Shown piece after piece: positions 1 to 64,000 of a stretch of DNA of 64,000 bases; within the stretch, counting starts at the first letter, position 1, and each line of letters opens with the position of its first letter. Location of the stretch: the NCBI GenBank assembly GCA_016708315.1, contig JADJGC010000008.1, forward strand, positions 31,699 to 95,698, given 5' to 3'. The notes beneath the pieces are model-generated. The model searched no databases and was not told the DNA's origin. It saw only the letters and a program-made list of their open reading frames with translations. The translations under genes and the position numbers were made by a program. The DNA comes from a bacterium (GTDB lineage: Bacteria; Zixibacteria; MSB-5A5; CAIYYT01).

Positions 1-230
1 CTTGGTCTTGAGCTGCGACGCTTTGACAAAAGGATTCACGCCTTTTGTGTTTGGCCGGGTTCGCGCTACGCAATGGTTCGCCCACGGAAATGAAGTTCGA
101 TTATTTCAAGTCAAAACGAGGAAAGTCCTCTTGGCTTAAATCACAGTTCAGCTGATAGAAAGCGACGGCTGCCTCTGTGTTTCAAATGGTGCGAACCATT
201 GGTCGTACTGCTTCAGGAAGGATTGCATGG

Positions 231-1136
231 TCAGATCCATAAGCACCTGCCGGAAGGCTTCCTTGTTGGGACGAGGCTCAGGGATGGTACCCAGGACAAT
301 GTCACCCTGACGACCGGTATCCAGGTCCGTGGCTTGAAGATTGACGTGAGCCTGGCTCCAATCGGCGGCTTTTGCCCCGCGTCCTTTTTGACTTCCAAGT
401 CGAGTGCCGCCAGGGCGTCGAGTTTGTCAGGATTCGTCAGTCCTTCGCGAAGCTTCTCGTAATACTGCCCCAACGTCACCGGCCCGATGCCGCCGATTGG
501 CTTGATCCCATCGGAATCATCGCCCGTGCAGGCGAGGAAGACCGCCATGTCCGGGCCCGTCAATCTTGCATTTGTTGGAAGGAATCCCTGTTTCAGATGT
601 GCATCAATATTCGCGGCGGTTACCAGCTGCCTCTTTTGCGGGTTGTAATGACTGACGTTAGTCTTCACGAGTTGGAGCAGGTCTTTGTCGTAGGAGACAA
701 TTACCGCTGGGTTGCGGCTCGATTGAACTGCTTTGGCAATGAGGTCTTCCGCCTCCATGCCGGGGAATTCGTCGCGAGCGCCGATCACGGCAATTCCGAG
801 GTGCGGCAGGCATTGCGCCAGCCGATGAAACTGTTGGCGCAGATAAGGTGACCCAGTCTTCCGCTTGTAGGTGGGCAGGAGTTCGGCGCGAAATCCATCC
901 CGTGACGAATCCGCGAAGGCGATGACGCGGGCGGGCCGCTGCTTTGCCAGCGTGCTCAGTTGGTTGAACGTCCCCACGAGACCCCATGTGGGTTCTCCCG
1001 TTACTCTGGAAGTAACCTGGCGTGGATCCAGACCGCGAGGGCCCGGCATGTATGCCAGCCGGTGAAGGAAACCGGTCAGGTCAATATAACAAGTGCTGCC
1101 GGGCGGCAGCAGCGGAAGCCCATGCGCAATCTTCAT
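231..1136 (-). CDS. 5'-3' exonuclease / flap endonuclease (PIN + H3TH), stand-alone (phage/Pol I N-domain-like)
   Basis: Motifs IDLTGFLHRLAY, AFADSSRDGFRAELLPTYKRKTG, YDKDLLQLV, GIKPIGGIGPVTLG match the Pol I 5'-3' exo / FEN family; ends TGA at 231-233. Confidence 0.8.
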   Translation of the reverse strand: MKIAHGLPLLPPGSTCYIDLTGFLHRLAYMPGPRGLDPRQVTSRVTGEPTWGLVGTFNQLSTLAKQRPARVIAFADSSRDGFRAELLPTYKRKTGSPYLRQQFHRLAQCLPHLGIAVIGARDEFPGMEAEDLIAKAVQSSRNPAVIVSYDKDLLQLVKTNVSHYNPQKRQLVTAANIDAHLKQGFLPTNARLTGPDMAVFLACTGDDSDGIKPIGGIGPVTLGQYYEKLREGLTNPDKLDALAALDLEVKKDAGQKPPIGARLTSIFKPRTWIPVVRVTLSWVPSLSLVPTRKPSGRCLWI

Positions 1137-1386
1137 CTCCCCATTCTAAGATCGCCGGGCCACGGTCGCTGGGTTGGCGCGCCCTGTCGGTGGATGTTAC
1201 GTCTGTGTCGCTTTCCTTCGTTTGCCAATGAAGAGCCTTTGTAGGAATTATGGGAAGCAATCGCGCCGGTGCGCGGGCAGGATCGCGCCGCAGAATGTTC
1301 CCGCCAAGAATGAAGTTGAATGCGTGCTTTCGCCTTCTTGCGCGGCTCACTTTGGTCACTTGCCGGCGTGATGATGCGGGCGTGAC

Positions 1387-2046
1387 TCAGGGCTCTTCCT
1401 CTTCCATTTCCGGCACATCGCCCTGCGCAAGGTTGCTCTCCACGACGTTGGCCGGAACGCCGGATGCTTTGGCTTGGGCGACGAGTTGCTCCAGCTTCGC
1501 CTTGCCCTCCACGCACGCCTTTTCCGGGTCACCGATTCCGAAGACTTGCTGCGATAGCAAAAGCTTCTGAACCTGACGATCCCAACCTGCCGTCGGGTCG
1601 GGTTGGATGTGCCGGAGAGCTTCGGCCGTCACTTGGATGTCTCGCAAAACCTGCCGCTGTTCGGCTGTGGGCGCAAAGATACCCGGGTTGTTGGACGCCG
1701 GTGTCACGCCGCCGGGATCTTGAGCCAAACATGCGCTCTGAGTGTTGTTCACGGTCGGGTTCTTTATGTCCTTGTCCGCCGGATTGAGTTCCTGAAGATA
1801 CCACGCTCCTTCGGCGAGAAAGAAATTCTGGATGTGGTCGCCGACATCCGCGCTGATGCCCGTGATTTGGTCATCCTGATAGGTGAACGCGTTGGCCAGA
1901 TGCTCCCGTCCCTGGTCATACAGGGCCACCACGTCTTCCCTGGTGTAAACTTCGACCAGCACGAACGGCTCTGTGATTTCCGCGAGTGGCTGGCCGGATT
2001 GGTTGTAGCGGAACGTCCCGCCGTGGGTGACGATTTTCAGTTGCAT
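1387..2046 (-). CDS. hypothetical protein (acidic C-terminus)
   Basis: 219-aa ORF, codon usage consistent with neighbours; no recognisable motif. Confidence 0.45.
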   Translation of the reverse strand: MQLKIVTHGGTFRYNQSGQPLAEITEPFVLVEVYTREDVVALYDQGREHLANAFTYQDDQITGISADVGDHIQNFFLAEGAWYLQELNPADKDIKNPTVNNTQSACLAQDPGGVTPASNNPGIFAPTAEQRQVLRDIQVTAEALRHIQPDPTAGWDRQVQKLLLSQQVFGIGDPEKACVEGKAKLEQLVAQAKASGVPANVVESNLAQGDVPEMEEEEP

Positions 2047-2083
2047 AAATTTCTCTCCATTCTAGGGCTCTTGAGTTGTCCTG

Positions 2084-3238
2084 CTATTTGAGTTGGACGA
2101 GCGTTTCCTTCAGACCGGGAACACCGGTGATGTTCCTGGCCAGCGCGGGTTGTTCTTTGAGCGCTTGCGCCACCAGATCGGAGGCTTTTGCAGTCAGGCG
2201 CTTCAGGAAGACGGCTGCCTGCGCCGGCTCCAATTCCGGCAGATGCTTGAGAATCATCAATAGCCTCGGCTTTTCTGGACGAGCTTCGAAGACCTGCACC
2301 CAGCTGCGGACCTTTCCGATGACAGGCCCAGCTTCCTGCAACTCTTCTTGCGCCGCTTCTTGCAGGTAATGCAACAAGGTGCGCTGGGTGCCGTCGCGAA
2401 AGGTGGCATTCTCGTAGCCAATGGTGCCCGACAAGTGATGGAGCAGTTGGCTCCACAACTCGCTCTTGGGTTCCATGCGCGCGAGTTGTGTCTCGGTGTA
2501 TCCCTTCAAGATGTCATTGGCATAATCCCACGTGCGCGGCGTCGCGTAAGGCTGAACGGCTTCAACCATTTCTTTGGTGAAATAACACAACCGATCCGGG
2601 TTGCTGGCGATGAAACCCCGGATACCGGGATTGATGTGGCTGCCCCAATTCAGCCACTCGAGATGATTGAAGGTGAGTTCATGCAGGTTAACCCGGGAGA
2701 TGATGGGGCTGGGAATGGGGTGAACGGCCTCGGAATCCTTCGGCCGGTTTCCAGCGAGCACGATGCGATTTTGTTTCGGAAAATTGTAGCTGCCGGTGAT
2801 GCATCGTTTTTGAGTCGCCTGAAAGATCGGCACCTGGGTGCTGGGCGGCACCGTGTTGAACTCGTCGAAGAAAAACACCCACAGCTCGGGATCGTCGGTA
2901 GCGGGAAATTCAAAGTTGTGCGCGTAGTAGGTGACGAGCCCGCTGGTGTTGTCCTTGATCCGATCCGGGTGAACCTTTCTCAATTCCTCCAGAGCAATGA
3001 CGCGCGGGATCCCTTTGAGTTCACTCGCATCGTAGCACGACAGCGGAATCACGCACAGGTTGGCTTTCAATTCCCGACAGACGTCCTCGACCAGGGCCGT
3101 TTTGCCGACTCCCGGCGGTCCGATGAAGCAGGTCGGCAGATCGATGTCCTTGTGCATATTCTGAAGCAGAATGCGCCGGCCAATTGCGTAGCCGATCGCC
3201 CGCTCCGGGAACAAAGGTTCTGCCAGGTTCTTTTGCAT
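2084..3238 (-). CDS. AAA+ ATPase (AAA_5 / MoxR-dynein-like)
   Basis: Walker A GPPGVGKT, Walker B FFFDEFN, second-region LAGNRPKD. Confidence 0.75.
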   Translation of the reverse strand: MQKNLAEPLFPERAIGYAIGRRILLQNMHKDIDLPTCFIGPPGVGKTALVEDVCRELKANLCVIPLSCYDASELKGIPRVIALEELRKVHPDRIKDNTSGLVTYYAHNFEFPATDDPELWVFFFDEFNTVPPSTQVPIFQATQKRCITGSYNFPKQNRIVLAGNRPKDSEAVHPIPSPIISRVNLHELTFNHLEWLNWGSHINPGIRGFIASNPDRLCYFTKEMVEAVQPYATPRTWDYANDILKGYTETQLARMEPKSELWSQLLHHLSGTIGYENATFRDGTQRTLLHYLQEAAQEELQEAGPVIGKVRSWVQVFEARPEKPRLLMILKHLPELEPAQAAVFLKRLTAKASDLVAQALKEQPALARNITGVPGLKETLVQLK

Positions 3239-3264
3239 CGTTTTCAGGTCGGAAGGAATTCGGT

Positions 3265-4359
3265 TCAGTGCAGGCGGCGTGGCATGGCCAGATACATGCA
3301 GTTGTGGCCTTGAAACACCAACGGTGATTGCGGCCCTTGGAGATCGAATCTTACCTGGGCGTCGGTGCTCGCCTCGAGCGCTTCGGCGATGTAGCGCGGT
3401 GCGAATACGGTCGTGCAGGTTTCCCCCTGATAGTCCATCTCCAGCGACTCGTGAAACTTGCAGGTGGTCTGGGCCTGGATCACCAGCCGGCGCCCCTCAA
3501 AATGCAGATCGACCGTGCCCTCCTTTTCCTCCACTGCGGCGCTGGCGCGCTTCAATGCCTGCAACAACGCCTCCCGCGAGATGCTGTTTTCCCGCTGCAG
3601 CGGCCGGATGAATTTGTGGTAGTTGGGGTAGCTCCCTTCGACCTGCGAAAAGATGAGCCGGTAGCGCCCGTTGGTGACCGTTTCAAAGTCAAAGCTGACC
3701 TGGCGCTCTCCTACCGTGCAAGTGACTTCGCTCTTCCAGGTCAAATGCGAGGCGAGCAACTTGGCGATGGCGCTGGGGATGATGCATTGCAAGTTCGGGT
3801 CGGAGGGTGGTGTGGTCGGCGTGAATTCCACCAGCGCCAGGCGTCGGCTGTCGGTGGCCACGACGCGTCCCTGTCCGTCCGGAAAGTGCAGGTAACAGCC
3901 GCACAAGACATGTCGTTCGTCGTCCACGGCGGCGGCGAAGACGGTTCGGCGCAACGCCATGCACAGAGTGGCTTGATCCACCTTGAACGAGTTCCCGGTG
4001 GGCGCGGGCACATTTGGAAAATCGTTTGGTGGCAGCTCGGGCAGAGCCAGCTCGATGTTTTCCGTCGTGAAGTTGAAATGCTTGCCCGAAGTGGATTGGG
4101 CGTGAAGTTCCCGGCCCTGAAGCGTCTTGGCAAATGCGAGCAGCTTGCGCGCTGGCACGAGCGCCACTCCCTCCTCGCCTTCGGCAGGAAAGGAACATTG
4201 CACCTGATTGCTGGCGTCAGTGCCGGTGAGCGTGAGCACCCCACTCTTGAGTTCGATGAGCACGTGTGTCGCCGCAGGCAAAGGGGTGCGGGCCGGGATG
4301 ATGCCTTCGACAACCTCCAGCGCTTTCTGGAATTCTTTGGCGACCGTGTTGAACTTCAT
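3265..4359 (-). CDS. dnaN: DNA polymerase III beta subunit (sliding clamp)
   Basis: 364 aa; N-terminus MKF..V..ARTPLP..HVLIELKSGVLTLTGTDASNQV and ATDSRRLA are typical of DnaN. Confidence 0.85.
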   Translation of the reverse strand: MKFNTVAKEFQKALEVVEGIIPARTPLPAATHVLIELKSGVLTLTGTDASNQVQCSFPAEGEEGVALVPARKLLAFAKTLQGRELHAQSTSGKHFNFTTENIELALPELPPNDFPNVPAPTGNSFKVDQATLCMALRRTVFAAAVDDERHVLCGCYLHFPDGQGRVVATDSRRLALVEFTPTTPPSDPNLQCIIPSAIAKLLASHLTWKSEVTCTVGERQVSFDFETVTNGRYRLIFSQVEGSYPNYHKFIRPLQRENSISREALLQALKRASAAVEEKEGTVDLHFEGRRLVIQAQTTCKFHESLEMDYQGETCTTVFAPRYIAEALEASTDAQVRFDLQGPQSPLVFQGHNCMYLAMPRRLH

Positions 4360-4527
4360 GTCGTTTTAGGTGTTTGGCGCAGTTGTGCTCATTCGAACGC
4401 GAACGTGAGATTTTCCCGGCTGTTCTGAAAGGGAGCCGGGCATCTGGCCGAGGCAGATCTCGACCGCTTGTCGGGCTTGAGGACCTCGCCGTTGCCAAAG
4501 GAGAGGCCAAAATCCAGCTCGAGATTC

Positions 4528-7500
4528 TCACCGTTGGCTCGAGGCCGCACGCAAGCCGATGTAGAATTCGTGAACTGGGCCGGGACAGCCGCGCGCGGCG
4601 AACTCGGCCTGGTAATCGACGTTGTTAGCCTCAGCGGGCCGCGCCTCGGCCAGCAGCGTCTGCATCAATTCCAGTTCGCGCATCTTCTGGGTTTCAGCCA
4701 GTTCCACCAATTCTTCGTTCGTGCGCTGGGTGACGTTGCCGCTGACCAGCTCCACGTTGGCGTTGTTGCGGCGCAGAGCCATTTGGAGCATGGCTTCGTC
4801 GATGCTGGCGCGGCTTGGGTGTTGCGTGACCATATAGGTCACATCCACCGTTGCGGCTCTCTGCTTGGGCCGGGCAATGCGCCCTTCCAGTTGTTGCAGC
4901 GGATAGAAGACGTACTCGGCCTCGACCACGATGAGGGCGGACGCTTTGACCAGATTGTTCAAGCTCTCGTTGATGAGCGGCGTCCGGGTTAGAAAGATGG
5001 GCTTGCGTGAGCGCACATAATGCTGGTCGATCCACTCGCGGCGTTTGTGCGGCTGGGCGGGACGCTTCTCATCCAGCTTGACGAAATCGAAATCCGCCGC
5101 GGTGAACATCTGCACCAGGAGCTCGTAAGTCTTCTGTTGTTTGCAGGCCACGATGACGTTGCGTCCGGTGACCACCATTTCCTGCAACAAAGTGATGAGT
5201 TGTTTAACCTTGGCCTTGAGCGCGACGGCCTGAAGCTCGGCCATCTGGGTGAACCAATCGCGACGTTGAGTGAGACTGAACACCGGTTTGTCGGCGACAA
5301 AGGTCTGCTTCATCGCACTCAGGACATCCTCGTACTCGTCGAGAATGTCGCCCTCCAAAGGGATCGCCAGGAAATGCCGGCGCACATCCGGAATCTTCAA
5401 CCCCATGCTCCGGCTGGTGGCGTGGAGTTGGGCTTGATGGAGATACTTCCACAGCTTCGGCGCGTTGGCGGGTTCAGGCATTTCCTGCTTGTTGCGGCGC
5501 GTGGCGATTCTGTTGCCCTTCGGGTCGTGGATGGCATCGCGCGTCACGCGGAAAGTGACGTGCTGTTCGATGAACTCGTTCTGCTGGTCGTAGGCGTAGG
5601 GGAATTCGGGTGAGTTATAGCCCCACGACAGCGTGAAGATCTGCCACATCTCCGCCGGGGTTCGGCGCAGCAGCGTGCCTGACAAGAGAAAAGTCCTCCG
5701 CGTGTGGATGGATCTGACGGCCTCATAAACCTTGGACTCGCCAGTCAATGAGTGGGCTTCGTCGCAAATTTTCGTGTCGAACAGATTCTTGATGAGCCGA
5801 TACGCCGGGAACTGCAACGCGCTGCGGAATCCCTGGTCGCCTCGGCGCGGCTTCTCCTCGTCGCCCAGTGCCGCCAGCAGGTCGGCCACCTCTGGTGCGA
5901 CTTCTCCGGGCGATTCGTCCTCGACCCGCCGGTAACTTCTGGCCAGGTAACCACACACGCGACAATGACCGTGCCGGGAGAACGTGCCGAATTCGCGCAG
6001 ACCGACGGCGGCCTTGCCGCGTTTGACGTACTCGACGACCTGTTCGCGAATGGCTTTGCGGGTCGCACAGCTCAATTGAATCCATTTCCGCGTCTTGCTG
6101 ACGTTGAAGAATTTTTGAGCGGCCAGTTCCAGGCAGCGCGGGCACTCCTGCACGTGCTGGTGGAAATGGAAGGGAACTCGTTTGACCTCGCCCGTGATGA
6201 CGTTCTGTTCTCTCAGTTTGAGGATCTGCTCCTTGACTTGCCGCTCGGCGTTTTCGCGCGTGCAAATCAGGGTGTGAACGCGTTCGTTGGCGTTGTCCTG
6301 CTCTTTAACGTCCACGGGATACGGATCGAAGGTCTGATTGGCCAGCCCGCCGATGGTGAGGAATTCCTGGGAGAGTACATAGAACCTGGTTCGTTCCGGC
6401 TCCACGCCACGGTTGACCTCCGCCTGCAGTTTACGAATGCAGGCAGCGCTGTGGATGTGCGTGACGTCCAGGCCGAGTTCATCGCGCAGTTCCTTGATGA
6501 TCTCGCCCAGAATCTTGCTCTTGGCGATGAAGGCCACGCGCCGCGCCCCGGCGGCGATGGCGGCGTAAGCGGCGAGACGGGTTTTGCCTGAACCCACGTG
6601 GTGAGTCAGCACCACGCCGCGTTTCAAAGACGCCAGGCCAGCGTGCAACATCTGGACGTCGGTGAGTTGAGCCTTGAGTTGGCTCAAGCACTGAATGCGC
6701 GCCTTCAACTGCTCCGGGTAGGCTTCCGAGAGAGTCTTGATTTCTGGAGGCGGAAACACGCGCAACACCTGGGCGAGGTTCGGGTCTTTGCTCGTGATGT
6801 GGATGCGGCGTCCGTACAGTGCCTTCAACCGTTGTTTGAGCTCGTCCACTTTGCCCGGATTGCCCATCGCGGCGGCCTGCTGGATTTGGCGGGTCAGATC
6901 ATATTCATCGGCCGTGATGACCTTGTAAGTGTTGCCGGTCTGCTGACTGTAAGCATGGATATCCGCCGGCTTAAGCTCGCTCGTCATCGCCAGCGCGGTG
7001 TAGGTGCAGTGCAGGCTCATGTTCCGGCGGGTAAGCCTGGCTTGGTCTTCCTGTCCCTCCTCGGCTTCCAGGAGTTGCGCCTCCGGCAACTCGATCACCT
7101 CGCTATGCTGGATCGGATACACGTAGTATTTTTTGCCCCGGATGAAAGCCCGGACCTTTTTGTTTCGGATGGTGAAGAACACATCCTCTTGGGCGCAGTA
7201 GTAACCGGGCTTGTAATAGGCCAGCAACTGGTCGCCCGTCGGCTTGATCATCGGCACAGTCTGCTGCCGGTAGAAGTCGGCCTGCTTTTCCATCCGACGC
7301 CGGCTCTCGTCACTGTCGGGAAATTCCAATCCAAGCAAACGATGCAGCGCGACGGTTTCTTCGTAGCCGATGGCAGAGGCGAGCAGCGGGTTGCGGACGG
7401 CGGTGTAAAGAGATGTCTCCCGCATTTCCACCGGGTTGTAAACCATCAGCTCCGGCATGAGCTTCAGAAAGAAACCGGCCATCTCACTGATCTGCGGAAC

Positions 7501-7914
7501 GCCGCTCGATGGAACTGAGACTTGTTTCTGCTCCTCAAGGTTGAACTGCGTGTCGAGATACTGGAGCGGGATGATCTCGCACTGGCTGGGAGCAACGGCC
7601 AGTTCGCTCTTTAAGCTCTCGTGCAAGTCAGACTGTTGGAAGTTGACGTGAATCTTGTCGATCACGTCGTCGCTGCTGAAGACATGATGCGGGCTGCTGT
7701 AGTAATCGGTCTCGTGTTCCAGCGAGCATCGGCCGCCGACGTTCAAGAAATAGACGTAATCACGGTTCTTGTGGCGCAGCGTGAAGCTGCCCAAGTGTCC
7801 CGGGACTGGCTTGGGGCTGACGATCAACGGCCGGAAACGCTGATCGAACATGGCAAGCGCCTCCTGGGGCTGATCCGTCAGCACGAGAACGTGAGCGGGC
7901 AGGCTCAAAGTCAC
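4528..7914 (-). CDS. SNF2-family helicase with about 430-aa unknown N-terminal domain and Cys-rich insert
   Basis: GSGKT Walker A, DEAHSL box, LLLSGTLL (SNF2 motif), helicase-C block (FLTRTPL...VVEAEYVFYPLQQLEGRIARPKQ); CPRC...HCRVCGY zinc-finger-like insert. Confidence 0.8.
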   Translation of the reverse strand: MTLSLPAHVLVLTDQPQEALAMFDQRFRPLIVSPKPVPGHLGSFTLRHKNRDYVYFLNVGGRCSLEHETDYYSSPHHVFSSDDVIDKIHVNFQQSDLHESLKSELAVAPSQCEIIPLQYLDTQFNLEEQKQVSVPSSGVPQISEMAGFFLKLMPELMVYNPVEMRETSLYTAVRNPLLASAIGYEETVALHRLLGLEFPDSDESRRRMEKQADFYRQQTVPMIKPTGDQLLAYYKPGYYCAQEDVFFTIRNKKVRAFIRGKKYYVYPIQHSEVIELPEAQLLEAEEGQEDQARLTRRNMSLHCTYTALAMTSELKPADIHAYSQQTGNTYKVITADEYDLTRQIQQAAAMGNPGKVDELKQRLKALYGRRIHITSKDPNLAQVLRVFPPPEIKTLSEAYPEQLKARIQCLSQLKAQLTDVQMLHAGLASLKRGVVLTHHVGSGKTRLAAYAAIAAGARRVAFIAKSKILGEIIKELRDELGLDVTHIHSAACIRKLQAEVNRGVEPERTRFYVLSQEFLTIGGLANQTFDPYPVDVKEQDNANERVHTLICTRENAERQVKEQILKLREQNVITGEVKRVPFHFHQHVQECPRCLELAAQKFFNVSKTRKWIQLSCATRKAIREQVVEYVKRGKAAVGLREFGTFSRHGHCRVCGYLARSYRRVEDESPGEVAPEVADLLAALGDEEKPRRGDQGFRSALQFPAYRLIKNLFDTKICDEAHSLTGESKVYEAVRSIHTRRTFLLSGTLLRRTPAEMWQIFTLSWGYNSPEFPYAYDQQNEFIEQHVTFRVTRDAIHDPKGNRIATRRNKQEMPEPANAPKLWKYLHQAQLHATSRSMGLKIPDVRRHFLAIPLEGDILDEYEDVLSAMKQTFVADKPVFSLTQRRDWFTQMAELQAVALKAKVKQLITLLQEMVVTGRNVIVACKQQKTYELLVQMFTAADFDFVKLDEKRPAQPHKRREWIDQHYVRSRKPIFLTRTPLINESLNNLVKASALIVVEAEYVFYPLQQLEGRIARPKQRAATVDVTYMVTQHPSRASIDEAMLQMALRRNNANVELVSGNVTQRTNEELVELAETQKMRELELMQTLLAEARPAEANNVDYQAEFAARGCPGPVHEFYIGLRAASSQR

Positions 7915-8270
7915 CAGACAGTTTTCGAGGAGTTCCCGGTAACTGGCGCAGTTGTCGCCGACCGCCTGAATATTCGAGATCCAGTAACGGCTGTGCGTAT
8001 CGGCAGCGACAGCCTGCTCTCGGCTCAGGTAAAGGGGATTGAGGTGACAGCGCCGGTGTAAGCCTTGTGCAGCGTATCAACGTTGGTGTACTTCCCGAGG
8101 CAGATCGCCAGCGAGAGGTTGGGACGGATTTTGCGGTAAAGCCGGACGATGAGCGAAACCCATTCCTGATCGGAGACGATGGTCCGCTTCTCCGGTTTCC
8201 TGGTTTTGTCCGGCTGGCAAGCGGGTGTGAGAGCGGGCAGAAGCGGCGGCTCAAGTAACTCTTCCATGCG

Positions 8271-8783
8271 TCAATTTTGTGTGGCCGCCTTCAAGAGGCG
8301 CTTGAGGACCTCGGGGGCAGGCTCGGCGATGACGCGGTAGCTTTTGTTTTCCGGGTTGAACTGGTCGGATTCCACCTCGCACCAGTCTTTCAGCAAGTCC
8401 GGCTGCTCCAGGATCAGTTCCTTGATCTTGAGCGTGTCCGCGTAAGTGAGTTGTTCACCGCTTTTGCGCACCAGCCAGAGCGCCAGCAAGCCGGCGCCCA
8501 TCGTCGGCACCAGGCTGGGGAAGAGCAGTTCGTTTGCTTGGTCGATCCCGCTGTCCATCGCGTGCCGGAGCAGTTTCCTGTCTCCATAAGCGGCGTGGCG
8601 GCCCTCGTGTCCAAGCAGGTCGTAACCCTGAACGGGCATCGGCTTTTCGCCGGTCTGGATCCGGACGAGGGCGAAGCTGGGTCGAGTCAGCGTGCCGTGC
8701 CAGTTGACACCCAGGAATTGCTGGTTGCGGGCCGCGTTGCTCACGATGACCCGGTTCCTCTGCTGCGGAAGAGCGCGGATCAT
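8271..8783 (-). CDS. hypothetical protein
   Basis: 170-aa ORF immediately downstream of the VWA gene (4-nt gap), same strand. Confidence 0.45.
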   Translation of the reverse strand: MIRALPQQRNRVIVSNAARNQQFLGVNWHGTLTRPSFALVRIQTGEKPMPVQGYDLLGHEGRHAAYGDRKLLRHAMDSGIDQANELLFPSLVPTMGAGLLALWLVRKSGEQLTYADTLKIKELILEQPDLLKDWCEVESDQFNPENKSYRVIAEPAPEVLKRLLKAATQN

Positions 8784-8786
8784 GGA

Positions 8787-10154
8787 TCAGAGATAAATGA
8801 CGGTGCCAGGAATGGAGAGGCCGGCGACCGCGCCCATGTTGCACTGCTTGGTAGTGGTAACCCACACGAAGTCGGCCGGGACGGAGTCGGGGAATGATCC
8901 TGCCAGATCGGTGAAAACGACGGTCAGGTCGCATCGATACTTGCTGTTTCCGCCCGGAGGCGGGCCACCGTTGGACAGCATTTCCTGGATGTTCGCGGCG
9001 ATGCAGCGAAAATCCGTGCCGCCTCCGCCGACGATCGCGAGCTCATTGAGGTTCTGGACCGGATCCCCCTCTTCGGTCACTTCAATGCGGCTCAGGATGG
9101 AAGTGTCAAAACAACTGATGCCGTAGGTCATCTTCTTCTTCCGCTTGGCGAAGAAGTCACGGAAGACCTTCATGCAGTCGCCGATGTCCCCGGCCGAGAT
9201 GCTGCCCGAGCAATCGATGAACAATTCGATGTGCCCGGTCTTCTCTTCGATCGGATCGGCCTTCTTGGGAGCAAAATAGTCGTTGGCCAGTTTCTTGTTG
9301 TGGTAAAGCGCCAGGTCGTCGGCGACGGGATACTTCGAGCGCAGACAGTCCATGATGGCCTCGCTCGCGTCGCGCGGAGGATTGGCCTTGAAATAGAGCA
9401 GCCGTATGCCGTTCATTCCTTCGCTGCCGAAATCGTTGGTCTTCATGAATTCGGCCACCCAATCGTTGATCATCTCCTGGGCGAAGGTTTCATGAACCTG
9501 CGGCGAAAAATCCTGCAGGTTCGCCACGCGTCCATTCAAATCCGTGAGTTCCAAGAGCGGCGTGCCCGTCAGCTCGGCGGATTGAAGTGCGCCCTGTTCC
9601 AACAACGTCAATGCTTCCTCTGCGATCTTGGGACCGGCTGGCAAGGCGGCCAGCGGTTTGAAGACATAACCGTGCTGTTCCCAGTGGGGCGAGTTGGCCG
9701 GCTGCTTGACCCCCAGCGACCGCATGTGATGCGCCACGGCTTGAGTGAAAGCCAGGTTGAGCATGGTCTGCTGATCCGGCGCCGCCTTGAGGTAACGCGT
9801 CTGGTAACCGAGCGCGAAATAGCTGGTGTGAAAGAGAACCAACCAGAACGCCGCCCTGTTCTTTTCGTCCTCGCTGATTGGCGCGGCATCAATGGCCTGC
9901 ACCACGCGCGTGTTGAGGCGCAATGTGTCCGACCAGATGAAACTCTGCTGGTCCAGTTCGATCTTCAGGTGGCGTTCAAAGATATTGCAGAAGGGACGGA
10001 GCAGCGGGTGATCGCGGTGCGCTTGAAACGCCTTGGCCAGGCGTGAATCCAGAGGCGAAAGCAAACCGCCAAGAGTCTGGCTGACAGCGCGCTGCGTGGC
10101 GGCGACATTCGCGTCATTCAGCGAGCGCGAGGTCAAGGGGGTGGTTGTGTTCAT
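8787..10154 (-). CDS. VWA-like domain protein (DUF2201/ViaA-like), likely partner class of MoxR-type ATPases
   Basis: C-terminal IELFIDCSGSISAGD (MIDAS-like DxSxS) ... VVFTDLAG; start moved to MNTTTPLTS (ATG at 10154) from ORF 8787..10271. Confidence 0.6.
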   Translation of the reverse strand: MNTTTPLTSRSLNDANVAATQRAVSQTLGGLLSPLDSRLAKAFQAHRDHPLLRPFCNIFERHLKIELDQQSFIWSDTLRLNTRVVQAIDAAPISEDEKNRAAFWLVLFHTSYFALGYQTRYLKAAPDQQTMLNLAFTQAVAHHMRSLGVKQPANSPHWEQHGYVFKPLAALPAGPKIAEEALTLLEQGALQSAELTGTPLLELTDLNGRVANLQDFSPQVHETFAQEMINDWVAEFMKTNDFGSEGMNGIRLLYFKANPPRDASEAIMDCLRSKYPVADDLALYHNKKLANDYFAPKKADPIEEKTGHIELFIDCSGSISAGDIGDCMKVFRDFFAKRKKKMTYGISCFDTSILSRIEVTEEGDPVQNLNELAIVGGGGTDFRCIAANIQEMLSNGGPPPGGNSKYRCDLTVVFTDLAGSFPDSVPADFVWVTTTKQCNMGAVAGLSIPGTVIYL

Positions 10155-10442
10155 GCTTTGTTGTTTGATGGGCAACTCGGGGTTGCGTGCGTGGCTTTTC
10201 GTTTGGCGGCCAACACGCATACGATGCCGACCTGCTTTCCATCGCCACCCCCGTTCAGCTCTCGCACTCATCCATCGAAAATGGGCCTGGGATCAAACGC
10301 CACAGGGTGCGCCGCCCTAAAATGGAACTGTCGGCCGTCCTGCAAGCGACGGACATAAGCTCCCCTGTCGGGAGGAGATGCGCTGGTGTAAACGTTGCCC
10401 GGTGCGGATGTCGGAAGCCTTTGGTCGGCGACGCACAACAAA

Positions 10443-10799
10443 ATGAAACTGCAGAAATTCCGCAACAGAAAGGCCAAGGGTTTCACCCTGGTGGAACTGA
10501 TCGCTGTCGTCAGCGTAATCCTCATCCTCGTGGCGATCGTCGTGCCCCGCATCGGCGATTTGCGCGGCAAAGCGGCTGACGCCCGCGCGCAATCGAACGT
10601 GAAGATCGTTCAGGGCGCGATCGAACGGGCCGCCGTGGAGGGCGCCCTCACGGCCGCCAACGCGACGGATCAGGCAGCCATCTACAGTGTGCTGACCACG
10701 GCCACCAATGGCATGTCCGGCGCTCCGTATCTGTCCGAAATGCCGAGTCCGGCGCCTACGATCAGCGGGGCGTTCCCCAACCTGAGCGTCGGTCAGTAA
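10443..10799 (+). CDS. prepilin-type N-terminal cleavage/methylation domain protein (pseudopilin)
   Basis: MKLQKFRNRKAKGFTLVELIAVVSVILILVAIVVP class III signal; terminator downstream. Confidence 0.75.
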   Translation: MKLQKFRNRKAKGFTLVELIAVVSVILILVAIVVPRIGDLRGKAADARAQSNVKIVQGAIERAAVEGALTAANATDQAAIYSVLTTATNGMSGAPYLSEMPSPAPTISGAFPNLSVGQ

Positions 10800-10823
10800 C
10801 GTGTCTGGCGTGCCCCACCAAGC

Positions 10824-10856
10824 CCCGGCAGCCGAACTGCCGGGGTCTTTCTGTTG
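10824..10856 (+). terminator. rho-independent terminator
   Basis: ccccggcag-ccgaa-ctgccgggg stem-loop followed by tctttctgtt, 25 nt after the pseudopilin stop. Confidence 0.5.
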
Positions 10857-10893
10857 CAGCATGCAGCGTGGAATCCTGAACCTAAAATGGAGT

Positions 10894-11232
10894 ATGAAAA
10901 GGTCCGCTCAACGTGCGTTCACGGTAATTGAGATTCTGGCTGTCGTAACCGTGATCGTCATTCTGGCGGCCATCATCATTCCGCGGGTGGTGATTCTGCG
11001 TCAGCAATCAACGCAAGAGCGAAACAATTTCAACGCGCGCCAGATCGCCAATGCGATCGAGCGGTTCCAATTGGAAGGAGGAAATGTGACCAACGTTTCC
11101 TCGGTTGAATCGGTCGTGAATCAGTTGATCGACCGGCAGACGCTCTGTCCGTCGGAGAAACTGACCTCGCGTCAAATCACGATGATCAGCACCAACGGTT
11201 ACCTTTTCTTCTACGGAACCTACGACGATTGA
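10894..11232 (+). CDS. prepilin-type pseudopilin
   Basis: MKRSAQRAFTVIEILAVVTVIVILAAIIIP. Confidence 0.75.
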   Translation: MKRSAQRAFTVIEILAVVTVIVILAAIIIPRVVILRQQSTQERNNFNARQIANAIERFQLEGGNVTNVSSVESVVNQLIDRQTLCPSEKLTSRQITMISTNGYLFFYGTYDD

Positions 11233-11239
11233 TCGACGT

Positions 11240-11686
11240 TCATCTGTTCCATCCGGCAACGCACCTGACTCCCGCCACCAGGCAACCTTCGGGCGTGAGA
11301 AGCTTGTGCTTTTCGACCAGTTCCTTGCCCATTCCCGTAATCTTCCATTGGCCACGCGGGTCCTTGAAAACGAACCCACCGCGGTAGAGTTGGGTGAACA
11401 ACTCAGCGCTCACTCTTTTGCCTTGAAGGATGGACTCGAGTGCGGCCGCAAGTGTTGAGCCGCCGGCAAGGGATGGCAGCAGCCGGCAAGGGATGGTCGC
11501 GTCCGGTTCATCCGGAGGAAGGATTTCTCGATTTCGATTGCGATGTTCATCGGTCGGCGGATCGGATCGTCTCCTCCTGTCCTTTTGTTCCCGGACTAAA
11601 CGTTGAGCAGCCTCCAATCGCTGCCGAATCTTTTCGGGGTTCTCAGTCGGCTCGGCGGAATGCCGTCGGGAAAACCACTTCCACAT
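11240..11686 (-). CDS. hypothetical protein
   Basis: 148-aa ORF downstream of the sigma-factor gene. Confidence 0.4.
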   Translation of the reverse strand: MWKWFSRRHSAEPTENPEKIRQRLEAAQRLVREQKDRRRRSDPPTDEHRNRNREILPPDEPDATIPCRLLPSLAGGSTLAAALESILQGKRVSAELFTQLYRGGFVFKDPRGQWKITGMGKELVEKHKLLTPEGCLVAGVRCVAGWNR

Positions 11687-11732
11687 GACGCCGAGTGGTT
11701 GATTTTGGCGAAGCCTTTTGCCCGATTCAGGA

Positions 11733-13073
11733 TCAGGTTGCCAGGAACCGGACCTTCTCGCTCTGGATGGCGGGATCGGACCGCATCTTGGCGATGGCCC
11801 TGGCCTCGATCTGTCGGACCCGCTCGCGCGTGAGTTTCAGGCTGGCGGCGACCTCTTCGATGGTTTTGGTAAGACCCCTGGCCAGTCCGTACCGAAGCCG
11901 GAGCACCTGTTTTTCGTTTGGCGCCAGACCGCCGAGCAGTTGGCCGATGGCCTGCCGTAAGGTCTCGCTTTCGTCGAGCGTGATCCCTTCGTCGCCGACC
12001 AGCTCCTGCTCGAACGTCTCCTCCTCCCTCCCGTGGACCGGCTGTTGAAGACTGCAAATCTGGCGGAGAGACAATGCGGCCTCAACGTTGTTCCGGGCAG
12101 TCTTCAGTTGTTTGGCCAAGTCCTCCGAGGTCGGTTCGGGTTTTCCCTCTGCCGAGGCTGCATCGCGGAGCTTCTGGATCTCGCGCAACATCTCATGCAG
12201 GGCGGGCGGGAATCGTATCACGTGGCCCTGGGTCATCAGAGCGCGCATGATGCTTTCTTTGATCCAACAAACGGCGTAGGTCGAGAGATTGAACCCCTTC
12301 TCCGGGTCGAAGCGCTCGATGCCTTTCATCAAGCCGAGGTTGCCCTCCTGAACCAGGTCCTCAAGTGTCAGGCTCCGGTTCTGGAATTTCTTGGCGATAT
12401 GAATCACCAGCTTCAGATTGCACTCAGCCAGTGTGGCGAACAGGGAGTCGGCGTTTTCGGCGTGCGGTCGGAGTTGCCGGATATGGTGAGCAAGCTCATT
12501 GATTCGCAAGCCGCTGATCGTTTCGAGTTGCTTGGCCGCGCCGGCCCAGCGTTCGAGTTCCGCCGCGGACTGACGCTGGGTTGAGATGACGCGGCTGATC
12601 CAGGGGCGCTGCGGGAGATCCGCGAACCGGCGAATGAGGTCGCGGCTCCAGGCGAGGATAAGTTTGGGTTGAATGCACCAGTCCGCCAGTCTCGGGTTCT
12701 TCAACGAAGCCTTCTCTTGCAGGTTCTTGAAGAAGAGAAAGCGGTCGGTCGGCCGGCTCGCTTGTTGGGTTCCTTTCTCGTTATGTGCCAGAAAGAAATT
12801 CGTCAATCTCTCGCCATTCAGAAGTTCCTCCAGAACCTGGGTCAGAAAGAAGACCTTGCCGGGAATTCGATCCAGGATGTCGCGGCAAGCGATCACTTCG
12901 CGATGATAGTCCCGGGCCAGTTCAATCTGCTGCTTGGGCGCAATCCTGGGACAGTTCTGGAGTGAAGCAAAGTAGGCATCCAAGGCACTCCCGCCCGACG
13001 GAGGGCATTGTTCAAAATCGTCGGCCTCGCGGAGGATTTGCTCGGTGTCGAGGATGTCGAATTCAACGCGCAC
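11733..13073 (-). CDS. RNA polymerase sigma-70 family factor (RpoD-like, regions 1.2-4)
   Basis: Region 2 LVQEGNLGLMKGIERFDPEKGFNLSTYAVCWIKESI; region 4 TIEEVAASLKLTRERVRQIEARAIAKMR. Confidence 0.85.
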   Translation of the reverse strand: MRVEFDILDTEQILREADDFEQCPPSGGSALDAYFASLQNCPRIAPKQQIELARDYHREVIACRDILDRIPGKVFFLTQVLEELLNGERLTNFFLAHNEKGTQQASRPTDRFLFFKNLQEKASLKNPRLADWCIQPKLILAWSRDLIRRFADLPQRPWISRVISTQRQSAAELERWAGAAKQLETISGLRINELAHHIRQLRPHAENADSLFATLAECNLKLVIHIAKKFQNRSLTLEDLVQEGNLGLMKGIERFDPEKGFNLSTYAVCWIKESIMRALMTQGHVIRFPPALHEMLREIQKLRDAASAEGKPEPTSEDLAKQLKTARNNVEAALSLRQICSLQQPVHGREEETFEQELVGDEGITLDESETLRQAIGQLLGGLAPNEKQVLRLRYGLARGLTKTIEEVAASLKLTRERVRQIEARAIAKMRSDPAIQSEKVRFLAT

Positions 13074-13075
13074 AA

Positions 13076-13678
13076 CTATTCCACATTCTGCGGCGCCGCT
13101 GACGCTTCGGCCAGCCGGCGCAGCACTTTGTCCTGGTTCTTCAATACGGCGATGATGTTGGTCAGCCGCGCTTCGTTCTTCTCCTGAAACGCCTTCAATT
13201 CCTGTTCGGCCTCAGTCTGTTTGGCCACCAAGGCCCGGTGCGCCTCGGAAAGGCGGGTTTCCAGCGCGGGAATCTTCTGCATTTCATCATTGAAACTCCT
13301 CCGCAGCGCTTCCTCGGCGGCCCTCAGTTTGTTGGCCGTCACTTCGAGACTCGCGACTTCGGTGGAAAGATCCTTCGGGATTTTGAGGGAGCCCACTTCC
13401 TCCAATGCGGCTTGAGCAGTGGCCCGCGTTTGCGTCAACTGCGTTTGAAGGAGGGCGACACGGACATGCAGACGATGCCCGTAAATTCCGGCACCGCTGG
13501 CGACGACCATGGCCAGGCCGGCAACCAATAGCAACAACCCGCTCGCTCTTTGAAAGGTTTTGCGGTCTTCTTGCGGGGACTCGGCTCGTATCGCTGCCGA
13601 GGTTTCGGCGCTCGACGGCGGCGGAGTGGGCGGCATTGGTTCCGGAGGCTCGATTCCTCCAATACGGGGTCCATTCAT
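13076..13678 (-). CDS. membrane-anchored coiled-coil protein
   Basis: Pro-rich N-terminus, one TM (LLLLVAGLAMVVASGAGIY), then heptad-rich region. Confidence 0.5.
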   Translation of the reverse strand: MNGPRIGGIEPPEPMPPTPPPSSAETSAAIRAESPQEDRKTFQRASGLLLLVAGLAMVVASGAGIYGHRLHVRVALLQTQLTQTRATAQAALEEVGSLKIPKDLSTEVASLEVTANKLRAAEEALRRSFNDEMQKIPALETRLSEAHRALVAKQTEAEQELKAFQEKNEARLTNIIAVLKNQDKVLRRLAEASAAPQNVE

Positions 13679-13682
13679 AGCT

Positions 13683-15029
13683 TCACTTCAATTGCTCCAG
13701 GAGCCGGGCGTTTTGTTTGAGTTCATCCACAACGAGTGGTCTCGATGGCTCCCTTCCTGGCTCCGGTTTGGTCTCTTTCGAAGTCTCGGATACGGGATGT
13801 GTGTTCTTCGTTTCCGGTTCAATTCCTGCCTTCAGCGCGGTCGTATATTCCTCCTCTGCGCGCTCGACCGCCGTTTTGGCTGCTTCCTCGTCGATCTTGA
13901 ACTTCGTGAGATTATCGCCGGATTCCTGCAAGTCTTTGAGCAGCCGGGTTTGCTCGGCCTTTGCCTTCGCCAGCTTGGTCTCTGCTTCAGATGGTGCGAT
14001 GTCTTCGATCGCTCCCTCGCGTTCCAGCATCGTACGGCGCTTCTGTTCCAGTTGCCGGATTTCCAATGAATTCGTCGCCGCCTTTTGCGATAGGTCGTGG
14101 ACCCGATTCTCGGTTTCGATTCGCCGGGCAATGATCTGGTTGGCCTGCTCGGTGCGAAGATCGAGGGCCTGCTTTCTGGCATGCACCAAGGCCTTGTCAG
14201 TCCACGAACTCTTTCGGACCAGGAAGCTTGAATTGGCTTCCGCTGAGAGTGTGGATTCCTGGTCGGGCTGGCTGTCTTCGATCTTCAATTTGCCTTCCGG
14301 AATCCTGGGTTCGTTGTGGTCGTCGAGGATCGTCGCCGTGATGAAGATGGTCAGATAATTGACGTCCTTTTTGTCCTGCTCGTTGCGGAACAGTTTCCCG
14401 AGGCCGGGAATATCGCCCAAATAGGGCACCTTGTTCCGGCTCTTGCTGGACGTGGAAGTTCGCAAGCCGGCGATGACCACGGTGTCTCCGCTGTCCAGGG
14501 TGAACTCGCCGTTGAACGCGCGGCCCGAGGTCTGCGGCACCTGCCGCGGTGGAGTGCCTTGGGTGCCGGAGGAAACGGTGACGAACTGGTCGAGTTGACT
14601 GACGCTGATCGCGGTGCCCAGTTTGAGACGAACGCCGTCCTGGATGCGCGGCAGGATGTTGATCGTGGTGCCGACGTTTACGAACGAGGTGTTGTCGTAT
14701 CCGACGCCGGACCCGCCAGCGGAGTAGCCGGCCGCAACGGAACTGCCCGAGATGTAGGGAATCTGTTGCGTCGCCGCAAAGGCGACCTCCCGGCCGTTGG
14801 CGGTAATGGTCGAGGGTTGGGCAACCGTCTCGCCTTTCTGATCGTTCACGAAGAAATTGACGGTGGCGGAGATGTCGTTGCGCAGAACGATGGAACTCAT
14901 CGGATTCCCGAAGGAGGATGCGAGCTGACGGAAGCTGCTCATGGCGCCGAACGAATTGGTGCGCTGCCTGCGGACGTTCCCGGCGGCACCAAACCAAAAG
15001 TGAGTCCGGGCGAAAGCATGCTGGCCCAA
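13683..15029 (-). CDS. secretin (GspD/PilQ family), C-terminal secretin-domain fragment; gene split by frameshift
   Basis: VPYLGDIPGLGKLFRN...LTIFITATIL secretin signature; overlaps the upstream fragment in another frame. Confidence 0.8.
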   Translation of the reverse strand: MGQHAFARTHFWFGAAGNVRRQRTNSFGAMSSFRQLASSFGNPMSSIVLRNDISATVNFFVNDQKGETVAQPSTITANGREVAFAATQQIPYISGSSVAAGYSAGGSGVGYDNTSFVNVGTTINILPRIQDGVRLKLGTAISVSQLDQFVTVSSGTQGTPPRQVPQTSGRAFNGEFTLDSGDTVVIAGLRTSTSSKSRNKVPYLGDIPGLGKLFRNEQDKKDVNYLTIFITATILDDHNEPRIPEGKLKIEDSQPDQESTLSAEANSSFLVRKSSWTDKALVHARKQALDLRTEQANQIIARRIETENRVHDLSQKAATNSLEIRQLEQKRRTMLEREGAIEDIAPSEAETKLAKAKAEQTRLLKDLQESGDNLTKFKIDEEAAKTAVERAEEEYTTALKAGIEPETKNTHPVSETSKETKPEPGREPSRPLVVDELKQNARLLEQLK

Positions 15030-15919
15030 TCCACCCCCATCCGGCTCATCGGATTCGAAGTGGTGGCGAAAATGCGGACGTCGATGCGGATATTGGGGTT
15101 CCGCATATTGGCGATTTCCAGATACTTCGCGACGCGGTCCGCCGCCTGACGGGTGCCATAAAGCAGCACTTGTTGTTTTTCTTCGTAGTACCAGACCTTG
15201 CTGCTTTTCTCGTCACCCACGTTGGCCACCTTCTCCAGCAGCGATTCGATTTCCCCATATTTGCCCCCGTTCTCCACAGTGAGCGATCCGGCGCTGGCCG
15301 AAACGGCGTTGCCCGCACCAGAATAGCCGGCGCCGCCACCCGTCGGCGCGCTCTGAGCCCCGCCTTTGAACCGATCGATGAAGTTGTCTTTCAACTTGAA
15401 TTTGTAGAAGGCGACCTGGTTCGTGTATTTGCGGACGGTGTAAAGTCCAGTGTCGGCGTCGTAGAGTTCCAGGCCGCGATGTTTCAGGAGGAACTCCATC
15501 AAATCCCTCGGCTTGGGCTGGGCCATTTGCAGGGTGATCTCCTCGTCTGGAATCTGGTCGGCTTCCGGTTCCAGATAGTTCAGGCCGGACGAACGGGCCA
15601 GCAACTTGAAGACAGATCGCAACGGAACACCTTCGATGGCCAGATAGGGGGCGTCATTCGTTTCGGGGGCGACGGAGAGGATCGGGCTATTGGTTCCCGC
15701 CGGTTCAAACAAGCCCATGAGCCGAACCTGGGTGTCGGTTGTGAAGGGCAGGCCCGGCTTGTCCGCGCGATTTGTTGCAGCGGCTGTCATGTCGACGGCG
15801 GCTGTCTTGTCCGGGTCCGGCCGGGTTTCGGTATTTGTTTGCGCCGTGAGCGCCGTGCCCATCAGGCACCAGCAAAGGGTCATTGCTCGCAGACCGGCTT
15901 GCATTCGGAATCTCATCAC
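14939..15919 (-). CDS. secretin N-terminal fragment (signal peptide, N-domains, start of secretin domain)
   Basis: Signal peptide, VPLRSVFKLLARSSGLNYL N-domain motif, IRIDVRIFATTSNP...GVDW; ends TGA at 14939-14941 inside overlap. Confidence 0.75.
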   Translation of the reverse strand: MMRFRMQAGLRAMTLCWCLMGTALTAQTNTETRPDPDKTAAVDMTAAATNRADKPGLPFTTDTQVRLMGLFEPAGTNSPILSVAPETNDAPYLAIEGVPLRSVFKLLARSSGLNYLEPEADQIPDEEITLQMAQPKPRDLMEFLLKHRGLELYDADTGLYTVRKYTNQVAFYKFKLKDNFIDRFKGGAQSAPTGGGAGYSGAGNAVSASAGSLTVENGGKYGEIESLLEKVANVGDEKSSKVWYYEEKQQVLLYGTRQAADRVAKYLEIANMRNPNIRIDVRIFATTSNPMSRMGVDWASMLSPGLTFGLVPPGTSAGSAPIRSAP

Positions 15920-15963
15920 ATCTCCATTCTAAGGCGCTCAGGATGCGCCTGGTCGTTCCACTT

Positions 15964-17904
15964 TTATTTGAAGTCCTCTGCCTGAAAATCGAGAAACAGT
16001 TTCTGGGCGTCTTTGAGGTCCACCTGGCCTTCGTTGACCAGTTCCATGGCCTGCGCCATGATCGGTCTGAAGGCAGAATGTTGCTCGGCGTGCCGCACAA
16101 TCTCCGCGTGAGTCTGTCCCTTGAGCAGGAGTTCCCGCATGCCGGCGTCCACGGGAATGATTTCGGTGATGATTCTGCGGCCGGTGTAACCTTTGTGGCA
16201 GTTGCGGCAGCCGATGGTGTTGGCATGGTAAATCGCCGGATTCAATCGCACGCCGCTTTGCTTCTCGATGCGCACCATCTCCAGTTCGGTGGGCCGGCGG
16301 CTCTTGCGGCAGACCGGACACAGGCGCGGGATCAGGCGCTGGGCCAGAATCAGGCGCACCGCATCGGCGATCTGGTGCGCTTCCACATCCAAAGCCTGCA
16401 ACCGGTCGAACGTCCCGCTCGCCGAGTTCGTGTGCAGTGTCGTTAGAACCAAATGACCCGTATTGGCGGCCTGAACGGCGATCTGCGCCACTTCCCGGTC
16501 GCGGATTTCGCCCAGGAGAATGACGTGGGGCGCCTGGCGCAGGAGCGCGCGCAGGCCGCGGGCGAATGTCAACCCGATGACCTCGTTCACCTGCGTCTGG
16601 CTGATGCCGGGGATGTAAGTCTCGATCGGATCTTCGAGGCTGCACACGTTCAGCCGTTCGCGGTCCATCTCCTGGATGGCAGAGTACAACGTCGTTGTCT
16701 TGCCGGACCCGGTCGGGCCGGTGACGATCATAATGCCATTCACCATGCTGAGGGCCTTGCGCATGAGCTGAAGATGCCCCGGGTGCATGCCCAGCTTGTC
16801 GAGGTTGGGAAAGCGAATGGTGGCACTCAGCAGCCGTAGCGTGATTTTCTCTTCCTGACTGTCCAGCACCGGCATGGTCGCGGCCCGGATTTCCACGGGC
16901 GTGCCCCGGATGCTGAGGGTGATCTTGCCGTCCTGGGGCAGGCGCTTCTCGGTGATGTTCATGCCGGCGCGCACCTTGAGATGCAGCACGATATTGGTTC
17001 CGTACTGTTTGGGCATCCCGTCGAAGAATGTCGTGTTGATGCCGTCAATGGTGAAGCGTATCCGGTAATCGTTGATTTGCGGCTCGACCAGAATGTCGGA
17101 GGCGCCACGCTTGTAGGCGGCGAAGATCGCCGCCTCGGCAATCAGCTTGACCTTGACGTTCTTCGGATCGAGTTGCTCGTCGGTGAATTGGGCGGGGTCA
17201 ATGCTGTCAGCGAGGCTGTCGGGAATAACGTCGTCCTGCTTGATGAACTTGGACAACTGGATCGTCTTGTTAACCTGTTCCTCAAGGAAGCGATTGTAGT
17301 CCCGTGGCAGGACCGGGATCAGTTGCACGGCCAACCCCTGGCGGCGGATTTGCTCGGACACGGTCTCGACGCTGTTGAAACGGTCCCAGTTGAGCACGTA
17401 TCCCAACTGCATCAATCGATGGTTCTCAAACAGGATGACCGCTTCCACTGCCTTCAACGTTGCGGCACTTACGCGCTTGGACTCCTGCGGCACGTCGACG
17501 ATGTCCAATCCAATGCAGGACTCGCCTTTGATTTTGCGGGAGAACCAGTATTCCCATTCCGGCGAAACGTCGTCAAAGCTGTCGGTTGCTTTGATCTTCT
17601 CGAGAGCATTGCGATCTTCCTCCGTCAGTGCGTTGTGTGTCATCTGCCACTCGGCCCATTCCCTCGGCACTGATGGGGGCGGCTTGGAGTCCGCTGAGTA
17701 GGCTTTTGCCGATGGGCCGGCGTAGCGTTGGTCCCACGCTTCCGCCAGTTTCTGAAATGCACTCCAGGTGCAGAGGACCATCTGAAGGTTCTCCTTGTGG
17801 AAACACGCCGGCAGCGGCACGTGTGGATCGTAATGTGCCAGCAGAATTCCTGGTCCTTGCGTCATCACCGGCACGTGTCCGTTTTGCTCCCGTTGAAACC
17901 CCAA
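15964..17904 (-). CDS. type II secretion / type IV pilus assembly ATPase (GspE/PilB)
   Basis: GspE_N domain, Walker A MIVTGPTGSGKTTTLYS, Asp/His boxes, C-terminal CxxC...CxxC. Confidence 0.9.
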   Translation of the reverse strand: MGFQREQNGHVPVMTQGPGILLAHYDPHVPLPACFHKENLQMVLCTWSAFQKLAEAWDQRYAGPSAKAYSADSKPPPSVPREWAEWQMTHNALTEEDRNALEKIKATDSFDDVSPEWEYWFSRKIKGESCIGLDIVDVPQESKRVSAATLKAVEAVILFENHRLMQLGYVLNWDRFNSVETVSEQIRRQGLAVQLIPVLPRDYNRFLEEQVNKTIQLSKFIKQDDVIPDSLADSIDPAQFTDEQLDPKNVKVKLIAEAAIFAAYKRGASDILVEPQINDYRIRFTIDGINTTFFDGMPKQYGTNIVLHLKVRAGMNITEKRLPQDGKITLSIRGTPVEIRAATMPVLDSQEEKITLRLLSATIRFPNLDKLGMHPGHLQLMRKALSMVNGIMIVTGPTGSGKTTTLYSAIQEMDRERLNVCSLEDPIETYIPGISQTQVNEVIGLTFARGLRALLRQAPHVILLGEIRDREVAQIAVQAANTGHLVLTTLHTNSASGTFDRLQALDVEAHQIADAVRLILAQRLIPRLCPVCRKSRRPTELEMVRIEKQSGVRLNPAIYHANTIGCRNCHKGYTGRRIITEIIPVDAGMRELLLKGQTHAEIVRHAEQHSAFRPIMAQAMELVNEGQVDLKDAQKLFLDFQAEDFK

Positions 17905-17976
17905 TGCCTGGCAACGGGCGAACAGTGTCGGGGAAGCCGTGACGTGGACGTTGGTTAGAAACGACAGTTCCAGAAC

Positions 17977-18183
17977 CTAGGCAATGAATCCGGTCAGGTC
18001 CTCCTCGCCGAGAAAATTTTCGTCGCTGGACCGGATGGTATTCGAGGTGAGAAACTCGAAGAGATTTGGAACTGGCTCCTCAAAACGCAGGAGATGCTCC
18101 TGGGCAAACCGATCAAGGAGTTGTTGCAGCCCTGGCGTGACAATCAGCGCGGATGCTTCGGAGACGGTCTCGGAGCCTGTCAT
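17977..18183 (-). CDS. small acidic hypothetical protein
   Basis: 68-aa ORF in otherwise empty 545-bp gap. Confidence 0.25.
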   Translation of the reverse strand: MTGSETVSEASALIVTPGLQQLLDRFAQEHLLRFEEPVPNLFEFLTSNTIRSSDENFLGEEDLTGFIA

Positions 18184-18449
18184 CTTTTAATTATAGGCTC
18201 GTGGAAGACAAGAGGCGGAATCGTCGCGGTGGCGCCTTCCCGGCTCTATAATTCATTGGGATGAATCCGAGAATCGATCTCAGCCCTAAAGAGGTCGAGA
18301 GACTCCCCCGCGGAGTGCATCCCTGCCGCGAATACCGCGTGTTCGACCACAAACACGACCAATAGGTCCTCTACCGGGAATTTCTGTACGAAACGGCGCA
18401 CGGCATAGCGCACATCATCCTGGCACCCGGGCGAAACCTGCAGCAAGGC

Positions 18450-19739
18450 ATGGCGGCGGCCGATCGACTCCTGAAGGGCTGCTCCACAAACACGCTTCTC
18501 GAAACCGGGGTTTACGGGATTGTGAACTCCGTTCGGAACCACGAAGAAGCTTGTTCCGGGTCTCCGCTGGTGCTGGCCGTGGCGCGTTCCGGTGTCCATA
18601 CAGAATGGTCGTCGGAGCGTATGCTTGAAATCCTTTCCGGGGATGGCCAAACGCGGCCTTCTCGCCTGCACCGGAGCATGGTCAACCGACCTGCGCTCAT
18701 GTTCCGCTATCAACCTTTTGCGGAACGAGGCTATTTGCGGATCAAGCCAGGTTACGTTCCTCCCGAAGTTAAGTTGAAATACGCCGCACCGGTAGGGTGC
18801 GCCAGCAACGAACTGTTCTTGGCCGGGAAGATCGCCAATCGTTGGTCGGACGCCTTCTATCAGTCGGTCTTGACCAACGTGGATTACAATCTTTGGATCA
18901 CGGACGATGAAAAGAGCGCAATGTGCTTGTCGCTGCTGCCGCTGCTGCTGGGTCTGAAGATGGATGTAATTGGCATTCCTGGAAACTGGTCAAGAGGCAG
19001 CCACCGGGAGATGGACATTTGGAAGCTCGCGACTGAACTCGAGGCCTATCGCTTTATGACAGCGGAGGGCGCTCGCCGGCGGGTGGGGATTGTTTTCCGC
19101 CAGAATAGCTGGCTTGATGCTGAGTCGGTGGATGCACTTCTCCGTTTGTGCAAAACCTTGCGGGAGGCAGGGGCATCGGTTTTCGTCGCAGTCGTTCCAT
19201 CTGAAGCTCGGCAGGAGGGCATCGACCATTTCTTTGCGAAACATTGCGTTCGCGGAAACGTGCTCGCCTTCGGGCCAATGCTCGATCTGTTAAGCCGCTC
19301 AGTCTATCTGGACGGCGATTACGAGGTCAGCCATCCCGCCCCCGATGTGTCCTGCCGTCTGAAATCACTCGGCGAACGGGCGGAGGTGTTTTATGAGGTT
19401 CAAGAGAAGCTCAGAGACAAACCATTCACCGAGTTGCCTCCACGTGTTATCGACCGGGTGGTTTCCGAAATCGGACACTTGGCGACCGGCGAAGAGGGAG
19501 GAGACAGCTTCCGTCATGAATTTTGCGCCTTATCTTTGGAAGATCAGGCATCGCGGTGGGCGGACTGGATGGCTCAGAACCCTTTTCAAACAAAACTGGA
19601 TCGTGAACTGGACTCATTTATCCCGCCCGTATTTCGCGACCGGGGATCGATTGCCGCCCGGTTCTGCTTCGAAGACGCAGCGAACAATCGCCTGCCGCTG
19701 GAAACGTCAAGACAAGCCGGGAACGGCCCGTCCAAATAA
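18450..19739 (+). CDS. hypothetical protein (only long plus-strand gene in this half)
   Basis: 429-aa ORF, protein-like composition, moderate GC3; start uncertain. Confidence 0.45.
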   Translation: MAAADRLLKGCSTNTLLETGVYGIVNSVRNHEEACSGSPLVLAVARSGVHTEWSSERMLEILSGDGQTRPSRLHRSMVNRPALMFRYQPFAERGYLRIKPGYVPPEVKLKYAAPVGCASNELFLAGKIANRWSDAFYQSVLTNVDYNLWITDDEKSAMCLSLLPLLLGLKMDVIGIPGNWSRGSHREMDIWKLATELEAYRFMTAEGARRRVGIVFRQNSWLDAESVDALLRLCKTLREAGASVFVAVVPSEARQEGIDHFFAKHCVRGNVLAFGPMLDLLSRSVYLDGDYEVSHPAPDVSCRLKSLGERAEVFYEVQEKLRDKPFTELPPRVIDRVVSEIGHLATGEEGGDSFRHEFCALSLEDQASRWADWMAQNPFQTKLDRELDSFIPPVFRDRGSIAARFCFEDAANNRLPLETSRQAGNGPSK

Positions 19740-19758
19740 ATCTCCAACAAGATGCCGC

Positions 19759-20187
19759 TCATGCGGCCTTCGGTTCCGAGTGCATCTCGATGCGTTCAGC
19801 GAGCAGTTCGGCCGTTTCATACCAGGGAAAACAGAAGCACGCATCGCCGCTGAACACGATCTGGCCGTGCTTGTCTTTATAGCCGTACGCGCCCCAGCGA
19901 TCCACAAACTCGCACCATTCCGGGCGCTCACCCTGGACAATCTCGCGGAACAGATCTTTGTAGAGGTCGAGGATGTTCGGCAGATTTTCCGGCTCAGCGT
20001 GTTCGTGGTAGTCAGCCCAGTCTTGCCGGCGCGCTCGCGCGCCAAACCGCCGCCGGATTTCAGGGTCGGTGTCAGCCAGATTTCTCATCCGGCAGATCGC
20101 GCGTCTGGCCTTGCGTCCGTAGCACACATCTGCGCCGTGGTAGATGGCGATGGGCGCGACGAGATTGAAGAGCTGTGGTGTGGTCAT
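19759..20187 (-). CDS. hypothetical protein
   Basis: Last gene of a four-gene operon that is partly translationally coupled (ATGA stop/start overlap at 20779-20782; genes 2-5 nt apart elsewhere); start at MTTPQLF (ATG 20187). Confidence 0.5.
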   Translation of the reverse strand: MTTPQLFNLVAPIAIYHGADVCYGRKARRAICRMRNLADTDPEIRRRFGARARRQDWADYHEHAEPENLPNILDLYKDLFREIVQGERPEWCEFVDRWGAYGYKDKHGQIVFSGDACFCFPWYETAELLAERIEMHSEPKAA

Positions 20188-20191
20188 ACGA

Positions 20192-20782
20192 TCACGCCAA
20201 TTGGAGCGGTTGCTCGTTCGCGGTTTCGATGACGCGGTACGCGTTCTGCCCCCGAATTTTGGCGCGCTTGATTCCACCTTTGGCAAACAGGCGATAGAGC
20301 CTTTGTCGTTCGTGGTCGCGTCCCTGGTGGTAAGTGTGCCCGATGACCTGGCACAAATCCCAAAGGCGCTCGGGCGGCAGCGATGAACACAATGCGCGCC
20401 ACTCCGTGTGGCCGGCATCGAGGTAAACGTAGATGCCGCCTCCGTCCTTTCGAATGATCACGTGTCGCCCTGCATGACCGTTCACGGCGTAAATTCCATA
20501 GCGGTAACTGTCGCCGGTCCATTTCGTCGCGCTGTTGAAGGAGCACGGACGTCCTTCGCCGAACAATCCTGCGCCGAGAAAGTCGAGCGCAGCCACCTCG
20601 ACGATCACGTACTCGCCCATCACAATGCCGGTGTGTCCGATGACCCAGGCTTTGAGTCGTTCGGGCGCGGCGGGCGTTCGGTCGCTTCCCGTGTGCTCGC
20701 TCTTGTACCAGTAGAGCCGGGCGGCATCGTCGCTGTGCCAGCCGCAGACTGCGCCGCCCATTTCGTAGGGGATCAATTTCAT
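20192..20782 (-). CDS. hypothetical protein
   Basis: 196 aa; start overlaps upstream stop (ATGA). Confidence 0.5.
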   Translation of the reverse strand: MKLIPYEMGGAVCGWHSDDAARLYWYKSEHTGSDRTPAAPERLKAWVIGHTGIVMGEYVIVEVAALDFLGAGLFGEGRPCSFNSATKWTGDSYRYGIYAVNGHAGRHVIIRKDGGGIYVYLDAGHTEWRALCSSLPPERLWDLCQVIGHTYHQGRDHERQRLYRLFAKGGIKRAKIRGQNAYRVIETANEQPLQLA

Positions 20783-21099
20783 TCAATGAATTCGTAGGTG
20801 AGTATTTTCTTACCGTCCCGGTAGATGACGGCTTTGCCATCCTCGACGGCAAAATCCTTTGCCTTCGGATAATCCAGCCACGACCAGCGTTGTGGACCGG
20901 CCGGTTTGTCCGTCATGTGTTGGCGGTCGAACGCTACCGAGTTGGTCTGCACCCTGGCGACAATTCGTTCCTCCGGTGGCGGAGTCGGTATCACCGTGTT
21001 GCCGACGTTGCCGCGAATGACCAATCGCGGCATGTGAAATGTGACTCGGAGTTTCACGCCGGCGACCAGCCGGCGCTTGAAATCGGCAAGCGTTTTCAT
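20779..21099 (-). CDS. hypothetical protein
   Basis: Start at MKTLADFKRR (ATG 21099). Confidence 0.45.
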   Translation of the reverse strand: MKTLADFKRRLVAGVKLRVTFHMPRLVIRGNVGNTVIPTPPPEERIVARVQTNSVAFDRQHMTDKPAGPQRWSWLDYPKAKDFAVEDGKAVIYRDGKKILTYEFIE

Positions 21100-21101
21100 C
21101 T

Positions 21102-21602
21102 TCAGAAGCCGTAACGGGTGTAAGCCTCGTGCGAGTACTTGAGTTTCACGAAATCCGGATGGCGATCCCACTGACAGGCACCGCGGCGATCCTCGATGCA
21201 TTCGAAGACGCCGCTTTTCCAGATGAGAAACCATTCACCGTGACAGAGGATGCGGATGCAGGCCCGGTCGCCGTCGAATCGCGTCGCTTTGGTGACGTAA
21301 CCGCACGCTTCGCTCACCTTTACCAAGTGTTCGTAGGCTTGCGTGACCGTCCACCGAGCGTTGACCTCAGCTTCTCCCTGGCCGGAAATCACGATGTTGC
21401 GCTTGCCTTCGACCTGCAATTGGTGCTCGCGCTCCATTGCCTCGCCGAATGTGGCGCGCTGGTGGTTGCGGTAGAGGTACGGTTTGCCACTCGGCCATGG
21501 ACCGGATTTGTCAGTCAGACAGCCGTCGCACTTTTCATGCGTGGCCAGATAAAGACACGTCTCGCAACTGATCGGGACTTTTTCTTTGAGGTCGTCAGCC
21601 AT
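21102..21602 (-). CDS. Cys-rich hypothetical protein
   Basis: Start at MADDLKEK (ATG 21602); CETC...CDGC and further Cys/His. Confidence 0.45.
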   Translation of the reverse strand: MADDLKEKVPISCETCLYLATHEKCDGCLTDKSGPWPSGKPYLYRNHQRATFGEAMEREHQLQVEGKRNIVISGQGEAEVNARWTVTQAYEHLVKVSEACGYVTKATRFDGDRACIRILCHGEWFLIWKSGVFECIEDRRGACQWDRHPDFVKLKYSHEAYTRYGF

Positions 21603-21621
21603 AAACAGTCGTCGGCCGAGT

Positions 21622-22230
21622 TCAGGAAGCGGTGGTTTTCTCAGAATCGCCCGGAGCGTAGTTTTCCGTGGACACAATGGCAGCCTCGGCCAACCCACCA
21701 CTCGATCCTTTGTTATCCAATTCGATGACCGCCGAGGTCGTGTTCCGCCAACCCGGCTGGTGATCGATGATCAGACATTGTTCGATGCCGTAATGACTGA
21801 TGTTCTCCTTGAGCTTGTCGAAGAACGGCATCAGCAAATCTAGGTTGGCCTCGTCGATGTGCGTGCTGGGTTCGTCCAGGATCAACACATGAACGCGCGG
21901 GAGAATCATTCGTTGCAGCGCAATGCGGAACGCGATGCCCACCAGACTGGAATAACCGCCCCCGAGTGCCAGCGCCGAACTGGCCTGGGTATTCCGATCC
22001 TCCACCAGGATCTCCAAGTCCGCGCCCAAGTGCAGCTTGACCGGCAATTCCATCTCAGTGAGCAGAAGATTGGTTTGGTTGAGCGCCTCATGAAAAAAGC
22101 TGGTGAGAAACTTCAGCGGCCCGTTGTCGTAAGAGAGAAATTTGCTGACGGCCTCCAGATCGGTCACATTTCGCGTCTGCTGGTCGAAACTTTCCTTGTG
22201 TGCGCGCAATTCGTTCAATTGCTGGCGCAA
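21622..22230 (-). CDS. sbcC: SbcC/Rad50-like ATPase C-terminal fragment (signature motif + Walker B); frame open upstream to 22404
   Basis: LGGGYSSLVGIAFRIALQ (ABC signature), VLILDEPSTHID (Walker B/D-loop); the same frame reads coiled-coil sequence upstream to a stop at 22405-22407. Confidence 0.7.
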   Translation of the reverse strand: MRQQLNELRAHKESFDQQTRNVTDLEAVSKFLSYDNGPLKFLTSFFHEALNQTNLLLTEMELPVKLHLGADLEILVEDRNTQASSALALGGGYSSLVGIAFRIALQRMILPRVHVLILDEPSTHIDEANLDLLMPFFDKLKENISHYGIEQCLIIDHQPGWRNTTSAVIELDNKGSSGGLAEAAIVSTENYAPGDSEKTTAS

Positions 22231-22319
22231 CTGGCCGCCTTGTTGTTGGAGCAGTTCCGTCTCCGCGCGTAACTGCTGAATTTGGCCGATCGCCTTTGAA
22301 GTTCGGCAATCCTTTCTTT

Positions 22320-24386
22320 CTAGAATGATCCCCAGACGAGACTCGTGAGTTTCTGGCTGGCGGAAGCGATCCCGCTCTTCAGAGCTTCCACGTTGCGGAG
22401 TTTCTCAAAGCGGTTGGTCCAGTCGCCGCTCGCCTTTTGAAACGCGTCCTGTGCCTGATTCAACTCTTCTTCCTGACCCCGGCAAAGCTCAGTGTAATCG
22501 GTGTCGTTTCGGTAATCCTCCGGTTTGGCTTTGAGGCCGTGTTCCAACTCGCCGAGCTGCCCTTGGATCATCTCGGCTTGCTGTTTGAGCCGGGCGCGTT
22601 TCCTGGCATTTTCGTGCGCTGTCGTCTGCTTCCCCAGCAGTTCGCGTATTCGCACGCTTCCCTGTTCGATTTCATGGGCCAGTCGAGCGTCTTCGGCCGC
22701 ACGCCCTTGCTCTGCCGGTGACTCGGATACGATTTTCTCGCGCAGAGCATTTGCCTCCTTAGTCGGCGGAGTCAGGGCCGCTGTGACCTTCTGGTAGCCC
22801 GCGAGCACAATCTGAATCTGGCCATCCTCACTTTCCGGAAGTTGGAAAGCCGCCATCTGGGCGTTCAACTCCCGGCGCTTCCCGGCGCAGGCCGTTTCGT
22901 CTTGTTGAATCTGCTGGCGCAGTTTCGGAATTTCCGTTTGAGCCTGAGTCCATCGTTGGTACTCCGCCGCGGCTTGCGGGGATTTCTTCAGGTCGGCTTG
23001 CAGCTCTTTCGCCAACGCGTTGAGTTCGTCGCGGCGCTGAACCAGGGCAGGCTTTTCCCAGGCACGCTGGCAGAGCGGACATTGTTCCGTGGCAACGGTG
23101 GCGTGGCGATGAAGGCTGACGAGTTCCTGCAGCTTTGCCTCACTGGCCTTGCATGCCTTTAGCACTGCTGGCGACGGAGGCCGAACCTGCTCATACTGCG
23201 CCAGTCGTTCCTTCTGCTGGCTCAAGGCATGTTCCTGTGCCAGGAGTTGATGACTTGCGGTGTGAAGCTGGGATATATGGTCGAGCGTCAGCCGGTACCA
23301 ATTCGGGCTGTGTTTGAGTTCCGAGACGGTCTTCTGACTTTCGACGATGATTTTCTCCAGCTTCCCGAGTTCGCTGCGGAGTTGTTCCAGCGCCTGGCGA
23401 GCGCGGGCGATTTCATTCCTGCGATTGATCTTTTTCTGGAGCGTGTCGCTGCTCTCCTGAATCTGTTCAGTGTAATTGGTGCTGTCCTCTGGTGTTCCCG
23501 CCAACTCCTCTTGCGTGCGGCTCAGTTCTCGCCGCGCTTTCTCGACTTTTTGATGCTGCAGAGCAATCTGACTTCGCGCCAGTGCCGCACGAATGGTTTG
23601 AATCCGTTTTTGCAGCTCATCCAAATCCGGCAGCGGTTGCGAGATCCCTGCCTGTGTCTGGGCGAGTTTTCCCTGCTTGGCGGTGAGTTCTTTTTCGGCG
23701 CTCTCACGGAGCGTTTTGATCTCCTGGAGGCTGTTGAGTTCGCGTTGCAACTCCTCCGCTGGCGGCAAGGCCGCAGCGGTGACCTTCTTCTCTTCGGTCC
23801 GCCTTTCAAGCTGCTGCAGTTTGCCTTCGACATCGTGCATCAGTGGACTTGGGTCGAGGACGGTCGGGTAAGCGCGAACGAATTTATTGAGGGTTGCCTG
23901 CTTTTGCAGGAATCCTTTGAACCCGCAAATCTCAATGAACTTGGTCAGCCGCTCCTTGCCGCGCTCTTTGAGGAGACTGGCGATTTGTCCCTGGGGCGCG
24001 ATGAACAATTCCAGGAGGGTTTCCTGGCGACCGAACCATTCCTGAAGCTGCCTTTGGATTTCGTCCGCGTTGGTCAGCGTTTTGTCCGCGAATTCCAGCT
24101 TGGCTCGGGTTTGGCGCGGCTTGATCTCTCGCGAAATGGTGAACTGCGTCCGCTCGTGGGTCAGAGCCGTGAGTCGCAGAGATGCCTGCTTCGCTCCGTA
24201 CTGGATCGCCGATGCATCGCCGAATTCGCTCCGTCCCAAGGCGAGCACCCGGCCGATTGCCCGGACGAGGTTGCTCTTGCCGGAATTGTTTGGCCCGCTC
24301 AACAGGATGATCGGTTCGTCCGGGAACGTCAGGTCCAACCGCGAATGCTGACACCAATGCTGCAATTCAAGTCGGAGGAGTTTCAT
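22320..24386 (-). CDS. sbcC: SbcC/Rad50-like ATPase N-terminal part (Walker A, coiled coil, zinc hook); split from C-terminal part by frameshift
   Basis: GPNNSGKS Walker A, long coiled coil with CPLCQR zinc hook; ends TAG 22320-22322 while the C-terminal domain continues in another frame. Confidence 0.8.
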   Translation of the reverse strand: MKLLRLELQHWCQHSRLDLTFPDEPIILLSGPNNSGKSNLVRAIGRVLALGRSEFGDASAIQYGAKQASLRLTALTHERTQFTISREIKPRQTRAKLEFADKTLTNADEIQRQLQEWFGRQETLLELFIAPQGQIASLLKERGKERLTKFIEICGFKGFLQKQATLNKFVRAYPTVLDPSPLMHDVEGKLQQLERRTEEKKVTAAALPPAEELQRELNSLQEIKTLRESAEKELTAKQGKLAQTQAGISQPLPDLDELQKRIQTIRAALARSQIALQHQKVEKARRELSRTQEELAGTPEDSTNYTEQIQESSDTLQKKINRRNEIARARQALEQLRSELGKLEKIIVESQKTVSELKHSPNWYRLTLDHISQLHTASHQLLAQEHALSQQKERLAQYEQVRPPSPAVLKACKASEAKLQELVSLHRHATVATEQCPLCQRAWEKPALVQRRDELNALAKELQADLKKSPQAAAEYQRWTQAQTEIPKLRQQIQQDETACAGKRRELNAQMAAFQLPESEDGQIQIVLAGYQKVTAALTPPTKEANALREKIVSESPAEQGRAAEDARLAHEIEQGSVRIRELLGKQTTAHENARKRARLKQQAEMIQGQLGELEHGLKAKPEDYRNDTDYTELCRGQEEELNQAQDAFQKASGDWTNRFEKLRNVEALKSGIASASQKLTSLVWGSF

Positions 24387-25498
24387 GCGGGCTTTTCGGG
24401 GAGCGCCAGCAACCCGGACAAAGTTTGGTCAAAAGGGTCTTGCGTGAGAACCACGGCGAGGAGTTGGAGTTGGCGTTCGGTGAGTTCCTTCTGTGCAATC
24501 TCCAAAATGTCGGCTTCCTTCATGTCTTGCAGCGGCTTGGCCATGCCTCGCGACAGGGGCACTTCGGAAAACACGAGAAGTTTCTCGCGCCAGCGAGGCA
24601 AATGTGGTTTGAGATTCGCGCGAAGCCTTTCGGGATAGTGCAACGCGAGTATTCCTCCCGGATGTTTCTCAACCCACTGATCCACGGATTGAACAGCCAG
24701 TTCGGCGTCCTCTTCCGGGCTGATCACCCGTTTCAAGTAAGGCCGGTTCGGCAGGTCGACGGTTTCCCAATTCTTTCCATGCTCCCGGCCAGGATAAAAT
24801 CGGAGATACTTTTTGACCGGGTCGTAACGTCCGCCGAAGCGATCACTGACGATGTTGCCTTCGGAGATTTCTGTCATCTCAGTCGAGCCGCCGTACACGA
24901 ACCAGTTATTCCCGACTGGATCGTGAAAATCGGTGTACGTGTGCAGATTCCCCATAAACACCGTGCAGTTCTTCAACCCCAGCCCCCTCAATTCCTCGGC
25001 GCTGAAATCGTACTCTGGCTCGGGCACGTGAATCGCCCAAGCCATCAGCTCCAAGAGCCGGCCATGCAGGAAAAGGCAGCGAGTGTTCTCCGGCAACTGC
25101 TTGATTTTCTCGTAGAGCGTTTCCCGCGGTTGAAACGAAAGAAATGCCGCGGCGATTTCGCCGAGGTTTACAATCCGGCCGTTGGCGTTGATTTCAGGGC
25201 CGACGGTGTCCAGCCACGAGGCGTCGCTGCCGTCGTGGTTGCCGTCAATCGCCAGGAATGCCTTTCCAGCGTTGCGGAGTCGTTGAGCGATGTTCTGGAG
25301 TTGGATCTGATATTTCGGCAGCAGGCTCTTCCTGTGAAACGTGTCGCCGGTAAGGATGACTGCCAGGCACTTTGGATTCGTGCAACCTTCCCGTAGAATC
25401 GCTTCGATGCACTGTTGATTGTCCTGGTGGCGAATCGGCAAACCGTATTGCGCGCGCTCCAAGTGGAGGTCGCCCGTCACGATGTAGTACCGATCCAC
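24383..25498 (-). CDS. sbcD: SbcD/Mre11-family nuclease
   Basis: Metallophosphoesterase motifs TGDLHLE, GDTFH, DGNHDG, LHGRL; 4-nt overlap with sbcC. Confidence 0.85.
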   Translation of the reverse strand: MDRYYIVTGDLHLERAQYGLPIRHQDNQQCIEAILREGCTNPKCLAVILTGDTFHRKSLLPKYQIQLQNIAQRLRNAGKAFLAIDGNHDGSDASWLDTVGPEINANGRIVNLGEIAAAFLSFQPRETLYEKIKQLPENTRCLFLHGRLLELMAWAIHVPEPEYDFSAEELRGLGLKNCTVFMGNLHTYTDFHDPVGNNWFVYGGSTEMTEISEGNIVSDRFGGRYDPVKKYLRFYPGREHGKNWETVDLPNRPYLKRVISPEEDAELAVQSVDQWVEKHPGGILALHYPERLRANLKPHLPRWREKLLVFSEVPLSRGMAKPLQDMKEADILEIAQKELTERQLQLLAVVLTQDPFDQTLSGLLALPEKPA

Positions 25499-25624
25499 GA
25501 TGATGAGTTTGGCGCTGTTCGAGCCATAACCGTCGACCGGAGAGGAAGCAGATTGCGGGCGTTAAGAATTGAAACACCGTATTAAGCGGGAACGCGAAAC
25601 CAGAGGGAGGAGTTCCGCCTTGCG

Positions 25625-26479
25625 CTACGACTTGTTGCCTGGCGATTTTGCTGGCGCGTTCAACTCGATCCTTTTGGATGCCCCATTCACCGCCGGAATG
25701 GCTGGCTTCTGGTCTGGCTGGGCCGGCGTTGCGGGCGACTTGTCAAGTGGCGCCGGAGTCGTCGTGTCCGGTTTGGCGGGGGTGCTCCTGCCTCTTGGCC
25801 GCGAGAAGGTCCTTGGCGCATTGGCTTCCGTGCTGATTCTTTCCCCGGCTTTGGTGATGCGCACATGCAGGTCCTTGAGAGAATCCTGGATTTCAAATGG
25901 CCGCAATTCCTCCTCTTTGATCGGGTAGGTCGCGTTGTCAGGGATGAAGATTGCCAGTGTCTGGCTGTTGGTCTGGATAGTGCCCATGAACCAAAGCTGC
26001 TCGCTGCCGAGCGCAATCGAACTCTCTTCTATCTGCTCCTCGGTGGTGACCGTCTGCTCGTCAAGTTTCTCGGGCAGCGCGCGGAGGACATACACGTCTT
26101 TCGTGATTTTTGTCTCCAACTTACTGCCTTGAACGTGCGCTCCTTCTGTGGTCTTGGTGATGAAGGCGTAGGTCTGCAAAAATCCATGCTCGTCCGACAT
26201 TTTGCTGAACCCGAGCACTTGCATCTGTTCCACGCGCTCAGGAGCGTAGGCGGGGGTGTCATTCGCCTCGAAACGGAATGGATTTCTCGCGCTGGCCCAT
26301 TCGGTCTTCAACTCCGCGCCTTTCAGAATGGGAGTTTCGTCGGTTGTGGTGGCCTTCGCTGTTTGTGCGTTGCGACTCGCGCTCGCCTCGTTGGGAGTTG
26401 AAGCCAGCATTATATCTTGCGCAGCGACGAGTGCGGGCGCCAGCAGCAGTGCGAGCGCAGTTGGAATGGAGTTTTTCAT
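25625..26479 (-). CDS. secreted Pro/Thr-rich protein, possible PilP-like pilus assembly protein
   Basis: Signal peptide MKNSIPTALALLLAPALVAAQ; position after PilMNO-like genes. Confidence 0.4.
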   Translation of the reverse strand: MKNSIPTALALLLAPALVAAQDIMLASTPNEASASRNAQTAKATTTDETPILKGAELKTEWASARNPFRFEANDTPAYAPERVEQMQVLGFSKMSDEHGFLQTYAFITKTTEGAHVQGSKLETKITKDVYVLRALPEKLDEQTVTTEEQIEESSIALGSEQLWFMGTIQTNSQTLAIFIPDNATYPIKEEELRPFEIQDSLKDLHVRITKAGERISTEANAPRTFSRPRGRSTPAKPDTTTPAPLDKSPATPAQPDQKPAIPAVNGASKRIELNAPAKSPGNKS

Positions 26480-26991
26480 CTGCTTTGCATTTGAGGCAAA
26501 CGCACGGTCAGGGTGGCGACAACATCCTCATCCGGTTTGTTGGGGCTGGGCTTCATGACCAACGAACTGAGTTCGACGAATTGGAATGTGTTCCACAGGT
26601 CGGTCAGCAACTGGCCGAGCGTGTTGTATTGCGCGACAAAGCTGAAGCTGGTCTCCTTGGAATCGAGCTGGACCGTCCGGAAGCTGTAGATGGAGTACTT
26701 GCCATTGTTGATGAGGCCCTGGATCGAGTCCAAACCGGTTTGGTCGATGTTCCTTTGAAATATCTCGTTGGCTTTCTGTTTCTCCGGCATGTTCTGGAAC
26801 TCTCCGAGCTTCGACTGCAAGCCCGCCTTTTCGGCGAGCAACTCGTCCTTGTGCCTGATAATGCGTCCCCATTTGCCGGAGAGCGGCTTCAGGATGTGCG
26901 ATCCAGCAACCCAAGGCGCAATGGCGACGAGCGCCAGAAACAAGATCGCTGCCATGGCAGCCAGTTGAGCTCGAATGCCGTTGGATTTCAT
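26476..26991 (-). CDS. PilO-like pilus assembly protein
   Basis: Single N-terminal TM then coiled coil; 4-nt overlaps on both sides. Confidence 0.5.
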   Translation of the reverse strand: MKSNGIRAQLAAMAAILFLALVAIAPWVAGSHILKPLSGKWGRIIRHKDELLAEKAGLQSKLGEFQNMPEKQKANEIFQRNIDQTGLDSIQGLINNGKYSIYSFRTVQLDSKETSFSFVAQYNTLGQLLTDLWNTFQFVELSSLVMKPSPNKPDEDVVATLTVRLPQMQSR

Positions 26992-27575
26992 TGCTTCTTG
27001 AGTTGTATCGCGAACGCGGTGTACTCGTTCTTGGGATTGGGCCTCTGGTTGGCCGGCAATTCCTGGTATTTGGGTGTTTCCTCGCCAGCCTGAATGATTT
27101 GATAATCCGACGGCGGCGCGGGGTTCTGCACGACGCCGTCCGCGATGGCTTTTTCGAGTGCCAGACGCACGTTCACCCGGTCGTTCGCCTGCTGCAACGT
27201 GATGTAATGCGCGCGTTGCGCGCGGCCTACCAGAGCGGGCAGCCAGCCCAGCAGTGGACCTGGCCGCGGGACGGTTCGTTGCCGGTATTTGAATTGTTCG
27301 TAATTGTTCTGGGTGCGCCGGTTCTCCATGAGCTGCTCGTTCAACGTGGCGATCTCGCGCGTGGTTGTTTCCGAGATGCGCAAGGCCTGCACCTTCAACT
27401 GGTAGAGTTTGAAAAAGGCGTAACCCTCTTTTAATAGCAGCCCCATCCCGAACAGGGTGCAGACATAGAGAAGGATGAAGAGGTACTTCATCCAGCCCGG
27501 AAGCCGGAGAAGGGGCGCGTCCGGCTCGGGCTGGAGGTCGATGATGACGGGCAGTTTCAGATTACGCGGATTCAT
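26988..27575 (-). CDS. PilN-like pilus assembly protein
   Basis: One TM (YLFILLYVCTLFGMGLLL) followed by coiled coil; operon position. Confidence 0.5.
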   Translation of the reverse strand: MNPRNLKLPVIIDLQPEPDAPLLRLPGWMKYLFILLYVCTLFGMGLLLKEGYAFFKLYQLKVQALRISETTTREIATLNEQLMENRRTQNNYEQFKYRQRTVPRPGPLLGWLPALVGRAQRAHYITLQQANDRVNVRLALEKAIADGVVQNPAPPSDYQIIQAGEETPKYQELPANQRPNPKNEYTAFAIQLKKQ

Positions 27576-28525
27576 GCTTGGATTTGCGAGTGAGACTCGC
27601 GAATGATTCCCAAGTCAGGTTCGGGATAAGGCTGCACCTGGCTTTCGATGTGGTCGCTCGCCCACGCCAAGGGCTTGGTGTTTCTTTGAATGCTCTCCAA
27701 ACCACCGAAGGCCGGATCCTGGCGGTCGTGATAGACGTAAATGTTGGCGACCTCGGAAGCCGCCTTGCCGGAGACGATCTGCAGGGTGGTGTCAATTTCC
27801 TTGCTCAAGGCGTTGAGAGTGGGTCTGGTCCCAGTACCGCCGCGCTGCGTTTCGGCAATCAGACGGCTGCGGACGGTGACGATTTCGCCCTTGTGCCAGC
27901 CCATGAAAACGATGAGCTTCTGGGTGTAATAAACGAGGACGCCGGGATTGTCCCAATCCAGCGGCAGGGTGGAGACGTAAGCCAGCACGGCCGTTGGATA
28001 ATGGAAGACGCTCACCACCTCGTAACCCCAGTGGCGAAACTTCTCGATGGGCTGGGCGATTCGTTCCTTCTCGACCGCATTCAGGCAGACTCGCCCTCCC
28101 GCTTGGGACAGAAAATACTTCATCTGCTTCTCGAAGGTCCGGCCAACCTCCGCCTCCAGATTGGTGGCAAACGCGCGCTCAACTTCGCGAAGTTTGTGAT
28201 CGGCAGGGTAGATTTTGATGTTGGAGAACGGCGTGTTGATGCCCAGAAGCAGGTATTTTGCCCCGGCGGTTTCGTTGAGCATCTCGCCGACCCACGTTGT
28301 ATCCATTTCGGCGGTTTGAAAGTTTTCGCAGAAAGCGGCGTGTGGCTGGCCAAGATGCAGCTTTTTGTTTTTCAGACGCGCCTTTGCGTATTTGATGTGC
28401 TGATGGCCCAGGATCACGACGGTAAATTCGTGGCCGCCAACCTTTCGGCTGAAGTGAGTCAAGGGATCGTCGCTGCGAGCGATGAACGCCTTAAAAGAAA
28501 GAATGCTGCAGATGCTGTTGATCAT
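27572..28525 (-). CDS. PilM-like (actin-like ATPase fold) pilus assembly protein
   Basis: 317 aa, first gene of four overlapping genes, size and position typical of PilM. Confidence 0.5.
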   Translation of the reverse strand: MINSICSILSFKAFIARSDDPLTHFSRKVGGHEFTVVILGHQHIKYAKARLKNKKLHLGQPHAAFCENFQTAEMDTTWVGEMLNETAGAKYLLLGINTPFSNIKIYPADHKLREVERAFATNLEAEVGRTFEKQMKYFLSQAGGRVCLNAVEKERIAQPIEKFRHWGYEVVSVFHYPTAVLAYVSTLPLDWDNPGVLVYYTQKLIVFMGWHKGEIVTVRSRLIAETQRGGTGTRPTLNALSKEIDTTLQIVSGKAASEVANIYVYHDRQDPAFGGLESIQRNTKPLAWASDHIESQVQPYPEPDLGIIRESHSQIQA

Positions 28526-28530
28526 GGTGG

Positions 28531-29619
28531 TTACGTTCCGAGGGCGATGATCTCCTTTTTGACTTCGCCGTCGATTTGGCCCTGGCGATGGAGAATCTCC
28601 GCGGCCTTCTGCCAGTTTTGCATGCCGAAGTCGTTGTGGCCTGATTCGATGGCGCGGCGCACCCCTTGCAGGTCTCTCTGTTTGATGTAGGAGGCCACGC
28701 TGTCATTTGTCAGCAGAATCTCGCGTGCGGCCACCCGTCCTCCCTCCCGGCCTTTGACCAGGATTTGGCACAGGATGGCCTTGAGGCTGGTCGAGAGCAC
28801 GTTCCAGACGCTGGGCTGTTCGGCGGACGGAAACAGGTTGACGAACCGTTCAATCGACTGTGCCGCGTTGGACGTGTGCAGGGTGCCGAAGACAACATGT
28901 CCGGATTCGGAGGCCCGCAAGGCGATGTCGGCCGTTTCGTGATCGCGAATCTCGCCGACGAGAATCGTGTCGGGGTTCTGGCGCAGAGCCGCCCGCAACC
29001 CGAAGGCAAATGTGTTTACCGAAATGCCGACTTCGCGTTGAGAGATGTCGGAGCGTCCGTGCTTCAGGATGTACTCGACCGGCTGCTCGAGGGTGATGAT
29101 GTGTTCGCGAAAAGTGTCGGCGCGATGCTGGAGGAGCGCGGCCAGTGTGGTTGACTTTCCCTGACCTGTCTTGCCACAGACCAACACCAAACCCTGTTTG
29201 AACGCTTCAACGGTCTGCACGGTGCGCGCATCCAGTTGAATTTCATCCGGGGTGGGAATGTGATCGTTCAACGGCCGCAACGCGATTCGTGCCGTCTGCC
29301 GCAAGGCCTCGGGATCGAGAACACGATAAAAATTGAACCGGTAACGTTTCTTGTGGCAAGTGAGGGCGCCGTCCACCGATCCTTCCGGGTAGATTTCCAT
29401 CCGGGTGATGGAGCCCTTGATCACCGTCTCGCCGGCTTGGTTCAAAAAGGCGACGAGCGCGTTTTCGTCCGGCGCGATGATGGAGGTGGGACAGACTTCG
29501 CCGTTCGCGCGAACATGGATGGTTTTCCCGGCGCAGACATAAATGTCGCTGACCTTGCGCTCGACTAGTTGGTTGAGCACACCGGCCAATTGCTCGGGAC
29601 TCTGAATCTGATCTGCCAT
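28531..29619 (-). CDS. pilT: twitching-motility / retraction ATPase PilT family
   Basis: Walker A GLVLVCGKTGQGKSTT, Asp box, His box (GHVVFGTLHT), PilT C-terminal region; start at MADQIQ (ATG 29619). Confidence 0.9.
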   Translation of the reverse strand: MADQIQSPEQLAGVLNQLVERKVSDIYVCAGKTIHVRANGEVCPTSIIAPDENALVAFLNQAGETVIKGSITRMEIYPEGSVDGALTCHKKRYRFNFYRVLDPEALRQTARIALRPLNDHIPTPDEIQLDARTVQTVEAFKQGLVLVCGKTGQGKSTTLAALLQHRADTFREHIITLEQPVEYILKHGRSDISQREVGISVNTFAFGLRAALRQNPDTILVGEIRDHETADIALRASESGHVVFGTLHTSNAAQSIERFVNLFPSAEQPSVWNVLSTSLKAILCQILVKGREGGRVAAREILLTNDSVASYIKQRDLQGVRRAIESGHNDFGMQNWQKAAEILHRQGQIDGEVKKEIIALGT

Positions 29620-29626
29620 CGTTCCA

Positions 29627-30343
29627 TTATAGTGACCTCTGCGACTTCTGTTGCAGCAGGCGATGGATTTCCCCGGCCAGAACATTCATCAGACGGGTCA
29701 CGTCTTCCGGTGTGAGTAGCGGCTCGTTTGCCTTCTGCGGGGCGTTACCTGGGGCGAGGGGCGCGGTCGCCTTCGGGAGATCAGCGCTTTTGGTTCCAGG
29801 CGGCATCACGATTGGCGTTGCGTCAGCGTGCCCGCGCAATGTTGGGATCGAAGTCGATGATAGAGGAATGGCGGCCTTGGCAGGCGATGGTTTTAGCACG
29901 TAGCCGGCCGACACAGTGTCTTTCTGCTCAGCCGGCTTCACCCTGTTCAGCAACTCCCTCAGACACGCCGGGCTGGCCAGCACGAACTTGACCTGGGAAC
30001 ATGGCTGGAAGTAACCGAGCAAAACCTCGGCGGTAATGGGGTCCCAAGGACAACTGCTGATGACGACGAGCGTTTCCCCGCGCCGGGCCAGGGGAACAAT
30101 TTGATAATCCCGAAGGGCATCGGTTTCGAGTTCTGCCGCAAGAGGGCGGCAGTCGGAAAGCAAGGCATCGGTCAGGTCTTCGGTTTCGATGATTGGAACG
30201 CCCAGCACATAGGCCAGCGCGGCCATAAACTCGGCCTCGTTGACACTCTGTTTATCCAGGGTGGCAGGGCTCGCGCCGCGCCGCTCGGCGATGGCTTGAT
30301 ACACGTCGGCCAGAGTCTGATTTGGAATGTCGGCGGCGTTCAT
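29627..30343 (-). CDS. stand-alone GspE-N / MshEN-like domain protein
   Basis: GVPIIETEDL...YQIVPLARRGETLVVISSCPWD resembles the N-terminal domain of T2SS-E ATPases; Pro/Ala-rich C-terminus. Confidence 0.55.
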   Translation of the reverse strand: MNAADIPNQTLADVYQAIAERRGASPATLDKQSVNEAEFMAALAYVLGVPIIETEDLTDALLSDCRPLAAELETDALRDYQIVPLARRGETLVVISSCPWDPITAEVLLGYFQPCSQVKFVLASPACLRELLNRVKPAEQKDTVSAGYVLKPSPAKAAIPLSSTSIPTLRGHADATPIVMPPGTKSADLPKATAPLAPGNAPQKANEPLLTPEDVTRLMNVLAGEIHRLLQQKSQRSL

Positions 30344-30345
30344 CG

Positions 30346-30822
30346 CTAGGCGAATTGCAGGAGGGCTTTTCGGATGCGTTCCGGCTCACTCAGGACGACG
30401 ATTGGAAAGGGAGGCTTACGACTGGCGAGCTTCTGCCAGATGGCGGTTGGGCCTTCTCCGTCATACTGGTTGCAACCGCAAAGCACGAGCAAGGTTTCGC
30501 TGGCTTTGATCGGCACGAGGAAATGCTTGAAGCAGATCGCCTTGATTTCCTGGTTGGCGCGCAGGTGCGGCGCGAGTTCCGGCAGGGGCCAATAGGAGAT
30601 TCGGCTGGTTTTGAGAACGTGATAGAAGATGGCTTCGGCGCGTGCCGGCGTTCCGGCCAGTTCCATGCAGAACAACAGCATCGGTGTGATGGGGCGTTGC
30701 GCCGCCGCGTCCTGTTGTGTCCTGTGGTCGTACTCGGACGCCAATGTTTCTTTGGTGGCCTCGGTCGCCAGATTGAAGCAGGCAATCAATTCCATGAATT
30801 GTTTGCGCGATGGTGTGTTCAT
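30346..30822 (-). CDS. hypothetical protein, possibly second degenerate GspE-N-like domain
   Basis: KHFLVPIKASETLLVLCGCNQYDGEG resembles the same fold signature; 3-nt gap to upstream gene. Confidence 0.4.
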   Translation of the reverse strand: MNTPSRKQFMELIACFNLATEATKETLASEYDHRTQQDAAAQRPITPMLLFCMELAGTPARAEAIFYHVLKTSRISYWPLPELAPHLRANQEIKAICFKHFLVPIKASETLLVLCGCNQYDGEGPTAIWQKLASRKPPFPIVVLSEPERIRKALLQFA

Positions 30823-30907
30823 CTTGCGTAATCCTTAAACGTAACGCTCCAACAGCCATTTTCGGAGTTGGCCTCGCTTGGTCCGACAGCGTTGTGGTCG
30901 CCTCCTT

Positions 30908-31705
30908 TCATTCCAGGGCCTTCAAGGCAGCAGCGACTTCCTCATGGATTTCTCCTTTCCGTGCGAGCTCATCCAGGCAGCTGTTCCAATCGATGCCTCC
31001 TCCGGCGCTGATCAGCTCCCGAATTCTCACGGGCGGCACACTTTGGTTGTTGAGATGATAGAGCAGTTGCGCGAGGTCCTTGGTTCGGAATAGCACTTCG
31101 TAACCCAGGACCCGCCGTGGGTCCTGCTCCGTTGCGTTCCTGGCTGGGATCAGGTTTTGCGCGACGATACACAGAAGGTTGTTGGCAAGCATCTGCGCCA
31201 CCAAACGAGAATCGGTTCCGGCCTGGGCCAGAATGCGATCAATGGCCTGGTACGCGGAGGACGCGTGCATGGTGCCGATGATCAAATGGCCGGTTTCGGC
31301 GGCGGTGATGACCGTGCGCATGGTTTCCGCATCGCGGATTTCGCCAATGGCAATGACCTCCGGTTTCATGCGCAGCGCATCCATCAGCCCTTTGGAATAA
31401 CTGGCGCAGTCGACCCCAACGCTGCGCTGAGTCACCATCGAGTAGGCGGACTGCTGCTTGTGCAAACGGGGAGCAAACAGAAACTCGACCGGATCCTCAA
31501 GCGTCACCACGTGGTAGGGGTTCGCGTCGATCAGATGCTGGATGACGGCAGCCAAAGTGGTGGACTTGCCGGCGCCGGTGGGGCCGGTGATCAGGATCAG
31601 TCCCTTGGTTTGTTGCAGCGTCTGGACGAGTTTGTCGTAGTGTTTTTGCTGGAGACCAAGCTTGTCCAGGTCAAGCAGGTTTCGATCAAGCACCCGGACG
31701 GTCAA
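30908..31705 (-). CDS. PilT-family ATPase, ATPase domain (TTG start directly after in-frame TAG)
   Basis: LILITGPTGAGKSTT Walker A, Asp/His boxes. Confidence 0.8.
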   Translation of the reverse strand: MTVRVLDRNLLDLDKLGLQQKHYDKLVQTLQQTKGLILITGPTGAGKSTTLAAVIQHLIDANPYHVVTLEDPVEFLFAPRLHKQQSAYSMVTQRSVGVDCASYSKGLMDALRMKPEVIAIGEIRDAETMRTVITAAETGHLIIGTMHASSAYQAIDRILAQAGTDSRLVAQMLANNLLCIVAQNLIPARNATEQDPRRVLGYEVLFRTKDLAQLLYHLNNQSVPPVRIRELISAGGGIDWNSCLDELARKGEIHEEVAAALKALE

Positions 31706-32092
31706 CTACGGCCCGCTCAAGGTGCTGACCAGGATGGCGCGGTAGCGGCATTCTCTTTGGATCTGGTCGAGCGCCGAGGAGAGGGTGCCGGAGAAATGAT
31801 ATGACTCCTTGTTGGCAATACAGTTCCTGGCTTCTTCAAAGCGTGAATTGAGCAGGAACTGGAGGACCACGTCCATTTTGTCCTGGTCGATCACGGGCGC
31901 TCCAGTCACTTCGGTGAAAAAGCCCTGGCGGCGGATAAACGGTTTGCGGCCCAGGGCGATGTAGTAGTCGTTGACGTCCGACGTGATGACCAGATTGAGG
32001 ATGCCGCGGGCCTGGTCTGCGGCCTGATCCACCTCAAGGTTTCTGGGGAGCATGGTGATCATGGTTGTGGTTTGCAGGTGCGGGCTTGCCAA
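31706..32092 (-). CDS. PilT N-terminal domain, separated from ATPase domain by an in-frame TAG (31706-31708)
   Basis: SDVNDYYIALGRKPFIRRQGFFTEV resembles the PilT N-domain; same reading frame as 30908..31705. Confidence 0.5.
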   Translation of the reverse strand: MASPHLQTTTMITMLPRNLEVDQAADQARGILNLVITSDVNDYYIALGRKPFIRRQGFFTEVTGAPVIDQDKMDVVLQFLLNSRFEEARNCIANKESYHFSGTLSSALDQIQRECRYRAILVSTLSGP

Positions 32093-32294
32093 CGGGTGTC
32101 GCTGTCTTGGGTTTCTCCACCAGGATCGGGATGCCTACAACCGTGGTGCGTCCGTCCGCCAGGTACACCGTTACTCGCTTGTGGCCGATCGCGACCAGAT
32201 CCATGCTGCGTTTCTTCCCGTCCCACAGTTTGACGGGCTCGGCCCGCACGATGGGCGCAGCCAAAAGCACAGCGAGGCAGATCAGAGTTTTCAT
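32034..32294 (-). CDS. small secreted protein
   Basis: Signal peptide MKTLICLAVLLAAPIVRAEP, His-rich tail. Confidence 0.35.
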   Translation of the reverse strand: MKTLICLAVLLAAPIVRAEPVKLWDGKKRSMDLVAIGHKRVTVYLADGRTTVVGIPILVEKPKTATPVGKPAPANHNHDHHAPQKP

Positions 32295-32485
32295 AATTCG
32301 TTCAGCACCGCTCGCAACTTCTCCCGATAATCCTCCTGCACCTTTGGGTCGGGGCGAAACGCGTTGGTGACGGCCAAACCGAAGACGGCAATCACGCGCC
32401 CGCTGCCGTCAATCACCTCTTCGCCGATGAGTTGGTTTGTCAGCGGCCGGACGAGGAAGGTCTTGCCCAGCGACCCCGTTTCCAC
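32291..32485 (-). CDS. fragment 3 of the same disrupted gene
   Basis: As above. Confidence 0.3.
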   Translation of the reverse strand: METGSLGKTFLVRPLTNQLIGEEVIDGSGRVIAVFGLAVTNAFRPDPKVQEDYREKLRAVLNEL

Positions 32486-32649
32486 GCTTCTGTCACCAGC
32501 CCGACGGCGTCGCGCGCGGCGACATTGTAGAGGCGGAAGCGGCCGACGCGAATCTGGTGGAACACCTGCATCGGCGTTCCTTCATAATTGATTTCAATGT
32601 TTGCAGCTTCCATTGGACATCCGGGAACTGAGATAAGCGAAGAAGGCAT
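32440..32649 (-). CDS. fragment 2 of the same disrupted gene
   Basis: Overlaps end of 32594..33598 and start of 32291..32485 in different frames. Confidence 0.3.
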   Translation of the reverse strand: MPSSLISVPGCPMEAANIEINYEGTPMQVFHQIRVGRFRLYNVAARDAVGLVTEAWKRGRWARPSSSGR

Positions 32650-33598
32650 TCAGGAGTTGCTTGAGATCGGCAGGCAAAGCTCCGTACTGCATGCGCGCGT
32701 AACCACTCGGCTCGTTCTGAACCTGCTCGTCAGTGCATAATCCCTGTTCAGTGATTCGGATGCGCAACGGCAGATACGTGATCTCGCGGGTCTTGCCGGA
32801 GATGTAGAGATTTTTTCGCGAACGGCGGATCGGCACGACCACCTCGCCGCATTGGACCTGTTGGAGATGGCGAATAAGGTTCGCCTCGGCTTTGTTACGG
32901 TGGATGGACCGGGCGACCTCGATGGGCCGGGCTTGTCCGTAAAGGGCGGTTTCCAATCCCTGGACGGTTCGGTGCAGGAGATACATTCGAACCTGTGGCG
33001 TCGTATGCACCTGCATGTAGGGCTGGCCTTGAGACTGTGACGGGCTGATGAAAAGTCGCTGGTCGGTGACCCGGATTTCTACCGCTCCCTTCGCCGTTTG
33101 CAGGTCGAGCGTGTCCAGCTCGGGATATTGTGCCAACAGTTGCTGATATTTTTGCTGAAGCGTTTCGAGATGGCGGAACATTCCGTAACTCCCCGGCTCG
33201 GTGCGCAAGCCGGCCACGTCATCCAACGTCGAGTTCAGGATCTCCGGTGACGACGGTAATTGCGGACTCTCTAATCGCGCTCCGTGCGATTCCTCGACTG
33301 GTATTAGGGTTAGTATGTGGGCTGCTCCTTGCTGAAGACGCTCTTCGTCGAGGCACTGCAAAGTTTGCATGAGGTTGTAAATGTGGTAAGCGGGCGCTCC
33401 ATGCAGATCGGTGACACGTGGACATCCATATAGGGCTACGCCACAGAGATTGCTTTTGGCGAGCTGAGGAATCCCGTCGGACACCGCCACGGTGACGATC
33501 TGATTGCCAAAAATAAATTGGGTCGGCTCGAGGTCAGGATTTTCGTCGAGCAGTCTTTGCAGTTCCGTTCGGAGGCGCTGTTCGATATCAGCACTCAT
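32594..33598 (-). CDS. hypothetical protein, N-terminal 334 aa of a gene apparently split into three frames
   Basis: Long ORF; two shorter ORFs follow in the other two frames with overlapping ends. Confidence 0.5.
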   Translation of the reverse strand: MSADIEQRLRTELQRLLDENPDLEPTQFIFGNQIVTVAVSDGIPQLAKSNLCGVALYGCPRVTDLHGAPAYHIYNLMQTLQCLDEERLQQGAAHILTLIPVEESHGARLESPQLPSSPEILNSTLDDVAGLRTEPGSYGMFRHLETLQQKYQQLLAQYPELDTLDLQTAKGAVEIRVTDQRLFISPSQSQGQPYMQVHTTPQVRMYLLHRTVQGLETALYGQARPIEVARSIHRNKAEANLIRHLQQVQCGEVVVPIRRSRKNLYISGKTREITYLPLRIRITEQGLCTDEQVQNEPSGYARMQYGALPADLKQLLNAFFAYLSSRMSNGSCKH

Positions 33599-33602
33599 AA
33601 TT

Positions 33603-34409
33603 TCAGTTTAGTGCGCGTGCGGTTCGGCGCGTACTCCCTTGCAAAGATTCCTCAACCAGCTTCTCCACGTCCCTGACGCCATAAGGCGGGAGGGCCACCA
33701 CGTTGGTGTGCAGCCGATGGTCATGATAGTTGAACACGACGTAAGTACCCGGTTCGGTGGGAGTGCAGTAAATCGCCTGGGTGGGTCGTTGGAGGTAGAG
33801 ATCAAACGGGACGCGGGCATCGGACAATTGCATCCGTGGAGGCCATCCAAAGCGGTTGGTCAAATTTCGCAACTCAAGGATGATCCGGTCTGTTTCTTCA
33901 AAGGGCTTGGGGCTGGAAAAGGAAGCCATCTGCGCAACCTGATAGCGCCGGTAGACTTCCTGCCAGAAATTCTCCCTCACCGTGAGTTGAGCACCCTGGT
34001 CGGAGCCCCGGGACGACGCCAGCACGACGCTGTTGATTTGGCCCTCGGAATCCTCAACCAGGATGAACAGGTCGAACCAGGGATTATAGAGCACGTCTGG
34101 CTGAACCGGCAAGGATCCCATGACGAGGTACGGCACGAAGACAGGTGAATAGAGACTTTGAATCTCATGTAGCAGTTGCAGTCCATGCGGGGTAAACGCC
34201 TCTTCAGGCGGGTGGTAAAGACTCAGGATTTCGTGGCGATAGAGCCTTTGCGCGGCCTTGCTGTATGCCGACTTGAGCTGTTGGCTGGTTAGCGTTGTCG
34301 GGGCGGGCCACAGCCAAATGAACAGGATCAATGCAGCGAGGACGGCGCTTATCGCCATCAGGATTCGCCACGCCCATTTTTTTATTCTTCCAGGTGATTT
34401 GTAGCGCAT
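33603..34409 (-). CDS. membrane-anchored hypothetical protein
   Basis: N-terminal TM (ILMAISAVLAALILFIWLW). Confidence 0.5.
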   Translation of the reverse strand: MRYKSPGRIKKWAWRILMAISAVLAALILFIWLWPAPTTLTSQQLKSAYSKAAQRLYRHEILSLYHPPEEAFTPHGLQLLHEIQSLYSPVFVPYLVMGSLPVQPDVLYNPWFDLFILVEDSEGQINSVVLASSRGSDQGAQLTVRENFWQEVYRRYQVAQMASFSSPKPFEETDRIILELRNLTNRFGWPPRMQLSDARVPFDLYLQRPTQAIYCTPTEPGTYVVFNYHDHRLHTNVVALPPYGVRDVEKLVEESLQGSTRRTARALN

Positions 34410-35143
34410 TGGATTGTTGGTTGTTCGTCCAGGACTTGCGGAGCAGCCAGATCGAGACGAAAGCTCAGGTCATAGCCCATGCGAATCATCAGTTCGCGGA
34501 TTTCCGCGGGGTTGATATGAGGTGACATCTGATGTTGAAGGATCAATTTCATCAGCCTCCCGCTGATCCGCGCATTCTCCTGGTCGCGCGCGAGCCGGTC
34601 CGGATTGGCCGGGACCAAAGGCCAATTCTCCGCGCTGCCAAACTGGTCGCGAATCCAAAGCAGCTCCTGCAGATAGCCGGGCGGGACCGACGCGTTTGGT
34701 TTCCGCTCCGACAGATGGTTCAAATAGCAGAGATGTTGCAGCGCCTGGCTGACGGGCGAGGTCAACCTCAAAGGGTTCTTTTCCCACCTCCGCAAGATCA
34801 CCTGCCGGGCTTCCTTGAAGCTCTTCTCGATTTTGTCGTGAAAGATGCCGCGCAGACAGAGATTGATGCGCCAGTCCTCACAAATGTTGTAGAGGATGAA
34901 CCGATAATCGTCGGCTTCGAGAAAGTGAGTGGCAATCGAATGCAACCCTTCGTGGGCCGCCATGAACGGCCAGCAGGGCGGGCCGAAATCCCGGCTGCCC
35001 TCGCCGACATATAGAATTGACGGAAGCCGGCCGGGCTGTGAGTCCACGCCCCAGGTGTTGAAATCGGGCAAGCTCTGGATCTCCTTCAAATTGTGCTCCG
35101 GGATGAGGCACGCCAGCCGCAGGATTGTGTCGCTCGTGATCAT
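34382..35143 (-). CDS. putative HExxH zinc metallopeptidase
   Basis: AAHEGLHSIATHF; start at MITSDT (ATG 35143). Confidence 0.45.
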   Translation of the reverse strand: MITSDTILRLACLIPEHNLKEIQSLPDFNTWGVDSQPGRLPSILYVGEGSRDFGPPCWPFMAAHEGLHSIATHFLEADDYRFILYNICEDWRINLCLRGIFHDKIEKSFKEARQVILRRWEKNPLRLTSPVSQALQHLCYLNHLSERKPNASVPPGYLQELLWIRDQFGSAENWPLVPANPDRLARDQENARISGRLMKLILQHQMSPHINPAEIRELMIRMGYDLSFRLDLAAPQVLDEQPTIQCATNHLEE

Positions 35144-35160
35144 GCGTTTGACGCTGCGGC

Positions 35161-35943
35161 TTACCTGGAACTCAGGCGCTTCCAGGCGACAGAACCGACG
35201 AGAGCGATGCACACAACGATCCAGGTTATCAAGGAGCGCCGTCCTGGCTTTTTGTCCTGCGCGGGCGGTTGAATGACGCTGGCAGGTGCCGCAGCCTTCG
35301 GAATATCCCTTGCCTGGCTTCGGATGGGAACAGGCGCTTCGATCAGCTTGTAACGCGAGTCCGCCGGAACGACTTTGACTTTGGCTCCACCTTTCTCAGA
35401 AAGGATCATCCGCTTTTGCGGCGGCTCGATGCTCCTGGCGGAAGTTGCGAACGTGTTCTCCGGCGGACGATTCGAGAAGGAACGAATGTGGTTTGCGTGA
35501 CCGACATCGTAGCCGCCAGGAAATGCGCCGCCATGATAGCCCGCTGGCCAGGGATTGGTTCTGGCCGACGGGTTCGCAACGCCCATATTACCAGCGCCGC
35601 TTTGTTCGTACGCAATTGAAATGTTCTGGGGCGAGGCGATCACCAGACTGGCCGCGTGAGCGTATTGTCCGTTGAACCCTCGAAACTCGGCTTCCGGTAC
35701 GGTGACGTTTCCGGGAAAGCCAACCAGCAGTGTCTCCAATGCGGGGCTGCCCTGTCCGACCAGAGGCACTTCGAACTGGCCGATCATGCGTTTGGGAACC
35801 AGGACCGACGTGCTGGGATCGCCAATGCGGCTCAAGTAAACCGTGTCGTACGTCTGGTTATCGACGCGGATACGAACCGAGGCGGCCCCACCGCACGGAA
35901 GGGCAGCGAGGATCGCCGTTGCCCAAAGGCAAAGTGCTCTCAT
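35161..35943 (-). CDS. secreted protein with C-terminal membrane anchor
   Basis: Signal peptide MRALCLWATAILAALPCGGAA; C-terminal TM WIVVCIALVGSVAW. Confidence 0.5.
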   Translation of the reverse strand: MRALCLWATAILAALPCGGAASVRIRVDNQTYDTVYLSRIGDPSTSVLVPKRMIGQFEVPLVGQGSPALETLLVGFPGNVTVPEAEFRGFNGQYAHAASLVIASPQNISIAYEQSGAGNMGVANPSARTNPWPAGYHGGAFPGGYDVGHANHIRSFSNRPPENTFATSARSIEPPQKRMILSEKGGAKVKVVPADSRYKLIEAPVPIRSQARDIPKAAAPASVIQPPAQDKKPGRRSLITWIVVCIALVGSVAWKRLSSR

Positions 35944-36048
35944 GTACCATTCTAGTTCACCGGCTTCCATCACCATCCGGTGACATTGATGATGCGAAGA
36001 TGTTTTTCTCCGGGTATTCGGCGCGCGTTGGAGCCTCTGCGAATTAAA

Positions 36049-36564
36049 ATGGGTTGTATGGGCTTTTTGTGTAGGCGAGTGAGGCCAAGTAAGGGTTTCA
36101 CCCTGATCGAAGTTGTTTCCGTCGTGGCGGTGATCTTCATCCTCGCCGGCGTGATAACGATTCGTTTGGGCGACCTCCGCTCCTCAGCCCTGGCTGCGTC
36201 AGCCCGCGCTTTGGAGAAAGAGTTCGCCAACGGGGTTGAGCAGTTAACCTCCGGTGGGACTGGTTTGGAGCCATTCCAGACGGTGGCAGCCAGCGGTGTG
36301 TTGGTGTCGCAGAGTGCGTCGGACCCTGAATTCATGTCCCTGCAAACCGCCAGCTACCGGCTCTCCGCTCCTGCGGACGTGAACCTGTCGCGTGTCGTTG
36401 GCGCCGTGAGCCAATTGAACACGATGCTTTCCGCTCGCGGGTTCGGTGTGGTCAAGGGAAACGTCAGTCAGGAAATGCTGAGCGCCTTCAACGCGGATCT
36501 GGTTGTGGTCCGGGACTCGGGTAACTCAATTCGCGGAGTGTATCTGAAATTCTCGAAATCATGA
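36049..36564 (+). CDS. prepilin-type pseudopilin
   Basis: KGFTLIEVVSVVAVIFILAGVI. Confidence 0.7.
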   Translation: MGCMGFLCRRVRPSKGFTLIEVVSVVAVIFILAGVITIRLGDLRSSALAASARALEKEFANGVEQLTSGGTGLEPFQTVAASGVLVSQSASDPEFMSLQTASYRLSAPADVNLSRVVGAVSQLNTMLSARGFGVVKGNVSQEMLSAFNADLVVVRDSGNSIRGVYLKFSKS

Positions 36565-36899
36565 AATCCCGCGCAGGTTTTACCCTGGTTGAGTTGGTGG
36601 GAGCGCTGGCCATCATCAGCATTCTTGTGGGGATGGTTCTGGTAACGACCGGCAATTCTCGGGACCGGGCTTTGCAGACGCGCATTTCGGTTGACCTGGA
36701 AGCCATCAACGCCGCCAAAGGTTTTTGGGTTCTGGATCACAACGGCGCGGCATTTCCGACTGATGAATCCGGGCGGTTCAACGCGATCCGCAAATATCTG
36801 GAAGTGAACCGCAGCTTTTCCTCCCTGGCGGATTATCAACCGCCGGGGGTCAGCTATTCGATCAACGGCATTGGAGTACCGCCTTCACACGCACCGTAA
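36561..36899 (+). CDS. prepilin-type pseudopilin
   Basis: MKSRAGFTLVELVGALAIISILVGMVL; 4-nt overlap with upstream gene. Confidence 0.75.
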   Translation: MKSRAGFTLVELVGALAIISILVGMVLVTTGNSRDRALQTRISVDLEAINAAKGFWVLDHNGAAFPTDESGRFNAIRKYLEVNRSFSSLADYQPPGVSYSINGIGVPPSHAP

Positions 36900-36900
36900 C

Positions 36901-37275
36901 ATGAAACCGACGTCACGCATGCGGGGTTTTTCGCTGATTGAGGTAGTGGCGGTGATGGCGCTGCTGCTGCTGATCATGGGGCTTGGATTGTGGGGACTGG
37001 GCGGTTCTCGTGGACGGCAGTTGCGCGAGAAAGTGGTCCTGGATCTGGCTCGGATTGACTCCGCGAAAGCAACCTGGCGCGCCGATCACCCACAGGCAGC
37101 ATTCCCGGACGATGAGGCCGCGCGCTTTGACGCCCTCCCGGTCCTATCTGGTCGCAAGGTGCCACCCTGCCTCTTTGCAGCCGAACACGAATCTGGCCGG
37201 AATGGTTGTGTACGCGATCAGTGCGGAGACGAATGCGGCCAGCGCTCGAAATCTCTCTTCCTCACAACAGTTTGA
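36901..37275 (+). CDS. prepilin-type pseudopilin
   Basis: MKPTSRMRGFSLIEVVAVMALLLLIMGL. Confidence 0.7.
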   Translation: MKPTSRMRGFSLIEVVAVMALLLLIMGLGLWGLGGSRGRQLREKVVLDLARIDSAKATWRADHPQAAFPDDEAARFDALPVLSGRKVPPCLFAAEHESGRNGCVRDQCGDECGQRSKSLFLTTV

Positions 37276-37354
37276 TCGTTCCTCAGGCGAGTGGATTCCT
37301 TGAGCGACCGGCGGAACCTTGACTTCCTTCCGCCTCCCACCCTAACTGTCCGCG

Positions 37355-37858
37355 ATGAATACCTCGCTCGCCAACCTATCCGCTCAACAACTCAGGCGTG
37401 CTGCGGCGATCAAAGATCAGATCGAGTCGCTGGAGAAGGAGCTCCAGCGAATCTTCGGCGCTGCCGCAACGGCTGAAAAACCTCAAGCCCCTCGGAAGAA
37501 AAGGCGCCGCATGAGCGCAGCCGGTCGCGCCAGAATCTCCGCGGCCGCCAAGGCCCGTTGGGCGAAAATCAATGCTGCGAAGAAAAATAGCGCCCTTTGG
37601 GCCCCCCCCCGGGGGCCGACACCCGTCCCCTCCGGAAAATCTTGCCTCAACACGACCAGGCGCTATGAGAGCCGCTTTATCTGCCGTTGCGCTGATTGTG
37701 GCAACAACGATTTCGCAAGCCGGCACGTTGAGGAAGGACTTTTCCCGTCCGCCAGTGCCGGGTCACTGTTGAGCCTCGTTGCCCAGAGGGACACGTTACA
37801 TGCGACGACGTTAAGTACGTCGGAGTTTCCAAAAAGAGTGGGAAGTCAATCACCCTGA
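37355..37858 (+). CDS. small basic hypothetical protein; only the first 85-90 codons look genuine, the remainder likely read-through across a homopolymer
   Basis: MNTSLANLSAQQLRRAAAIKDQIESLEKELQ...KARWAKINAAKK, then the G3C10G5 tract. Confidence 0.25.
   Translation: MNTSLANLSAQQLRRAAAIKDQIESLEKELQRIFGAAATAEKPQAPRKKRRRMSAAGRARISAAAKARWAKINAAKKNSALWAPPRGPTPVPSGKSCLNTTRRYESRFICRCADCGNNDFASRHVEEGLFPSASAGSLLSLVAQRDTLHATTLSTSEFPKRVGSQSP
37598..37616. repeat. G3-C10-G5 homopolymeric palindrome
   Basis: gggcccccccccgggggcc; perfect GC hairpin potential, no U-tract. Confidence 0.8.
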
Positions 37859-38028
37859 CCGGCAAGACCGCTCACACCACTAGCGCGGATGGCGTCACGC
37901 CATCTCGTTTCATGGGCTACACATTCAAGAACGGTGACACGACCTATTTCGTGTCCGAAGGTGGTGAGCTTCGCGTTACTCGTGGCTCGAACGTGATGGT
38001 TCAGGAGCGAGGAATATGGAGGTGGTGA
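37732..38028 (+). CDS. small secreted protein, C-terminal part (no start codon in this frame; putative signal peptide lies in frame of 37638..37772)
   Basis: Frame reads ...VTCDDVKYVGVSKKSGKSITLTGKTAHTTSADGVTPSRFMGYTFKNGDTTYFVSEGGELRVTRGSNV..., protein-like; MRAALSAVALIVATTISQA signal peptide in adjacent frame. Confidence 0.3.
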   Translation, partial: GRTFPVRQCRVTVEPRCPEGHVTCDDVKYVGVSKKSGKSITLTGKTAHTTSADGVTPSRFMGYTFKNGDTTYFVSEGGELRVTRGSNVMVQERGIWRW

Positions 38029-38044
38029 GCCAGCCATGATGAAG

Positions 38045-38641
38045 TCAGTTAAGATTGCGCAGGAAGTTTTTGCGATGCACGCCGGCGATGGGTCCGAATT
38101 TGCGGATGGCCTCGACATGTAACTTGGTGCCGTAGCCGACGTGCTGATCGAATCCATACTGCGGATACTGTGTGTGCAGCTCCCGCATTTGCCGGTCGCG
38201 CCGCACCTTGGCGAAAATCGAAGCGGTGGCGACCGTGATGCTGGTCTCATCGGCGCGTGGTGCGCATAGTCCGGGAAAGGTGTCGTCGGCGATCGTTCCG
38301 TCAATGATGACCCGGTCAAAGTGGGGAAGCTTTTGGAGCGCTTCCTTGAACAGTCGCAGGTTCAATGCGTTCAAGTTGCTTGTCTCCACCTCGGATGCCG
38401 ATGCTTCCGCGTACGCGACGTGCAGCAAGCCTTTGGCGACAAACTCCCGGGTTAGCAAGTCCACCAACTGCTCGCGTTCCGCCGCTGTCAGGGCCTTGCT
38501 GTCGCGAATGTCGCAGGATGGTTCTGCTGCGGAATCGTAGGCGCACGCCGCGACGACAAGGTTAAAGGCGAAGGCGCCGCGGCCAACCTCGTCGCATCCG
38601 GCCACGATGAGTCCCTGCTTGCGACCAAGGTAATCTTCCAT
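38045..38641 (-). CDS. rnhB: ribonuclease HII
   Basis: IVAGCDEVGRGAFAFNLVVAACAY, DSKALTAAEREQL, HRKNF; start at MEDYLGRKQG (ATG 38641). Confidence 0.85.
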   Translation of the reverse strand: MEDYLGRKQGLIVAGCDEVGRGAFAFNLVVAACAYDSAAEPSCDIRDSKALTAAEREQLVDLLTREFVAKGLLHVAYAEASASEVETSNLNALNLRLFKEALQKLPHFDRVIIDGTIADDTFPGLCAPRADETSITVATASIFAKVRRDRQMRELHTQYPQYGFDQHVGYGTKLHVEAIRKFGPIAGVHRKNFLRNLN

Positions 38642-38807
38642 GCTCCAATCGGCCTTCCGCCCTCTCATGCAAAATGGGTTTGGCGGAGATTCTTGCTTCC
38701 CCATACCCCATTCTAGGGCGGTGACTGGCGCGAGCGGGAAGAGCGTTACGTCAGGTTTGAAATCCCGATATGCCATCGCGTCCGGGGAGCGTTCGGATCG
38801 GACAGAT

Positions 38808-39356
38808 TCAGCGCGCGGTTCCGAAGTCGAAATCTTCGCTGCATCCCTTGCAGACGCCTTTGGGCGAGCCAGTGAAGAGGAAAACCATGTCCTGCTTGGG
38901 CTTGGCTTGGGCGCAGCTGGCGCAGTAGGCCATCTCAGGACTCCACACCGGCATGATCCACACCCTCACTTGCTCCAGCGGATGAGTTCCGTGGCGACCT
39001 GGTAATCGGACACCATTCTCAACGACCTGCAGAACATCGGGGTGCCCGTTGACCGCGGCGATCCAGAAGGATTGCGGAGGCGGTGGCTCCTTGAGGCTTC
39101 GAAATGTCTCGCGAACACTGCAACAATTATCTGGTTGCAGCCTCTCGGCAACCTGCTTCAAGCATCGAGAACACTTGAGCATGGTCGGCGTCCACACGGG
39201 AGCGAGCCATTCCTGAACGCAATCGAGAGGTTGTTCATCAACTTCGCCCGGAAACAAGCACGCGTCGGTGTTCGGGGCGACGCGCAGCACGGTGCATTGA
39301 TCATTCACCACCACCAGCCAGCACGAACCAGATTGAAGAACCGCCCTCATATTCAA
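38808..39356 (-). CDS. Cys-rich hypothetical protein with internal duplication
   Basis: PVWTPTMLKCSRCLKQV and PVWSPEMAYCASCAQAK repeated modules. Confidence 0.45.
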   Translation of the reverse strand: MNMRAVLQSGSCWLVVVNDQCTVLRVAPNTDACLFPGEVDEQPLDCVQEWLAPVWTPTMLKCSRCLKQVAERLQPDNCCSVRETFRSLKEPPPPQSFWIAAVNGHPDVLQVVENGVRLPGRHGTHPLEQVRVWIMPVWSPEMAYCASCAQAKPKQDMVFLFTGSPKGVCKGCSEDFDFGTAR

Positions 39357-39408
39357 ATCCCAGTGTCACTCATTCACGCTTAAATTATCGGCCATTTTTC
39401 CGCTGTTT

Positions 39409-41424
39409 TTAAGCAACATTTATTCCAATCGCCAGCTCCGTTTTGTGCGTGCTGACCTGGATTTCGCTTGTCCACTGCGAATATTGCTCGCGAGTCGGCA
39501 ACGGATGGTCGGGATCGTCGAGATGAGTCGCCTTGATGCCGCCGGGCAGACTGCGAATGAAATAGCTGGCGTAGCTGGCGGTGAGAAGTTTCGGGTCCAG
39601 CAGGACGAGAATACCTTTCTGGTTCTCTTCCCGGATGAGCCGCCCCCACCATTGTTTCCAGCGGCGGATCGTTTCCGGGAGCGTGTCGTCCCGGAACGGG
39701 TTGAGCTTTTTGCTTTTCAGATATTCCTGGCGCGCCTCGCGGTAGGGCGTTTGCTGGTCGAAGGGAATCTTGGTGATGATCAGCGCGCGGATGCGAATAT
39801 CCACTCCGGTGCCCATCGCGTGATTGCCCAATATGATGGACCGCGGATCACGATTGAATTTCTCCACGAGTGCCTCGGGACTGGTGTTTCGCTCCTGCGC
39901 GAGCAGCTGGTAGCCTTCGCGCCGGCACCAATCTTTCAGCAACAATTCCGTTTCCTGCAGTTGCTTGTAATTGGTGAAAAGCGCCATGACGCGACCGTCA
40001 GTGAGGTTTGCAATCCGTTCGATCTCTGCGCTTATCGCCGGCGGGTCGCTGATGCCTCTGTCGCGCGGCGGCAGGAACACGCGCATCTGCTTGCGGTAAT
40101 CGAAGGGCGACGGAAAATTTGCCGTGTGCCAGTCGGGAGCGCTGAAAGTCTTCTTCGTTTCCGGAATGGAAGTGCCGATCAGGGTCGCCGAAATGAGTGT
40201 GGTTTGCTGGAAATGGCTCCACAGGCCGGTCAGGACGTCGTGCAGATCGAATGGTTTGAGCTCGAGGTTGATCGCGGTTTGGCCATGGATTCCGGGTGTC
40301 CGGGTCAGGAGCATGACGTAGTTGGGGAGCTGATGTCCCAAGTATGAGCGAAGCGCGTTTTCGGAAAAACCCAGACGGCTTTCAACTTCCCGGTAGTCTT
40401 GAGCGGCTTCGTCGGTGGGCGCTTCTTTGCGCAGAAACGCCGCCATTGCCTTGATTTCCCGGATGGCGGATGCCACTTCCGTGCAGGCAAGGCCGCACGG
40501 ATCGTCAGGCTTGACGATTTGTTGTCCTTCCGGCCCCTCAGCAAGCGAGCGCCGGATGCGTTGCAATCGTTGGGATACGAGATCCAGGCGAGTTCGCAGG
40601 TGCGTTCGATCAAAAGTGTCGCGTCCCAGCATGTTCACCGCGCCCTCAAGCGCCCGCATTGAAACGTCGGCGCTCTCCACTTCCGTCATCCGGCTCAATA
40701 GGATGTGTGCCTCGTCGAGAACAAGAATGGGCTTGGGTTGTTCGGTCTCGCCGGGCACCGGTTTGCCGGTGTGCTTCAGGTTATAGCCGAGCAAATCCGT
40801 GTTCACCACCACGATCCGGGCTTGCTCGGCCAGCTTGCGAGCCTGTCGGCGGTAACAGCCGTGTGAAGATTTGCAGCAGTTTCCTTCCCCATTGATCTGA
40901 GCCCAGGCGGAGTCCGAGATTTTGATCGGCAATTCCTCGCGCCATCCGTGGGCCAGCTTTTCCAGGCGGTCGAAGTTGTCCAACAACTGGTGCAAGTCGG
41001 CTTCGCCCCTGTGCTGAGATCGGAGAGCGGCTCGTTTGAGCCGGTTCAGGCACAGATAATTGTTGGCGCCTTTGAGGATGGCGCTTTCCTTCAACTCGGG
41101 GAACTCCCCGGCGAAGCGCGCCATGTCACGCTCGATCTGGGCTTGCAGGTGTTTAGAGGCAACGGCGATCACAAAACGCTGCTTGGGCGTGCTTCGCAGA
41201 TACAGCGCGATCGGGATGAGATAGGCCAGTGTCTTGCCCGTTCCGGTCGGTGCCTCGATGAGCATGGATTTTTGCTCGTGGATGGCTTTGTTGAACGTCA
41301 AAGCCATTTCCGTCTGGCTCCAGCGAGCACGCCCGCCAAACCGCGTCACGATTGGACCGTCGGGACCGAAAAAACGTTCCAGTTCCGCAGCCGCCCCAAG
41401 GCAGGCTGGCATCTTCAACTTCAT
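39409..41424 (-). CDS. DinG/Rad3-family (DEAD_2) ATP-dependent DNA helicase
   Basis: EAPTGTGKTLAYLIP Walker A, VLDEAH box, Cys cluster CLNRL...CCKSSHGCYRR (Fe-S-like), helicase C-terminal block. Confidence 0.8.
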   Translation of the reverse strand: MKLKMPACLGAAAELERFFGPDGPIVTRFGGRARWSQTEMALTFNKAIHEQKSMLIEAPTGTGKTLAYLIPIALYLRSTPKQRFVIAVASKHLQAQIERDMARFAGEFPELKESAILKGANNYLCLNRLKRAALRSQHRGEADLHQLLDNFDRLEKLAHGWREELPIKISDSAWAQINGEGNCCKSSHGCYRRQARKLAEQARIVVVNTDLLGYNLKHTGKPVPGETEQPKPILVLDEAHILLSRMTEVESADVSMRALEGAVNMLGRDTFDRTHLRTRLDLVSQRLQRIRRSLAEGPEGQQIVKPDDPCGLACTEVASAIREIKAMAAFLRKEAPTDEAAQDYREVESRLGFSENALRSYLGHQLPNYVMLLTRTPGIHGQTAINLELKPFDLHDVLTGLWSHFQQTTLISATLIGTSIPETKKTFSAPDWHTANFPSPFDYRKQMRVFLPPRDRGISDPPAISAEIERIANLTDGRVMALFTNYKQLQETELLLKDWCRREGYQLLAQERNTSPEALVEKFNRDPRSIILGNHAMGTGVDIRIRALIITKIPFDQQTPYREARQEYLKSKKLNPFRDDTLPETIRRWKQWWGRLIREENQKGILVLLDPKLLTASYASYFIRSLPGGIKATHLDDPDHPLPTREQYSQWTSEIQVSTHKTELAIGINVA

Positions 41425-41581
41425 TCGTTTCCTTGTTGGGGTGCCGGCCGTGGGAGATTGGCATCACCCTCCAATTCCACGCGGCGTCAGCTGCGGCAAG
41501 GGCGTAACTGACTTCGGCGGCGCAGACGAGGTGCGGTCTTGGTTGGTCTCCGAAATCTCTCCAACAGCGGCCGGAACCTCC

Positions 41582-42025
41582 TCACTTTGGTTGGGATCTT
41601 TCAAAATGACTACTTGGACTCCACGGCCGCCGTTGCTGCTGGGTTCTGCCGACTGCGGTGCGGCTTGGGTTGCTACGAGAGGCGAAGGTGATTTGCCGGT
41701 CCACCAATGAGGGAGCAACGGGGCTGAGTTTGGATCGATCAAGCAGGTTCTGGAAAATTGTGTCGCGCAACAGTTCTTCGGCTTGTTCGAGTGAGAGATC
41801 GCGATGGGAGGCGATCACTTGCACAAGCTGCTCCATCGTCATCCCGCGGACTCGTTCCCTCAGAATCCTTTTCTCTAGACGCGAGAAACCATCTGGGCTG
41901 CTGATGCGCACGGTTTCCAGCAGGACGCCGCGCTCGGAGGGCGTTTGAGTCTGTTTGTAGAGTTCCAGTAGTTTCTCGACCTGATCCATTTTGGCATTCG
42001 CTTCGCGGTTCAGACGCGAAATCAA
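41582..42025 (-). CDS. hypothetical protein
   Basis: 147-aa ORF. Confidence 0.35.
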   Translation of the reverse strand: MISRLNREANAKMDQVEKLLELYKQTQTPSERGVLLETVRISSPDGFSRLEKRILRERVRGMTMEQLVQVIASHRDLSLEQAEELLRDTIFQNLLDRSKLSPVAPSLVDRQITFASRSNPSRTAVGRTQQQRRPWSPSSHFERSQPK

Positions 42026-42117
42026 TCAATCCGTCATCGGCCCATAACATTATAGGTGAAGCGGAGGCCAGGAGACGCCTTTCAAAGCGTTACAATGGAT
42101 TTAGACGATCATGCGTT

Positions 42118-42567
42118 TTGCGAACAGTTATGCTTGAGGTCGACACGTTTCCGGGGCACGTGCCGGGCTTGCCATCGCAGGCCGTGGCTGCCGGCGATTT
42201 GCTTCCGCCGCGTTTGGGGCGGATGAAAATGTCTTTTGATCGGCTCGCCGTCCGTTCGGCTGCCGAGCAACACATTCAATCGGCTCCCGGAGTTTATGCC
42301 CTCTGGGGCCGTATGAGTGATGGGGACGTCTTGGGGCTTCACCAGGTGCATGACACTTGGCGAATGACGCGGGTTCCTGTTCCTCCCGAAGCGGTCCGAT
42401 TGCTGGACCTGCCTGATGTCATGGAAGCGCGCAATGAATTGTTCTGGGTCGAGATCGCTCCGAACCAGGTTGAGATCCTCCGCAATGGCGAGCGTTTCCC
42501 ACTCTGGCAAGCAGAGTCGCCACTACCAGTGCGCGACTCAACGTCGCCGGATCTTTCGATGGGCTGA
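42118..42567 (+). CDS. hypothetical protein (convergent with the polymerase gene; stop codons abut)
   Basis: 149-aa ORF, GC3 about 68%. Confidence 0.35.
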   Translation: MRTVMLEVDTFPGHVPGLPSQAVAAGDLLPPRLGRMKMSFDRLAVRSAAEQHIQSAPGVYALWGRMSDGDVLGLHQVHDTWRMTRVPVPPEAVRLLDLPDVMEARNELFWVEIAPNQVEILRNGERFPLWQAESPLPVRDSTSPDLSMG

Positions 42568-45500
42568 TCACGGTTTCACTTTGTTCCAGCCATCCAGCCC
42601 CAAGTGTTTGAGCCCCGGGATTTCGATGTCCGGCTGATCGGGATGCGGAACGAATTCATTCACCTCCGGTCCGTTCCACTCGCAGGTAAACTTCATTTCG
42701 ACGCGCAATCTGGGCCGTTGGTTGGAGGGAATCTCCAGCATGATGCGCGGCAGCAACTCCTGCGCAAGACCCACGACCGACCAGTGCACGAGGTAGCGCA
42801 GGGAATCATGCAGGATGTCAATCAAGAGAATCGGCACGTTGGGATTGCGCTGGCGGAACTCGACCCAGTTGGCGCAGGCCTCCATGATGTAAATAGCCAC
42901 GCCGTGTTGAATCTGCCAGTTGGAAGCTTCACGGCGCATGTCCTTCAAGCCACGCAAGAGTTCGCTGTCCCAGCGGTTTTCCTGGCTGAGGATGGCGCGC
43001 ACCAGTGCGGGGTCGAGATAGCGGCGGCGAAATCCAGCGGGACTCACCTGGTAGCCATAGACGCCCTTGTGGGTGAAATAGGTGCGGCCGGTGGACCCGA
43101 CCTCCTGGGCTATCACCCGGTTCATCTGCGCTTCCAGATAGTCCCAGGCAACACGGTAAAGCTCCCGGTAGGCGTCCTTGATGTGCGACACGTTTTCCGC
43201 CGTGTGAATGACGGGTTGTTTGGCACGGACGGCCTCGCGATTCAGGCTGCGCGCCATCGCTTCATTTCCGCGTTGATAGGGGATGCCGAAGGTGAACGGT
43301 TTGGCTTCGTCGCGGGCGGTCTTGTGGTGCTTCTTGATTTCGGCATCACTCAATTGGCCCAGATGTTCCGGGTCCTTGGCGCGGGCCAGCGACGCATGCG
43401 GGTCGCGCTGCGGATCGTTCATGATCTCGGTCATGTTCGGATCGCCGGAAACCTGCGCCAAGCGCTGCACCTCCGCCGCAGCGTAGTCCAACTCCACCAT
43501 GAACCAGCCGCGCGGTGCCATTTCGAGCCCGCGAATCGAATGCGGCGGAGCTTCGCCGATTATTTTTGAGACATATTCCTCCTCGCCTTTCGGGATGGCG
43601 CTCACGTTGGGCGAAGTTCTGAGCCGATGCGTTTCCAGTGATCCCCAATAGGTGGTGAACAGAATGGACTTCTCCCGGTTGACCGCCATGGAAATCGCCT
43701 TCTGGCGTTTGCCCACGACTTTGGCGTCCTGCGCCTTCTTCCGATCCACCTCGCCCGCGCCGAACAACTCAAGCTGGTCGCGGTCGGCGTCACCTTCAGC
43801 TTCCAGGGCTTCGAGGAATTCTTTGACGCGACTCGTGCCCCAGGAACCGTCCTTGCGGCAGTAATTGTTGGCCAGCGTGGCGATCGAACGGCAGTCGTTC
43901 AGTTTTTCGCACAGAGGATCGGCAGTTGCCAGCATCTCCAGCGTCTCCTGGTTTGTGGAGGCGGTAAGGACCGGGTAATCGCGCTCGGGAATCTGCAAAG
44001 GAAACGGGCACTCACCACTGCCGAGCCGCTTTCTGGTCGCGGCATCGTTGAGGTCGAACACCGCGCTGCCGTGTTGTTGGTGGATCCAATCCAGCAGGGA
44101 TTGCACTTTCGTCTGGTCCGCGCGCTCCAATTTGACGCTCGACTTGAGCAGCGGCTCGGCCGTTGCCCTGAAAAGTATTTCACGGACGGCCCGCATCCAT
44201 TCACGGGCTGGCTTCTCGGTGGTGAACATCGGATACAAGCCGATGCCCTGGGGCGGTTGGTTGAACAGGATTTGACGCAGTTGCGCAGCCGAGGCCGGGT
44301 TCACTTCCGACGTGGTGACGCGGGTCTTGATGTACGCCACGGTATCGGCCAGCAGTATTTCGAGCCGGCTGTCGTACCACTCAATGTTTTCGGAGAGCCG
44401 TTTGAGACTGAACGGATGTCCCACCAGTTCCATCTCGATCAGCGCCCCCATCTGTTTGCGTTTCACCTCGAAGTAAGCGTGTTCCAGGGTCCAGCCCTTG
44501 GTGTAGGTTTCCGGCTCGCGGCGCTTGAGGTCTTCGTCCTGTTGTTTCATGTCCTCCAGCATCACCGGGACGAGTTCGAACGTGCGGCGACCGTCTTTGC
44601 AACCGTACGGCAGCCGAATCTCCGGCGGCACGAGCCCGTAACTGCCTTCTGTGATCCCGCGCGTTTCCCGGTAGCGGGCCACTTCGGCTTTATGGTCTTC
44701 TTTGCCGAGGTAAACTTTGATGAGATCGTCCAACCCCTGCGGCTGGCCTTCGTCGAGCACCTTCGCCAGATCGTAGGTGCAAATGTGCATACGGTCGCGC
44801 AGGTCCACGCCGAACAGGAGCATCTGCAGCACGTCCACCTTCAAAGCGTGCCCGACAATCTTGATCTCCGGCCGGCGCAGGTATTGTTTCAGAATCTCGG
44901 CCAGCTCTTTTTGGCTCCCTTGGAAAACCCAACGCACGTCATCGATGTAAGCGCGGAAAGTGTGGCCAGGCGGCGTCCATTGTTTGAACGCTTCCTCGCT
45001 TGGAAAAATGTAAACCGTGCCCTTGTCATCCGGCAGATCGTACGGATTGCGCAGCACCGGCTCGTGCCGGCCTTCACGGACGCGAATGTTGAGCGTCCGG
45101 CTGCGGGTGGCCAGGATGATGTCGAGAATCTGATAATCGGTGATGTCGTGCCCGACGAATTCGGTATCCAGCGAGAACACTTCCTCGCGATCATCCTGGA
45201 TTTCCTGCAGATGCTTTTGAAGTTCGTCCAGGCTGTCGAGGCAGTGGCTCGGTGGATCGGGCTTGGTGTCGTTGGTTTGGTTGAACCAGTTCTTGAGGGC
45301 ACCGCGCAGCGTCCGTTCCCAGGATTTGATCCACTCCGGGTTGCCCAGCAGACTGACTGGCTGCGTGGCGCAGATGAGATAGCTCTGATACTGATCGAGC
45401 GGGATAAGCTGGCCCTGCAACTCCGTGACGGTAGCGCCATCGAGATGTCCGGCCAGATGCGTCACCACGTTGGCGCCAAAACTGATGATGAGCTGGGGCT

Positions 45501-45996
45501 TGTGGTCCTGAATCAAGCGCTCGATGAACTGGAACCCGTACCGCTCCTGCCCGAGATTAACGCGGGTCTTGGGCGGGACATACCACGGCACCAGATTGGC
45601 GTGCATGCAACGACGCCAGTTCAGCCCGAGCTTCTGCAGGACGTGCGCGGTCAGCAGTGTGTAGGCTTCGCCGGTCATCACTCCGACAAACTCGCCGGGG
45701 TGCTTCTCCATTTTGCGCATTTCATGGAAGGAAGGATGGTGGGCGACCACCAGCACACGATTCCAGTCCGCCGGGCAATGGAACGGAAACCAGCATTCCT
45801 TTTGCTGGGTCGCGCGTTTGCCGGCCAGCGACCCTGTGAACTCTTGAAAGGGCGGACCGCCGTCGGTCAGTTGACGATATTGCCTTTCGGGAAACGGCGC
45901 CGGTTCCGCGACGAAGAGAGTCAGTTGGTCATCCGCTTTGGCGCGGCTTGCCAAAGCGGGGTTGCTGCCGTTGCAGTTGGACGCGCCATCATGCAC
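42568..45996 (-). CDS. polA: family-A DNA polymerase with 3'-5' exonuclease domain and N-terminal UDG-like domain (no 5'-3' exo domain)
   Basis: FSLDTEFVG (Exo I), LDYAAAEVQRLA (motif A), KTARDEAKPFTFGIPYQRG (motif B), ILLIDILHDSL (motif C); N-terminal ECWFPFHCP...VVAHHPSF reminiscent of family 4/5 UDG. Confidence 0.9.
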   Translation of the reverse strand: MHDGASNCNGSNPALASRAKADDQLTLFVAEPAPFPERQYRQLTDGGPPFQEFTGSLAGKRATQQKECWFPFHCPADWNRVLVVAHHPSFHEMRKMEKHPGEFVGVMTGEAYTLLTAHVLQKLGLNWRRCMHANLVPWYVPPKTRVNLGQERYGFQFIERLIQDHKPQLIISFGANVVTHLAGHLDGATVTELQGQLIPLDQYQSYLICATQPVSLLGNPEWIKSWERTLRGALKNWFNQTNDTKPDPPSHCLDSLDELQKHLQEIQDDREEVFSLDTEFVGHDITDYQILDIILATRSRTLNIRVREGRHEPVLRNPYDLPDDKGTVYIFPSEEAFKQWTPPGHTFRAYIDDVRWVFQGSQKELAEILKQYLRRPEIKIVGHALKVDVLQMLLFGVDLRDRMHICTYDLAKVLDEGQPQGLDDLIKVYLGKEDHKAEVARYRETRGITEGSYGLVPPEIRLPYGCKDGRRTFELVPVMLEDMKQQDEDLKRREPETYTKGWTLEHAYFEVKRKQMGALIEMELVGHPFSLKRLSENIEWYDSRLEILLADTVAYIKTRVTTSEVNPASAAQLRQILFNQPPQGIGLYPMFTTEKPAREWMRAVREILFRATAEPLLKSSVKLERADQTKVQSLLDWIHQQHGSAVFDLNDAATRKRLGSGECPFPLQIPERDYPVLTASTNQETLEMLATADPLCEKLNDCRSIATLANNYCRKDGSWGTSRVKEFLEALEAEGDADRDQLELFGAGEVDRKKAQDAKVVGKRQKAISMAVNREKSILFTTYWGSLETHRLRTSPNVSAIPKGEEEYVSKIIGEAPPHSIRGLEMAPRGWFMVELDYAAAEVQRLAQVSGDPNMTEIMNDPQRDPHASLARAKDPEHLGQLSDAEIKKHHKTARDEAKPFTFGIPYQRGNEAMARSLNREAVRAKQPVIHTAENVSHIKDAYRELYRVAWDYLEAQMNRVIAQEVGSTGRTYFTHKGVYGYQVSPAGFRRRYLDPALVRAILSQENRWDSELLRGLKDMRREASNWQIQHGVAIYIMEACANWVEFRQRNPNVPILLIDILHDSLRYLVHWSVVGLAQELLPRIMLEIPSNQRPRLRVEMKFTCEWNGPEVNEFVPHPDQPDIEIPGLKHLGLDGWNKVKP

Positions 45997-46011
45997 CGAA
46001 TTGTGTTTGGT

Positions 46012-46470
46012 TCAGAACTGGAGGTTCGACGACAGCAGATCGGCTTCCCTCCGGTTCTGGCGGAGACGGCACACGTTGGCCCGGATTTGCTCCAACTCTT
46101 CGGGCGAGAATGGTTGCTCCGGATTTTTGGCCGATTCGACTTCGCCGCGATAGACCGCCTCGATGATCAGGAAATGGGACTGCCGGCGTTTACCGGGGTG
46201 GTAGGACCGCGGCCGGAATACTTGCGTCAGCCAATGCTGGATGAAGCCGGGGGCGCGGCCGATTTTGATCAGAATGAGTGTCATCGTCAGCGCCACGAGC
46301 CACAGGGCGATGTGCCAAATCGGGATGTTGACAGGCATGAAACTGGAGATGCCCAGCGGACCGAGAAAACCGATGACCATGATCACGAACAGGTCGAACA
46401 CCTCCAGGTAATAGAGAAAGCGGATTGGCGCATTGATCTTGCGATTGTAGGGGATGATCCGGCAGTGCAT
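46012..46470 (-). CDS. small membrane protein (2 TM), possibly a T4SS component
   Basis: Two hydrophobic helices; directly downstream of the VirB4-like gene. Confidence 0.45.
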   Translation of the reverse strand: MHCRIIPYNRKINAPIRFLYYLEVFDLFVIMVIGFLGPLGISSFMPVNIPIWHIALWLVALTMTLILIKIGRAPGFIQHWLTQVFRPRSYHPGKRRQSHFLIIEAVYRGEVESAKNPEQPFSPEELEQIRANVCRLRQNRREADLLSSNLQF

Positions 46471-46505
46471 TTGGCGGCAGCGTGATTATCGGTTCGCGAT
46501 CCGGT

Positions 46506-47756
46506 TCAAGCTTTGACTCCTTTGGGGTAACGCTTGGCGAATTCGATGAGTGCATCGGTGAGCGTCAGGCCCGAGCCCACTAGCTTTTCGAACTCGAGTT
46601 TGTCAGCCGGCCGCGTAGTGGTGGTCGCATAAAGCAGGGGCGGCATTGTCAGTTCAAGAATCAAGCGCCGCGTCCCCTGCGTGCGCCGCTGGATCATGTA
46701 GCATTGGGAGAACTGTCCGGGTTCGGTCACGAGGCGCATCGCCAGCAGATCGCCTTCGTGCCCTTGAATGTAACGGACGGTTTCCTCAGCCACGTTGGTG
46801 GATAACTTGAACAGGAAAAACGTGCTGATCGAATCGCGAATGGCCTCGCTGTTTTTCAAGCTGCCCCATTCCGTAATGCCTTGCGAGATGAACATGAGGG
46901 CGATGCCGTATTTGCGGTACGTGCGCGCGGCCTCTTCAAGGAATTTCGCGCAGATGGGTGAGGACATCAGGTTCCAGCCTTCGTCGATGAAGAAGATTTT
47001 GTCCTGGGCGGCAAACTCGCGCGTCATGGTCTGGGCGAAGCGGATCGCGACCATCATCGTCACGGGACCGACGTCGCGGTCGTCTTTGCGCCGGGTGAAG
47101 TCGAACACGGTGAAGGGATTCCTCGCCGTCACCATGCTGGTTCCGTCAAAGAGATTTCCATAGCTGCCGCCTTTGCACCAAATGCGCAGCCGGTTGCCCA
47201 GCGACTTGGCGTTGGGTGAACTCTGGTTGGCGAGAATCTTTTGTACATCGCTCAATATGACTTCCTCGCCGCGCGCCACCTTGGCCTGATACGCCTGGCG
47301 GATGCACTCGGTGAGCAGCATCCGGTCTTCCTTGGGGAGTTGGTCCTGGTCGTTTTCGATCACCATGCGCTCGACGAGCAGCGCGTTTTGAATGATCTCC
47401 TCTTCGCCGGGAATGCTGCCGGGCGGCGCATAGAGGAAGTTCATCCGGTTGCGGTCGTTGTCCAAATCCATCGTGAGATAATTGCCGCCCAGGACGTGGC
47501 AGAGCTTGTAGTAAGAGCCGCCAATGTCGATGCCGACGCAGCGCGCGCCACCAGCCATTTTCTGCAAAAGAATCAGGTTGGTCGCTACGGATTTGCCCGA
47601 ACCCGATGACCCCGCGATCATCATATTGAAGTTGTTCAGATTAGTGAAGTCATGGGGCGCAAAATTGTACATTGTGCCATGTCTCGTATGGAATAGGCAC
47701 GAAGGTGGGGCTTCGGTTCCGTCGGGCAAATACAGTGCGGGCAGCAAGGTCGCCAA
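46506..47756 (-). CDS. VirB4/TrbE/TraC-family conjugative ATPase, C-terminal ATPase part; gene split by frameshift
   Basis: MMIAGSSGSGKS Walker A, IWCKGGSYGNLFDG, FFIDEGWNLM Walker B, RKYGIALMFISQ. Confidence 0.8.
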   Translation of the reverse strand: MATLLPALYLPDGTEAPPSCLFHTRHGTMYNFAPHDFTNLNNFNMMIAGSSGSGKSVATNLILLQKMAGGARCVGIDIGGSYYKLCHVLGGNYLTMDLDNDRNRMNFLYAPPGSIPGEEEIIQNALLVERMVIENDQDQLPKEDRMLLTECIRQAYQAKVARGEEVILSDVQKILANQSSPNAKSLGNRLRIWCKGGSYGNLFDGTSMVTARNPFTVFDFTRRKDDRDVGPVTMMVAIRFAQTMTREFAAQDKIFFIDEGWNLMSSPICAKFLEEAARTYRKYGIALMFISQGITEWGSLKNSEAIRDSISTFFLFKLSTNVAEETVRYIQGHEGDLLAMRLVTEPGQFSQCYMIQRRTQGTRRLILELTMPPLLYATTTTRPADKLEFEKLVGSGLTLTDALIEFAKRYPKGVKA

Positions 47757-49047
47757 CCTGGCTCGAAGAATAGGCGTGATCGCGGTAGCGATCCTTGTCG
47801 CTCAAGTATCCCGGGGTGGTCTTGAGAAAATACGGGGCAATCGGCGTGGTCTCGTGGATCCAGGTCATGCCCTCGTTCTGCTGCCCGAATTGGCGCTGTT
47901 CCAGCACCAGATTATTGAGCGCATCCAGGTCGGCGGCCCAGAGATGAATTGAGTGTGCGGCGGTCCAAGGGCGGTCCTTGCCCGTGGCTAGTTCGTCAAT
48001 TTCCGCTTCAATCTCTTCCAACGTTCGGCGCAGCTCGGGTTGTTTCTCCACGCGGCCCAGCACCTGAAGGCGCCGATTTTTGAGCCGGCGCAGCCGCCTG
48101 CCAATGTCGCTGCTGCGCGCCTCCACGCTGAATGCGCCAGAGACAAAACCCGGCGCCAGCATCTGCGGCAGCAACATGCCAAACTGCAACTGTGTGGGCG
48201 GCTCGTGAAGAAACAAAATCCGCCGGTAAAGGCCGTCCATTTGAATCCAACCCTGCCGCGGGTTCACTTCCATCTGGCCATGGACGAAATAGGATGTGGC
48301 CGGCTTCGGTTCAATCGGAGCGTAAGGCGGCGGCCGCACGCCTTGTGAGTACGACTTCGGGTTGTACCACCAGTAAAGCGTCTCGACGATGTCTTCGGAG
48401 GGCAGGAGTCTCGACTCGATGCCAGCGGCCTTCAGGATGGCCTGAGCCTGCTGCGCCTGTTTGGAGAGCAGGTTGACGGCGGTGTTCCACTCTTCCTCCG
48501 TCAGGTTCGCAGCCTCGGCCATCGAGAGTTCAAGGCTGTCGCGCAGGAAATGGGTCACGCGACTCAACCAGTTTTCCTTGGGACTCAATTTGCGATGCCG
48601 CTTGATGCGCTCGGAGAATTCCACGATCGGCTCGACGCCGACGAAGAGGTAGCAGGCGTACCGGCGCAACTGGTTGGTGGCGACTTTCTCCTGGTAGTGC
48701 TGGCCGATGTCCTGCTTGAACTGCGCCAGCAGGGGATTGCCTTTGGGCGTCGTCGACAAGTAGTCATCCAGCAATTTGCCGTATTGATTGTGGCAGATGG
48801 TGATGAACTGGAGCCGGGTTTCTGTGTCGCCCATCACGGCCAACTGGTTGAGCATGCTGCTGAAAGCGTTGTGCAGTTCATCCGCCTGCGCGCTCGAAAC
48901 AAAGAGGGTGTCCGGATACTGCACCCGCAACCCGACCGCCAACGACATGTCCTGAGCAACGATGACGTGGTTGTCTATCCAGGCGATGGGAATTTCTTCA
49001 TCGAGACAAACCCCGGAAAGACGGTTGATCCGCTCGTAATCCAGCAT
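47650..49047 (-). CDS. VirB4/TrbE-family ATPase, N-terminal part
   Basis: 465 aa with CagE/TrbE/VirB4 N-region character; overlaps the C-terminal part by 107 nt in another frame. Confidence 0.7.
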   Translation of the reverse strand: MLDYERINRLSGVCLDEEIPIAWIDNHVIVAQDMSLAVGLRVQYPDTLFVSSAQADELHNAFSSMLNQLAVMGDTETRLQFITICHNQYGKLLDDYLSTTPKGNPLLAQFKQDIGQHYQEKVATNQLRRYACYLFVGVEPIVEFSERIKRHRKLSPKENWLSRVTHFLRDSLELSMAEAANLTEEEWNTAVNLLSKQAQQAQAILKAAGIESRLLPSEDIVETLYWWYNPKSYSQGVRPPPYAPIEPKPATSYFVHGQMEVNPRQGWIQMDGLYRRILFLHEPPTQLQFGMLLPQMLAPGFVSGAFSVEARSSDIGRRLRRLKNRRLQVLGRVEKQPELRRTLEEIEAEIDELATGKDRPWTAAHSIHLWAADLDALNNLVLEQRQFGQQNEGMTWIHETTPIAPYFLKTTPGYLSDKDRYRDHAYSSSQVGDLAARTVFARRNRSPTFVPIPYETWHNVQFCAP

Positions 49048-49092
49048 GCCCCAGTATAAGGCCGTCCGTCTCGGCTTTCGCGAAGAGCCGAC

Positions 49093-49359
49093 TTATTGTT
49101 CGGAGACAAATCGCTTGAGCTTCGGGTCGTCCGTGGGATCGCCGGAAAAGACGGTCTCGCCGTCCACACTGACCGTGAAATGTCCCTGGTCGATGTTGAT
49201 GTAGGCCTCCTTGCCGTTGCTGTGCGCGTAATAGTAGTCCACGCCGCATCTCGTATCAGGCCCGTTCTGAGATTTCCAAGCCTTGGCGCGTGTGCCCGTG
49301 AGGACGGCCAAAAGCCCATTGAAATCATAGGTCACGACTTGGCAGGCGGGTTTATTCAT
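49093..49359 (-). CDS. hypothetical protein
   Basis: 88-aa ORF between the trbC remnant/terminator and virB4. Confidence 0.4.
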   Translation of the reverse strand: MNKPACQVVTYDFNGLLAVLTGTRAKAWKSQNGPDTRCGVDYYYAHSNGKEAYINIDQGHFTVSVDGETVFSGDPTDDPKLKRFVSEQ

Positions 49360-49424
49360 GCGCGTTCGTTTGGCGATTAACTCTTAGACCAGCGGCTGCA
49401 ATCGTAATCTCCTCCAACCTTTCG

Positions 49425-49453
49425 ACAACAAAAAAGCCCCGGCTGTCCGGGGC
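49425..49453 (-). terminator. rho-independent terminator downstream of the trbC 3' remnant
   Basis: Minus strand: gccccgg-acag-ccggggc followed by ttttttgttg. Confidence 0.5.
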
Positions 49454-49479
49454 TCTCGCAATTGCATCCTGCCGCGATC

Positions 49480-49615
49480 TCACTGAGCCGCCCATGCGAG
49501 TATGACCTCGATTATTTTTGGCACGAGAAACAGGCAAACCGCGCCACCGAGGTTCTTACCCATCGCTTCCATGTCTCCGTTTTTGAATTTGATGGCGGCG
49601 ACGCCCATAAACAAG
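49480..49615 (-). repeat. direct repeat copy 1: truncated 3' end of trbC/virB2 pilin gene (about 49 codons, upstream stop in frame)
   Basis: Translates to FAATPLFMGVAAIKFKNGDMEAMGKNLGGAVCLFLVPKIIEVILAWAAQ*, 80-95% nt identity to 62649..62787. Confidence 0.7.
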
Positions 49616-49997
49616 GGTGTTGCGGCAAATTACCTGTTTTCTGGCGAAACAGCTCATTTTCTGGATTTCAGCCGCGCACTCCGCCGACCAATATGATGTT
49701 GGGATCCGAGCTGAGAGCGCTGCGAGTCTTACCAGTCGCGAGGAAACGCCGGGCCGGATAGATGGATAGCGCGCGACGTGTAAGAGGGAAACTCCCCGAT
49801 GCGGGGTTGTTGGCCGCAGGAGGCGAGGGTCGGAATCGCCCAGCGAGGGGAGCTGTTCCGAAACCCGCCTAAACCATTCAGCAGCGGTCACTTCTCTAAA
49901 TGCTGCACTGGTAAGGAGATTATCACTTTCCGGTGATTGAATCAAGCGAACAAAGCGTGACGGACACCAACAATTTGCAACAAGAGCGAACACCTTT

Positions 49998-50033
49998 AGT
50001 GCCCGTTTTGATGCCCGTTTCAGTGCCCGTTTT
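49998..50033. repeat. 3 x 12-bp tandem repeat (agtgcccgtttt / gatgcccgtttc / agtgcccgtttt)
   Basis: Read directly in the roughly 540-bp non-coding tract between the repeat copy and the island. Confidence 0.6.
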
Positions 50034-50154
50034 CGGTTCGGCAATCTGGTCTGCCGGCTGCCCGGACAGGACGAAAATCCGAAGGGGAGAATTTTCGGGT
50101 GGAGCGGCCTGGTCCGGGTCCTGTGATAATCTGGCGGCGCGGTGGATCGAAACC

Positions 50155-52281
50155 TCAATCTGCTGCGAGCATTTTTTTGCAGTGCGGGCATTCAGGGATC
50201 CGGGCCAGAAACGGAGCTGAGGTGGGCGGTAACAAAGGCGCGCACATGTCCGCGCCGAACATGTGCACGGGGTCAAACTTCTCTGGCGTGGCAATCGCGG
50301 CCGAATCGTGTGGAATTATAAAAGCATAATCCCGGTGACAATCACCGCATTTTCGACGGCCCCATTCGGAATCACAGTCCCGGCAGGTCATCATGGCGGC
50401 GTCTTCCTGCTGGTCCACGGAAGTTGATTGGCAGCATGGACAAGATTGGAGGACCTGGAGTCGGTCGCGCACATTAACAAGGCGCTCAAAAATCCCGCTT
50501 ACAACCCTGAGGGTTGCTTCTTCTTTTTGCTCCTGTGCGTTAATCTCCTTTTTTTGAAGGTTTACAGCGGCAAGCAAACGACGGTTATCCCGAACACGGT
50601 GCTCCTCCCGCTTAAGATTTTCCCGTGCGGAATAGGTTTGTTCCAATTGGCGCTTTGCTCTGGTAGCCCGCATTTGCGCTTCTGCGATCAAGGAGTCATC
50701 GGGCGGCACGGAAAATAGAAAATCCTGTTCCACCATGTGGATGCCGTGGCGGTGTGACAATTCGTGCCACACGTCTGCCCAGCCGTTCATTGGCACGCGG
50801 ACCGGAAGACTTGGCCAATCCAGTTCAGCGATCACCCAGCGAATGATACGCGCCACCAATTCGGTGGAGTCAATTTTCAGGGGCGATACTTCCACCCAAA
50901 CCATGTTGTCCGAAAACAAGGCCGAGGACCGAAGTCGTTTGAACTTTTCCACCACTGGATCCGACCAGTCAGCGGCAGTAGCACCAGAATCATCCACGCT
51001 CACGATCAACACTGGATGGCTTTGTTTTTTCATTTCGAGGAAAGTCTGGAAGGCAACATCGACCTGTTTTTCAGATTGCGCTCGCCAGCAGGTGTATAAC
51101 CCAACGATATGCAATTGTGGTTTTCCGTGGCATTCCAAAAGAAGTGAGTAATCGTTCTGGACCAGCAGCGTCCACTGGCGGGCCAAGCTTATTCGCTTTC
51201 CGAGCGCAATGGGTTGATTCGTGTTTTCGGTCGGAATCAGTCCGAGTTGCCGGCACGCGCGGATGGTCAGCAACACCGTGAATAGATTCCAATCCGAACA
51301 CGCCCGCCTTCGATTTGCGGCGCGCTCGGCAGGGGTAGGCGGCTTAACCGAGGCCACGCGTTCCCACATGTGCCACAAATGAAAAGCCTGGCGATAGTGG
51401 GCATCACTTTGAAAGACGTTCGTTGAATGCAATGGACTCTCGACCGCGGCGAAGTGCGGCATCTGCTTGAAGAGAAACGTATCGGCCAGTGCCAGCAGGC
51501 GCGCGCGGGCGGTTTCCAGGTCATGAATGAGTTGGGCGAGACGGTCGCGGCTCGGATGGCTTGAAAAAGCCTCACCCCATAAAATGAAAAGCCGGTCTCG
51601 ACGGAAGCGCGTGCCTTGTGCTGCCTCCGAATGTTCACTTGCTTCATCCAGGGCCTGCAAGATTTGCTGTAATTTCTGGAGTCGTGGATGGAGGACGCCC
51701 AAAATCCGTTTGCGGAGAGTAGCTACGGCGCGGTTTTCATAAATGTCCCATTGGTCTCGCCTTGATTCCGCAAGAATGCGCCTGGGGCGAACCCCAAGGA
51801 AGGTCCGGGTTTGCCAATCCTCCGAGTGGGCGGCGAGCGTCGCCACGGCGCGATGGGAGACCCGTCGCGCACGCCCCACTTCCTCCCGAATTTCCTCAAT
51901 CGTCAGATGACCTCGTGGATTGTGGCTGAGCGTTTCCACATGCGGCAGCGCCTGAATCAAAGCCTGCTCATAGTCGCGCAGGTCCAAGTCTGAGGTGATC
52001 GTTGGGTCCAGCGGAACCAAGCGCGGCCAAGGTTGCAGTTTCCCACCCCAAAGCGGCTCGATCCTGGCGGCGAGATTTCGCAAGCTTTGACAAAGCGTTT
52101 CAGTTGGCTCGCTGCCGGAATCGGGGCGCTCCAAATCCCGCTCCGTTCCCGGCCAAACGTGTCCGTTCCGGACAGATTGCCAAAGCCCCAAGAACGGCAA
52201 TGACTCAGGGGTTGAGCAAGACTGTCCCGTAATCCGGTTGCGCCAGAGTGTTTCCATCAATCGATCAGGTTGCGCCCCCAT
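50155..52281 (-). CDS. McrC-like partner of the McrB-like GTPase (candidate nuclease subunit); Cys-rich C-terminus
   Basis: 708 aa, start overlaps upstream McrB-like gene (operon order mcrB-mcrC); C-terminal CPCC...CRDC...CGDC...CPHC zinc-ribbon-like cluster; PD-(D/E)xK motif not confidently identified by eye. Confidence 0.5.
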   Translation of the reverse strand: MGAQPDRLMETLWRNRITGQSCSTPESLPFLGLWQSVRNGHVWPGTERDLERPDSGSEPTETLCQSLRNLAARIEPLWGGKLQPWPRLVPLDPTITSDLDLRDYEQALIQALPHVETLSHNPRGHLTIEEIREEVGRARRVSHRAVATLAAHSEDWQTRTFLGVRPRRILAESRRDQWDIYENRAVATLRKRILGVLHPRLQKLQQILQALDEASEHSEAAQGTRFRRDRLFILWGEAFSSHPSRDRLAQLIHDLETARARLLALADTFLFKQMPHFAAVESPLHSTNVFQSDAHYRQAFHLWHMWERVASVKPPTPAERAANRRRACSDWNLFTVLLTIRACRQLGLIPTENTNQPIALGKRISLARQWTLLVQNDYSLLLECHGKPQLHIVGLYTCWRAQSEKQVDVAFQTFLEMKKQSHPVLIVSVDDSGATAADWSDPVVEKFKRLRSSALFSDNMVWVEVSPLKIDSTELVARIIRWVIAELDWPSLPVRVPMNGWADVWHELSHRHGIHMVEQDFLFSVPPDDSLIAEAQMRATRAKRQLEQTYSARENLKREEHRVRDNRRLLAAVNLQKKEINAQEQKEEATLRVVSGIFERLVNVRDRLQVLQSCPCCQSTSVDQQEDAAMMTCRDCDSEWGRRKCGDCHRDYAFIIPHDSAAIATPEKFDPVHMFGADMCAPLLPPTSAPFLARIPECPHCKKMLAAD

Positions 52282-54646
52282 TCAAGCGTTTGATTTCCCG
52301 TTCCAGCAACTCGTAACATTTTACCGGTTGGTTAGGCTTATCAAAATTATCCCATTCCTGGATCAAATGGGTTTGGAACTCTTCGAGTTGTTTCGCCCCG
52401 AGATCAAACCTGCCGCGCAGCTTGCGAAGCAATTTGGTCGCAAGGATATGATCTGTGGCTTCACCCAGAGTGCCGCCGGCTTCAATAATAACCGGCACAA
52501 ACCGATTCATCTGGCTTTCGAGCCGATTGCCCCAGCCTAAACCCAGTTTGGCGAGCTGATGAGTGAGTGACTTATCCAAAAAGTTCTTGGCTCGGATAGC
52601 GGCATCCTTATGTGTGTTTACCGCCCGATTAAAGGCTCCATCGATTGCGTCCTGTGTGATCGGGACCGGCGAGTTAAGCGGTCTGGGCACGAAGGCCTCG
52701 GGGTGTCTCGGAAACTCCATCACATGGGAGCGGTCATAGGTTTTGTCGGCGAAATCCTTGGTGGTTTCGTCATGATTGGCCGTGCCGATGAACCAGACGT
52801 TGCGCGGAATGCGCAACCAGCGGGCTTCCTCGAGCAGCTGCGGAGCACCATCAATCCTGGACGTCAGCAGACTGACACGCTGCTTCTCCGGGATTTGTTC
52901 GAGTGCCGACAGGAAATCCGCAAAGTAGTGCTCCGGATGCGATAGATTCATTTCGTCCAAGACAATGAAAAACGGAACGTTCCGGTAGTGAGGCTGTTGG
53001 GCACGATACAGAGCCTGGAGAAACTCCGACTCATAATAACGTTTCTCGAATGCGTTGTAATAGCCCAACAAGTCGTTCCGGTCGCGCCAGCCAGATTGGA
53101 CTTCGACGATAGCCGAGGTGGCGCCGATGGCCCGGGCAAATTCGCGGGGGAGGCTAGTTTTACCAGTGCCGCTGATGCCTTGGAGCAAATGAAGCCGACT
53201 GGTGGCCAGACCGGCAAGAAATGCGCGCACGTCCTTGTCCCGGTAATAAAGTTTTTTCTCGCCTATCCGATTCCGAATCTCGTCCACCAAGTCTTTGAGC
53301 GGCGGCAGTTTCTCGAGCACCCTTGCCGGGGGTGTTTGAAGAGTCGCATCGCCATCCATCTCGATAAGGCTAGGGAAAACGCATTGAGCCTTCGACTTGT
53401 CAACTAGTTCCCCAAGCTCGCGGCGCAAATCCTCGACACAGGAACGTAGGGCGCGTTCGCGGCTATCCCAAGCTGCTTTCTGGTCTCTCAAATTTTGCAT
53501 TTCAGCAACGCCGATGGATAATTTGCTCATCTGGGACTGCAACGATTGGTTATCTTGGAGCAACCGTGCCAAATCCGAATGCAGAGTCTCATTCTCGCTT
53601 TCCAAGCCGATGAGTCGGGCAATCTGATCATCTGCAGGTTTACGGGCCAGTTCCGCCACCAACTTTCCGTGCCGCTCCTGCAACGTGGTCAGTTCAGACA
53701 GCAATTCTTCCCGTGTTTTTCCGGCGGCAACGCGTTCGGTTTCCTCGTAGCGGCTAATCTGCTCGGCAAGCTGTTTGCACCGGGCCAAAGCACTCTGCAA
53801 ACGGCTTTCCCGATCGGTAACCGCTTCCCGGACTTTTTCCTCAATTCTTGAGACCCAGTTGGTCTTAAGTTCTTCCGCCTCCTGCTTGGCCCACTCGGCT
53901 TCACGCTTGGATCGAGCCACTGCCTGTTTTTCCAACTGAAGTTGCTGTCTGCCTTCCTCCACGCCGACCAACTCGCGTTCCCGAATCTGGCGAAGCTCAG
54001 TTTCATATTTCTTTATGCCATCGAGATAACTCTGATGATGCTCGGCAATCTGCTTTGCCAAGGCCTTGGCTTCTTCATCAAGTTTTGCGAGTGCCTGACG
54101 ACGTTGTTGCAAAAATCCAGACTCGGCGTCGATCTCTCGTTCCTTTAGTTTTTCCTCTGACTGGATGATGTCTCTTTCCCGACGGTCCAACCCCGATTTG
54201 CGGTCATCCAATTCGCGCTGGGTCTTGCGCTGTTCATCCTTTTGCTGGCGTAGTTCCTCCTCACGCTTCTGAACCTGTGCGTTATGTTCATGGGCTTCGG
54301 CTTCCCGATTTTTGGCTTGTGCCTCTGCGGCCTCCATGCGGCTTTGGGAACGCTCAAATAGTTGCCGAGCTTCGTGAGCCACTTTCCATAGATTTAGCGG
54401 ATCAATTTCCGACGCGACGGGGGCCAGTGGCGGCATGGGCGGATTGTTGAGATCCTCCTCGGTCAGAAGGTTGGTCGCCTGATTCGAAATTACAGTGATC
54501 TGCGCCACAACTTCCGCAGGAGTGGATGGGCCAGCGGGATTGACAGGTGATGCCGAGGTTCCGGCATTCGCCACCGCCGGCTGCATATTTTGCCGTCTGT
54601 TATTGCGATCTTTTTTGCTCATAGTTTTGAGGCTTTGTCGTTGCAA
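52265..54646 (-). CDS. McrB-like AAA+ GTPase (AAA_5) with about 450-aa N-terminal coiled-coil domain
   Basis: GISGTGKTS Walker A, FFIVLDEMNLSHPE (McrB DEMN Walker B), GTAN...DRS signature; N-terminal half is E/R/K/Q-rich heptad sequence. Confidence 0.8.
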   Translation of the reverse strand: MQRQSLKTMSKKDRNNRRQNMQPAVANAGTSASPVNPAGPSTPAEVVAQITVISNQATNLLTEEDLNNPPMPPLAPVASEIDPLNLWKVAHEARQLFERSQSRMEAAEAQAKNREAEAHEHNAQVQKREEELRQQKDEQRKTQRELDDRKSGLDRRERDIIQSEEKLKEREIDAESGFLQQRRQALAKLDEEAKALAKQIAEHHQSYLDGIKKYETELRQIRERELVGVEEGRQQLQLEKQAVARSKREAEWAKQEAEELKTNWVSRIEEKVREAVTDRESRLQSALARCKQLAEQISRYEETERVAAGKTREELLSELTTLQERHGKLVAELARKPADDQIARLIGLESENETLHSDLARLLQDNQSLQSQMSKLSIGVAEMQNLRDQKAAWDSRERALRSCVEDLRRELGELVDKSKAQCVFPSLIEMDGDATLQTPPARVLEKLPPLKDLVDEIRNRIGEKKLYYRDKDVRAFLAGLATSRLHLLQGISGTGKTSLPREFARAIGATSAIVEVQSGWRDRNDLLGYYNAFEKRYYESEFLQALYRAQQPHYRNVPFFIVLDEMNLSHPEHYFADFLSALEQIPEKQRVSLLTSRIDGAPQLLEEARWLRIPRNVWFIGTANHDETTKDFADKTYDRSHVMEFPRHPEAFVPRPLNSPVPITQDAIDGAFNRAVNTHKDAAIRAKNFLDKSLTHQLAKLGLGWGNRLESQMNRFVPVIIEAGGTLGEATDHILATKLLRKLRGRFDLGAKQLEEFQTHLIQEWDNFDKPNQPVKCYELLEREIKRLNGGAT

Positions 54647-56243
54647 GATTCAGTAGACACCCAGTTGCGTGAATAATCAGCTCCCACATCTCTTCTGCTT
54701 CCGAAATTGAAAAGCGTTTAGGCGAAGGGTTGTGCGAGTCATCATGAGATCCCGCGTTGCCTAGGTCGATTATGCGGGCAAGCTTGCGCAAGAACTCTAC
54801 ATCTTTGGACGCTGCTTTTCTGAGGGGATGGACCGGGTGCAATGATGACGCCAACAAAGTTGCAACCACTGCACTTGGCAATTTGTAAACGTTACCCACA
54901 TCCCGGCATATTCCAATTATGAGGCCTTTGTTTGGCTTTCCGCCCGACTTATCAATCTGAAAAACTCCGGGCAATGGCAGGCGTAATCCAATTGATTGAG
55001 CTATGTGGTCAACGGTTGCCCGGTCAATCGCAACGTCGCCGTTAAGAAGTGCCGGCGCATTACTCAACGATGAAACTCGAGCGATTGACTTCAGCAACGC
55101 TTCAAGCGTCCTTCGACATGATTGCATGACCGAGCCGAGGTCACTCTGAGATTCTCCTTCGGTGGCTCTCGCCAGGGATAAACTTTTGGCCGCTGCCACC
55201 AGGTGCTCAAAAACGGCGGAGGTTGCCTTAATATCGAGGGACAGTCGCGCCACGACCTCGGATTCGGCAATTTTTTGTTGCTGCTCCAACAACTCCTCCA
55301 AGGCCGGAGCATCCTTAATCTGCGCGAATCGCAAAAAATCCCGCTGGGCACCAGCCGCGCCCTCATCGTCTCTAGCTATTCGTTGCAGTTGACGCCACAT
55401 TTTCTCGTCGCACCCAAATCCGAACGGATCACAAATCTGAGGTAGAAATGCGCTCCCTTTGGGCAAGTATCCAAACGTAACCAGCCCGGCTGGCTCGGGC
55501 TGGTCGCTAATCGAAGCGATACGCGCGAGCAATTCAGGTGAATCATCGCCGGCGATTCCCATTATCTCCGATGCATCCAAGCGCATTGATTTTTTCTGTT
55601 CTTCACGACGGCGACACTGCTTTACCGCCCGCAAAATCATGGCGCTGGATGGTTGCACCGGGCTCGCCGGGGCATCGAAGGTCCAAGCAGGAACCTTGCG
55701 TAGCCCCCTTTTTGAATCCAGTGCCAAGTTCAAACGTCCCAGTCCATAGCCTATGGTGGTTTCTTGAAGCTGAAGCTGTTGGCTGAAGTGCGGCCAGAGT
55801 TCGCCGCTCCAGGGGTCTTGGAATACCCAACCGGTGATCAATGTATCTATGATCAATTCTTCTTTTTCAAGGACGTCAAGCCCCTTGGGTGTCGGGCGGA
55901 ATGATTTCTGGTCCACCCAGCCAGAACGGACCAACTCCATGCCGATATTTTCAACCAGGTGAGGATGGAGGTGAAGTTTGGTGGCGATCTCCGCGACCGA
56001 ATATGAATTGCTGCACCACAAACCGAGCACTGCTTTCTGGAGAAGGTTGATGCGTTGGTCTGATGGTGCTGGTGCCACCACCCGCCATGCGGCGCATGGC
56101 CAAACAAGATAGACACGCCCCGTGCGATCATAATCGTGGTGGGCGGCTCGGGGACCGTAATTTAAGACAAGATCCATGGTGTCAGAAAATTGCCCCATGG
56201 CTGCCCCGGCAAAGTTTTTGGAATGCATGGAGGCCGGGGACAT
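54600..56243 (-). CDS. hypothetical island protein (possible wHTH near N-terminus)
   Basis: 547-aa ORF between helicase and McrB-like genes, overlapping both. Confidence 0.5.
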   Translation of the reverse strand: MSPASMHSKNFAGAAMGQFSDTMDLVLNYGPRAAHHDYDRTGRVYLVWPCAAWRVVAPAPSDQRINLLQKAVLGLWCSNSYSVAEIATKLHLHPHLVENIGMELVRSGWVDQKSFRPTPKGLDVLEKEELIIDTLITGWVFQDPWSGELWPHFSQQLQLQETTIGYGLGRLNLALDSKRGLRKVPAWTFDAPASPVQPSSAMILRAVKQCRRREEQKKSMRLDASEIMGIAGDDSPELLARIASISDQPEPAGLVTFGYLPKGSAFLPQICDPFGFGCDEKMWRQLQRIARDDEGAAGAQRDFLRFAQIKDAPALEELLEQQQKIAESEVVARLSLDIKATSAVFEHLVAAAKSLSLARATEGESQSDLGSVMQSCRRTLEALLKSIARVSSLSNAPALLNGDVAIDRATVDHIAQSIGLRLPLPGVFQIDKSGGKPNKGLIIGICRDVGNVYKLPSAVVATLLASSLHPVHPLRKAASKDVEFLRKLARIIDLGNAGSHDDSHNPSPKRFSISEAEEMWELIIHATGCLLNLATTKPQNYEQKRSQ

Positions 56244-57336
56244 ATTGGGAAAATTCGGACGAGGCCATGGCTGAATCTCCGACCGTAATCAATAATCGCT
56301 TTTGGCGACTCATCGCGACACACAGGCGGTTTTCAAGCAATAGATGGCCGAATTTGCGGCGAACACTTTTATCATCGGCGGGTTGAATTCGGTTTGAACG
56401 AGTCAGCGAGAGGATGACAACATCGAATTCCTTGCCTTGAAAGGCATCCACGGTCCCGACGCGAAGACGTTCGCACACTTCGCGTTGAGCGTTGACTGTG
56501 CTGCGCCAGGCATCCGCAATGACCAAATCGTTATCATCCGACAGGGTTGTCAGGTCCACCCGTTGCATTGCGGTCATGATGGCCTTGACCTGCGCGGCAT
56601 AAAAAGAAATGATCCCCACGCTCAACCCGGGAGATTCTTGCAAGATGCGGCGTGTTTCGGCGGCAATCCAATCCGCCTCACAATGCCGAACCCAGCTGTG
56701 GTCGGCGTGTTCCTCTGCACCGTTGTAGATGGGCAGATTCTTCCAAACCGCAAGTTTTCCCTCGTAGCTTCCGCCCAAGCCGTGGGCAAATTGCGGGTTC
56801 AATTCGGCACCATCGGGCGATAGAAACGCCTCACCGTGGTCCTTGTAAAAGGCGTCACTTACAAAAGTGCCCAGCACCGGATGCATCCGGTATTGGGTGT
56901 CCAGCGTGACCCAGCGTTTTATACCGTCTAATTTCTCCAAATCCTTGACGTGGATGAACAGCCGTTCAAACAGGCTCTTACGGATCTGGTCGCGGGTCTC
57001 ATCACGAACAGATTGCTCAAGTTCGCGCTCCACTTCTGGCTCCAAAAGATGGGGCAGTTGCCGGTGATCACCCACCAAAATGATTCGCCGGGCGGCTCGG
57101 CTCAGGGGAATGAGCAAATCAAGGGGATTGGCCCGGGCCGCCTCATCGACAATGACATTCTCAAACTCAAGATCGTCCGAGAGCATTTCCATCATCCGGT
57201 CACTGACCGCCTGCTGACAAGTTGCCGCAAGGACCACCGTGTAATTCTCGACGGTTTTCCGCAACCCGACCGGGTCATTTCGCAGGTCCTGAATCAGTTG
57301 TTCGAGCACCATATCCGGCCCCCTCAGCCGACGCAT
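56182..57336 (-). CDS. Upf1-like SF1 helicase, C-terminal part (motifs II-VI); split from N-terminal part by frameshift
   Basis: IVDEAARANP (motif II), ILVGDHRQLP (III), VDAFQGKEFDVVILSLTRSN (V), CVAMSRQKRLLITVGD (VI). Confidence 0.75.
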   Translation of the reverse strand: MRRLRGPDMVLEQLIQDLRNDPVGLRKTVENYTVVLAATCQQAVSDRMMEMLSDDLEFENVIVDEAARANPLDLLIPLSRAARRIILVGDHRQLPHLLEPEVERELEQSVRDETRDQIRKSLFERLFIHVKDLEKLDGIKRWVTLDTQYRMHPVLGTFVSDAFYKDHGEAFLSPDGAELNPQFAHGLGGSYEGKLAVWKNLPIYNGAEEHADHSWVRHCEADWIAAETRRILQESPGLSVGIISFYAAQVKAIMTAMQRVDLTTLSDDNDLVIADAWRSTVNAQREVCERLRVGTVDAFQGKEFDVVILSLTRSNRIQPADDKSVRRKFGHLLLENRLCVAMSRQKRLLITVGDSAMASSEFSQYVPGLHAFQKLCRGSHGAIF

Positions 57337-59515
57337 TGCGAACGCACTTGTCCAAGGTGGAAATCATCTCATCAAGAACGTTGATGACTTCCGAATTGAC
57401 CAATGGGGTTCGGGAAGGCGGGGTAGATAATTGCAGGGCATCCAACAGCCGATTTTTGACCAATTCCATTGCCGGCAAGAAGTCGGGCGCAGACTCACTA
57501 TCCCAGTCTCTGGCCTTTTCCAAAAGGGCGCGGTCTTCGGCAGTGAGCCAAGAGCCTGATGATAATTGATTGAGAACCCGCCATGCCATCTTCGGCCCGT
57601 CATCGGCGAACGCCTCTTTCTGAATGCGCAGACCACGGACCACCTGGATGGCTGCCTGACACTCGTCGTCCTGACCGGCCACTCCCAGTTTGAGGCGGTC
57701 AGCCACACTGACAATCCGGTCAGACAAATCCGCTGGCAAATGCTCGCCTGCCAACGAACGTAAATCCAACAGCATGCGAGCGGCTTCGGTTTCAGTTCCA
57801 GGAGATTTGACATAGGAGGCATGTCTGATCCGAATTGTTTCCAGCAACTTTCTCAACGGCTTTTTTGGGCTGGCTGCCAAGTCCGCCTCCAAGGCTTCCG
57901 CGATCCGGTTGGTCCAAGCTATCAAGGGCAGACTTTCGGAGTTGTCTCCTCGTCGCCGGCCCACCTTCATCGCCGGAAGGCCGAAAATCTCGGTCATGGC
58001 CGCCGCATTCTCGACCGCATCATGTTGGAAGCTTGTGAGCAACACCTTTTCGAAGTCAGCGTTTTGATCTTTGGCAATTTCAGTAAGGCGCTCGATGATG
58101 GCTGATATGGTGCGGGTCTTGCCGGTGCCGGGTGGCCCTTGAATAACGGCTATATCGGGGGTGTTCAATGCAACCCTGATGGCTTCCACCTGCCGTGGGG
58201 TCGGCGCACCGGAATGAAACCGGGCTTTCGCCGCGCCGGACAACGGTTCGTGCGTCTGCACGCGGCGAACCGGCACTGGCCGGTTTTCAAGCAACAAAGC
58301 CAGTTGTGGAATTGAAGTCTTCCCGCTGGCAATGCGTGAATGCGCCTCGTTTCGGCGTGCCATTCTTTTCAAATCGCCGCGCAAGCTGACATGAATATAA
58401 CCCCGATCTGGTGGCACAACCCCATCTTGGGTATCGGGGCGCAGTCGAATGCTTTGGGTGTCGTTACCAGCCAAAGCGCCACGAAACGCCGGCCGTGATT
58501 CGCGAACCGCTATTTGAAAACTGGGCGTCTCTTCGTCGCCGGCTGGCGTGCTGGTGAGCATATCCGGGACTTCCGCTGATGCCTCCAAATCCTTGTCGGC
58601 GGTGATGCCCTGCCATAGTTGGGAGGGGGTCCATTGGCTATCGGCGGTCAACTGAAAAGACCAGCATCCATCCGGCATTCGATGACAACCATCGTAGCTC
58701 AACCAGCCAAAGCGTTTGGCCTCTTCAACGACACGCCGATGTTCCATCGCCTGGTATTCCAGCCAGACTCCCAAATAACTGCCGGCGGTGCGGACAATCT
58801 GATCGAGTTCCGTTGCCATCCCCTGCCGCATCTTGCCGGCTATGGTCTGATCAACAAATTCAAAGGCCCCTTCGGCAAGAATAACGGGGCGATATTCTTC
58901 CGGTTTGATGGCGGTCTTGGGGCGGGTTAGACGAAATGCCAACCAGCCACCTTCTTTATGCCGTTCGACATCCAGCGCGAATCGGTCACCGAGGATTCGG
59001 AAGGCTTGTTTTTGGCTATGTTGCGAGTCTGGCCGACCAATGATGATTACCCTGGCCAGTCCAGCTGGCGAATTGGGCTGGATGATTAATTTATCGGCGA
59101 GCCAAGCACAGGCGGTTTCGGTTGAGAAACGGCGTGCCTGTTGTCGTCCCATATCGGCCACCAGCTTTTCGTCCACGCCGATTTTTAGCTCAGGAATAGA
59201 AAAGCGTTCCGAGAATTCGTGAATCTGGATGGTCAAAGCGACCAACTGATTGCGGTCAGAGCGCAAACCAACCAACCAACACAACCGGGGAGCATCCTGT
59301 TCAATTGAGCGTTGCAGTTCCCTCCGACTTTTGTGGTCCCTTGCATCAACAACCAATGGTTCGGCTTGGCCCGGAAGAATAAGCGCACACAGGTCGCCAA
59401 CGCGCGTCAGCATCAACTCCCGCCCGTTGGGCGGAATCCGCTCAATTCCGACATCCACCAAGGGGACAACATCAAGCGTCAGAATCTTACCGTGTTGGAG
59501 GTTGGCGATTTCCAT
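57275..59515 (-). CDS. Upf1-like SF1 helicase, N-terminal part (large N-terminal region + Walker A)
   Basis: VIQGPPGTGKTRTISAIIERL; overlaps the C-terminal part by 62 nt in another frame at a C5 run (57319-57323). Confidence 0.75.
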   Translation of the reverse strand: MEIANLQHGKILTLDVVPLVDVGIERIPPNGRELMLTRVGDLCALILPGQAEPLVVDARDHKSRRELQRSIEQDAPRLCWLVGLRSDRNQLVALTIQIHEFSERFSIPELKIGVDEKLVADMGRQQARRFSTETACAWLADKLIIQPNSPAGLARVIIIGRPDSQHSQKQAFRILGDRFALDVERHKEGGWLAFRLTRPKTAIKPEEYRPVILAEGAFEFVDQTIAGKMRQGMATELDQIVRTAGSYLGVWLEYQAMEHRRVVEEAKRFGWLSYDGCHRMPDGCWSFQLTADSQWTPSQLWQGITADKDLEASAEVPDMLTSTPAGDEETPSFQIAVRESRPAFRGALAGNDTQSIRLRPDTQDGVVPPDRGYIHVSLRGDLKRMARRNEAHSRIASGKTSIPQLALLLENRPVPVRRVQTHEPLSGAAKARFHSGAPTPRQVEAIRVALNTPDIAVIQGPPGTGKTRTISAIIERLTEIAKDQNADFEKVLLTSFQHDAVENAAAMTEIFGLPAMKVGRRRGDNSESLPLIAWTNRIAEALEADLAASPKKPLRKLLETIRIRHASYVKSPGTETEAARMLLDLRSLAGEHLPADLSDRIVSVADRLKLGVAGQDDECQAAIQVVRGLRIQKEAFADDGPKMAWRVLNQLSSGSWLTAEDRALLEKARDWDSESAPDFLPAMELVKNRLLDALQLSTPPSRTPLVNSEVINVLDEMISTLDKCVRNASAEGAGYGARTTDSGPAK

Positions 59516-59518
59516 GTG

Positions 59519-60961
59519 TTATGGCATCGGTTTGAAAACGACCGCTCGATGGAGCCTGTCCAGTGGACCAAAGTGCAAATGCCAATGCGGGCTTTGGGAC
59601 GCTATCGGGATTGGTTTTTCGGCGGCGACACCCAGGCTATCAATCGTTTTGTCCTGACCGGTGTGCTTCACCAACAGGAACGATTCCTGAGACAGGTTGC
59701 GCACCCGAATCGAATCAGCCCGGGTGCGAGTGATTTCGACGAGCGGTTGCTCGGTCTGGTCTGATGCATCATCACTGTGAACGTGTCGGCGCAAGATTTG
59801 AACTGATTCTTTAGGTGCCAAAACGATCGTGGCCAAGGAACGACTCTGACTGGTCGAGGTTTTAACGAAGCCGCCTGGTGAAGCTCCGGTGGCAAAAGTA
59901 ATTTCAGGATCCCAAAGATAAACAACCGCCAAGCTTAACTGCGGGCGAGGCTGTCCGCACCACGGGCACTCACGCCTTTGGGGGGCGTAAAATGAAGCCT
60001 GGCAATGCGGACAAGTGATCGTCACGTCGGCCGCCTGACTGAGAGCACTGACCCATTCCCCCAAGCCGGGGCGGGCAAGGCGGTCTTTAAGCCCGTCCTC
60101 GAACATGCGCTTGAAAAGTTTTTTTACCTCCGGGGAAATTACGATGTCTCGGTCAATGCCCCGGGAGGAACGATTTTTCAAATCGGTGGTGTGTTCGATC
60201 CAAGGCATATCACCGCGAAACGCCGCCTCTTCAAGTTCCGGTTCGCCATCGTGGACCAGATTGCCCACGAACGGGTGGACGAGGGTCAGCAATTCAAAGG
60301 CAATCACAGCCAAGGCGAAAGCATCGGTCAAAGTATCCGGCCCCATGTCGCCACGAATCAATTCGGGTGCTCCATATCCAGGGGTAAAAACCCCGGAGGC
60401 GGTAGCATCGCGCTGAACATGTAAATTATCGGCATCAATCAAAAAAGCCCAGGAGTGATTTCCATCGGAGCCAAACAGAATATTCTGCGGTGAGGGATCG
60501 CCGTAAACCAAACCGCGTCCATGCAAGCGGCTGAAGACATCAAAAATGGCCACCAACTTTTGCAACCTTGCCCGCAGTCCCCCAGTGGCCACATACCACG
60601 CGGTCACACTACGACCATCTGCAGGTGGAACCATCATGGCTCGAAGTGATGACATGCCGGCGGCCAATTGCATCAGATAGCCCACATGTGGAGGTCCTAA
60701 TACAGCAATTGGTGAAGCGATGGGCAGTCCAGCCAAGTCCAACCGCTTCACCGCCTGAATGCAACGACGCAGACGCTGCCGCTCACTTTCGCTGACGGAT
60801 CGCAGGAGTTTCACGGCGAGACGGCCTTCCTTGACCTCGAAAACATCCCCTTGACCACCCTGGCCAATCAACTTTGCCAAAGTATAGCGACGGCCTTCGA
60901 GGTCCGTGACCACTTGACCACAGACGGTTGATTGGATGCGGGGTGATGGCATGGCAATCAA
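59519..60961 (-). CDS. Ser/Thr protein kinase with C-terminal zinc ribbon
   Basis: IGQGGQGDVF Gly loop, AVK lysine, LVYGDPSPQNILF catalytic loop, TPGYGAPE; CPHC...CPWC. Confidence 0.8.
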   Translation of the reverse strand: MIAMPSPRIQSTVCGQVVTDLEGRRYTLAKLIGQGGQGDVFEVKEGRLAVKLLRSVSESERQRLRRCIQAVKRLDLAGLPIASPIAVLGPPHVGYLMQLAAGMSSLRAMMVPPADGRSVTAWYVATGGLRARLQKLVAIFDVFSRLHGRGLVYGDPSPQNILFGSDGNHSWAFLIDADNLHVQRDATASGVFTPGYGAPELIRGDMGPDTLTDAFALAVIAFELLTLVHPFVGNLVHDGEPELEEAAFRGDMPWIEHTTDLKNRSSRGIDRDIVISPEVKKLFKRMFEDGLKDRLARPGLGEWVSALSQAADVTITCPHCQASFYAPQRRECPWCGQPRPQLSLAVVYLWDPEITFATGASPGGFVKTSTSQSRSLATIVLAPKESVQILRRHVHSDDASDQTEQPLVEITRTRADSIRVRNLSQESFLLVKHTGQDKTIDSLGVAAEKPIPIASQSPHWHLHFGPLDRLHRAVVFKPMP

Positions 60962-61707
60962 TGACTCAAGATGACGGCAACCGTTTTATCATCGAGATGA
61001 CCTGGCGTTGGCCATTCTCGCAAAGCCCGGCGGAGCGTCGGACCCCTTTCGATACTTGGCTTGCCAGCAATTTCGTTTCGCAACCATTTTATGAACACGT
61101 CCAATTTGTCCGGGCGCAGATCGTCAGCAATTCCGTCGGTCACGAGGACGGCGATCCATGGTTCTTTGGAAAGCGGCAGGCTAACGTGATTCCAGTCGGT
61201 CATCCGGTGGTTCACACCCAGTCCGAGGGTTTCGTTGACAAAATCCCCGGCGGGCCGAGTAGAAAGGCATTGGACCGGTTGTTTTCCCCGTTGGAAAAAG
61301 GCCATGCCGTCGCCCAGCCCCGCATATATTAATCCCGCTTTCGGATGGGCGGCAATTAGATGACAGGTGGTGGCACATTGCTGCGGCGGATGTGGCGCAA
61401 CCGAGAAACGCCATTGCGCTTCAAGCCAGCGACAAACCCATTCCGAGCCGACGTCAGTTGCCTTGGCCCACAACCGAGTGGCTCGAATGGCCGAGGCGCA
61501 TGCGGAGCGCGCTCCGAGTGCGGCAAATGGTTTTGATCCCATGCCGTCCCCGATAGAAATTGCCGCCGCTGGCCCAAACGACCGTCCCCGCCAAACATCC
61601 TCGCAGGGTTTTCCGTTCTTTTTGTGCATAGGGCCACGCACTGATGCCCCAAAAATAATTGGCGCAACAGCGAGCGTAGCACGACCATGCTTAGTAACGG
61701 ATTTCAT
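60958..61707 (-). CDS. PP2C-family Ser/Thr phosphatase
   Basis: CEDVW...SIGDGMG, AGLGDG, VLVTDGIADDL; 4-nt overlap with kinase gene. Confidence 0.8.
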   Translation of the reverse strand: MKSVTKHGRATLAVAPIIFGASVRGPMHKKNGKPCEDVWRGRSFGPAAAISIGDGMGSKPFAALGARSACASAIRATRLWAKATDVGSEWVCRWLEAQWRFSVAPHPPQQCATTCHLIAAHPKAGLIYAGLGDGMAFFQRGKQPVQCLSTRPAGDFVNETLGLGVNHRMTDWNHVSLPLSKEPWIAVLVTDGIADDLRPDKLDVFIKWLRNEIAGKPSIERGPTLRRALREWPTPGHLDDKTVAVILSH

Positions 61708-62365
61708 CTATTTCCAAGGGATCAACCGGGGCAATTTTATCAGGTGTGGCACTCCGACTGCGCACGGTAACGCTCATGGTCACCCACTTGAAAAATTTGT
61801 GAATATCGCGGGCCTGGTGGGCCTGAAACACTTTTGACTCAGGCGCATTGAGGAAACTCTGAAGCATTTGGCCATCGGCGTCCGCACCGATCGCCATGGC
61901 CATACGAGCCGCCTTGGAAGCCCGCGCTGATTCGAGCAACTGTTTCAGGGGCAACTGCCATTCGTCACTCGGCTGCCCGTCTGAAACCAGCACGAGCGTG
62001 GGACGATAAGACCGGGAAGGAACGAGTTTCTTGCCCTCCAACATGACGTGCAGTTGGGTCAGGGTTTGCCCCAACGGGGTGTTGCCCTGAGCAACCAACG
62101 GCTGCCATTTCTTTTTTGCCTCCGCCGCATTCAACAAAGGCAAATGAGCGCGGACATCGCCCCCAAAGGCAATGGCCCCGATTTGGATCATGGCGCGAAC
62201 ATCCGGCTCGGCGGCAAAGGTCGCGAGCATTTCCTCAACGGCCCGATTCAGCGCTTCAATCTTGCCGTTTTCCGCCATGCTCCCGCTGGCGTCGAGGAGA
62301 AGAAAAACAGGGAGAGGGCGGGCTTGATCGACCGTGAACTCCTTGAGTGTGATTTCGTTCTTCAT
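61691..62365 (-). CDS. vWA domain protein (TerY-like)
   Basis: MIDAS LLLDASGSM, LVLVSDGQPSD; start at MKNEITL (ATG 62365). Confidence 0.75.
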   Translation of the reverse strand: MKNEITLKEFTVDQARPLPVFLLLDASGSMAENGKIEALNRAVEEMLATFAAEPDVRAMIQIGAIAFGGDVRAHLPLLNAAEAKKKWQPLVAQGNTPLGQTLTQLHVMLEGKKLVPSRSYRPTLVLVSDGQPSDEWQLPLKQLLESARASKAARMAMAIGADADGQMLQSFLNAPESKVFQAHQARDIHKFFKWVTMSVTVRSRSATPDKIAPVDPLEIDEIRY

Positions 62366-62648
62366 GAACACATGGTAACCAAAACTGTGAGTCAGCCGCA
62401 ACGAGCGAGTCAGCTTGGAAGCGACAGCGGATGTGAAACGCTGTGGAAGTGGGTTCACGGGCTGCGACCGATAGAAAGAGTGTTCCGGCCGCCACGAGCG
62501 GAGCGGGCAGAAAGTGATGAACTACGGGCAAAGCTCGAAGCGTTACCGTCGGCTGACAAAGCGGACGGGGTACCATTCAGCCGACGCATTTATCTCCGCC
62601 GCAGCGGATATTGCGAAGCTTTGTGCCGTGCATCCGTCGCTTCCGGCG

Positions 62649-62787
62649 TTACTGCGCTGCCCAAGCCATGATAACCTCCACGATTTTCGGTACGAGGAAC
62701 AAACAGACAGCGCCGCCGAGGTTCTTGCCCATCGCTTCCATGTCTCCGTTCTTGAATTTGATCGAAGCAATACCCATAAAAATCACT
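62649..62787 (-). repeat. direct repeat copy 2 (intact 3' end of trbC)
   Basis: Aligned by eye to 49480..49615, core about 60 nt about 95% identical. Confidence 0.7.
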
Positions 62788-63029
62788 CCAAGGAGATAGA
62801 AGACGTACAGAGCGTACTTCGCCACGGAACGGAGCGTGGCCGTGAGTCCCGTGCTTTCATTGGCGGCGTCCTGGAAGTCTCCCGTGCCGAGTCCTCCGCC
62901 AATATCCGAAGAGTCGCCCGCCCCGGTGCTCTGGGCCAGGACCAGGCGCGGGCTGCCCAGCAGCGTGAGAACGAACAGGCCCACCATGAGTTTTGCGATC
63001 AGATGTTTCATAACGGTAATCGTTGTCAT
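62649..63029 (-). CDS. TrbC/VirB2-family T4SS pilin
   Basis: Signal peptide + two hydrophobic segments, 126 aa; its 3' end is direct repeat copy 2. Confidence 0.6.
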   Translation of the reverse strand: MTTITVMKHLIAKLMVGLFVLTLLGSPRLVLAQSTGAGDSSDIGGGLGTGDFQDAANESTGLTATLRSVAKYALYVFYLLGVIFMGIASIKFKNGDMEAMGKNLGGAVCLFLVPKIVEVIMAWAAQ

Positions 63030-63120
63030 TTTGTCTCCGGCCCTGTTTGGCTTCGCCGCCAGGCCCGTTTCTCCATTCTAGGTTTCGCCCAGTGGGTCCT
63101 CTACCTGTCGCTCGCTTTTT

Positions 63121-63423
63121 CTATATGTGCCCCTGATCCTGGCCAAAGCGTTCGGGGAAGAATTGGATCAAGATTCGGCACAAGCATCCGAGCGTGCAGT
63201 AACAGGAAAACACGATGAACGCCAGGATGCGGACGGCGGCGCGCAGCTTCGGCGCCTGGGCGATGTCGATGAACTCGGTGATGTAAGGATGCCAGGCGAT
63301 GGCCACGCCGGCCAGAAAGAGCAGGCTTGCGAAAACGCTCAACACGATCGCGTTGATGGATGGAAACGGTCGGGCGAGCCAGTTCATGACGGCAACAAGA
63401 ACGTCTCTCATAGCCTCATCCAC
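63121..63423 (-). CDS. small membrane protein
   Basis: Two or three hydrophobic helices. Confidence 0.4.
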   Translation of the reverse strand: MDEAMRDVLVAVMNWLARPFPSINAIVLSVFASLLFLAGVAIAWHPYITEFIDIAQAPKLRAAVRILAFIVFSCYCTLGCLCRILIQFFPERFGQDQGHI

Positions 63424-63737
63424 TGTTGGGTGGTTGGGTCGTATGCGACCTGGGCGGCAAGATTCGTTGGGTTGATCTGGTAATAATAGTGCCCCTTGGA
63501 CGCGAGTCTGACTTGCAGCTCCAGGACCCGTCCCAACGTGTCGTTCGCCGTCACTGGGAGACCCTCCATATCAGCCAGCGCTTGCATCCGCTGCACGGTT
63601 GCCAATGCGTCGCTCTGGGCAACTGTGCGGGCTTCCTCTCGCATTCCGGAGATTCGCCATGCGCCAACGGCCGCAAGGATGAACACCACGGTCAACACCA
63701 TCACCAATTCGATCAAAGTGAAACCGTCACGTTTCAT
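63408..63737 (-). CDS. prepilin-type pseudopilin
   Basis: MKRDGFTLIELVMVLTVVFILAAV. Confidence 0.7.
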   Translation of the reverse strand: MKRDGFTLIELVMVLTVVFILAAVGAWRISGMREEARTVAQSDALATVQRMQALADMEGLPVTANDTLGRVLELQVRLASKGHYYYQINPTNLAAQVAYDPTTQQWMRL

Positions 63738-64000
63738 TCTGCCTCCTGCGATTGCTGCGCACCGCATGCCACGCCAGACCCGGAGCTCCTGCGATTGCCG
63801 AGGACAATGTCGCTTTCACTGCTGATTTTCCGTCGGTGATGCCCAGCGCCTTGCCAACGGATTTGATCCCGCCCGCCAAAGCGCGTCCAATTGGCGCCGA
63901 CGGAGCATCGACTCCGCCTGATGCGCCGACGGGTGGCGCACCCGCAGCGGCTCCAACTTTACTTGCGCCTCCGGCTGCGCTTCCTGCCGCTCCAGCCCCT

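What the first reader, a model, noticed from the sequence alone, without database searches (positions are those of the whole stretch)
49425..62787. Island is bracketed by direct repeats made from the 3' end of the trbC pilin gene, inside a T4SS operon
A roughly 135-bp segment at 49480..49615 is a diverged copy of the last roughly 45 codons of the TrbC/VirB2 pilin gene at 62649..63029. It shares the core FKNGDMEAMGKNLGGAVCLFLVPKI and has an in-frame stop just upstream, so it is a remnant. A terminator lies beside the remnant (49425..49453). The roughly 13-kb defence cargo sits between the two copies, separating trbC from the downstream virB4-like gene. This looks like site-specific integration into the 3' end of a protein-coding gene, with the insert bringing a replacement 3' end. 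No integrase or recombinase is visible inside the island.
Basis: seen in the sequence. Interest (0 to 1): 0.75.

Follow-up and report, generated by a model that had tools for sequence, protein, structure and literature searches.

The report
Cargo island inserted in pilin gene end
A 13-kb anti-phage defence island sits inside the last 132 bases of the pilus-subunit gene of a large conjugative element and brings its own copy of that gene end, and it is one of over a hundred such insertions found in peat and soil metagenomes, which suggests a cargo-stacking system not described in the sources searched.

Summary
The last 132 nt of the pilin-like gene (Ra, 62649-62780, minus strand) recur at 49480-49611 (Rb) at 79.5% nt identity. 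Stops lie in frame upstream of Rb, and a terminator follows it.

Related elements (L137, L139/L140) carry the empty site: pilin, terminator, 88-aa ORF, VirB4. Window homology to them ends at the pilin stop codon and resumes exactly at the first base of Rb. The insert is therefore 62648..49612 (13,037 bp).

Ra looks imported. The closest relative, L136, is 94.6% identical in the pilin 5' part but only 84.5% in R (Fisher p=0.002). Ra and Rb differ mostly synonymously (21 synonymous, 5 nonsynonymous).

The island carries a vWA/PP2C/kinase triad, a Mokosh-like system and a PDC-M26-like system. It has no recombinase.

Its distal end carries a conserved about 23-nt junction motif (J). J+R junctions occur at 126 sites, sometimes twice per contig in one orientation. 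R co-varies with downstream DNA, and most breakpoints fall within TTTATGGG.

Best reading: Campbell-type, probably site-specific, accretion of islands that lack their own integrase. It resembles cis-mobilizable elements (CIMEs). The recombinase is unidentified. This is a new variant of a known kind.

The parts
62649..63029 (-). Pilin-like gene (126 aa): signal peptide plus helical hairpin. It is kept intact by the island-borne 3' end.
   Evidence: Translation. AF2 model with helices 61-94 and 97-125. Lies upstream of the 88-aa ORF and VirB4 in relatives. No Pfam, NCBIfam, PHROG or PDB-sequence hit.
62649..62780 (-). Ra: the 132-nt pilin 3' end now in use, inferred to have been brought by the island (attL side).
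   Evidence: 84.5% identical to R of L136, against 94.6% for the adjoining 240 nt (p=0.002). Closest known relative is R of L153/L154 at 91.9%.
49612..62648 (-). Inserted island, 13,037 bp, with G+C 0.52-0.56 against 0.58-0.60 in the backbone.
   Evidence: Boundaries from blastn against empty sites L137, L139 and L140. Composition.
61691..62458 (-). vWA-domain protein (TerY-like).
   Evidence: PF00092 5.6e-11. Weak PADLOC TerY hit.
60958..61707 (-). PP2C phosphatase.
   Evidence: PF13672 2e-28.
59519..60961 (-). Ser/Thr protein kinase.
   Evidence: PF00069 4.4e-14. PADLOC PD-T4-6 and mad6 kinase models.
56182..59515 (-). MkoA-like SF1 helicase, split into two overlapping ORFs (57275-59515 and 56182-57336).
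   Evidence: PADLOC MkoA 6.5e-22 and 5.7e-68, covering consecutive parts of the model. AAA_11 and AAA_12.
54600..56243 (-). MkoB-like protein.
   Evidence: PADLOC MkoB 3.4e-9.
52265..54646 (-). AAA ATPase, PDC-M26A-like.
   Evidence: PADLOC PDC-M26A 1.4e-51. AAA_5.
50155..52281 (-). 708-aa protein of unknown function.
   Evidence: No hit in Pfam, NCBIfam, PADLOC, PHROGs or PDB sequences.
49612..50154 (-). Distal end of the island, probably non-coding. It holds three 12-bp tandem repeats at 49995-50033. The 211-aa ORF 49556-50191 runs into Rb in another frame and is probably not a gene.
   Evidence: Repeats. ORF list. No family hit for the 211-aa ORF.
49612..49634 (-). J: junction motif GGTAATTTGCCGCAACACCCTTG, abutting TTTATGGG of Rb.
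   Evidence: Same motif class precedes the sites that have enough upstream DNA (123 scored). Main form GATAATCGCCGCCACCCCCTTC. Near-identical form in L101. Third variant in L153.
49480..49611 (-). Rb: the displaced native pilin 3' end (attR side).
   Evidence: Collinear with R, terminator and downstream genes of the empty sites from its first base. In-frame stops upstream.
49425..49457 (-). Native intrinsic terminator of the pilin gene.
   Evidence: Terminator scan. Conserved after the pilin stop in L137 and L139.
49093..49359 (-). 88-aa ORF in the VirB3 position, first backbone gene after the site.
   Evidence: Called as an 88-aa gene in L001, L137 and L139. No Pfam hit.
46506..49047 (-). VirB4/TraC-like ATPase, split by one extra G at about 47758.
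   Evidence: TIGR02746 1e-58 and P-loop_TraG 4.5e-26. Alignment to intact 847-aa genes.

Best explanation
The 13,037-bp segment 62648..49612 is a cargo island that lacks its own integrase. It entered the pilin-like gene of a large self-replicating conjugative element by a Campbell-type single crossover. The two partners were the gene's own last 132 nt (R) and a diverged copy of R carried by the island next to a conserved junction motif (J), so the incoming circle read J|R-cargo.

The product is: pilin 5' part, island R (Ra, now the working gene end), nine defence-type genes, J, native R (Rb), then the native terminator and the rest of the T4SS genes.

I think the crossover is site-specific, within or next to the invariant octamer TTTATGGG at the start of R. 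I think it is catalysed in trans by a recombinase not encoded in the island. The best candidate is a divergent pair of tandem tyrosine recombinases found directly after R in two related cassettes.

Repeating the event stacks islands behind the pilin gene. Each older island is preceded by J plus the R copy that earlier served as the gene end.

What is shown: the duplication, the exact insert boundaries, the empty site, the foreign origin of Ra, the J+R family and its arrays, and the covariation of R with downstream DNA. What is inferred: a circular intermediate, site-specificity, the identity of the recombinase, and read-through expression of the cargo from the pilin promoter.
For: Empty sites and exact boundaries.

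Foreign origin of Ra: Ra and Rb differ by 21 synonymous and 5 nonsynonymous changes, so they diverged as working gene ends in separate lineages rather than by in-situ duplication. The identity discontinuity against L136 has p=0.002, with no comparable drop in the other nine pairs.

J is conserved while both flanks are unrelated, giving 30 upstream and 46 downstream clusters. Three contigs carry two sites in the same orientation (L016, L103, L132).

Breakpoints: pairs with 100% identical upstream DNA have R only 82-87% identical, with the first differences at +9 to +17. Pairs with identical downstream DNA mostly have identical R. L153 and L101 are 96.6% identical from the first base of R onward but have different J and upstream DNA.

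Other support: the same cassette lies behind different neighbours (L103 and L106 compared with L044). The roughly 115-bp module before R carries 9-bp direct repeats and two palindromes, as attP arms do. Tyrosine recombinase pairs start 218-268 bp after R in L026/L027 and L115 (PF02899 at 25 bits; phrog_1 at 2e-15 and 2e-19). Island G+C is lower than the backbone.
Against: No recombinase was found in the island or in the 64-kb window ORFs scanned.

The recombinase-pair family also occurs without any R nearby (L141-L152), so its link to R rests on two cassettes.

Two comparisons place a breakpoint inside R. L103_4929 and L044 are identical only from +66, and L016b and L060 only diverge from +44. 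Window Ra shares its first roughly 26 nt with L136. This fits homologous exchange or later gene conversion.

No circular contig or excised form was seen.

Other islands at this locus lack any R duplication. L001 replaces a 42-bp spacer, and L011 has an extra insert after the 88-aa ORF. So not all cargo arrives by this route.

VirB4 and the MkoA-like gene are each frameshifted, so this copy may be decaying and no longer mobile.
Confidence: 0.6

Rival explanations
1. The same Campbell-type insertion occurs, but by homologous recombination. R is a portable 132-nt homology patch, and host RecA or the element's own recombination and repair genes cross it with the pilin gene. J is conserved for some other reason.
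For: Internal breakpoints at +44 and +66, and an apparently chimeric Ra. No recombinase in the island or window. The backbone encodes SbcCD-like proteins, a 5'-3' exonuclease and helicases.
Against: R copies are only 79-90% identical, which makes them poor substrates for homologous recombination. Most informative breakpoints lie within the first 8-17 nt of R. A roughly 115-bp module with repeats and palindromes is conserved next to R across unrelated cargo, and simple homology does not need it.
Confidence: 0.22
2. J+R units are working small genes ('mini-pilins' with their own start, a rebuilt first membrane helix AIIAATPFF, a loop and a second helix) that sit in cargo regions. The window copy is a decayed one. 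The duplication is a by-product, not an attachment scar.
For: Database ORFs of 69-173 aa read from a conserved M(E/G)N(G/E)HLLENP start through J into R. J encodes hydrophobic residues in frame with R.
Against: Only 8 of 118 sites keep an open frame from that start. Three of the roughly 8 distinct short units have a stop at codon 18. In the window Rb is collinear with the native gene end, terminator and backbone of the empty sites, so it is the displaced gene end. The window's J is out of frame with stops.
Confidence: 0.05
3. Silent partial pilin copies serve for pilin variation, as in pilE/pilS gene conversion or shufflons. Rb would be a donor cassette used to change the pilin C-terminus.
For: A promoterless 3' partial copy lies near an expressed pilin gene, and R copies show mosaicism suggestive of gene conversion.
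Against: Ra and Rb differ at only 4 of 43 residues, all conservative and within the membrane helices. The copies are direct repeats separated by unrelated cargo. No invertase or Rci-like gene was found. Empty sites have no spare copy.
Confidence: 0.03
4. The insertion is mediated by a relaxase or HUH endonuclease. J, a short palindrome followed about 12 nt later by the joint, would act like an oriT nick region, and the element's relaxase would join the cassette to a nick-like sequence in the pilin gene.
For: J contains GGCGAT-A-ATCGCC followed by the joint 12 nt downstream. The host is a conjugative element. No classical recombinase was found.
Against: No relaxase or HUH gene was identified in the window. 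This mechanism does not explain why the island carries a full 132-nt gene end. The palindrome is only imperfectly kept in the window-type J.
Confidence: 0.05

Closest known systems
Genomic islands, IMEs and prophages that integrate into the 3' end of a protein-coding gene and carry a replacement end (reviewed for IMEs in PMC5704250; from my own knowledge: e14 and phage 21 in icd, SGI1 in trmE, SCCmec in rlmH, ICESt1 and ICESt3 in fda)
   Same: Direct repeats made of the gene end flank the insert. The gene stays intact. The displaced end lies at the far side. Relatives carry the empty site.
   Different: The target is the pilus-subunit gene of a conjugative element, not a chromosomal housekeeping gene. 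The repeat is long (132 nt) and diverged (79.5%). The island has no integrase. The insert separates the pilin gene from its terminator and from the rest of the T4SS genes.
[quoted passage not shown]
   Same: An element with attL- and attR-like ends but no integration or transfer genes. [quoted passage not shown]
   Different: Cis-mobilisation is not shown. An integrase-bearing partner is seen in only two cassettes (L026/L027 and L115). The platform is itself a mobile element.
IMEs that integrate into conserved genes or the oriT of ICEs (traG/VirD4, SNF2 and Maff2 genes of Tn5252-type ICEs; oriT nick site of Tn916 and ICESt3; PMC5704250)
   Same: Mobile islands that use a conserved conjugation-module sequence of another mobile element as their landing site, and so ride with it.
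   Different: Those with serine recombinases disrupt the target gene, whereas here the gene is restored. The phyla and recombinases differ. No relaxase or oriT was identified in this island.
Integrons and their cassette arrays
   Same: Directional stacking of unrelated cargo behind a fixed site. The units lack their own recombinase and are separated by a conserved recombination-site-like repeat.
   Different: No IntI, attI or attC. The units are multi-gene (kilobases) with genes on both strands in relatives. The repeat includes a functional gene end.
Variable-region hotspots of SXT/R391 and other ICEs or plasmids (own knowledge)
   Same: Defence and resistance cargo sits at fixed positions between conserved conjugation genes. 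Related elements carry different cargo at the same place (L001, L136, L011).
   Different: Those hotspots are intergenic and thought to exchange by homologous recombination. Here the insert lies inside the coding sequence, with a duplicated gene end and a conserved junction motif.

Membership tests
Integrative island at the 3' end of a protein-coding gene (tyrosine-recombinase type) | [quoted passage not shown] | tested here: met
   Ra 62649-62780 and Rb 49480-49611 are 79.5% identical in nt.
Integrative island at the 3' end of a protein-coding gene (tyrosine-recombinase type) | Relatives carry an empty site with a single copy of the repeat. | tested here: met
   L137, L139 and L140. Homology breaks fall at 62649 and 49611.
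Integrative island at the 3' end of a protein-coding gene (tyrosine-recombinase type) | The target reading frame is preserved by an element-borne gene end. | tested here: met
   The 126-aa ORF is intact. R is discordant with the 5' part against L136, p=0.002. R co-varies with downstream DNA.
Integrative island at the 3' end of a protein-coding gene (tyrosine-recombinase type) | An integrase gene lies at one end of the island. | tested here: not met
   No recombinase hit among the nine island ORFs in Pfam, NCBIfam, PADLOC or PHROGs. An HMM of the R-linked integrase family finds nothing in the window.
Integrative island at the 3' end of a protein-coding gene (tyrosine-recombinase type) | The crossover falls in a fixed short core. 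| tested here: inconclusive
   Most breakpoints lie within TTTATGGG or the next 8-17 nt, but two lie at +44 and +66.
CIME (cis-mobilizable element) | Retains attL and attR but lacks integration and transfer genes. | tested here: met
   Repeats are present and no recombinase or transfer gene lies in 49612-62648.
CIME (cis-mobilizable element) | Excises or moves together with an integrase-bearing element accreted at the same site. | not testable with these tools
   Only static contigs are available. Tandem arrays occur, and integrase-bearing cassettes occur in L026 and L115.
Integron or CALIN | IntI integrase with attI and Pc. | tested here: not met
   No integrase in the window.
Integron or CALIN | Single-ORF, co-oriented cassettes ending in attC imperfect palindromes. 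| tested here: not met
   Units are multi-gene and carry genes on both strands in relatives. The repeat is J plus a 132-nt gene end, not attC. No Rfam hit.
VirB2/TrbC/TraA conjugative pilins | Match to a pilin profile (for example Pfam TrbC) or to a solved pilin. | tested here: not met
   No hit in Pfam (up to E=5), NCBIfam, PHROGs or PDB sequences. None of the 120 listed of 135 homologues carries a pilin Pfam domain.
VirB2/TrbC/TraA conjugative pilins | Small protein with a signal peptide and a two-helix hydrophobic hairpin, encoded just upstream of virB3 and virB4. | tested here: met
   AF2 helices 2-24, 61-94 and 97-125. Gene order in the empty sites. The Foldseek search was uninformative.
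Pilin variation systems (pilE/pilS, shufflon) | Stored partial copies encode different exposed sequences. Inverted repeats or a dedicated recombinase are present. | tested here: not met
   4 conservative differences in 43 aa. The copies are direct repeats. No invertase was found.
Mokosh, TerY-P-like triad, PDC-M26 (the cargo) | Match to the system's component models. | tested here: inconclusive
   MkoA 5.7e-68 and 6.5e-22 (gene split), MkoB 3.4e-9, PDC-M26A 1.4e-51, and vWA, PP2C and kinase domains. Completeness and function were not assessed.

The most novel reading that the evidence does not exclude
The pilin gene end plus the J module may be the landing pad of an undescribed, integron-like gene-capture platform. 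It would be carried by large conjugative elements of uncultured peat and soil bacteria, seen in metagenome-assembled genomes (MAGs) labelled Verrucomicrobiota, Acidobacteriota and Thiobacillaceae. Multi-gene cassettes without their own recombinase would be stacked directionally behind the most highly expressed T4SS gene. Each cassette in turn donates the working C-terminus of the pilin. A trans-acting recombinase, possibly the divergent tandem tyrosine recombinase pair, would move them among elements.
Probability: 0.35. Interest if true: 0.8.

Novelty: new variant of a known kind. Interest (0 to 1): 0.6.

Why it matters
If this reading is right, conjugative elements can collect cargo by a route other than intergenic hotspots or transposons. 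Islands would dock inside an essential transfer gene and pay for the insertion by supplying a new gene end.

That arrangement ties the cargo, here three defence-type systems, to an element that spreads itself. It may place the cargo under the pilin promoter. It also leaves a readable stack of former gene ends that records the order of acquisitions.

The J+R motif gives a simple sequence handle for finding such cargo in metagenomes. One degenerate pattern found 107 stretches in a single scan.

The case also shows how cargo islands without an integrase can be recognised when no recombinase is in sight. It explains a set of misannotated database ORFs that fuse unrelated N-termini to a pilin C-terminus.

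Tried and rejected
- **Public plasmids and viruses.** Megablast of both flanks against PLSDB plasmids found nothing. An R-core pattern in IMG/VR found nothing.
- **Window source.** The exact-sequence look-up of a window protein, meant to extend beyond the window, found no record.
- **Pilin family.** Profile, PDB-sequence and Foldseek tests gave no hit or were uninformative.
- **RNA.** I found no Rfam family reaching gathering score and no tRNA or tmRNA near the junctions or the post-R motif.
- **Mini-pilin gene.** Rejected as the main explanation because of recurrent in-frame stops.
- **A second pilin paralogue.** Rejected.
- **Recombinase next to the sites.** Clustering all ORFs within 6 kb of 126 sites gave only a MacB/HlyD/TolC efflux module as a recurrent family, apart from the tyrosine recombinase pair in two cassettes.
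- **The integrase family.** It turned out not to be consistently linked to R.
- **Circular forms.** No contig had terminal overlaps.
- **Longer pilin matches.** Apparent matches of L042, L056, L110 and L133 to more of the pilin were spurious.
- **dif/Xer-like site.** Considered by eye only and not seen.
- **Literature.** Searches found no description of pilin-gene-end insertion.

Full report
**1. The observation**

All genes in this part of the window are on the minus strand. The 126-aa ORF 63029..62649 has a signal-peptide-like N-terminus and two hydrophobic helices. Its last 43 codons and stop (Ra, 62780..62649) recur at 49611..49480 (Rb). Nucleotide identity is 79.5%, and 39 of 43 residues are identical.

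A tblastn of the pilin against the whole 64-kb window finds only these two copies (E 3e-30 and 1e-24). The next hit has E 0.3.

Similarity starts abruptly at TTTATGGG (codons F84-M-G). Upstream of Rb the sequence is unrelated to the pilin 5' part, and in-frame stops lie 6 and 15 codons before FMG.

A terminator-like hairpin with a T run follows Rb at 49457..49432.

Nine co-oriented ORFs lie between the copies:
- a vWA domain protein, a PP2C phosphatase and a Ser/Thr kinase;
- an MkoA-like helicase split into two ORFs, and an MkoB-like protein;
- a PDC-M26A-like AAA ATPase;
- a 708-aa protein with no family hit, and a doubtful 211-aa ORF.

None of the nine hits a recombinase model. Downstream lie an 88-aa ORF and a VirB4/TraC-like ATPase.

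**2. The empty site**

Homologues of the pilin-like protein exist only in metagenomes and metagenome-assembled genomes (MAGs).

Three contigs carry the backbone with nothing inserted. They are L137 (GCA_900696445.1) and L139/L140 (Logan assemblies). Their gene order is pilin, about 25 nt, terminator, 88-aa ORF, intact 847-aa VirB4, a 154-158-aa ORF, PolA-like polymerase, helicase.

Against them the window aligns as 64000..62649, ending at the pilin stop, and as 49611..40001, starting at the first base of Rb (alignment). R is therefore single in the empty site and double in the window. The insert is 62648..49612, or 13,037 bp. Its G+C (0.52-0.56) is below that of the backbone (0.58-0.60).

The terminator next to Rb is the pilin gene's native terminator.

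**3. Which copy is native**

Rb is collinear with the backbone. Ra appears imported.

The closest relative, L136 (92.6% identical backbone), has a different insert after its pilin stop. Between the window and L136, the 240 nt before R are 94.6% identical but R is only 84.5% identical (Fisher p=0.002). In the nine other pairs, R shows no comparable drop relative to the 5' part.

Ra and Rb differ by 21 synonymous and 5 nonsynonymous changes. They therefore diverged while each served as a working gene end in a different lineage, not by in-situ duplication and decay. The nearest known relative of Ra (91.9%) is an R copy in L153/L154 that precedes quite different cargo.

**4. A family of such junctions**

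Many database 'proteins' that match only the pilin C-terminus are fusions. An unrelated N-terminus joins through a conserved stretch, AIIAATPFFMG, to R.

At DNA level, every remnant is preceded by a conserved motif, J. Its main form is GATAATCGCCGCCACCCCCTTC. The window and L101 have (G/A)GT(A/T)ATTTGCCGCAACNCCCTTG, and L153 has a third variant.

A degenerate J+R pattern found 107 stretches in JGI metagenomes, mostly from peat and bog. Together with the genome scan, the session holds 126 sites. Nearly all start at pilin residue 84.

The flanks fall into 30 upstream and 46 downstream clusters. Three contigs carry two sites in the same orientation, 2.4 to 8.6 kb apart (L016, L103, L132).

In the best-sampled lineage, the conserved unit before R is about 115 bp. 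It holds two 9-bp direct repeats (ATGGAGAAT) and two palindromes (CTGGCGCCAG and GGCGAT-A-ATCGCC). In a longer form it reaches 436 bp. Both forms have sharp outer ends.

**5. Where the exchange happens**

Pairs with 100% identical DNA upstream of the site but unrelated DNA downstream have R only 82-87% identical. Their first differences fall at +9 to +17 (L103/L104, L057/L126, L125/L044).

Pairs with identical downstream DNA but different upstream DNA mostly have identical R (L097/L125). L153 and L101 are 96.6% identical from the first base of R for 1.3 kb, yet differ completely in J and upstream.

So R travels with the DNA that follows it, J and its module travel with the DNA that precedes them, and the joint lies within or next to TTTATGGG. 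This is what Campbell-type integration of a circle reading J|R-cargo into pilin-5'|R predicts. It also implies that each internal R in an array was once the working gene end.

There are exceptions. L103_4929 and L044 share sequence only from +66. L016b and L060 diverge from +44. Window Ra shares its first roughly 26 nt with L136. These point to some homologous exchange or gene conversion among R copies.

**6. The recombinase**

None was found in the island or in the window ORFs scanned. An HMM of the candidate family finds nothing in the window.

In two independent cassettes (L026/L027, and L115 at 62% identity), a 405-aa protein and a paralogue of about 330-347 aa start 218-268 bp after R. 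The hits are PF02899 at 25 bits, phrog_1 'integrase' at 2e-15 and 2e-19, and a C-terminal HS...RYLH motif. The IME review lists such tandem pairs as 'Tyr duo' (PMC5704250).

The same family also occurs as trios without R nearby, so the link is suggestive only. No other recombinase recurs within 6 kb of the sites.

**7. Rivals**

- **Homologous recombination through R** explains the internal breakpoints. It does not explain the clustering at TTTATGGG, the low identity of R copies, or the conserved module.
- **A 'mini-pilin' gene.** J+R, read from a conserved M(E/G)N..LLENP start, does form ORFs of 69-173 aa. But only 8 of 118 sites keep the frame open, and stops recur at codon 18. In the window, Rb is plainly the displaced native end.
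- **Pilin variation by silent copies** is unlikely. Ra and Rb differ at only four residues, all conservative substitutions.
- **A relaxase-type mechanism** is a long shot.
- **Known RNAs.** No Rfam family or tRNA explains the conserved sequences.

**8. Context**

The backbone encodes:
- a PolA-like polymerase, a beta clamp, a 5'-3' exonuclease, RNase HII and helicases;
- a sigma-70 factor and SbcCD-like proteins;
- a secretin, and PilB-like and VirB11-like ATPases.

(All.) It is a large self-replicating conjugative element, or part of one.

The region between the pilin gene and VirB4 is a general cargo hotspot. L001 has 6 kb (ArsR, CobW, MIP, ECF sigma) replacing a 42-bp spacer with no R duplication. 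L011 has a further insert after the 88-aa ORF. So the J+R route is one of several into this region.

'TrbC' is not supported by any profile. The protein belongs to an orphan family, and its pilin role rests on topology and gene order.

**9. Comparison and novelty**

Integration into the 3' end of a gene with a replacement end, integrase-less CIMEs, and tandem accretion are all established (PMC5704250). So are IMEs that target conserved genes or the oriT of ICEs.

What differs here is fourfold. The target is the pilus-subunit gene of a conjugative element. The repeat is long and diverged. J and its module are conserved. And the family is large, in uncultured bacteria.

The literature searches found no description of this. 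I rate it a new variant of a known kind.

**10. Verdict**

The structure and its origin by insertion are secure (about 0.9). The full mechanistic statement, site-specific and trans-catalysed, stands at about 0.6. Interest is 0.6.

Noticed in passing
window 46506-49047 (about 47758): The VirB4/TraC-like gene is split into 465-aa and 416-aa ORFs by a single extra G, relative to the intact 847-aa genes of L001, L137 and L139. This is either a real pseudogene, meaning a decaying transfer system, or a sequencing error.
   Followed up: partly
window 56182-59515: The MkoA-like helicase is split into two ORFs that overlap by 62 nt in different frames. Consecutive parts of the PADLOC MkoA models match the two halves, so a frameshift is likely.
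   Followed up: no
L023 10046-10318; L115, L077, L134 equivalent positions: Within the 436-bp module before R in the sister lineage, a segment of about 273 bp (-342..-70) occurs in either orientation in different contigs. It is deleted in L016b, L060 and L098 and duplicated in L059. This may be an invertible or otherwise mobile sub-element.
   Followed up: partly
L016 10133-10190 and about 20 other downstream clusters: A conserved motif of about 50 nt directly follows the R stop codon: CGGATCCCTGGGCGAAGGCGGACCGGAATCGAAACGCCGGTTCAATTCCGC. It contains a T-loop-like GGTTCAATTCC. ARAGORN and Rfam find nothing. It is absent from the window.
   Followed up: partly
window 49995-50033: Three tandem 12-bp repeats (minus strand AAACGGGCAC/T...) lie in the 543-bp, probably non-coding, island end. 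They could be protein-binding sites.
   Followed up: no
L001 10365-16347; L011 12520-17670: Other cargo at the same locus arrived differently. L001 replaces the 42-bp spacer between the pilin stop and the terminator, with no R duplication. L011 has a 5-kb insert between the 88-aa ORF and VirB4.
   Followed up: partly
L137 and L001 (both GCA_900696445.1): One assembly holds two related elements, one with the empty site and one with 6 kb of metal- and stress-type cargo.
   Followed up: no
L141-L148, L151-L152: The R-linked integrase family also occurs as three consecutive genes (281/285, 409/413 and 341/348 aa). The 409/413-aa and 341/348-aa products match the integrase HMM; the 281/285-aa one was not tested. 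No pilin remnant lies nearby. The layout resembles the 'recombinase in trio' arrangement.
   Followed up: partly
window 1-46000: The backbone carries its own replication and transcription genes (PolA-like, beta clamp, 5'-3' exonuclease, RNase HII, DinG-like and SNF2-like helicases, sigma-70). It also has a secretin, a PilB-like ATPase and prepilin-type proteins beside the T4SS genes. It has no megablast match in PLSDB, and an R-core pattern finds nothing in IMG/VR.
   Followed up: partly
proteins P0062, P0064, P0090, P0104, P0110: Public gene calls fuse unrelated N-termini (aldo/keto reductase, thermolysin-like, riboflavin-synthase-like) to the pilin C-terminus, or name the 69-aa J+R ORF 'LrgA-like'. 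These are annotation artefacts of the junctions.
   Followed up: partly
L012, L013 (P0062, P0068/P0075): A few remnants start earlier in the pilin (residue 68 or 76) and lack J. Truncation there occurred by some other event.
   Followed up: no

Follow-up and report, generated by a model that had tools for sequence, protein, structure and literature searches.

The minus strand of the 64,000-nucleotide stretch of DNA analysed here (the window) carries, between positions 50155 and 62458, one tightly packed operon of seven genes that all run in a single direction, as judged from open reading frame (ORF) calls. In order, these encode a TerY-like VWA protein, a PP2C phosphatase and a Ser/Thr kinase with a zinc ribbon, followed by cnuH, cnuE, cnuB and cnuC. 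Comparison with homologues revealed that several mechanically called ORFs were over-extended at their starts, which were reset to 62365 for the VWA protein, 56177 for CnuE, 54622 for CnuB and 52257 for CnuC. With these starts, neighbouring genes either overlap or are separated by no more than 7 nt, which bears out the seven co-directional, packed genes described in an earlier note on this DNA. The NCBI locus tags at the cassette are IPH59_08860 and IPH59_08870.

The same seven-gene order was kept in relatives from Verrucomicrobiota, Myxococcota and Bacteroidota and in a Pseudomonas locus, and the order cnuH-cnuE-cnuB-cnuC was also kept on a Bacillota contig that is cut upstream. These syntenic loci (L001-L005, L007-L009 and L014, plus the P. 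cichorii locus L015) represent four or five phyla, and the sequences flanking the cassette change completely between them while the gene order stays. Protein by protein, the P. cichorii locus is 23-51% identical to the window. Given that the order is conserved across phyla and that dN/dS relative to the closest relative was 0.06-0.23 for every one of the seven genes, indicating purifying selection, the row of genes is more than a chance arrangement. DNA homology to L001 begins exactly at 62366, beside the start of the VWA gene. The boundaries of the cassette, 62366 and 50153, match the start codon of the first gene and the stop codon of the last, and the system, a Type II CoCoNuT on the assignment given below, travels as a discrete unit of 12.2 kb.

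The surrounding region, in a metagenome-assembled genome from Verrucomicrobiota, resembles a conjugative element; the cassette is flanked on one side by a small gene and on the other by a diverged, incomplete copy of the 3' end of that gene. The full-length copy (62649-63029, 126 aa) encodes a secreted or membrane protein that is pilin-like by position only, and its 3' end constitutes the upstream copy of a 130-nt direct repeat (family D1; 62651..62780, minus strand). The downstream copy (49482..49611, minus strand; 80% identity between the two) lies ∼540 nt after the cnuC stop codon and belongs to a 3' remnant of that gene, 44 codons long (49480-49614). Directly after this truncated copy is an intrinsic-terminator-like hairpin (49432..49457, minus strand) with an 11-bp stem containing 7 GC pairs and a T-run, which likely marks the end of the transcription unit; the terminator finding comes from a consensus scan only, in which terminator-like and promoter counts in the region were at chance level and this one hairpin was individually convincing. 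An Rfam scan of 48800-64000 returned nothing, and the 540-nt spacer after cnuC accordingly holds no known RNA. An overlapping ORF pair that resembles a split VirB4-like ATPase was also observed 2.4-3.6 kb downstream.

The first three genes constitute a TerY-P triad, as had been proposed previously. The VWA protein (61691..62365, minus strand; ∼224 aa when read from the ATG that homology supports, with the ORF as called mechanically reaching 62458) matched Pfam VWA at 5.6e-11 and VWA_2 at 7e-9, and its MIDAS residues, DASGS...GNT...SDG, are readable in the translation. At the amino acid level it is 86% identical to its counterpart in L001 and 51% identical to that of the P. cichorii locus. The PP2C-family Ser/Thr phosphatase (60958..61707, minus strand; 249 aa), whose gene overlaps the VWA stop by 17 nt, matched PP2C_2 at 2e-28, and its position is kept in L001-L005, L008, L009, L014 and L015. 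The third gene (59519..60961, minus strand; 480 aa), which overlaps the PP2C stop by 4 nt, encodes a Ser/Thr kinase (Pkinase, 4.4e-14) with a C-terminal CxxC...CxxC zinc ribbon, read as TCPHC...CPWC in the translation; the P. cichorii counterpart is also 480 aa long.

The fourth gene, cnuH (56182..59515, minus strand), encodes a UPF1-like SF1 helicase of 1110 aa once one G is removed. As sequenced, the gene is present as two ORFs, 57275-59515 (746 aa) and 56182-57336 (384 aa), and the helicase of ∼1100 aa in the earlier note was thus correct as to family but does not exist as one ORF. The interruption is a +1 frameshift within a G5 homopolymer (57319..57323, minus strand) that holds one surplus G relative to relatives: the window reads GAGGGGGCC versus GAGGGGCC in L001 and L002, both of which carry G4, coding for Glu-Gly-Pro. 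Removal of one G restored collinearity with the single ORFs of 1110-1153 aa found in relatives. An alignment of cnuH with that of L001 (3334 nt, 88% identical) contained exactly one 1-nt gap, located at the G-run. Values of dN/dS were 0.13 and 0.08 for the two halves, and stop codons were absent elsewhere in the gene.

Pfam AAA_11 was split over both cnuH ORFs, and AAA_12 matched at 1e-32. Walker A, Walker B and motif VI were located at residues 460, 787 and 1066, respectively. The 327 aa from Walker A to Walker B, together with the ∼250 residues over which AAA_11 model positions 70-183 extend, point to a large insertion after Walker A, as in the UPF1-like SF1 helicases of Type II CoCoNuTs, where the insertion is helical. 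The best matches among PDB sequences in a profile search were SMUBP-2, SEN1, UPF1 and ZNFX1, and PADLOC, a check suggested by the earlier note, matched the helicase to MkoA at 5.7e-68. The N-terminal region, of 420-480 aa, keeps its length in relatives from four phyla and can be aligned among them. When a profile of residues 1-467 was compared with PDB sequences, only the part nearest the helicase gave matches (SMUBP-2, SEN1 and UPF1), and similarity to SmpB or RelE was not found in profile searches by sequence, the comparison with E. coli SmpB giving a probability of 0.1. Type II CnuH proteins are described as having an SmpB-like OB fold (SPB) and a RelE/colicin-D-like RTL domain at the N terminus, with sequence similarity to SmpB and RelE likewise absent (PMC11090510).

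The product of cnuE (54600..56177, minus strand; ∼525 aa from the homology-supported ATG, with the ORF extending to 56243) is the unknown protein of 547 aa in the earlier note, in which a domain set including it was suggested to be possibly undescribed. Structure predictions were made for CnuE and CnuC. CnuE consists of a wHTH, a beta-rich linker, a helical region and a single HEPN domain; such an elongated wHTH fused to one HEPN domain is the Type II architecture, published in 2024, and the suggestion of novelty is not upheld. The N terminus matched PADLOC MkoB at 3.4e-9, covering model positions 6-202 of 610, which correspond to the wHTH part, and the C terminus has a HEPN fold and not that of a PLD nuclease.

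The HEPN motif of the window CnuE reads GNAGSH in place of the canonical RxxxxH. The missing Arg, like the cnuH frameshift, had not been seen in the earlier note. The form GNxxxH was found in L001-L005, and Arg is kept in L007-L014 and in P. cichorii L015, where the motif is a canonical LRNRSSH. Among ∼171 family sequences, this position is occupied by R in 70, G in 40 and A in 24, and the His is almost invariant; E381, H472-P473 and H500 are near-invariant across the family. RxxxxH is conserved “in most cases” among Type II systems (PMC11090510), and because exceptions are thereby allowed, GNAGSH does not exclude Type II membership. Comparison of the sequences indicates that Gly in place of the HEPN Arg is a conserved trait of the whole Verrucomicrobiota clade and no mark of decay, the genes of this clade all being under strong purifying selection despite their non-canonical nuclease motifs. 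RNA cleavage by CnuE, if any, would consequently proceed by a non-canonical site.

The cnuB gene (52265..54622, minus strand), which overlaps the cnuE stop by 23 nt, encodes an N-terminal coiled-coil region fused to a McrB-like AAA+ GTPase; the ORF as called is 793 aa long, and coiled-coil positions are given on it. The protein matched Pfam AAA_5 at 1e-5 and PADLOC PDC-M26A at 1.4e-51, the latter aligned across the coiled-coil region. The McrB-like motifs reported previously (DEMN and GTAN..DRS) were recovered, with Walker A (GISGTGKT) at 490, Walker B (FIVLDEMN) at 560 and GTANHDE...DRS at 622. The signature is a shortened NxD form (TANHDE, residues 622-627), identical in the P. cichorii homologue. 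From residue ∼100 to ∼420, E, K, R and Q make up 38-60% of the sequence and Pro and Gly are nearly absent; in a home-made periodicity scan, the hydrophobic a/d heptad pattern of five segments lay above the 99th percentile of shuffles. A long coiled coil N-terminal to the GTPase is thus predicted, as had been noted, with a length of ∼320 aa instead of ∼450 aa, residues 1-100 being Pro/Gly-rich. No extra C-terminal HTH was found in CnuB.

Next to CnuB, as had been proposed, is a Cys-rich partner in the McrC position. The cnuC gene (50155..52257, minus strand; ∼700 aa, with the ORF extending to 52281) encodes a McrC homologue, McrC being its best structural match, with an N-terminal domain of the DUF2357 type and a helical bundle, followed by an alpha/beta domain, then a long helical hairpin and, at the C terminus, a zinc ribbon. 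In the AF2 model, these last three elements correspond to residues 363-523, 529-612 and 622-656 (a beta-rich region), respectively, and the N-terminal part shows a few short strands at 13-36 and a beta region at 125-177. Cys motifs were present at 614 (CPCC), 633 (CRDC), 645 (CGDC) and 698 (CPHC). A conserved D...(D/E)xK motif was absent from the alpha/beta domain, where E464-V-S466 has a Ser in place of the Lys and a conserved Asp is missing upstream. In Pfam scans, neither CnuC nor any other member examined gave an Hsp70 or HEAT signal, and the AF2 model of CnuC showed none. The McrC nuclease therefore appears inactivated, and another nuclease domain, that of the HEPN-fold CnuE, is encoded two genes upstream, by the gene that overlaps cnuB.

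The locus belongs to a class already described in 2024 and does not represent a new kind of system; apart from the frameshift in cnuH and the non-canonical RNase motif, it is typical of that class. It is very probably a Type II CoCoNuT with its usual TerY-P triad, as described by Bell, Sahakyan, Makarova, Wolf and Koonin (eLife 2024; PMC11090510). As a proxy for the position of CnuB in the CnuB/McrB tree, in which Type II proteins form a clade, orthology and synteny with the Pseudomonas seven-gene locus were used. [quoted passage not shown] The window shares with Type II CoCoNuTs the seven-gene order VWA, PP2C, STK-ZnR, CnuH, CnuE, CnuB and CnuC, the NxD GTPase with its long coiled coil, and a UPF1-like helicase in which Walker A is followed by a large insertion. 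Also shared are a CnuE with wHTH and single HEPN, overlapping cnuE and cnuB frames, residence in a mobile element, and a DUF2357-containing CnuC with a zinc ribbon (two CPxC), without canonical PD-(D/E)xK and without Hsp70 or HEAT. It differs in the GNAGSH motif, the frameshift in cnuH, and a CnuC in which the AF2 model places a helical hairpin between the nuclease-like domain and the zinc ribbon and in which the N-terminal beta-sandwich is not clearly resolved.

A second described locus, Obs (obsA-obsG/cnuC) of Pseudomonas aeruginosa PMM16, also has seven genes and is described as strongly homologous to Type II CoCoNuTs; it has been reported to protect against two ssRNA phages, PP7 and LeviOr01, and one DNA phage, MPK7 (preprint, bioRxiv 10.64898/2026.04.06.716636). 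The window resembles it in being a seven-gene cluster, the two being linked via the P. cichorii seven-gene locus only. The Pseudomonas (P. cichorii) CnuE, in contrast to that of the window, keeps the canonical RNxxxH.

The frameshift in cnuH may stem from an error of assembly or from an inactivation that happened very recently. Unless it is an assembly artefact, the sequenced operon may not function. We lean towards an assembly error. That the copy is recently inactivated and decaying, with a real surplus G, a helicase that is not one polypeptide and a defence function that is lost, is less probable but deserves serious consideration; the locus would still be a Type II CoCoNuT. The frameshift is, after all, present in the deposited sequence, a second overlapping ORF pair (the apparent split VirB4-like ATPase) lies downstream, and neither the HEPN Arg position nor the McrC catalytic motif is canonical. 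Those two motifs, however, are conserved in their non-canonical state clade-wide. The surplus G is also the sole indel in the 3.3-kb alignment with L001 and falls in a homopolymer, where errors of sequencing or assembly typically arise. Each of the other six genes is an uninterrupted ORF that is collinear with L001, and both halves of cnuH show strong purifying selection with no other stops.

In the Verrucomicrobiota clade, then, neither recognisable nuclease has its canonical motif, with Gly for the HEPN Arg and no McrC D...(D/E)xK. One rather speculative reading is that the HEPN domain has been re-wired for RNA cleavage by a His/His/Glu site or that the system acts by means other than cleavage; the helicase or the GTPase could, for example, strip off or sequester RNA or ribosome complexes, or the putative RelE-like domain of CnuH could be responsible.

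It is improbable that the operon comprises three independent neighbouring systems, namely a stand-alone TerY-P module, a helicase/effector pair like Mokosh type I and a McrBC-type restriction enzyme. [quoted passage not shown] 2020), and the PADLOC MkoA/MkoB models match not only the helicase and the CnuE N terminus but also the kinase (6e-9). Against this, four or five phyla share one gene order with junctions that are tight or overlap, while the flanks change completely. Furthermore, CnuC lacks a canonical nuclease motif and CnuB a DNA-binding domain, which would leave the McrBC pair without a recognisable effector of its own. The likeness to Mokosh type I (MkoA/MkoB; PDLC03920-03922) lies in a UPF1-like (COG1112-type) helicase, a kinase-like N-terminal region in the MkoA model and a following wHTH-effector, and such a helicase and wHTH-effector module forms the wider cnuHE family (Bell et al., PMC11090510). 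In Mokosh type I, by contrast, the effector is a PLD-family nuclease and not HEPN, and a McrBC-like pair, a coiled-coil GTPase and separate VWA and PP2C genes are lacking; the combination of MkoA with an MkoB PLD nuclease was not found here, the PLD part of MkoB being unmatched.

As to subtype, the core call of a CoCoNuT in the earlier note was right, but the system is assigned to Type II and not Type III because of the zinc ribbon in CnuC, the absence of an Hsp70 unit from that protein and the single HEPN domain of CnuE. In Type III-A, CnuC is fused to an Hsp70-like NBD/SBD and HEAT, without nuclease fold or zinc ribbon, and CnuE has two HEPN domains (RxxxxH and RxH) (PMC11090510); neither protein of the window has this form. 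TerY-P triads accompany Type III-A CoCoNuTs too (PMC11090510), and the databases contain CnuE-family proteins of ∼750 aa that are matched in two stretches and carry an R-G-H motif. Nevertheless, with an alpha/beta nuclease-like domain in CnuC, a CnuE of 525-547 aa and a CnuB without the extra C-terminal HTH, a Type III(-A) identity is very unlikely.

Equally slight is the chance that the locus is a conventional Type IV (McrBC) system restricting modified DNA, with accessory genes: the AAA+ GTPase with McrB-type motifs and the McrC-fold partner are shared with canonical McrBC (E. coli and T. gammatolerans; PDB 6hz4, 6ut6 and 6ut5), but the window has NxD versus NxxD, a coiled coil in place of a DNA-reader domain for modified bases, no conserved PD-(D/E)xK, a zinc ribbon and helical hairpin added to CnuC, and a pair embedded with a helicase, an RNase and a signalling triad.

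A mechanism for the Type II CoCoNuT can be drawn up by combining Bell et al. 2024 with what is generally known about these protein families, every CoCoNuT mechanism being a prediction. The VWA/PP2C/kinase triad would serve as a phosphorylation switch that senses infection or stress. CnuH, as a UPF1-like 5'-3' RNA/ssDNA helicase, would load on target RNA, possibly at stalled ribosomes or tmRNA via its N-terminal domains, and CnuE would be recruited by its wHTH and helical region, bringing the HEPN RNase. Hexamers of CnuB with CnuC may form a GTP-driven, McrBC-like motor in which the inactive nuclease fold of CnuC acts as a nucleic-acid-binding or scaffolding unit and the coiled coils join the motor to CnuH and CnuE. 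The predicted outcome is degradation of phage, and possibly host, RNA, leading to immunity or abortive infection.

CoCoNuTs are a recently defined class resembling Type IV restriction systems with predicted RNA targeting, and activity against ssRNA phages so far rests on a single preprint. The locus adds a Verrucomicrobiota example on a conjugative-type element. Since the whole clade is without the canonical HEPN Arg and yet keeps the other invariant residues, G495R, H500A, H472A and E381A are suggested as targets for mutagenesis of CnuE.

Elsewhere in the window, the VirB4-like ATPase was considered as a “3'-migrated EccE3-HerA” extension of Type III-A and rejected, given that the system is Type II, that VWA is not duplicated, that the terminator and the gene fragment intervene, and that the ATPase is not shared by relatives. 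Type I RM, BREX, Druantia III and a CARF partner were not found in the window. PADLOC searches with ten other large ORFs of the window gave generic matches only (DinG, LmuB-like SMC, the MzaA C terminus and HerA/mad8-like).

ORF calling and Pfam searches showed that the gene row described in the earlier note is real, with corrections: an unbroken series of ORFs occupies the minus strand from 50155 to 62458. It opens with a TerY-P triad, in which a TerY-like VWA protein (61691–62458; Pfam VWA, 5.6e-11) and a PP2C phosphatase (60958–61707; PP2C_2, 2e-28) precede a Ser/Thr kinase (59519–60961; Pkinase, 4.4e-14) that also carries a CxxC...CxxC zinc ribbon. These are followed by the helicase CnuH, encoded by two overlapping ORFs (57275–59515, the N-terminal part of AAA_11 with Walker A; 56182–57336, the remainder of AAA_11 and AAA_12 at 9.5e-33), the 547-aa CnuE (54600–56243; no Pfam match), the McrB-like GTPase CnuB (52265–54646; AAA_5, 1.1e-5), and the 708-aa McrC homologue CnuC (50155–52281; no match in Pfam, NCBIfam, or PADLOC). 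With starts set at the onset of homology, junctions consist of overlaps of 17, 4, and 23 nt or of gaps of ≤7 nt. The GC content of the operon (0.53–0.56) is slightly under that elsewhere in the window (0.57–0.60). Protein look-ups returned the deposited locus tags IPH59_08860 and IPH59_08870. The NCBI cnuC product (IPH59_08860) has 659 aa, whereas conservation among homologues favors a 700-aa protein that begins at Met9 of the ORF; for CnuE, the NCBI product has 542 aa, whereas relatives begin at Met23, for a length of 525 aa. Both deposited start sites probably need revising.

A single helicase of ∼1100 aa had been proposed for this operon; the family assignment stands, but the gene is divided here between two ORFs. 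In each of the four closest genomic relatives (L001–L004, Verrucomicrobiota/Limisphaerales MAGs with CnuB 63–86% identical), one ORF encodes a helicase of 1110–1153 aa. The alignment of cnuH with that of L001 (3334 nt, 88% identity) contains exactly one gap, of 1 nt, and the frameshift lies in a run at 57319–57323 that reads GAGGGGGCC in the window and GAGGGGCC in L001 and L002, where it encodes Glu-Gly-Pro. Deletion of one G gives an 1110-aa CnuH whose Walker A, Walker B, and motif VI fall at residues 460, 787, and 1066, respectively. Because dN/dS relative to L001 is low on both sides of the lesion (0.13 before the shift and 0.08 after it), the lesion would be either a homopolymer assembly/sequencing error or a very recent mutation. 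An assembly or sequencing error is slightly the more likely source of the extra G; the same ratios accommodate a genuine, very recent mutation, by which this copy of the operon would possibly be frameshift-inactivated. In profile searches, the stretch of CnuH immediately preceding Walker A, together with Walker A itself, resembled SMUBP-2, ZNFX1, SEN1, and UPF1, and the helicase also matched IGHMBP2-family and MkoA models. Walker A and Walker B are 327 aa apart, which implies a large insertion; sequence methods are blind to both the SmpB-like and the RelE-like domains predicted for CnuH.

[quoted passage not shown] 2024, PMC11090510). [quoted passage not shown] Residues ∼100–420 are 38–60% E/K/R/Q with almost no Pro or Gly, and their heptad periodicity exceeds the 99th percentile of shuffles. 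CnuB was also matched by the PADLOC candidate model PDC-M26A (1.4e-51). For CnuC, 42 homologues were found, and Pfam DUF2357, the McrC N-terminal domain, was matched by 18 of the 27 aligned members; the AF2 model is confident (pLDDT 85, pTM 0.81). Although the α/β domain (residues 363–523) has no conserved D...(D/E)xK among the aligned members, it carries the strongly conserved string E464-x-S466-P467-x-(K/R)469-x-D471-x-x-E474-x-x-x-R478, with E474 invariant (27/27 sequences), which argues that this nuclease-like domain is constrained for some function. A long helical hairpin (529–612) follows, and then a zinc ribbon with CPCC, CRDC, CGDC, and CPHC.

Types II and III-A of the CoCoNuTs differ in CnuE and CnuC (PMC11090510). 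The Type II CnuE contains a single HEPN domain, and the Type II CnuC combines a shortened β-sandwich and an inactivated PD-(D/E)xK fold with a zinc ribbon bearing two or three CPxC motifs. In Type III-A, by comparison, there are two HEPN domains in CnuE, one with RxxxxH and one with RxH, and Hsp70-like and HEAT units have been acquired by CnuC, from which both the nuclease fold and the zinc ribbon are lost (PMC11090510). By these CnuE and CnuC features, the window's system is Type II. The CoCoNuT assignment in the earlier note was therefore correct at class level, but its leaning toward type III and its suggestion of possible novelty were wrong: the operon belongs to a known, recently described kind, in a copy that is possibly frameshift-inactivated. 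A full-text literature search for the Cnu gene names returned only the original paper and a preprint of it. PADLOC also matched the Mokosh proteins MkoA and MkoB in the window; CnuE has only the wHTH in common with MkoB, and these matches reflect the wider helicase-plus-wHTH-effector family described in PMC11090510. A seven-gene Pseudomonas aeruginosa locus, obsA-obsG/cnuC, described as strongly homologous to Type II CoCoNuTs, is reported in a 2026 preprint to protect against two ssRNA phages (PP7 and LeviOr01) and one DNA phage (MPK7) (10.64898/2026.04.06.716636). This supports a defense role and RNA-phage activity for Type II generally, as distinct from the window's copy.

CnuE has 49 close homologues within a family of 1294 cluster representatives, and PF24409 (wHTH-PRTase_assc) was matched by 15 of 27 aligned members. 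The HEPN motif is G-N-x-x-x-H in the window and in L001–L005, and R-(N/D/T)-x-x-x-H in relatives from Bacteroidota, Bacillota, Myxococcota, and Pseudomonas. Of ∼171 CnuE-family sequences, 70 have R at the Arg position, 40 have G, and 24 have A; the list is biased to the window's query profile, and its fractions are not a census. The HEPN His (H500), E381, and H472-P473 are near-invariant in this list, with or without the HEPN Arg. The H472-P473 pair, which lies ∼28 residues N-terminal of the HEPN His and outside the textbook motif, may point to an active or binding site specific to this family. Catalysis by the characterized HEPN RNases (Cas13, Csm6, RnlA/LsoA) requires both Arg and His, so the G-N-x-x-x-H clade would either use a changed active site or carry a HEPN domain that is not catalytic. 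The motif is described as kept only “in most cases” (Bell et al. 2024, PMC11090510), wording that makes G-N-x-x-x-H a documented exception, not a new type. Profile searches also found CnuE-family members of ∼750 aa with an R-G-H motif; these resemble the CnuE of Type III-A and differ clearly from that of the window.

Comparison of the seven proteins with 14 related loci by tblastn showed that the order VWA-PP2C-STK-helicase-547aa-McrB-McrC is kept in Verrucomicrobiota (L001–L005), which are the nearest relatives, in Bacteroidota (L008, L009, and L014), and in Myxococcota (L007), but with no PP2C match detected in the last. Two further Bacteroidota loci (L011 and L012) show the kinase and the four cnu genes only, and in Lachnospiraceae (L013) the order is partial, the contig being cut upstream. 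None of the window's flanking genes recurs in the 14 loci. A distant CnuC homologue in Pseudomonas cichorii sits in the same seven-gene arrangement, the last five genes encoding 480, 1124, 496, 823, and 603 aa, with 23–51% identity to the window protein by protein. DNA homology with L001 (84.7%) extends exactly from 62366, the VWA ATG, to 50153, the cnuC stop, and dN/dS is 0.06–0.23 across all seven genes. The kept order, the sharp limits of homology, and the low dN/dS are together far above chance and argue for a single functional cassette.

Beside this observed anatomy, conservation, and selection, family knowledge and Bell et al. (PMC11090510) suggest a mechanism. The TerY-P triad would act as a phospho-switch, and CnuH as an RNA (or ssDNA) translocase that delivers the HEPN domain of CnuE to a target, which may be at ribosomes or tmRNA. 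CnuB and CnuC would form a hexameric, GTP-driven McrBC-like motor, the dead nuclease domain and zinc ribbon of CnuC binding nucleic acid, and the coiled coils would link the two machines. The predicted outcome is RNA degradation, leading to immunity or abortive infection.

The 12.2-kb cassette is flanked by a 130-nt direct repeat (80% identity). The upstream copy (62651–62780) coincides with the 3′ end of an intact gene of 126 aa; the downstream copy (49482–49611) is a 44-codon 3′ gene fragment, after which comes a good terminator hairpin. In the unrelated context of L001, a repeat of ∼295 nt (84–89% identical; 1765–2059 and 14684–14982) brackets the cassette, with a 5′ gene fragment upstream and an intact 194-aa gene downstream; no bracketing repeats were seen in L002–L005. 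Such partial duplications in two unrelated contexts, two cases only, suggest that a circular form of the cassette, bearing a fragment of a diverged homologue of the target gene, may have inserted by a single (Campbell-type) crossover. The spacer from the cnuC stop to the gene fragment (49615–50154, ∼540 nt) has no convincing ORF, Rfam match, or L001 homology. No terminator-like site occurs between the 126-aa gene and the VWA start (62365–62649), and the only convincing hairpin (49457–49432) lies just beyond the truncated gene copy. Transcription of the 126-aa gene may read through the cassette and stop at the terminator that originally belonged to that gene.

The remainder of the window (1–49000 and 62600–64000) resembles a mobile element of a conjugative or plasmid-like kind, in which no second complete defense system was recognized. 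It encodes a PolA-like polymerase with exonuclease (42568–45996), a DinG-like helicase (39409–41424; PADLOC typeIV_DinG, 1e-79), an SbcC/SbcD-like pair (22320–25498), a DUF3854 protein (18450–19739), a T2SSE/PilB-type ATPase (15964–17904), an MzaA-like C-terminal domain (11733–13073), an SNF2-type helicase (4528–7914), and a prepilin with an N-methylation motif (63408–63767). A VirB4/TraG-type ATPase (46506–49047, minus strand) is divided between two overlapping ORFs, one of 465 aa with no Pfam match (47650–49047) and one of 416 aa with a TraG P-loop (46506–47756; 4.5e-26). The split may reflect another frameshift, the second in the window, which would lie near 47750 at no obvious homopolymer. 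Joined, the two ORFs give ∼846 aa, a normal VirB4/TrbE size. Also on the minus strand, three consecutive ORFs of ∼270 aa at 33603–35976, with overlaps of 28 and 52 nt and no Pfam matches, could be one larger frameshift-broken gene or three small genes.

Follow-up and report, generated by a model that had tools for sequence, protein, structure and literature searches.

We analyzed a 64,000-nt stretch of bacterial DNA (the window; positions count from its first nucleotide) in which a sequence-only reading had described a protein of 547 aa at 54600-56243, wedged between a helicase gene and an McrB-like gene, as unknown. The ORF belongs to a 12-kb cassette with the following features; the gene names anticipate the assignment argued below.

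50155..52257, minus strand: cnuC, McrC-like subunit, about 700 aa from Met9
52265..54622, minus strand: cnuB, McrB-like GTPase, 785 aa (Pfam AAA_5; start inferred from the relative L007)
54600..56177, minus strand: cnuE, 525 aa from Met23 (start from alignment A1 and L007)
54654..55148, minus strand: C-terminal HEPN-like helical domain of CnuE, aa about 366-530
55164..55364, minus strand: helical linker of CnuE, aa 294-360, joining the wHTH module to HEPN (AF2 helices)
55374..56177, minus strand: N-terminal "elongated wHTH" module of CnuE, aa 23 to about 290
56182..59515, minus strand: cnuH, UPF1-like SF1 helicase, as ORFs 57275..59515 and 56182..57336 (AAA_11/AAA_12, MkoA, IGHMBP2-family)
59519..60961, minus strand: Ser/Thr kinase of the TerY-P triad, with a C-terminal zinc ribbon (Pfam Pkinase, 4.4e-14)
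60958..61707, minus strand: PP2C phosphatase of the TerY-P triad (Pfam PP2C_2, 2e-28)
61691..62365, minus strand: TerY-like vWA protein of the TerY-P triad (Pfam VWA, 5.6e-11; weak PADLOC match to TerY)

Read from its first ATG, the ORF runs for 547 codons on the minus strand (54600..56243). The gene is real, but its first 22 codons are spurious: the homologues in alignment A1 all begin at Met23 (MDLVLNYGP; ATG at 56177), and we therefore place the start there, which leaves 525 aa. Residue numbers of CnuE in this text count from the first codon of the 547-codon ORF. From Met23, cnuE starts 4 nt past the helicase stop codon (56184..56182), and its overlap with the McrB-like gene is most likely 23 nt, with the McrB-like ATG at 54622. 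L007, a relative with 84% identity, shows the same 4-nt gap, the same 23-nt overlap, and a 785-aa McrB-like protein. The overlaps of 62 nt with the helicase and 47 nt with the McrB-like gene, on which an argument for co-translation had been built, are artefacts that arose because the longest ORFs were taken (56182..57336 for the AAA_11/AAA_12 helicase and 52265..54646 for the AAA_5/McrB-like gene). Those figures no longer serve that argument, although the tight coupling of cnuE to its neighbors is supported.

The possibility of an over-called ORF without homologues, raised in the same reading, was ruled out. A word-indexed search recovered 49 CnuE homologues and an exhaustive search 1294 homologous clusters (50% identity, E<=1e-3), and in comparisons with its two closest relatives the dN/dS of cnuE came to 0.11 and 0.14, showing strong purifying selection.

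We then compared gene neighborhoods, the check that had been proposed for membership of cnuE in the helicase/McrB system. Across 63 genome loci from at least six phyla (Verrucomicrobiota, Myxococcota, Cyanobacteria, Proteobacteria, Planctomycetota, and Latescibacterota), the genes were colinear in the order vWA, PP2C, Ser/Thr kinase, UPF1-like helicase, cnuE, coiled-coil NxD McrB, and McrC, and an eight-gene colinear cassette was kept in L001-L008. The helicase lay upstream of cnuE in 61 of the 63 loci and the McrB-like gene downstream in 55, most of the misses being contig ends. Co-occurrence of cnuE with these two genes is thus nearly absolute, and the gene belongs to their system.

The other products of the cassette were assigned from profile matches, motifs, and models. 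CnuH matched the PADLOC profile MkoA (5.7e-68) and an NCBIfam IGHMBP2-family helicase. CnuB carries a Walker A motif (GISGTGKT), a Walker B motif (FIVLDE), and an NxD signature (TANHDE, aa 614-619), and matched the PADLOC profile PDC-M26A at 244-596 (1.4e-51); we found no mention of PDC-M26 in the literature searched. Its N-terminal region is long, charged, and helical, as expected of a coiled coil: 177 sliding 28-aa windows between aa 79 and 471 were at least 45% charged/Q with at most 4% Pro/Gly, a crude test of composition rather than the output of a coiled-coil predictor. Four parts can be told apart in CnuC: a helical region resembling DUF2357, one of alpha/beta type (aa 363-525 in the AF2 model), a long hairpin of helices, and, at the C terminus, a zinc ribbon (CPCC, CRDC, CGDC, CPHC). 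A sequence search of the PDB returned nothing significant for CnuB or CnuC. The kinase has a zinc ribbon (CPHC...CPWC) after its kinase domain, and the vWA protein likely starts at Met32 of its longest ORF, which would make it 224 aa long, the length found in L007. Upstream of the vWA gene, the small ORF 62649..63029 showed no homology to the small ORFs that occupy this position in L001, L003, and L005, and a scan for promoters and terminators gave counts not above those of shuffles. The host is a Verrucomicrobiota-like MAG, in which the cassette seems to occupy a mobile element.

CnuE itself had 0 Pfam and 0 NCBIfam matches by sequence, and comparisons with the PDB by phmmer and by profile returned only noise (E>0.4). 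The AF2 model (pLDDT 80.9) predicts three parts. The N-terminal module has a core winged helix at aa 66-132 and beta-strands at 44-58, 135-188, and 250-271, which include the near-invariant CDPFGFG motif. Pfam PF24409, a wHTH family, matched 15 of 33 relatives. A winged helix had been suspected in the N-terminal third, and the segment quoted for it (aa 82-110) does fall inside the region matched by the PF24409 wHTH and by MarR-type wHTH structures. The linker is modeled as helices 294-310, 312-334, and 342-360, with pLDDT above 90; it has been reported as a weak coiled coil (Bell et al., 2024; PMC11090510). The C-terminal domain is predicted to adopt the four-helix up-down fold of HEPN domains. 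By sequence, no HEPN family of Pfam was significant, the best being DUF4145 at 0.005 in one relative, and the C-terminal halves of nine RxxxxH relatives together with the window protein gave marginal matches to HEPN_RiboL-PSP (0.075) and DUF3644 (0.08).

These features led us to identify the gene, with a probability of about 70%, as cnuE of a Type II CoCoNuT (coiled-coil nuclease tandem), a McrBC-derived operon predicted to act in RNA-targeting defence. The assignment rests on the published description of architecture and motifs, which we set beside the window point by point. In that computational work, CnuE is a predicted helicase-tethered RNase effector made of wHTH and HEPN domains, and a Type II operon comprises a TerY-P triad with a kinase-ZnR, CnuH, CnuE, a coiled-coil NxD CnuB, and a CnuC with a CPxC zinc ribbon, with reading frames that overlap the start of cnuBC (Bell, Makarova, Wolf, and Koonin, eLife 2024; PMC11090510). 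A shortened NxD signature, with E or D as the usual next residue, marks the GTPase, and the TerY-P triad is a frequent associate of Type II and not part of its core (PMC11090510). In the window we found the NxD GTPase (TANHDE) with an N-terminal coiled coil, an upstream CnuH, a wHTH with one HEPN, the TerY-P triad, and a CnuC of reduced size that has the CPxC zinc ribbon without an Hsp70-like, HEAT, or CSD extension. One feature departed from the description: the HEPN domain lacks RxxxxH and reads GNAGSH in its place. The paper calls the typical RxxxxH motif of CnuE "conserved in most cases" (PMC11090510) and so allows for exceptions within Type II. The protein is therefore explained rather than new, CnuE having been described by computation in 2024. 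The assignment removes the word "unknown" from the island and places the whole 12-kb cassette in a described system, part of a large McrBC-derived class whose predicted target of restriction is RNA and not DNA.

Next, we examined the HEPN site. The sequence-only reading had recognized no catalytic motif by eye; the canonical RxxxxH is indeed absent, yet a degenerate HEPN motif, G495-N-A-G-S-H500, is present with glycine for the arginine, and this degeneracy makes the oversight understandable. The window protein thus fails the Rx4-6H pattern that defines HEPN RNases, with the histidine (codon 54746..54744) invariant and the arginine replaced. Its sole RxxxxH match, R408-ATVD-H413, was rejected as the HEPN motif for lack of conservation across the family. 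The family-invariant residues are E381, H472-P473, and H500 (among 183 members, E381 was conserved in 180, H472 in 181, and H500 in 179). The canonical R[DN]xxxH was found in 60 of 123 short-form representatives. At column 377, one helical turn ahead of E381, R or K occurred in 86% of the members without the motif arginine versus 17% of the others (table 69/53/10/8; phylogeny uncorrected), and when the other domain was used to build a tree, the states of columns 377 and 495 switched back and forth along it in four or more blocks. We reasoned that the HEPN site of the window protein is probably still functional, with the invariant E381, H472, and H500 kept and the arginine relocated to R377.

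Could CnuE proteins without the motif arginine instead be catalytically dead, their HEPN domain serving to bind RNA or protein, as an adaptor or sensor between CnuH and CnuBC, while the lethal or restrictive activity lies elsewhere? This would accord with the loss of the arginine from the window copy, and it is close to the specificity or sensor subunit that had been suggested earlier. In Type II the CnuC nuclease has lost its activity, and as a rule no nuclease other than HEPN can be recognized (PMC11090510), so that a dead HEPN would deprive half of the family of its effector. Moreover, H500, H472, and E381 remain 97-98% conserved among the arginine-less members, and R377 appears specifically in these members, the pattern expected of a maintained active site. 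We consider a dead HEPN improbable. The either-or arginine pattern singles out R377, E381, H472, and H500 as targets for mutation, and it warns that about half of Type II effectors will escape a motif scan for RxxxxH.

The PADLOC matches also pointed to Mokosh type I, in which MkoA combines an STK with a COG1112/UPF1-like helicase and the C terminus of MkoB is a PLD nuclease (Millman et al., 2022; 10.1101/2022.05.11.491447). The MkoA profile (1112 positions) was matched colinearly at 7-264 by the kinase, at 532-726 by the N-terminal part of the helicase, and at 749-1087 by its C-terminal part, and CnuE aa 44-272 matched the N terminus of the MkoB profile (positions 6-202 of 610). The window is not itself a Mokosh type I system: HxKxxxxD, the PLD nuclease motif, is absent from its CnuE, and kinase and helicase are separate genes in the window and in all relatives, unlike the single-protein fusion of MkoA. 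We tentatively advance a joint proposal, at somewhat less than even odds, that half of the single-HEPN CnuEs, the window copy among them, use a non-canonical site in which the catalytic arginine has shifted out of Rx4-6H into helix 1 (R377-x3-E381) and acts with the two invariant histidines H472 and H500, and that kinase-CnuH-CnuE is the Mokosh type I module with PLD swapped for HEPN.

Drawing on the literature and on sequence patterns, we propose a mechanism for the Type II CoCoNuT reading. The elongated winged-helix module would be an adaptor that docks CnuE onto the helical insertion of the UPF1-like CnuH, and the HEPN domain, probably as a homodimer, would be the effector that cuts RNA engaged by the helicase, with R377 a candidate catalytic residue. 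CnuB, a coiled-coil NxD GTPase, and CnuC, with its zinc ribbon and presumably dead nuclease, may form an McrBC-like motor or scaffold, and the vWA/PP2C/kinase TerY-P triad could provide a phospho-switch. Defence would be the presumed function of the whole.

The helicase gene of the window is not intact. Its reading frame is split by a +1 frameshift, located at a run of five G's (G5) near 57316..57325, and tblastn placed the switch of frame between about 57347 and 57315; helicases of relatives are single ORFs of 1104-1110 aa. The frameshift in cnuH may mean that the system in the window is inactive, or it may reflect an assembly error. Another ATPase gene, located 3 kb downstream, is likewise split into two overlapping ORFs. 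Both splits would suit a decaying remnant, in which the whole system is a pseudogenised relic and the ORF has no current function. However, the remaining seven genes are intact and of full length against their homologues, cnuE is under strong purifying selection relative to its relatives, and the helicase is intact in relatives of 84-86% identity. Single-base changes in homopolymers are a typical error of long-read metagenome assembly, which the change at the G5 run would fit. We regard a relic as very unlikely. That CnuE is a MarR-like DNA-binding regulator of its own operon is similarly far-fetched: MarR-family repressors are the top structural matches of the N-terminal region (the only ones by Foldseek against the PDB, all sub-threshold at E 0.07 or worse) and there are weak MarR Pfam matches (E 0.06-0.09), but the match covers only about 70-90 of 525 residues, cnuE lies mid-operon and is neither divergent nor first, the same module is fused to PLD in MkoB and to one or two HEPN domains in the CnuE family, and strictly conserved residues such as CDPFGFG, E381, H472, and H500 lie outside the recognition helix.

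Type II CoCoNuTs, our preferred identity, share with the window the slot of CnuE between CnuH and a coiled-coil NxD CnuB, its layout of elongated wHTH, helical or coiled linker, and single HEPN, the triad with its kinase-ZnR, the short zinc-ribbon CnuC, and the overlap at the start of cnuBC. Unlike the published description, the window copy and about half of the sampled short forms lack the motif arginine, and the window cnuH is frameshifted. These two points, the R377 pattern of the arginine-less members, and the Mokosh profile matches go beyond the main text of that paper, the only place in the literature searched where the names CnuE and CnuH are used. The family comes in a short form (about 520 aa, one HEPN-matching stretch) and a long form (about 750 aa, two). 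Long forms adjoin a 1413-aa CnuC with DUF2357 and CSD, the pattern of Type III-A; the window pairs the short form with its 700-aa zinc-ribbon CnuC. Type III-A CnuE (about 740-790 aa) is homologous along the whole length of the short form and has the same upstream helicase and TerY-P triad, but the window has neither the second HEPN stretch nor a CnuC of the 1400-aa type (DUF2357, CSD).

Minimal HEPN proteins and toxins (ST0689, TT1696, AF0298, SO_3166 HepT, and LsoA/RnlA) showed no significant sequence match to the window CnuE, whose HEPN is instead fused to a 290-aa adaptor, lacks the Rx4-6H arginine, and has the additional invariant residues H472-P473 and E381. Mokosh type I follows the same logic, a UPF1-like helicase and a nuclease joined via the same adaptor module, but its effector is PLD where that of the window is HEPN, and it has no counterpart of the McrBC-like pair, the vWA gene, or the PP2C gene. 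Mokosh goes unmentioned in the CoCoNuT paper (PMC11090510). Phage defence has been shown by experiment for Mokosh, whereas CoCoNuTs are known from computation, and the homology thus supplies a validated experimental relative for modeling the CnuH-CnuE pair. If our joint proposal is true, validated Mokosh systems and CoCoNuTs would share one helicase-adaptor-nuclease mechanism.

The 547-codon ATG open reading frame (ORF) at 54600..56243 on the minus strand, whose product is a Verrucomicrobiota-type MAG protein recorded at NCBI as 'hypothetical protein IPH59_08870', is a real gene, which we call cnuE. It lies between two ORFs of the same cassette:

56182..57336, minus strand: upstream neighbor, end of AAA_11 and AAA_12 helicase domains
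52265..54646, minus strand: downstream neighbor, AAA_5

A word-indexed search returned 49 homologs, mostly of 515-525 aa, and a profile run exhaustively against 1.84 billion cluster representatives returned 1294 at E ≤ 1e-3 and 565 at E ≤ 1e-30. Against its two closest relatives, the gene showed dN/dS of 0.11 and 0.14. In our alignment of CnuE homologs, all start at the position of Met23 (MDLVLNYGP); therefore, the gene spans 54600..56177 and encodes 525 aa (residue numbers below count from the first ATG of the longer ORF). The 62-nt overlap with the helicase claimed by the sequence-only reading is thus an artifact of taking the longest ORF, as the corrected start lies 4 nt past the helicase stop codon. 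Similarly, the claimed 47-nt overlap with the McrB-like gene shrinks to 23 nt, since cnuB most likely starts at ATG 54622 and encodes 785 aa. In an 84%-identical relative (L007), the geometry is exactly the same: the gap is 4 nt, the overlap 23 nt, and the downstream protein 785 aa long.

The minus-strand cassette reads, in transcriptional order, TerY-like vWA, PP2C, Ser/Thr kinase with a zinc ribbon (CPHC...CPWC), UPF1/IGHMBP2-like SF1 helicase, CnuE, McrB-like NTPase, and a ~700-aa protein ending in CPCC/CRDC/CGDC/CPHC. Gene content and order were unchanged on contigs whose CnuE homolog is only 24-30% identical, where the helicase is a single ORF of 1104-1110 aa. We scanned one genome per species, scoring neighbors by tblastn with the window proteins, and obtained 63 loci from Verrucomicrobiota, Myxococcota, Cyanobacteria, Beta- and Gammaproteobacteria, Planctomycetota, and Latescibacterota, the closest being Verrucomicrobiota of the Limisphaerales. 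A lack of homologs, or of conserved co-occurrence with helicase and McrB-like genes, had been set in advance as a point against the gene. Instead, the helicase was found upstream at 61/63 loci and the McrB-like gene downstream at 55/63; the kinase was detected at 54/63, the vWA gene at 52/63, and the last gene at 44/63. All loci were colinear, missing neighbors mostly reflecting contig ends, and the sequence-only reading had rightly sensed that the gene belongs to a system. In relatives L001/L002 (16238..17847), the cassette adjoins a phage-type integrase and an HTH_17 excisionase-like gene, and in L007/L008 it has the HsdR of a Type I restriction system on one side and a TrwC/TraI relaxase on the other (611..3769 and 19533..21560), which fits horizontal mobility and defense-island placement. 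In distant relatives, a Sigma54_activat/AAA_5 AAA+ protein and a 109-125-aa ORF precede the vWA gene (L003/L004, 1517..3166; L005/L006, 1634..3337); this pair is absent from the window and L007.

This architecture is already explained by the published computational classification of CoCoNuTs (Bell, Makarova, Wolf and Koonin, eLife 2024, PMC11090510). There, CnuH is a UPF1-like helicase bearing a helical insertion, CnuB is an NxD-clade McrB GTPase joined to a long coiled coil, and CnuC is a McrC homolog whose Type II form is reduced, with the nuclease inactivated and two or three CPxC zinc-binding motifs kept; a TerY-P triad is frequent, its kinase fused to a zinc ribbon, and the cnuBC start is often overlapped by the cnuH/cnuE frames. 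The window CnuB carries Walker A and B motifs and TANHDE (NxD, then E), and a helical region rich in charged residues and poor in proline covers its aa 79-471 (177 sliding windows). PF09823 (DUF2357) was found in a homolog 66% identical to the window CnuC, and four cysteines of the CnuC zinc ribbon are invariant. The exhaustive search separated two CnuE size classes, short (~520 aa, one matched stretch) and long (~740-790 aa, two stretches). At a long-class locus (L053), the gene after cnuE encodes a 1413-aa DUF2357+CSD protein, the Type III-A pattern, and a window-like CnuC was absent by tblastn from those of the 63 loci with a long CnuE. Since the window has both a short CnuE and this CnuC, we assign the cassette, by gene order, motifs, and size class, to Type II CoCoNuT.

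In the window, cnuH is split into ORFs 57275..59515 and 56182..57336 (minus strand). Homolog residues 1-725 lie in one frame to ~57347 and 736-1108 in another from ~57315. The switch falls on GCTGAGGGGGCCGG, a +1 frameshift at a G5 run (~57316..57325); deleting one G gives ...NASAEGPDMVLEQL..., colinear with relatives, and the helicase is intact in all relatives examined. Either the assembly is wrong at this homopolymer, or the system has truly been inactivated. The frameshift could suggest that the whole system is a pseudogenized relic; however, the neighboring genes are intact and constrained, which argues against this.

CnuE itself matched no Pfam or NCBIfam entry, and PDB sequence searches gave only noise. 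Nevertheless, aa 44-272 match positions 6-202 of 610 of the PADLOC Mokosh MkoB profile (E 3.4e-9), and 15/33 relatives match PF24409 (wHTH-PRTase associated) over a region corresponding to aa ~66-125. The segment that had been guessed to be an N-terminal winged helix falls inside this region. Together with an AlphaFold2 model built from the homolog alignment (mean pLDDT 80.9), these matches suggest a three-part protein:

aa 23 to ~290: predicted winged helix extended by beta-strands, including a near-invariant CDPFGFG
aa 294-360: predicted helical linker
aa ~366-530: predicted HEPN-like helical domain

A MarR-like regulator is unlikely, given that the gene is too large, lies mid-operon, and has an N-terminal module also fused to nucleases.

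The HEPN motif of the window CnuE, G495-N-A-G-S-H500, is non-canonical with respect to Rx4-6H. Across 183 family members, H500 (179/183), H472 (181/183, followed by Pro), and E381 (180/183) are near-invariant, while among short representatives at 50% identity the motif arginine is present in 60/123 and absent in 59/123. At column 377, one helical turn ahead of E381, Arg/Lys occurs in 86% of members lacking the motif arginine versus 17% of the others.

Motif arginine and Arg/Lys at column 377 (140 sequences)
motif arginine yes, Arg/Lys at 377 no: 69
motif arginine no, Arg/Lys at 377 yes: 53
both yes: 10
both no: 8

Window codons
55115..55113, minus strand: R377
54761..54759, minus strand: G495

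The two arginines are nearly mutually exclusive (Fisher p 1e-19, a statistic that ignores phylogeny), and on a neighbor-joining tree of the N-terminal module only, members with one state and members with the other form at least four alternating blocks. This suggests that the catalytic arginine relocated to 377, maintaining a putative active site of R377, E381, H472, and H500. The either-or pattern is absent from the main text of PMC11090510.

The CoCoNuT mechanism proposed in that paper was built on inference and AF2 multimer models. The wHTH module would dock CnuE onto the CnuH helical insertion, the helicase would feed or select RNA for the predicted HEPN nuclease, CnuBC may be a GTP-driven scaffold or motor, and TerY-P a phosphorylation switch. 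The docking model fits the general rule that nuclease-NTPase defense pairs purify as complexes (10.1101/2025.07.10.664194).

About 1 kb downstream of cnuC lies a TraG/VirB4-like P-loop ATPase (46506..49047, minus strand; P-loop_TraG 4.5e-26, AAA_10), apparently split too into overlapping ORFs 47650..49047 and 46506..47756. Some Type III-A operons are extended at their 3' end by VirB4-like ATPases (PMC11090510); here the gene may simply be part of a conjugative element. The genes of the region 4528..45996 suggest a large element that is mobile or related to secretion:

42568..45996: family-A DNA polymerase with 3'-5' exonuclease
39409..41424: DEAD/Helicase_C_2 helicase
28531..29685 and 15964..17904: T2SSE-type ATPases
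22320..24386: SMC/AAA_23-like ATPase
13683..15029: secretin
11733..13073: sigma-70 factor
4528..7914: SNF2/ResIII protein

A strong terminator-like hairpin at 49432..49457 (minus strand; 11 pairs, 7 G-C, then TTTTTTGTTG), ~700 nt past the cnuC stop, is the best candidate for the operon end; terminator-like sites overall were no commoner than in shuffles. An 804-aa ORF antisense to the polymerase gene (44071..46485, plus strand) and a 211-aa Arg/Ser-rich ORF overlapping the cnuC end (49556..50191, minus strand) look like spurious products of GC-rich sequence.

Finally, we compared the cassette with Mokosh, an experimentally validated helicase and PLD nuclease defense (10.1101/2022.05.11.491447). 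Mokosh is unmentioned in both versions of the CoCoNuT paper, so this link was apparently not drawn there. In PADLOC, the window kinase matches MkoA positions 7-264 and the helicase fragments match positions 532-726 and 749-1087 of 1112, so that the kinase with cnuH (56182..60961) and the CnuE N terminus (55374..56177) are colinear with the type I MkoA/MkoB profiles. We found no HxKxxxxD motif in CnuE, and the block carries a HEPN domain where Mokosh has PLD. From these profile matches, the kinase, CnuH, and CnuE together resemble a Mokosh module in which PLD has been replaced by HEPN.
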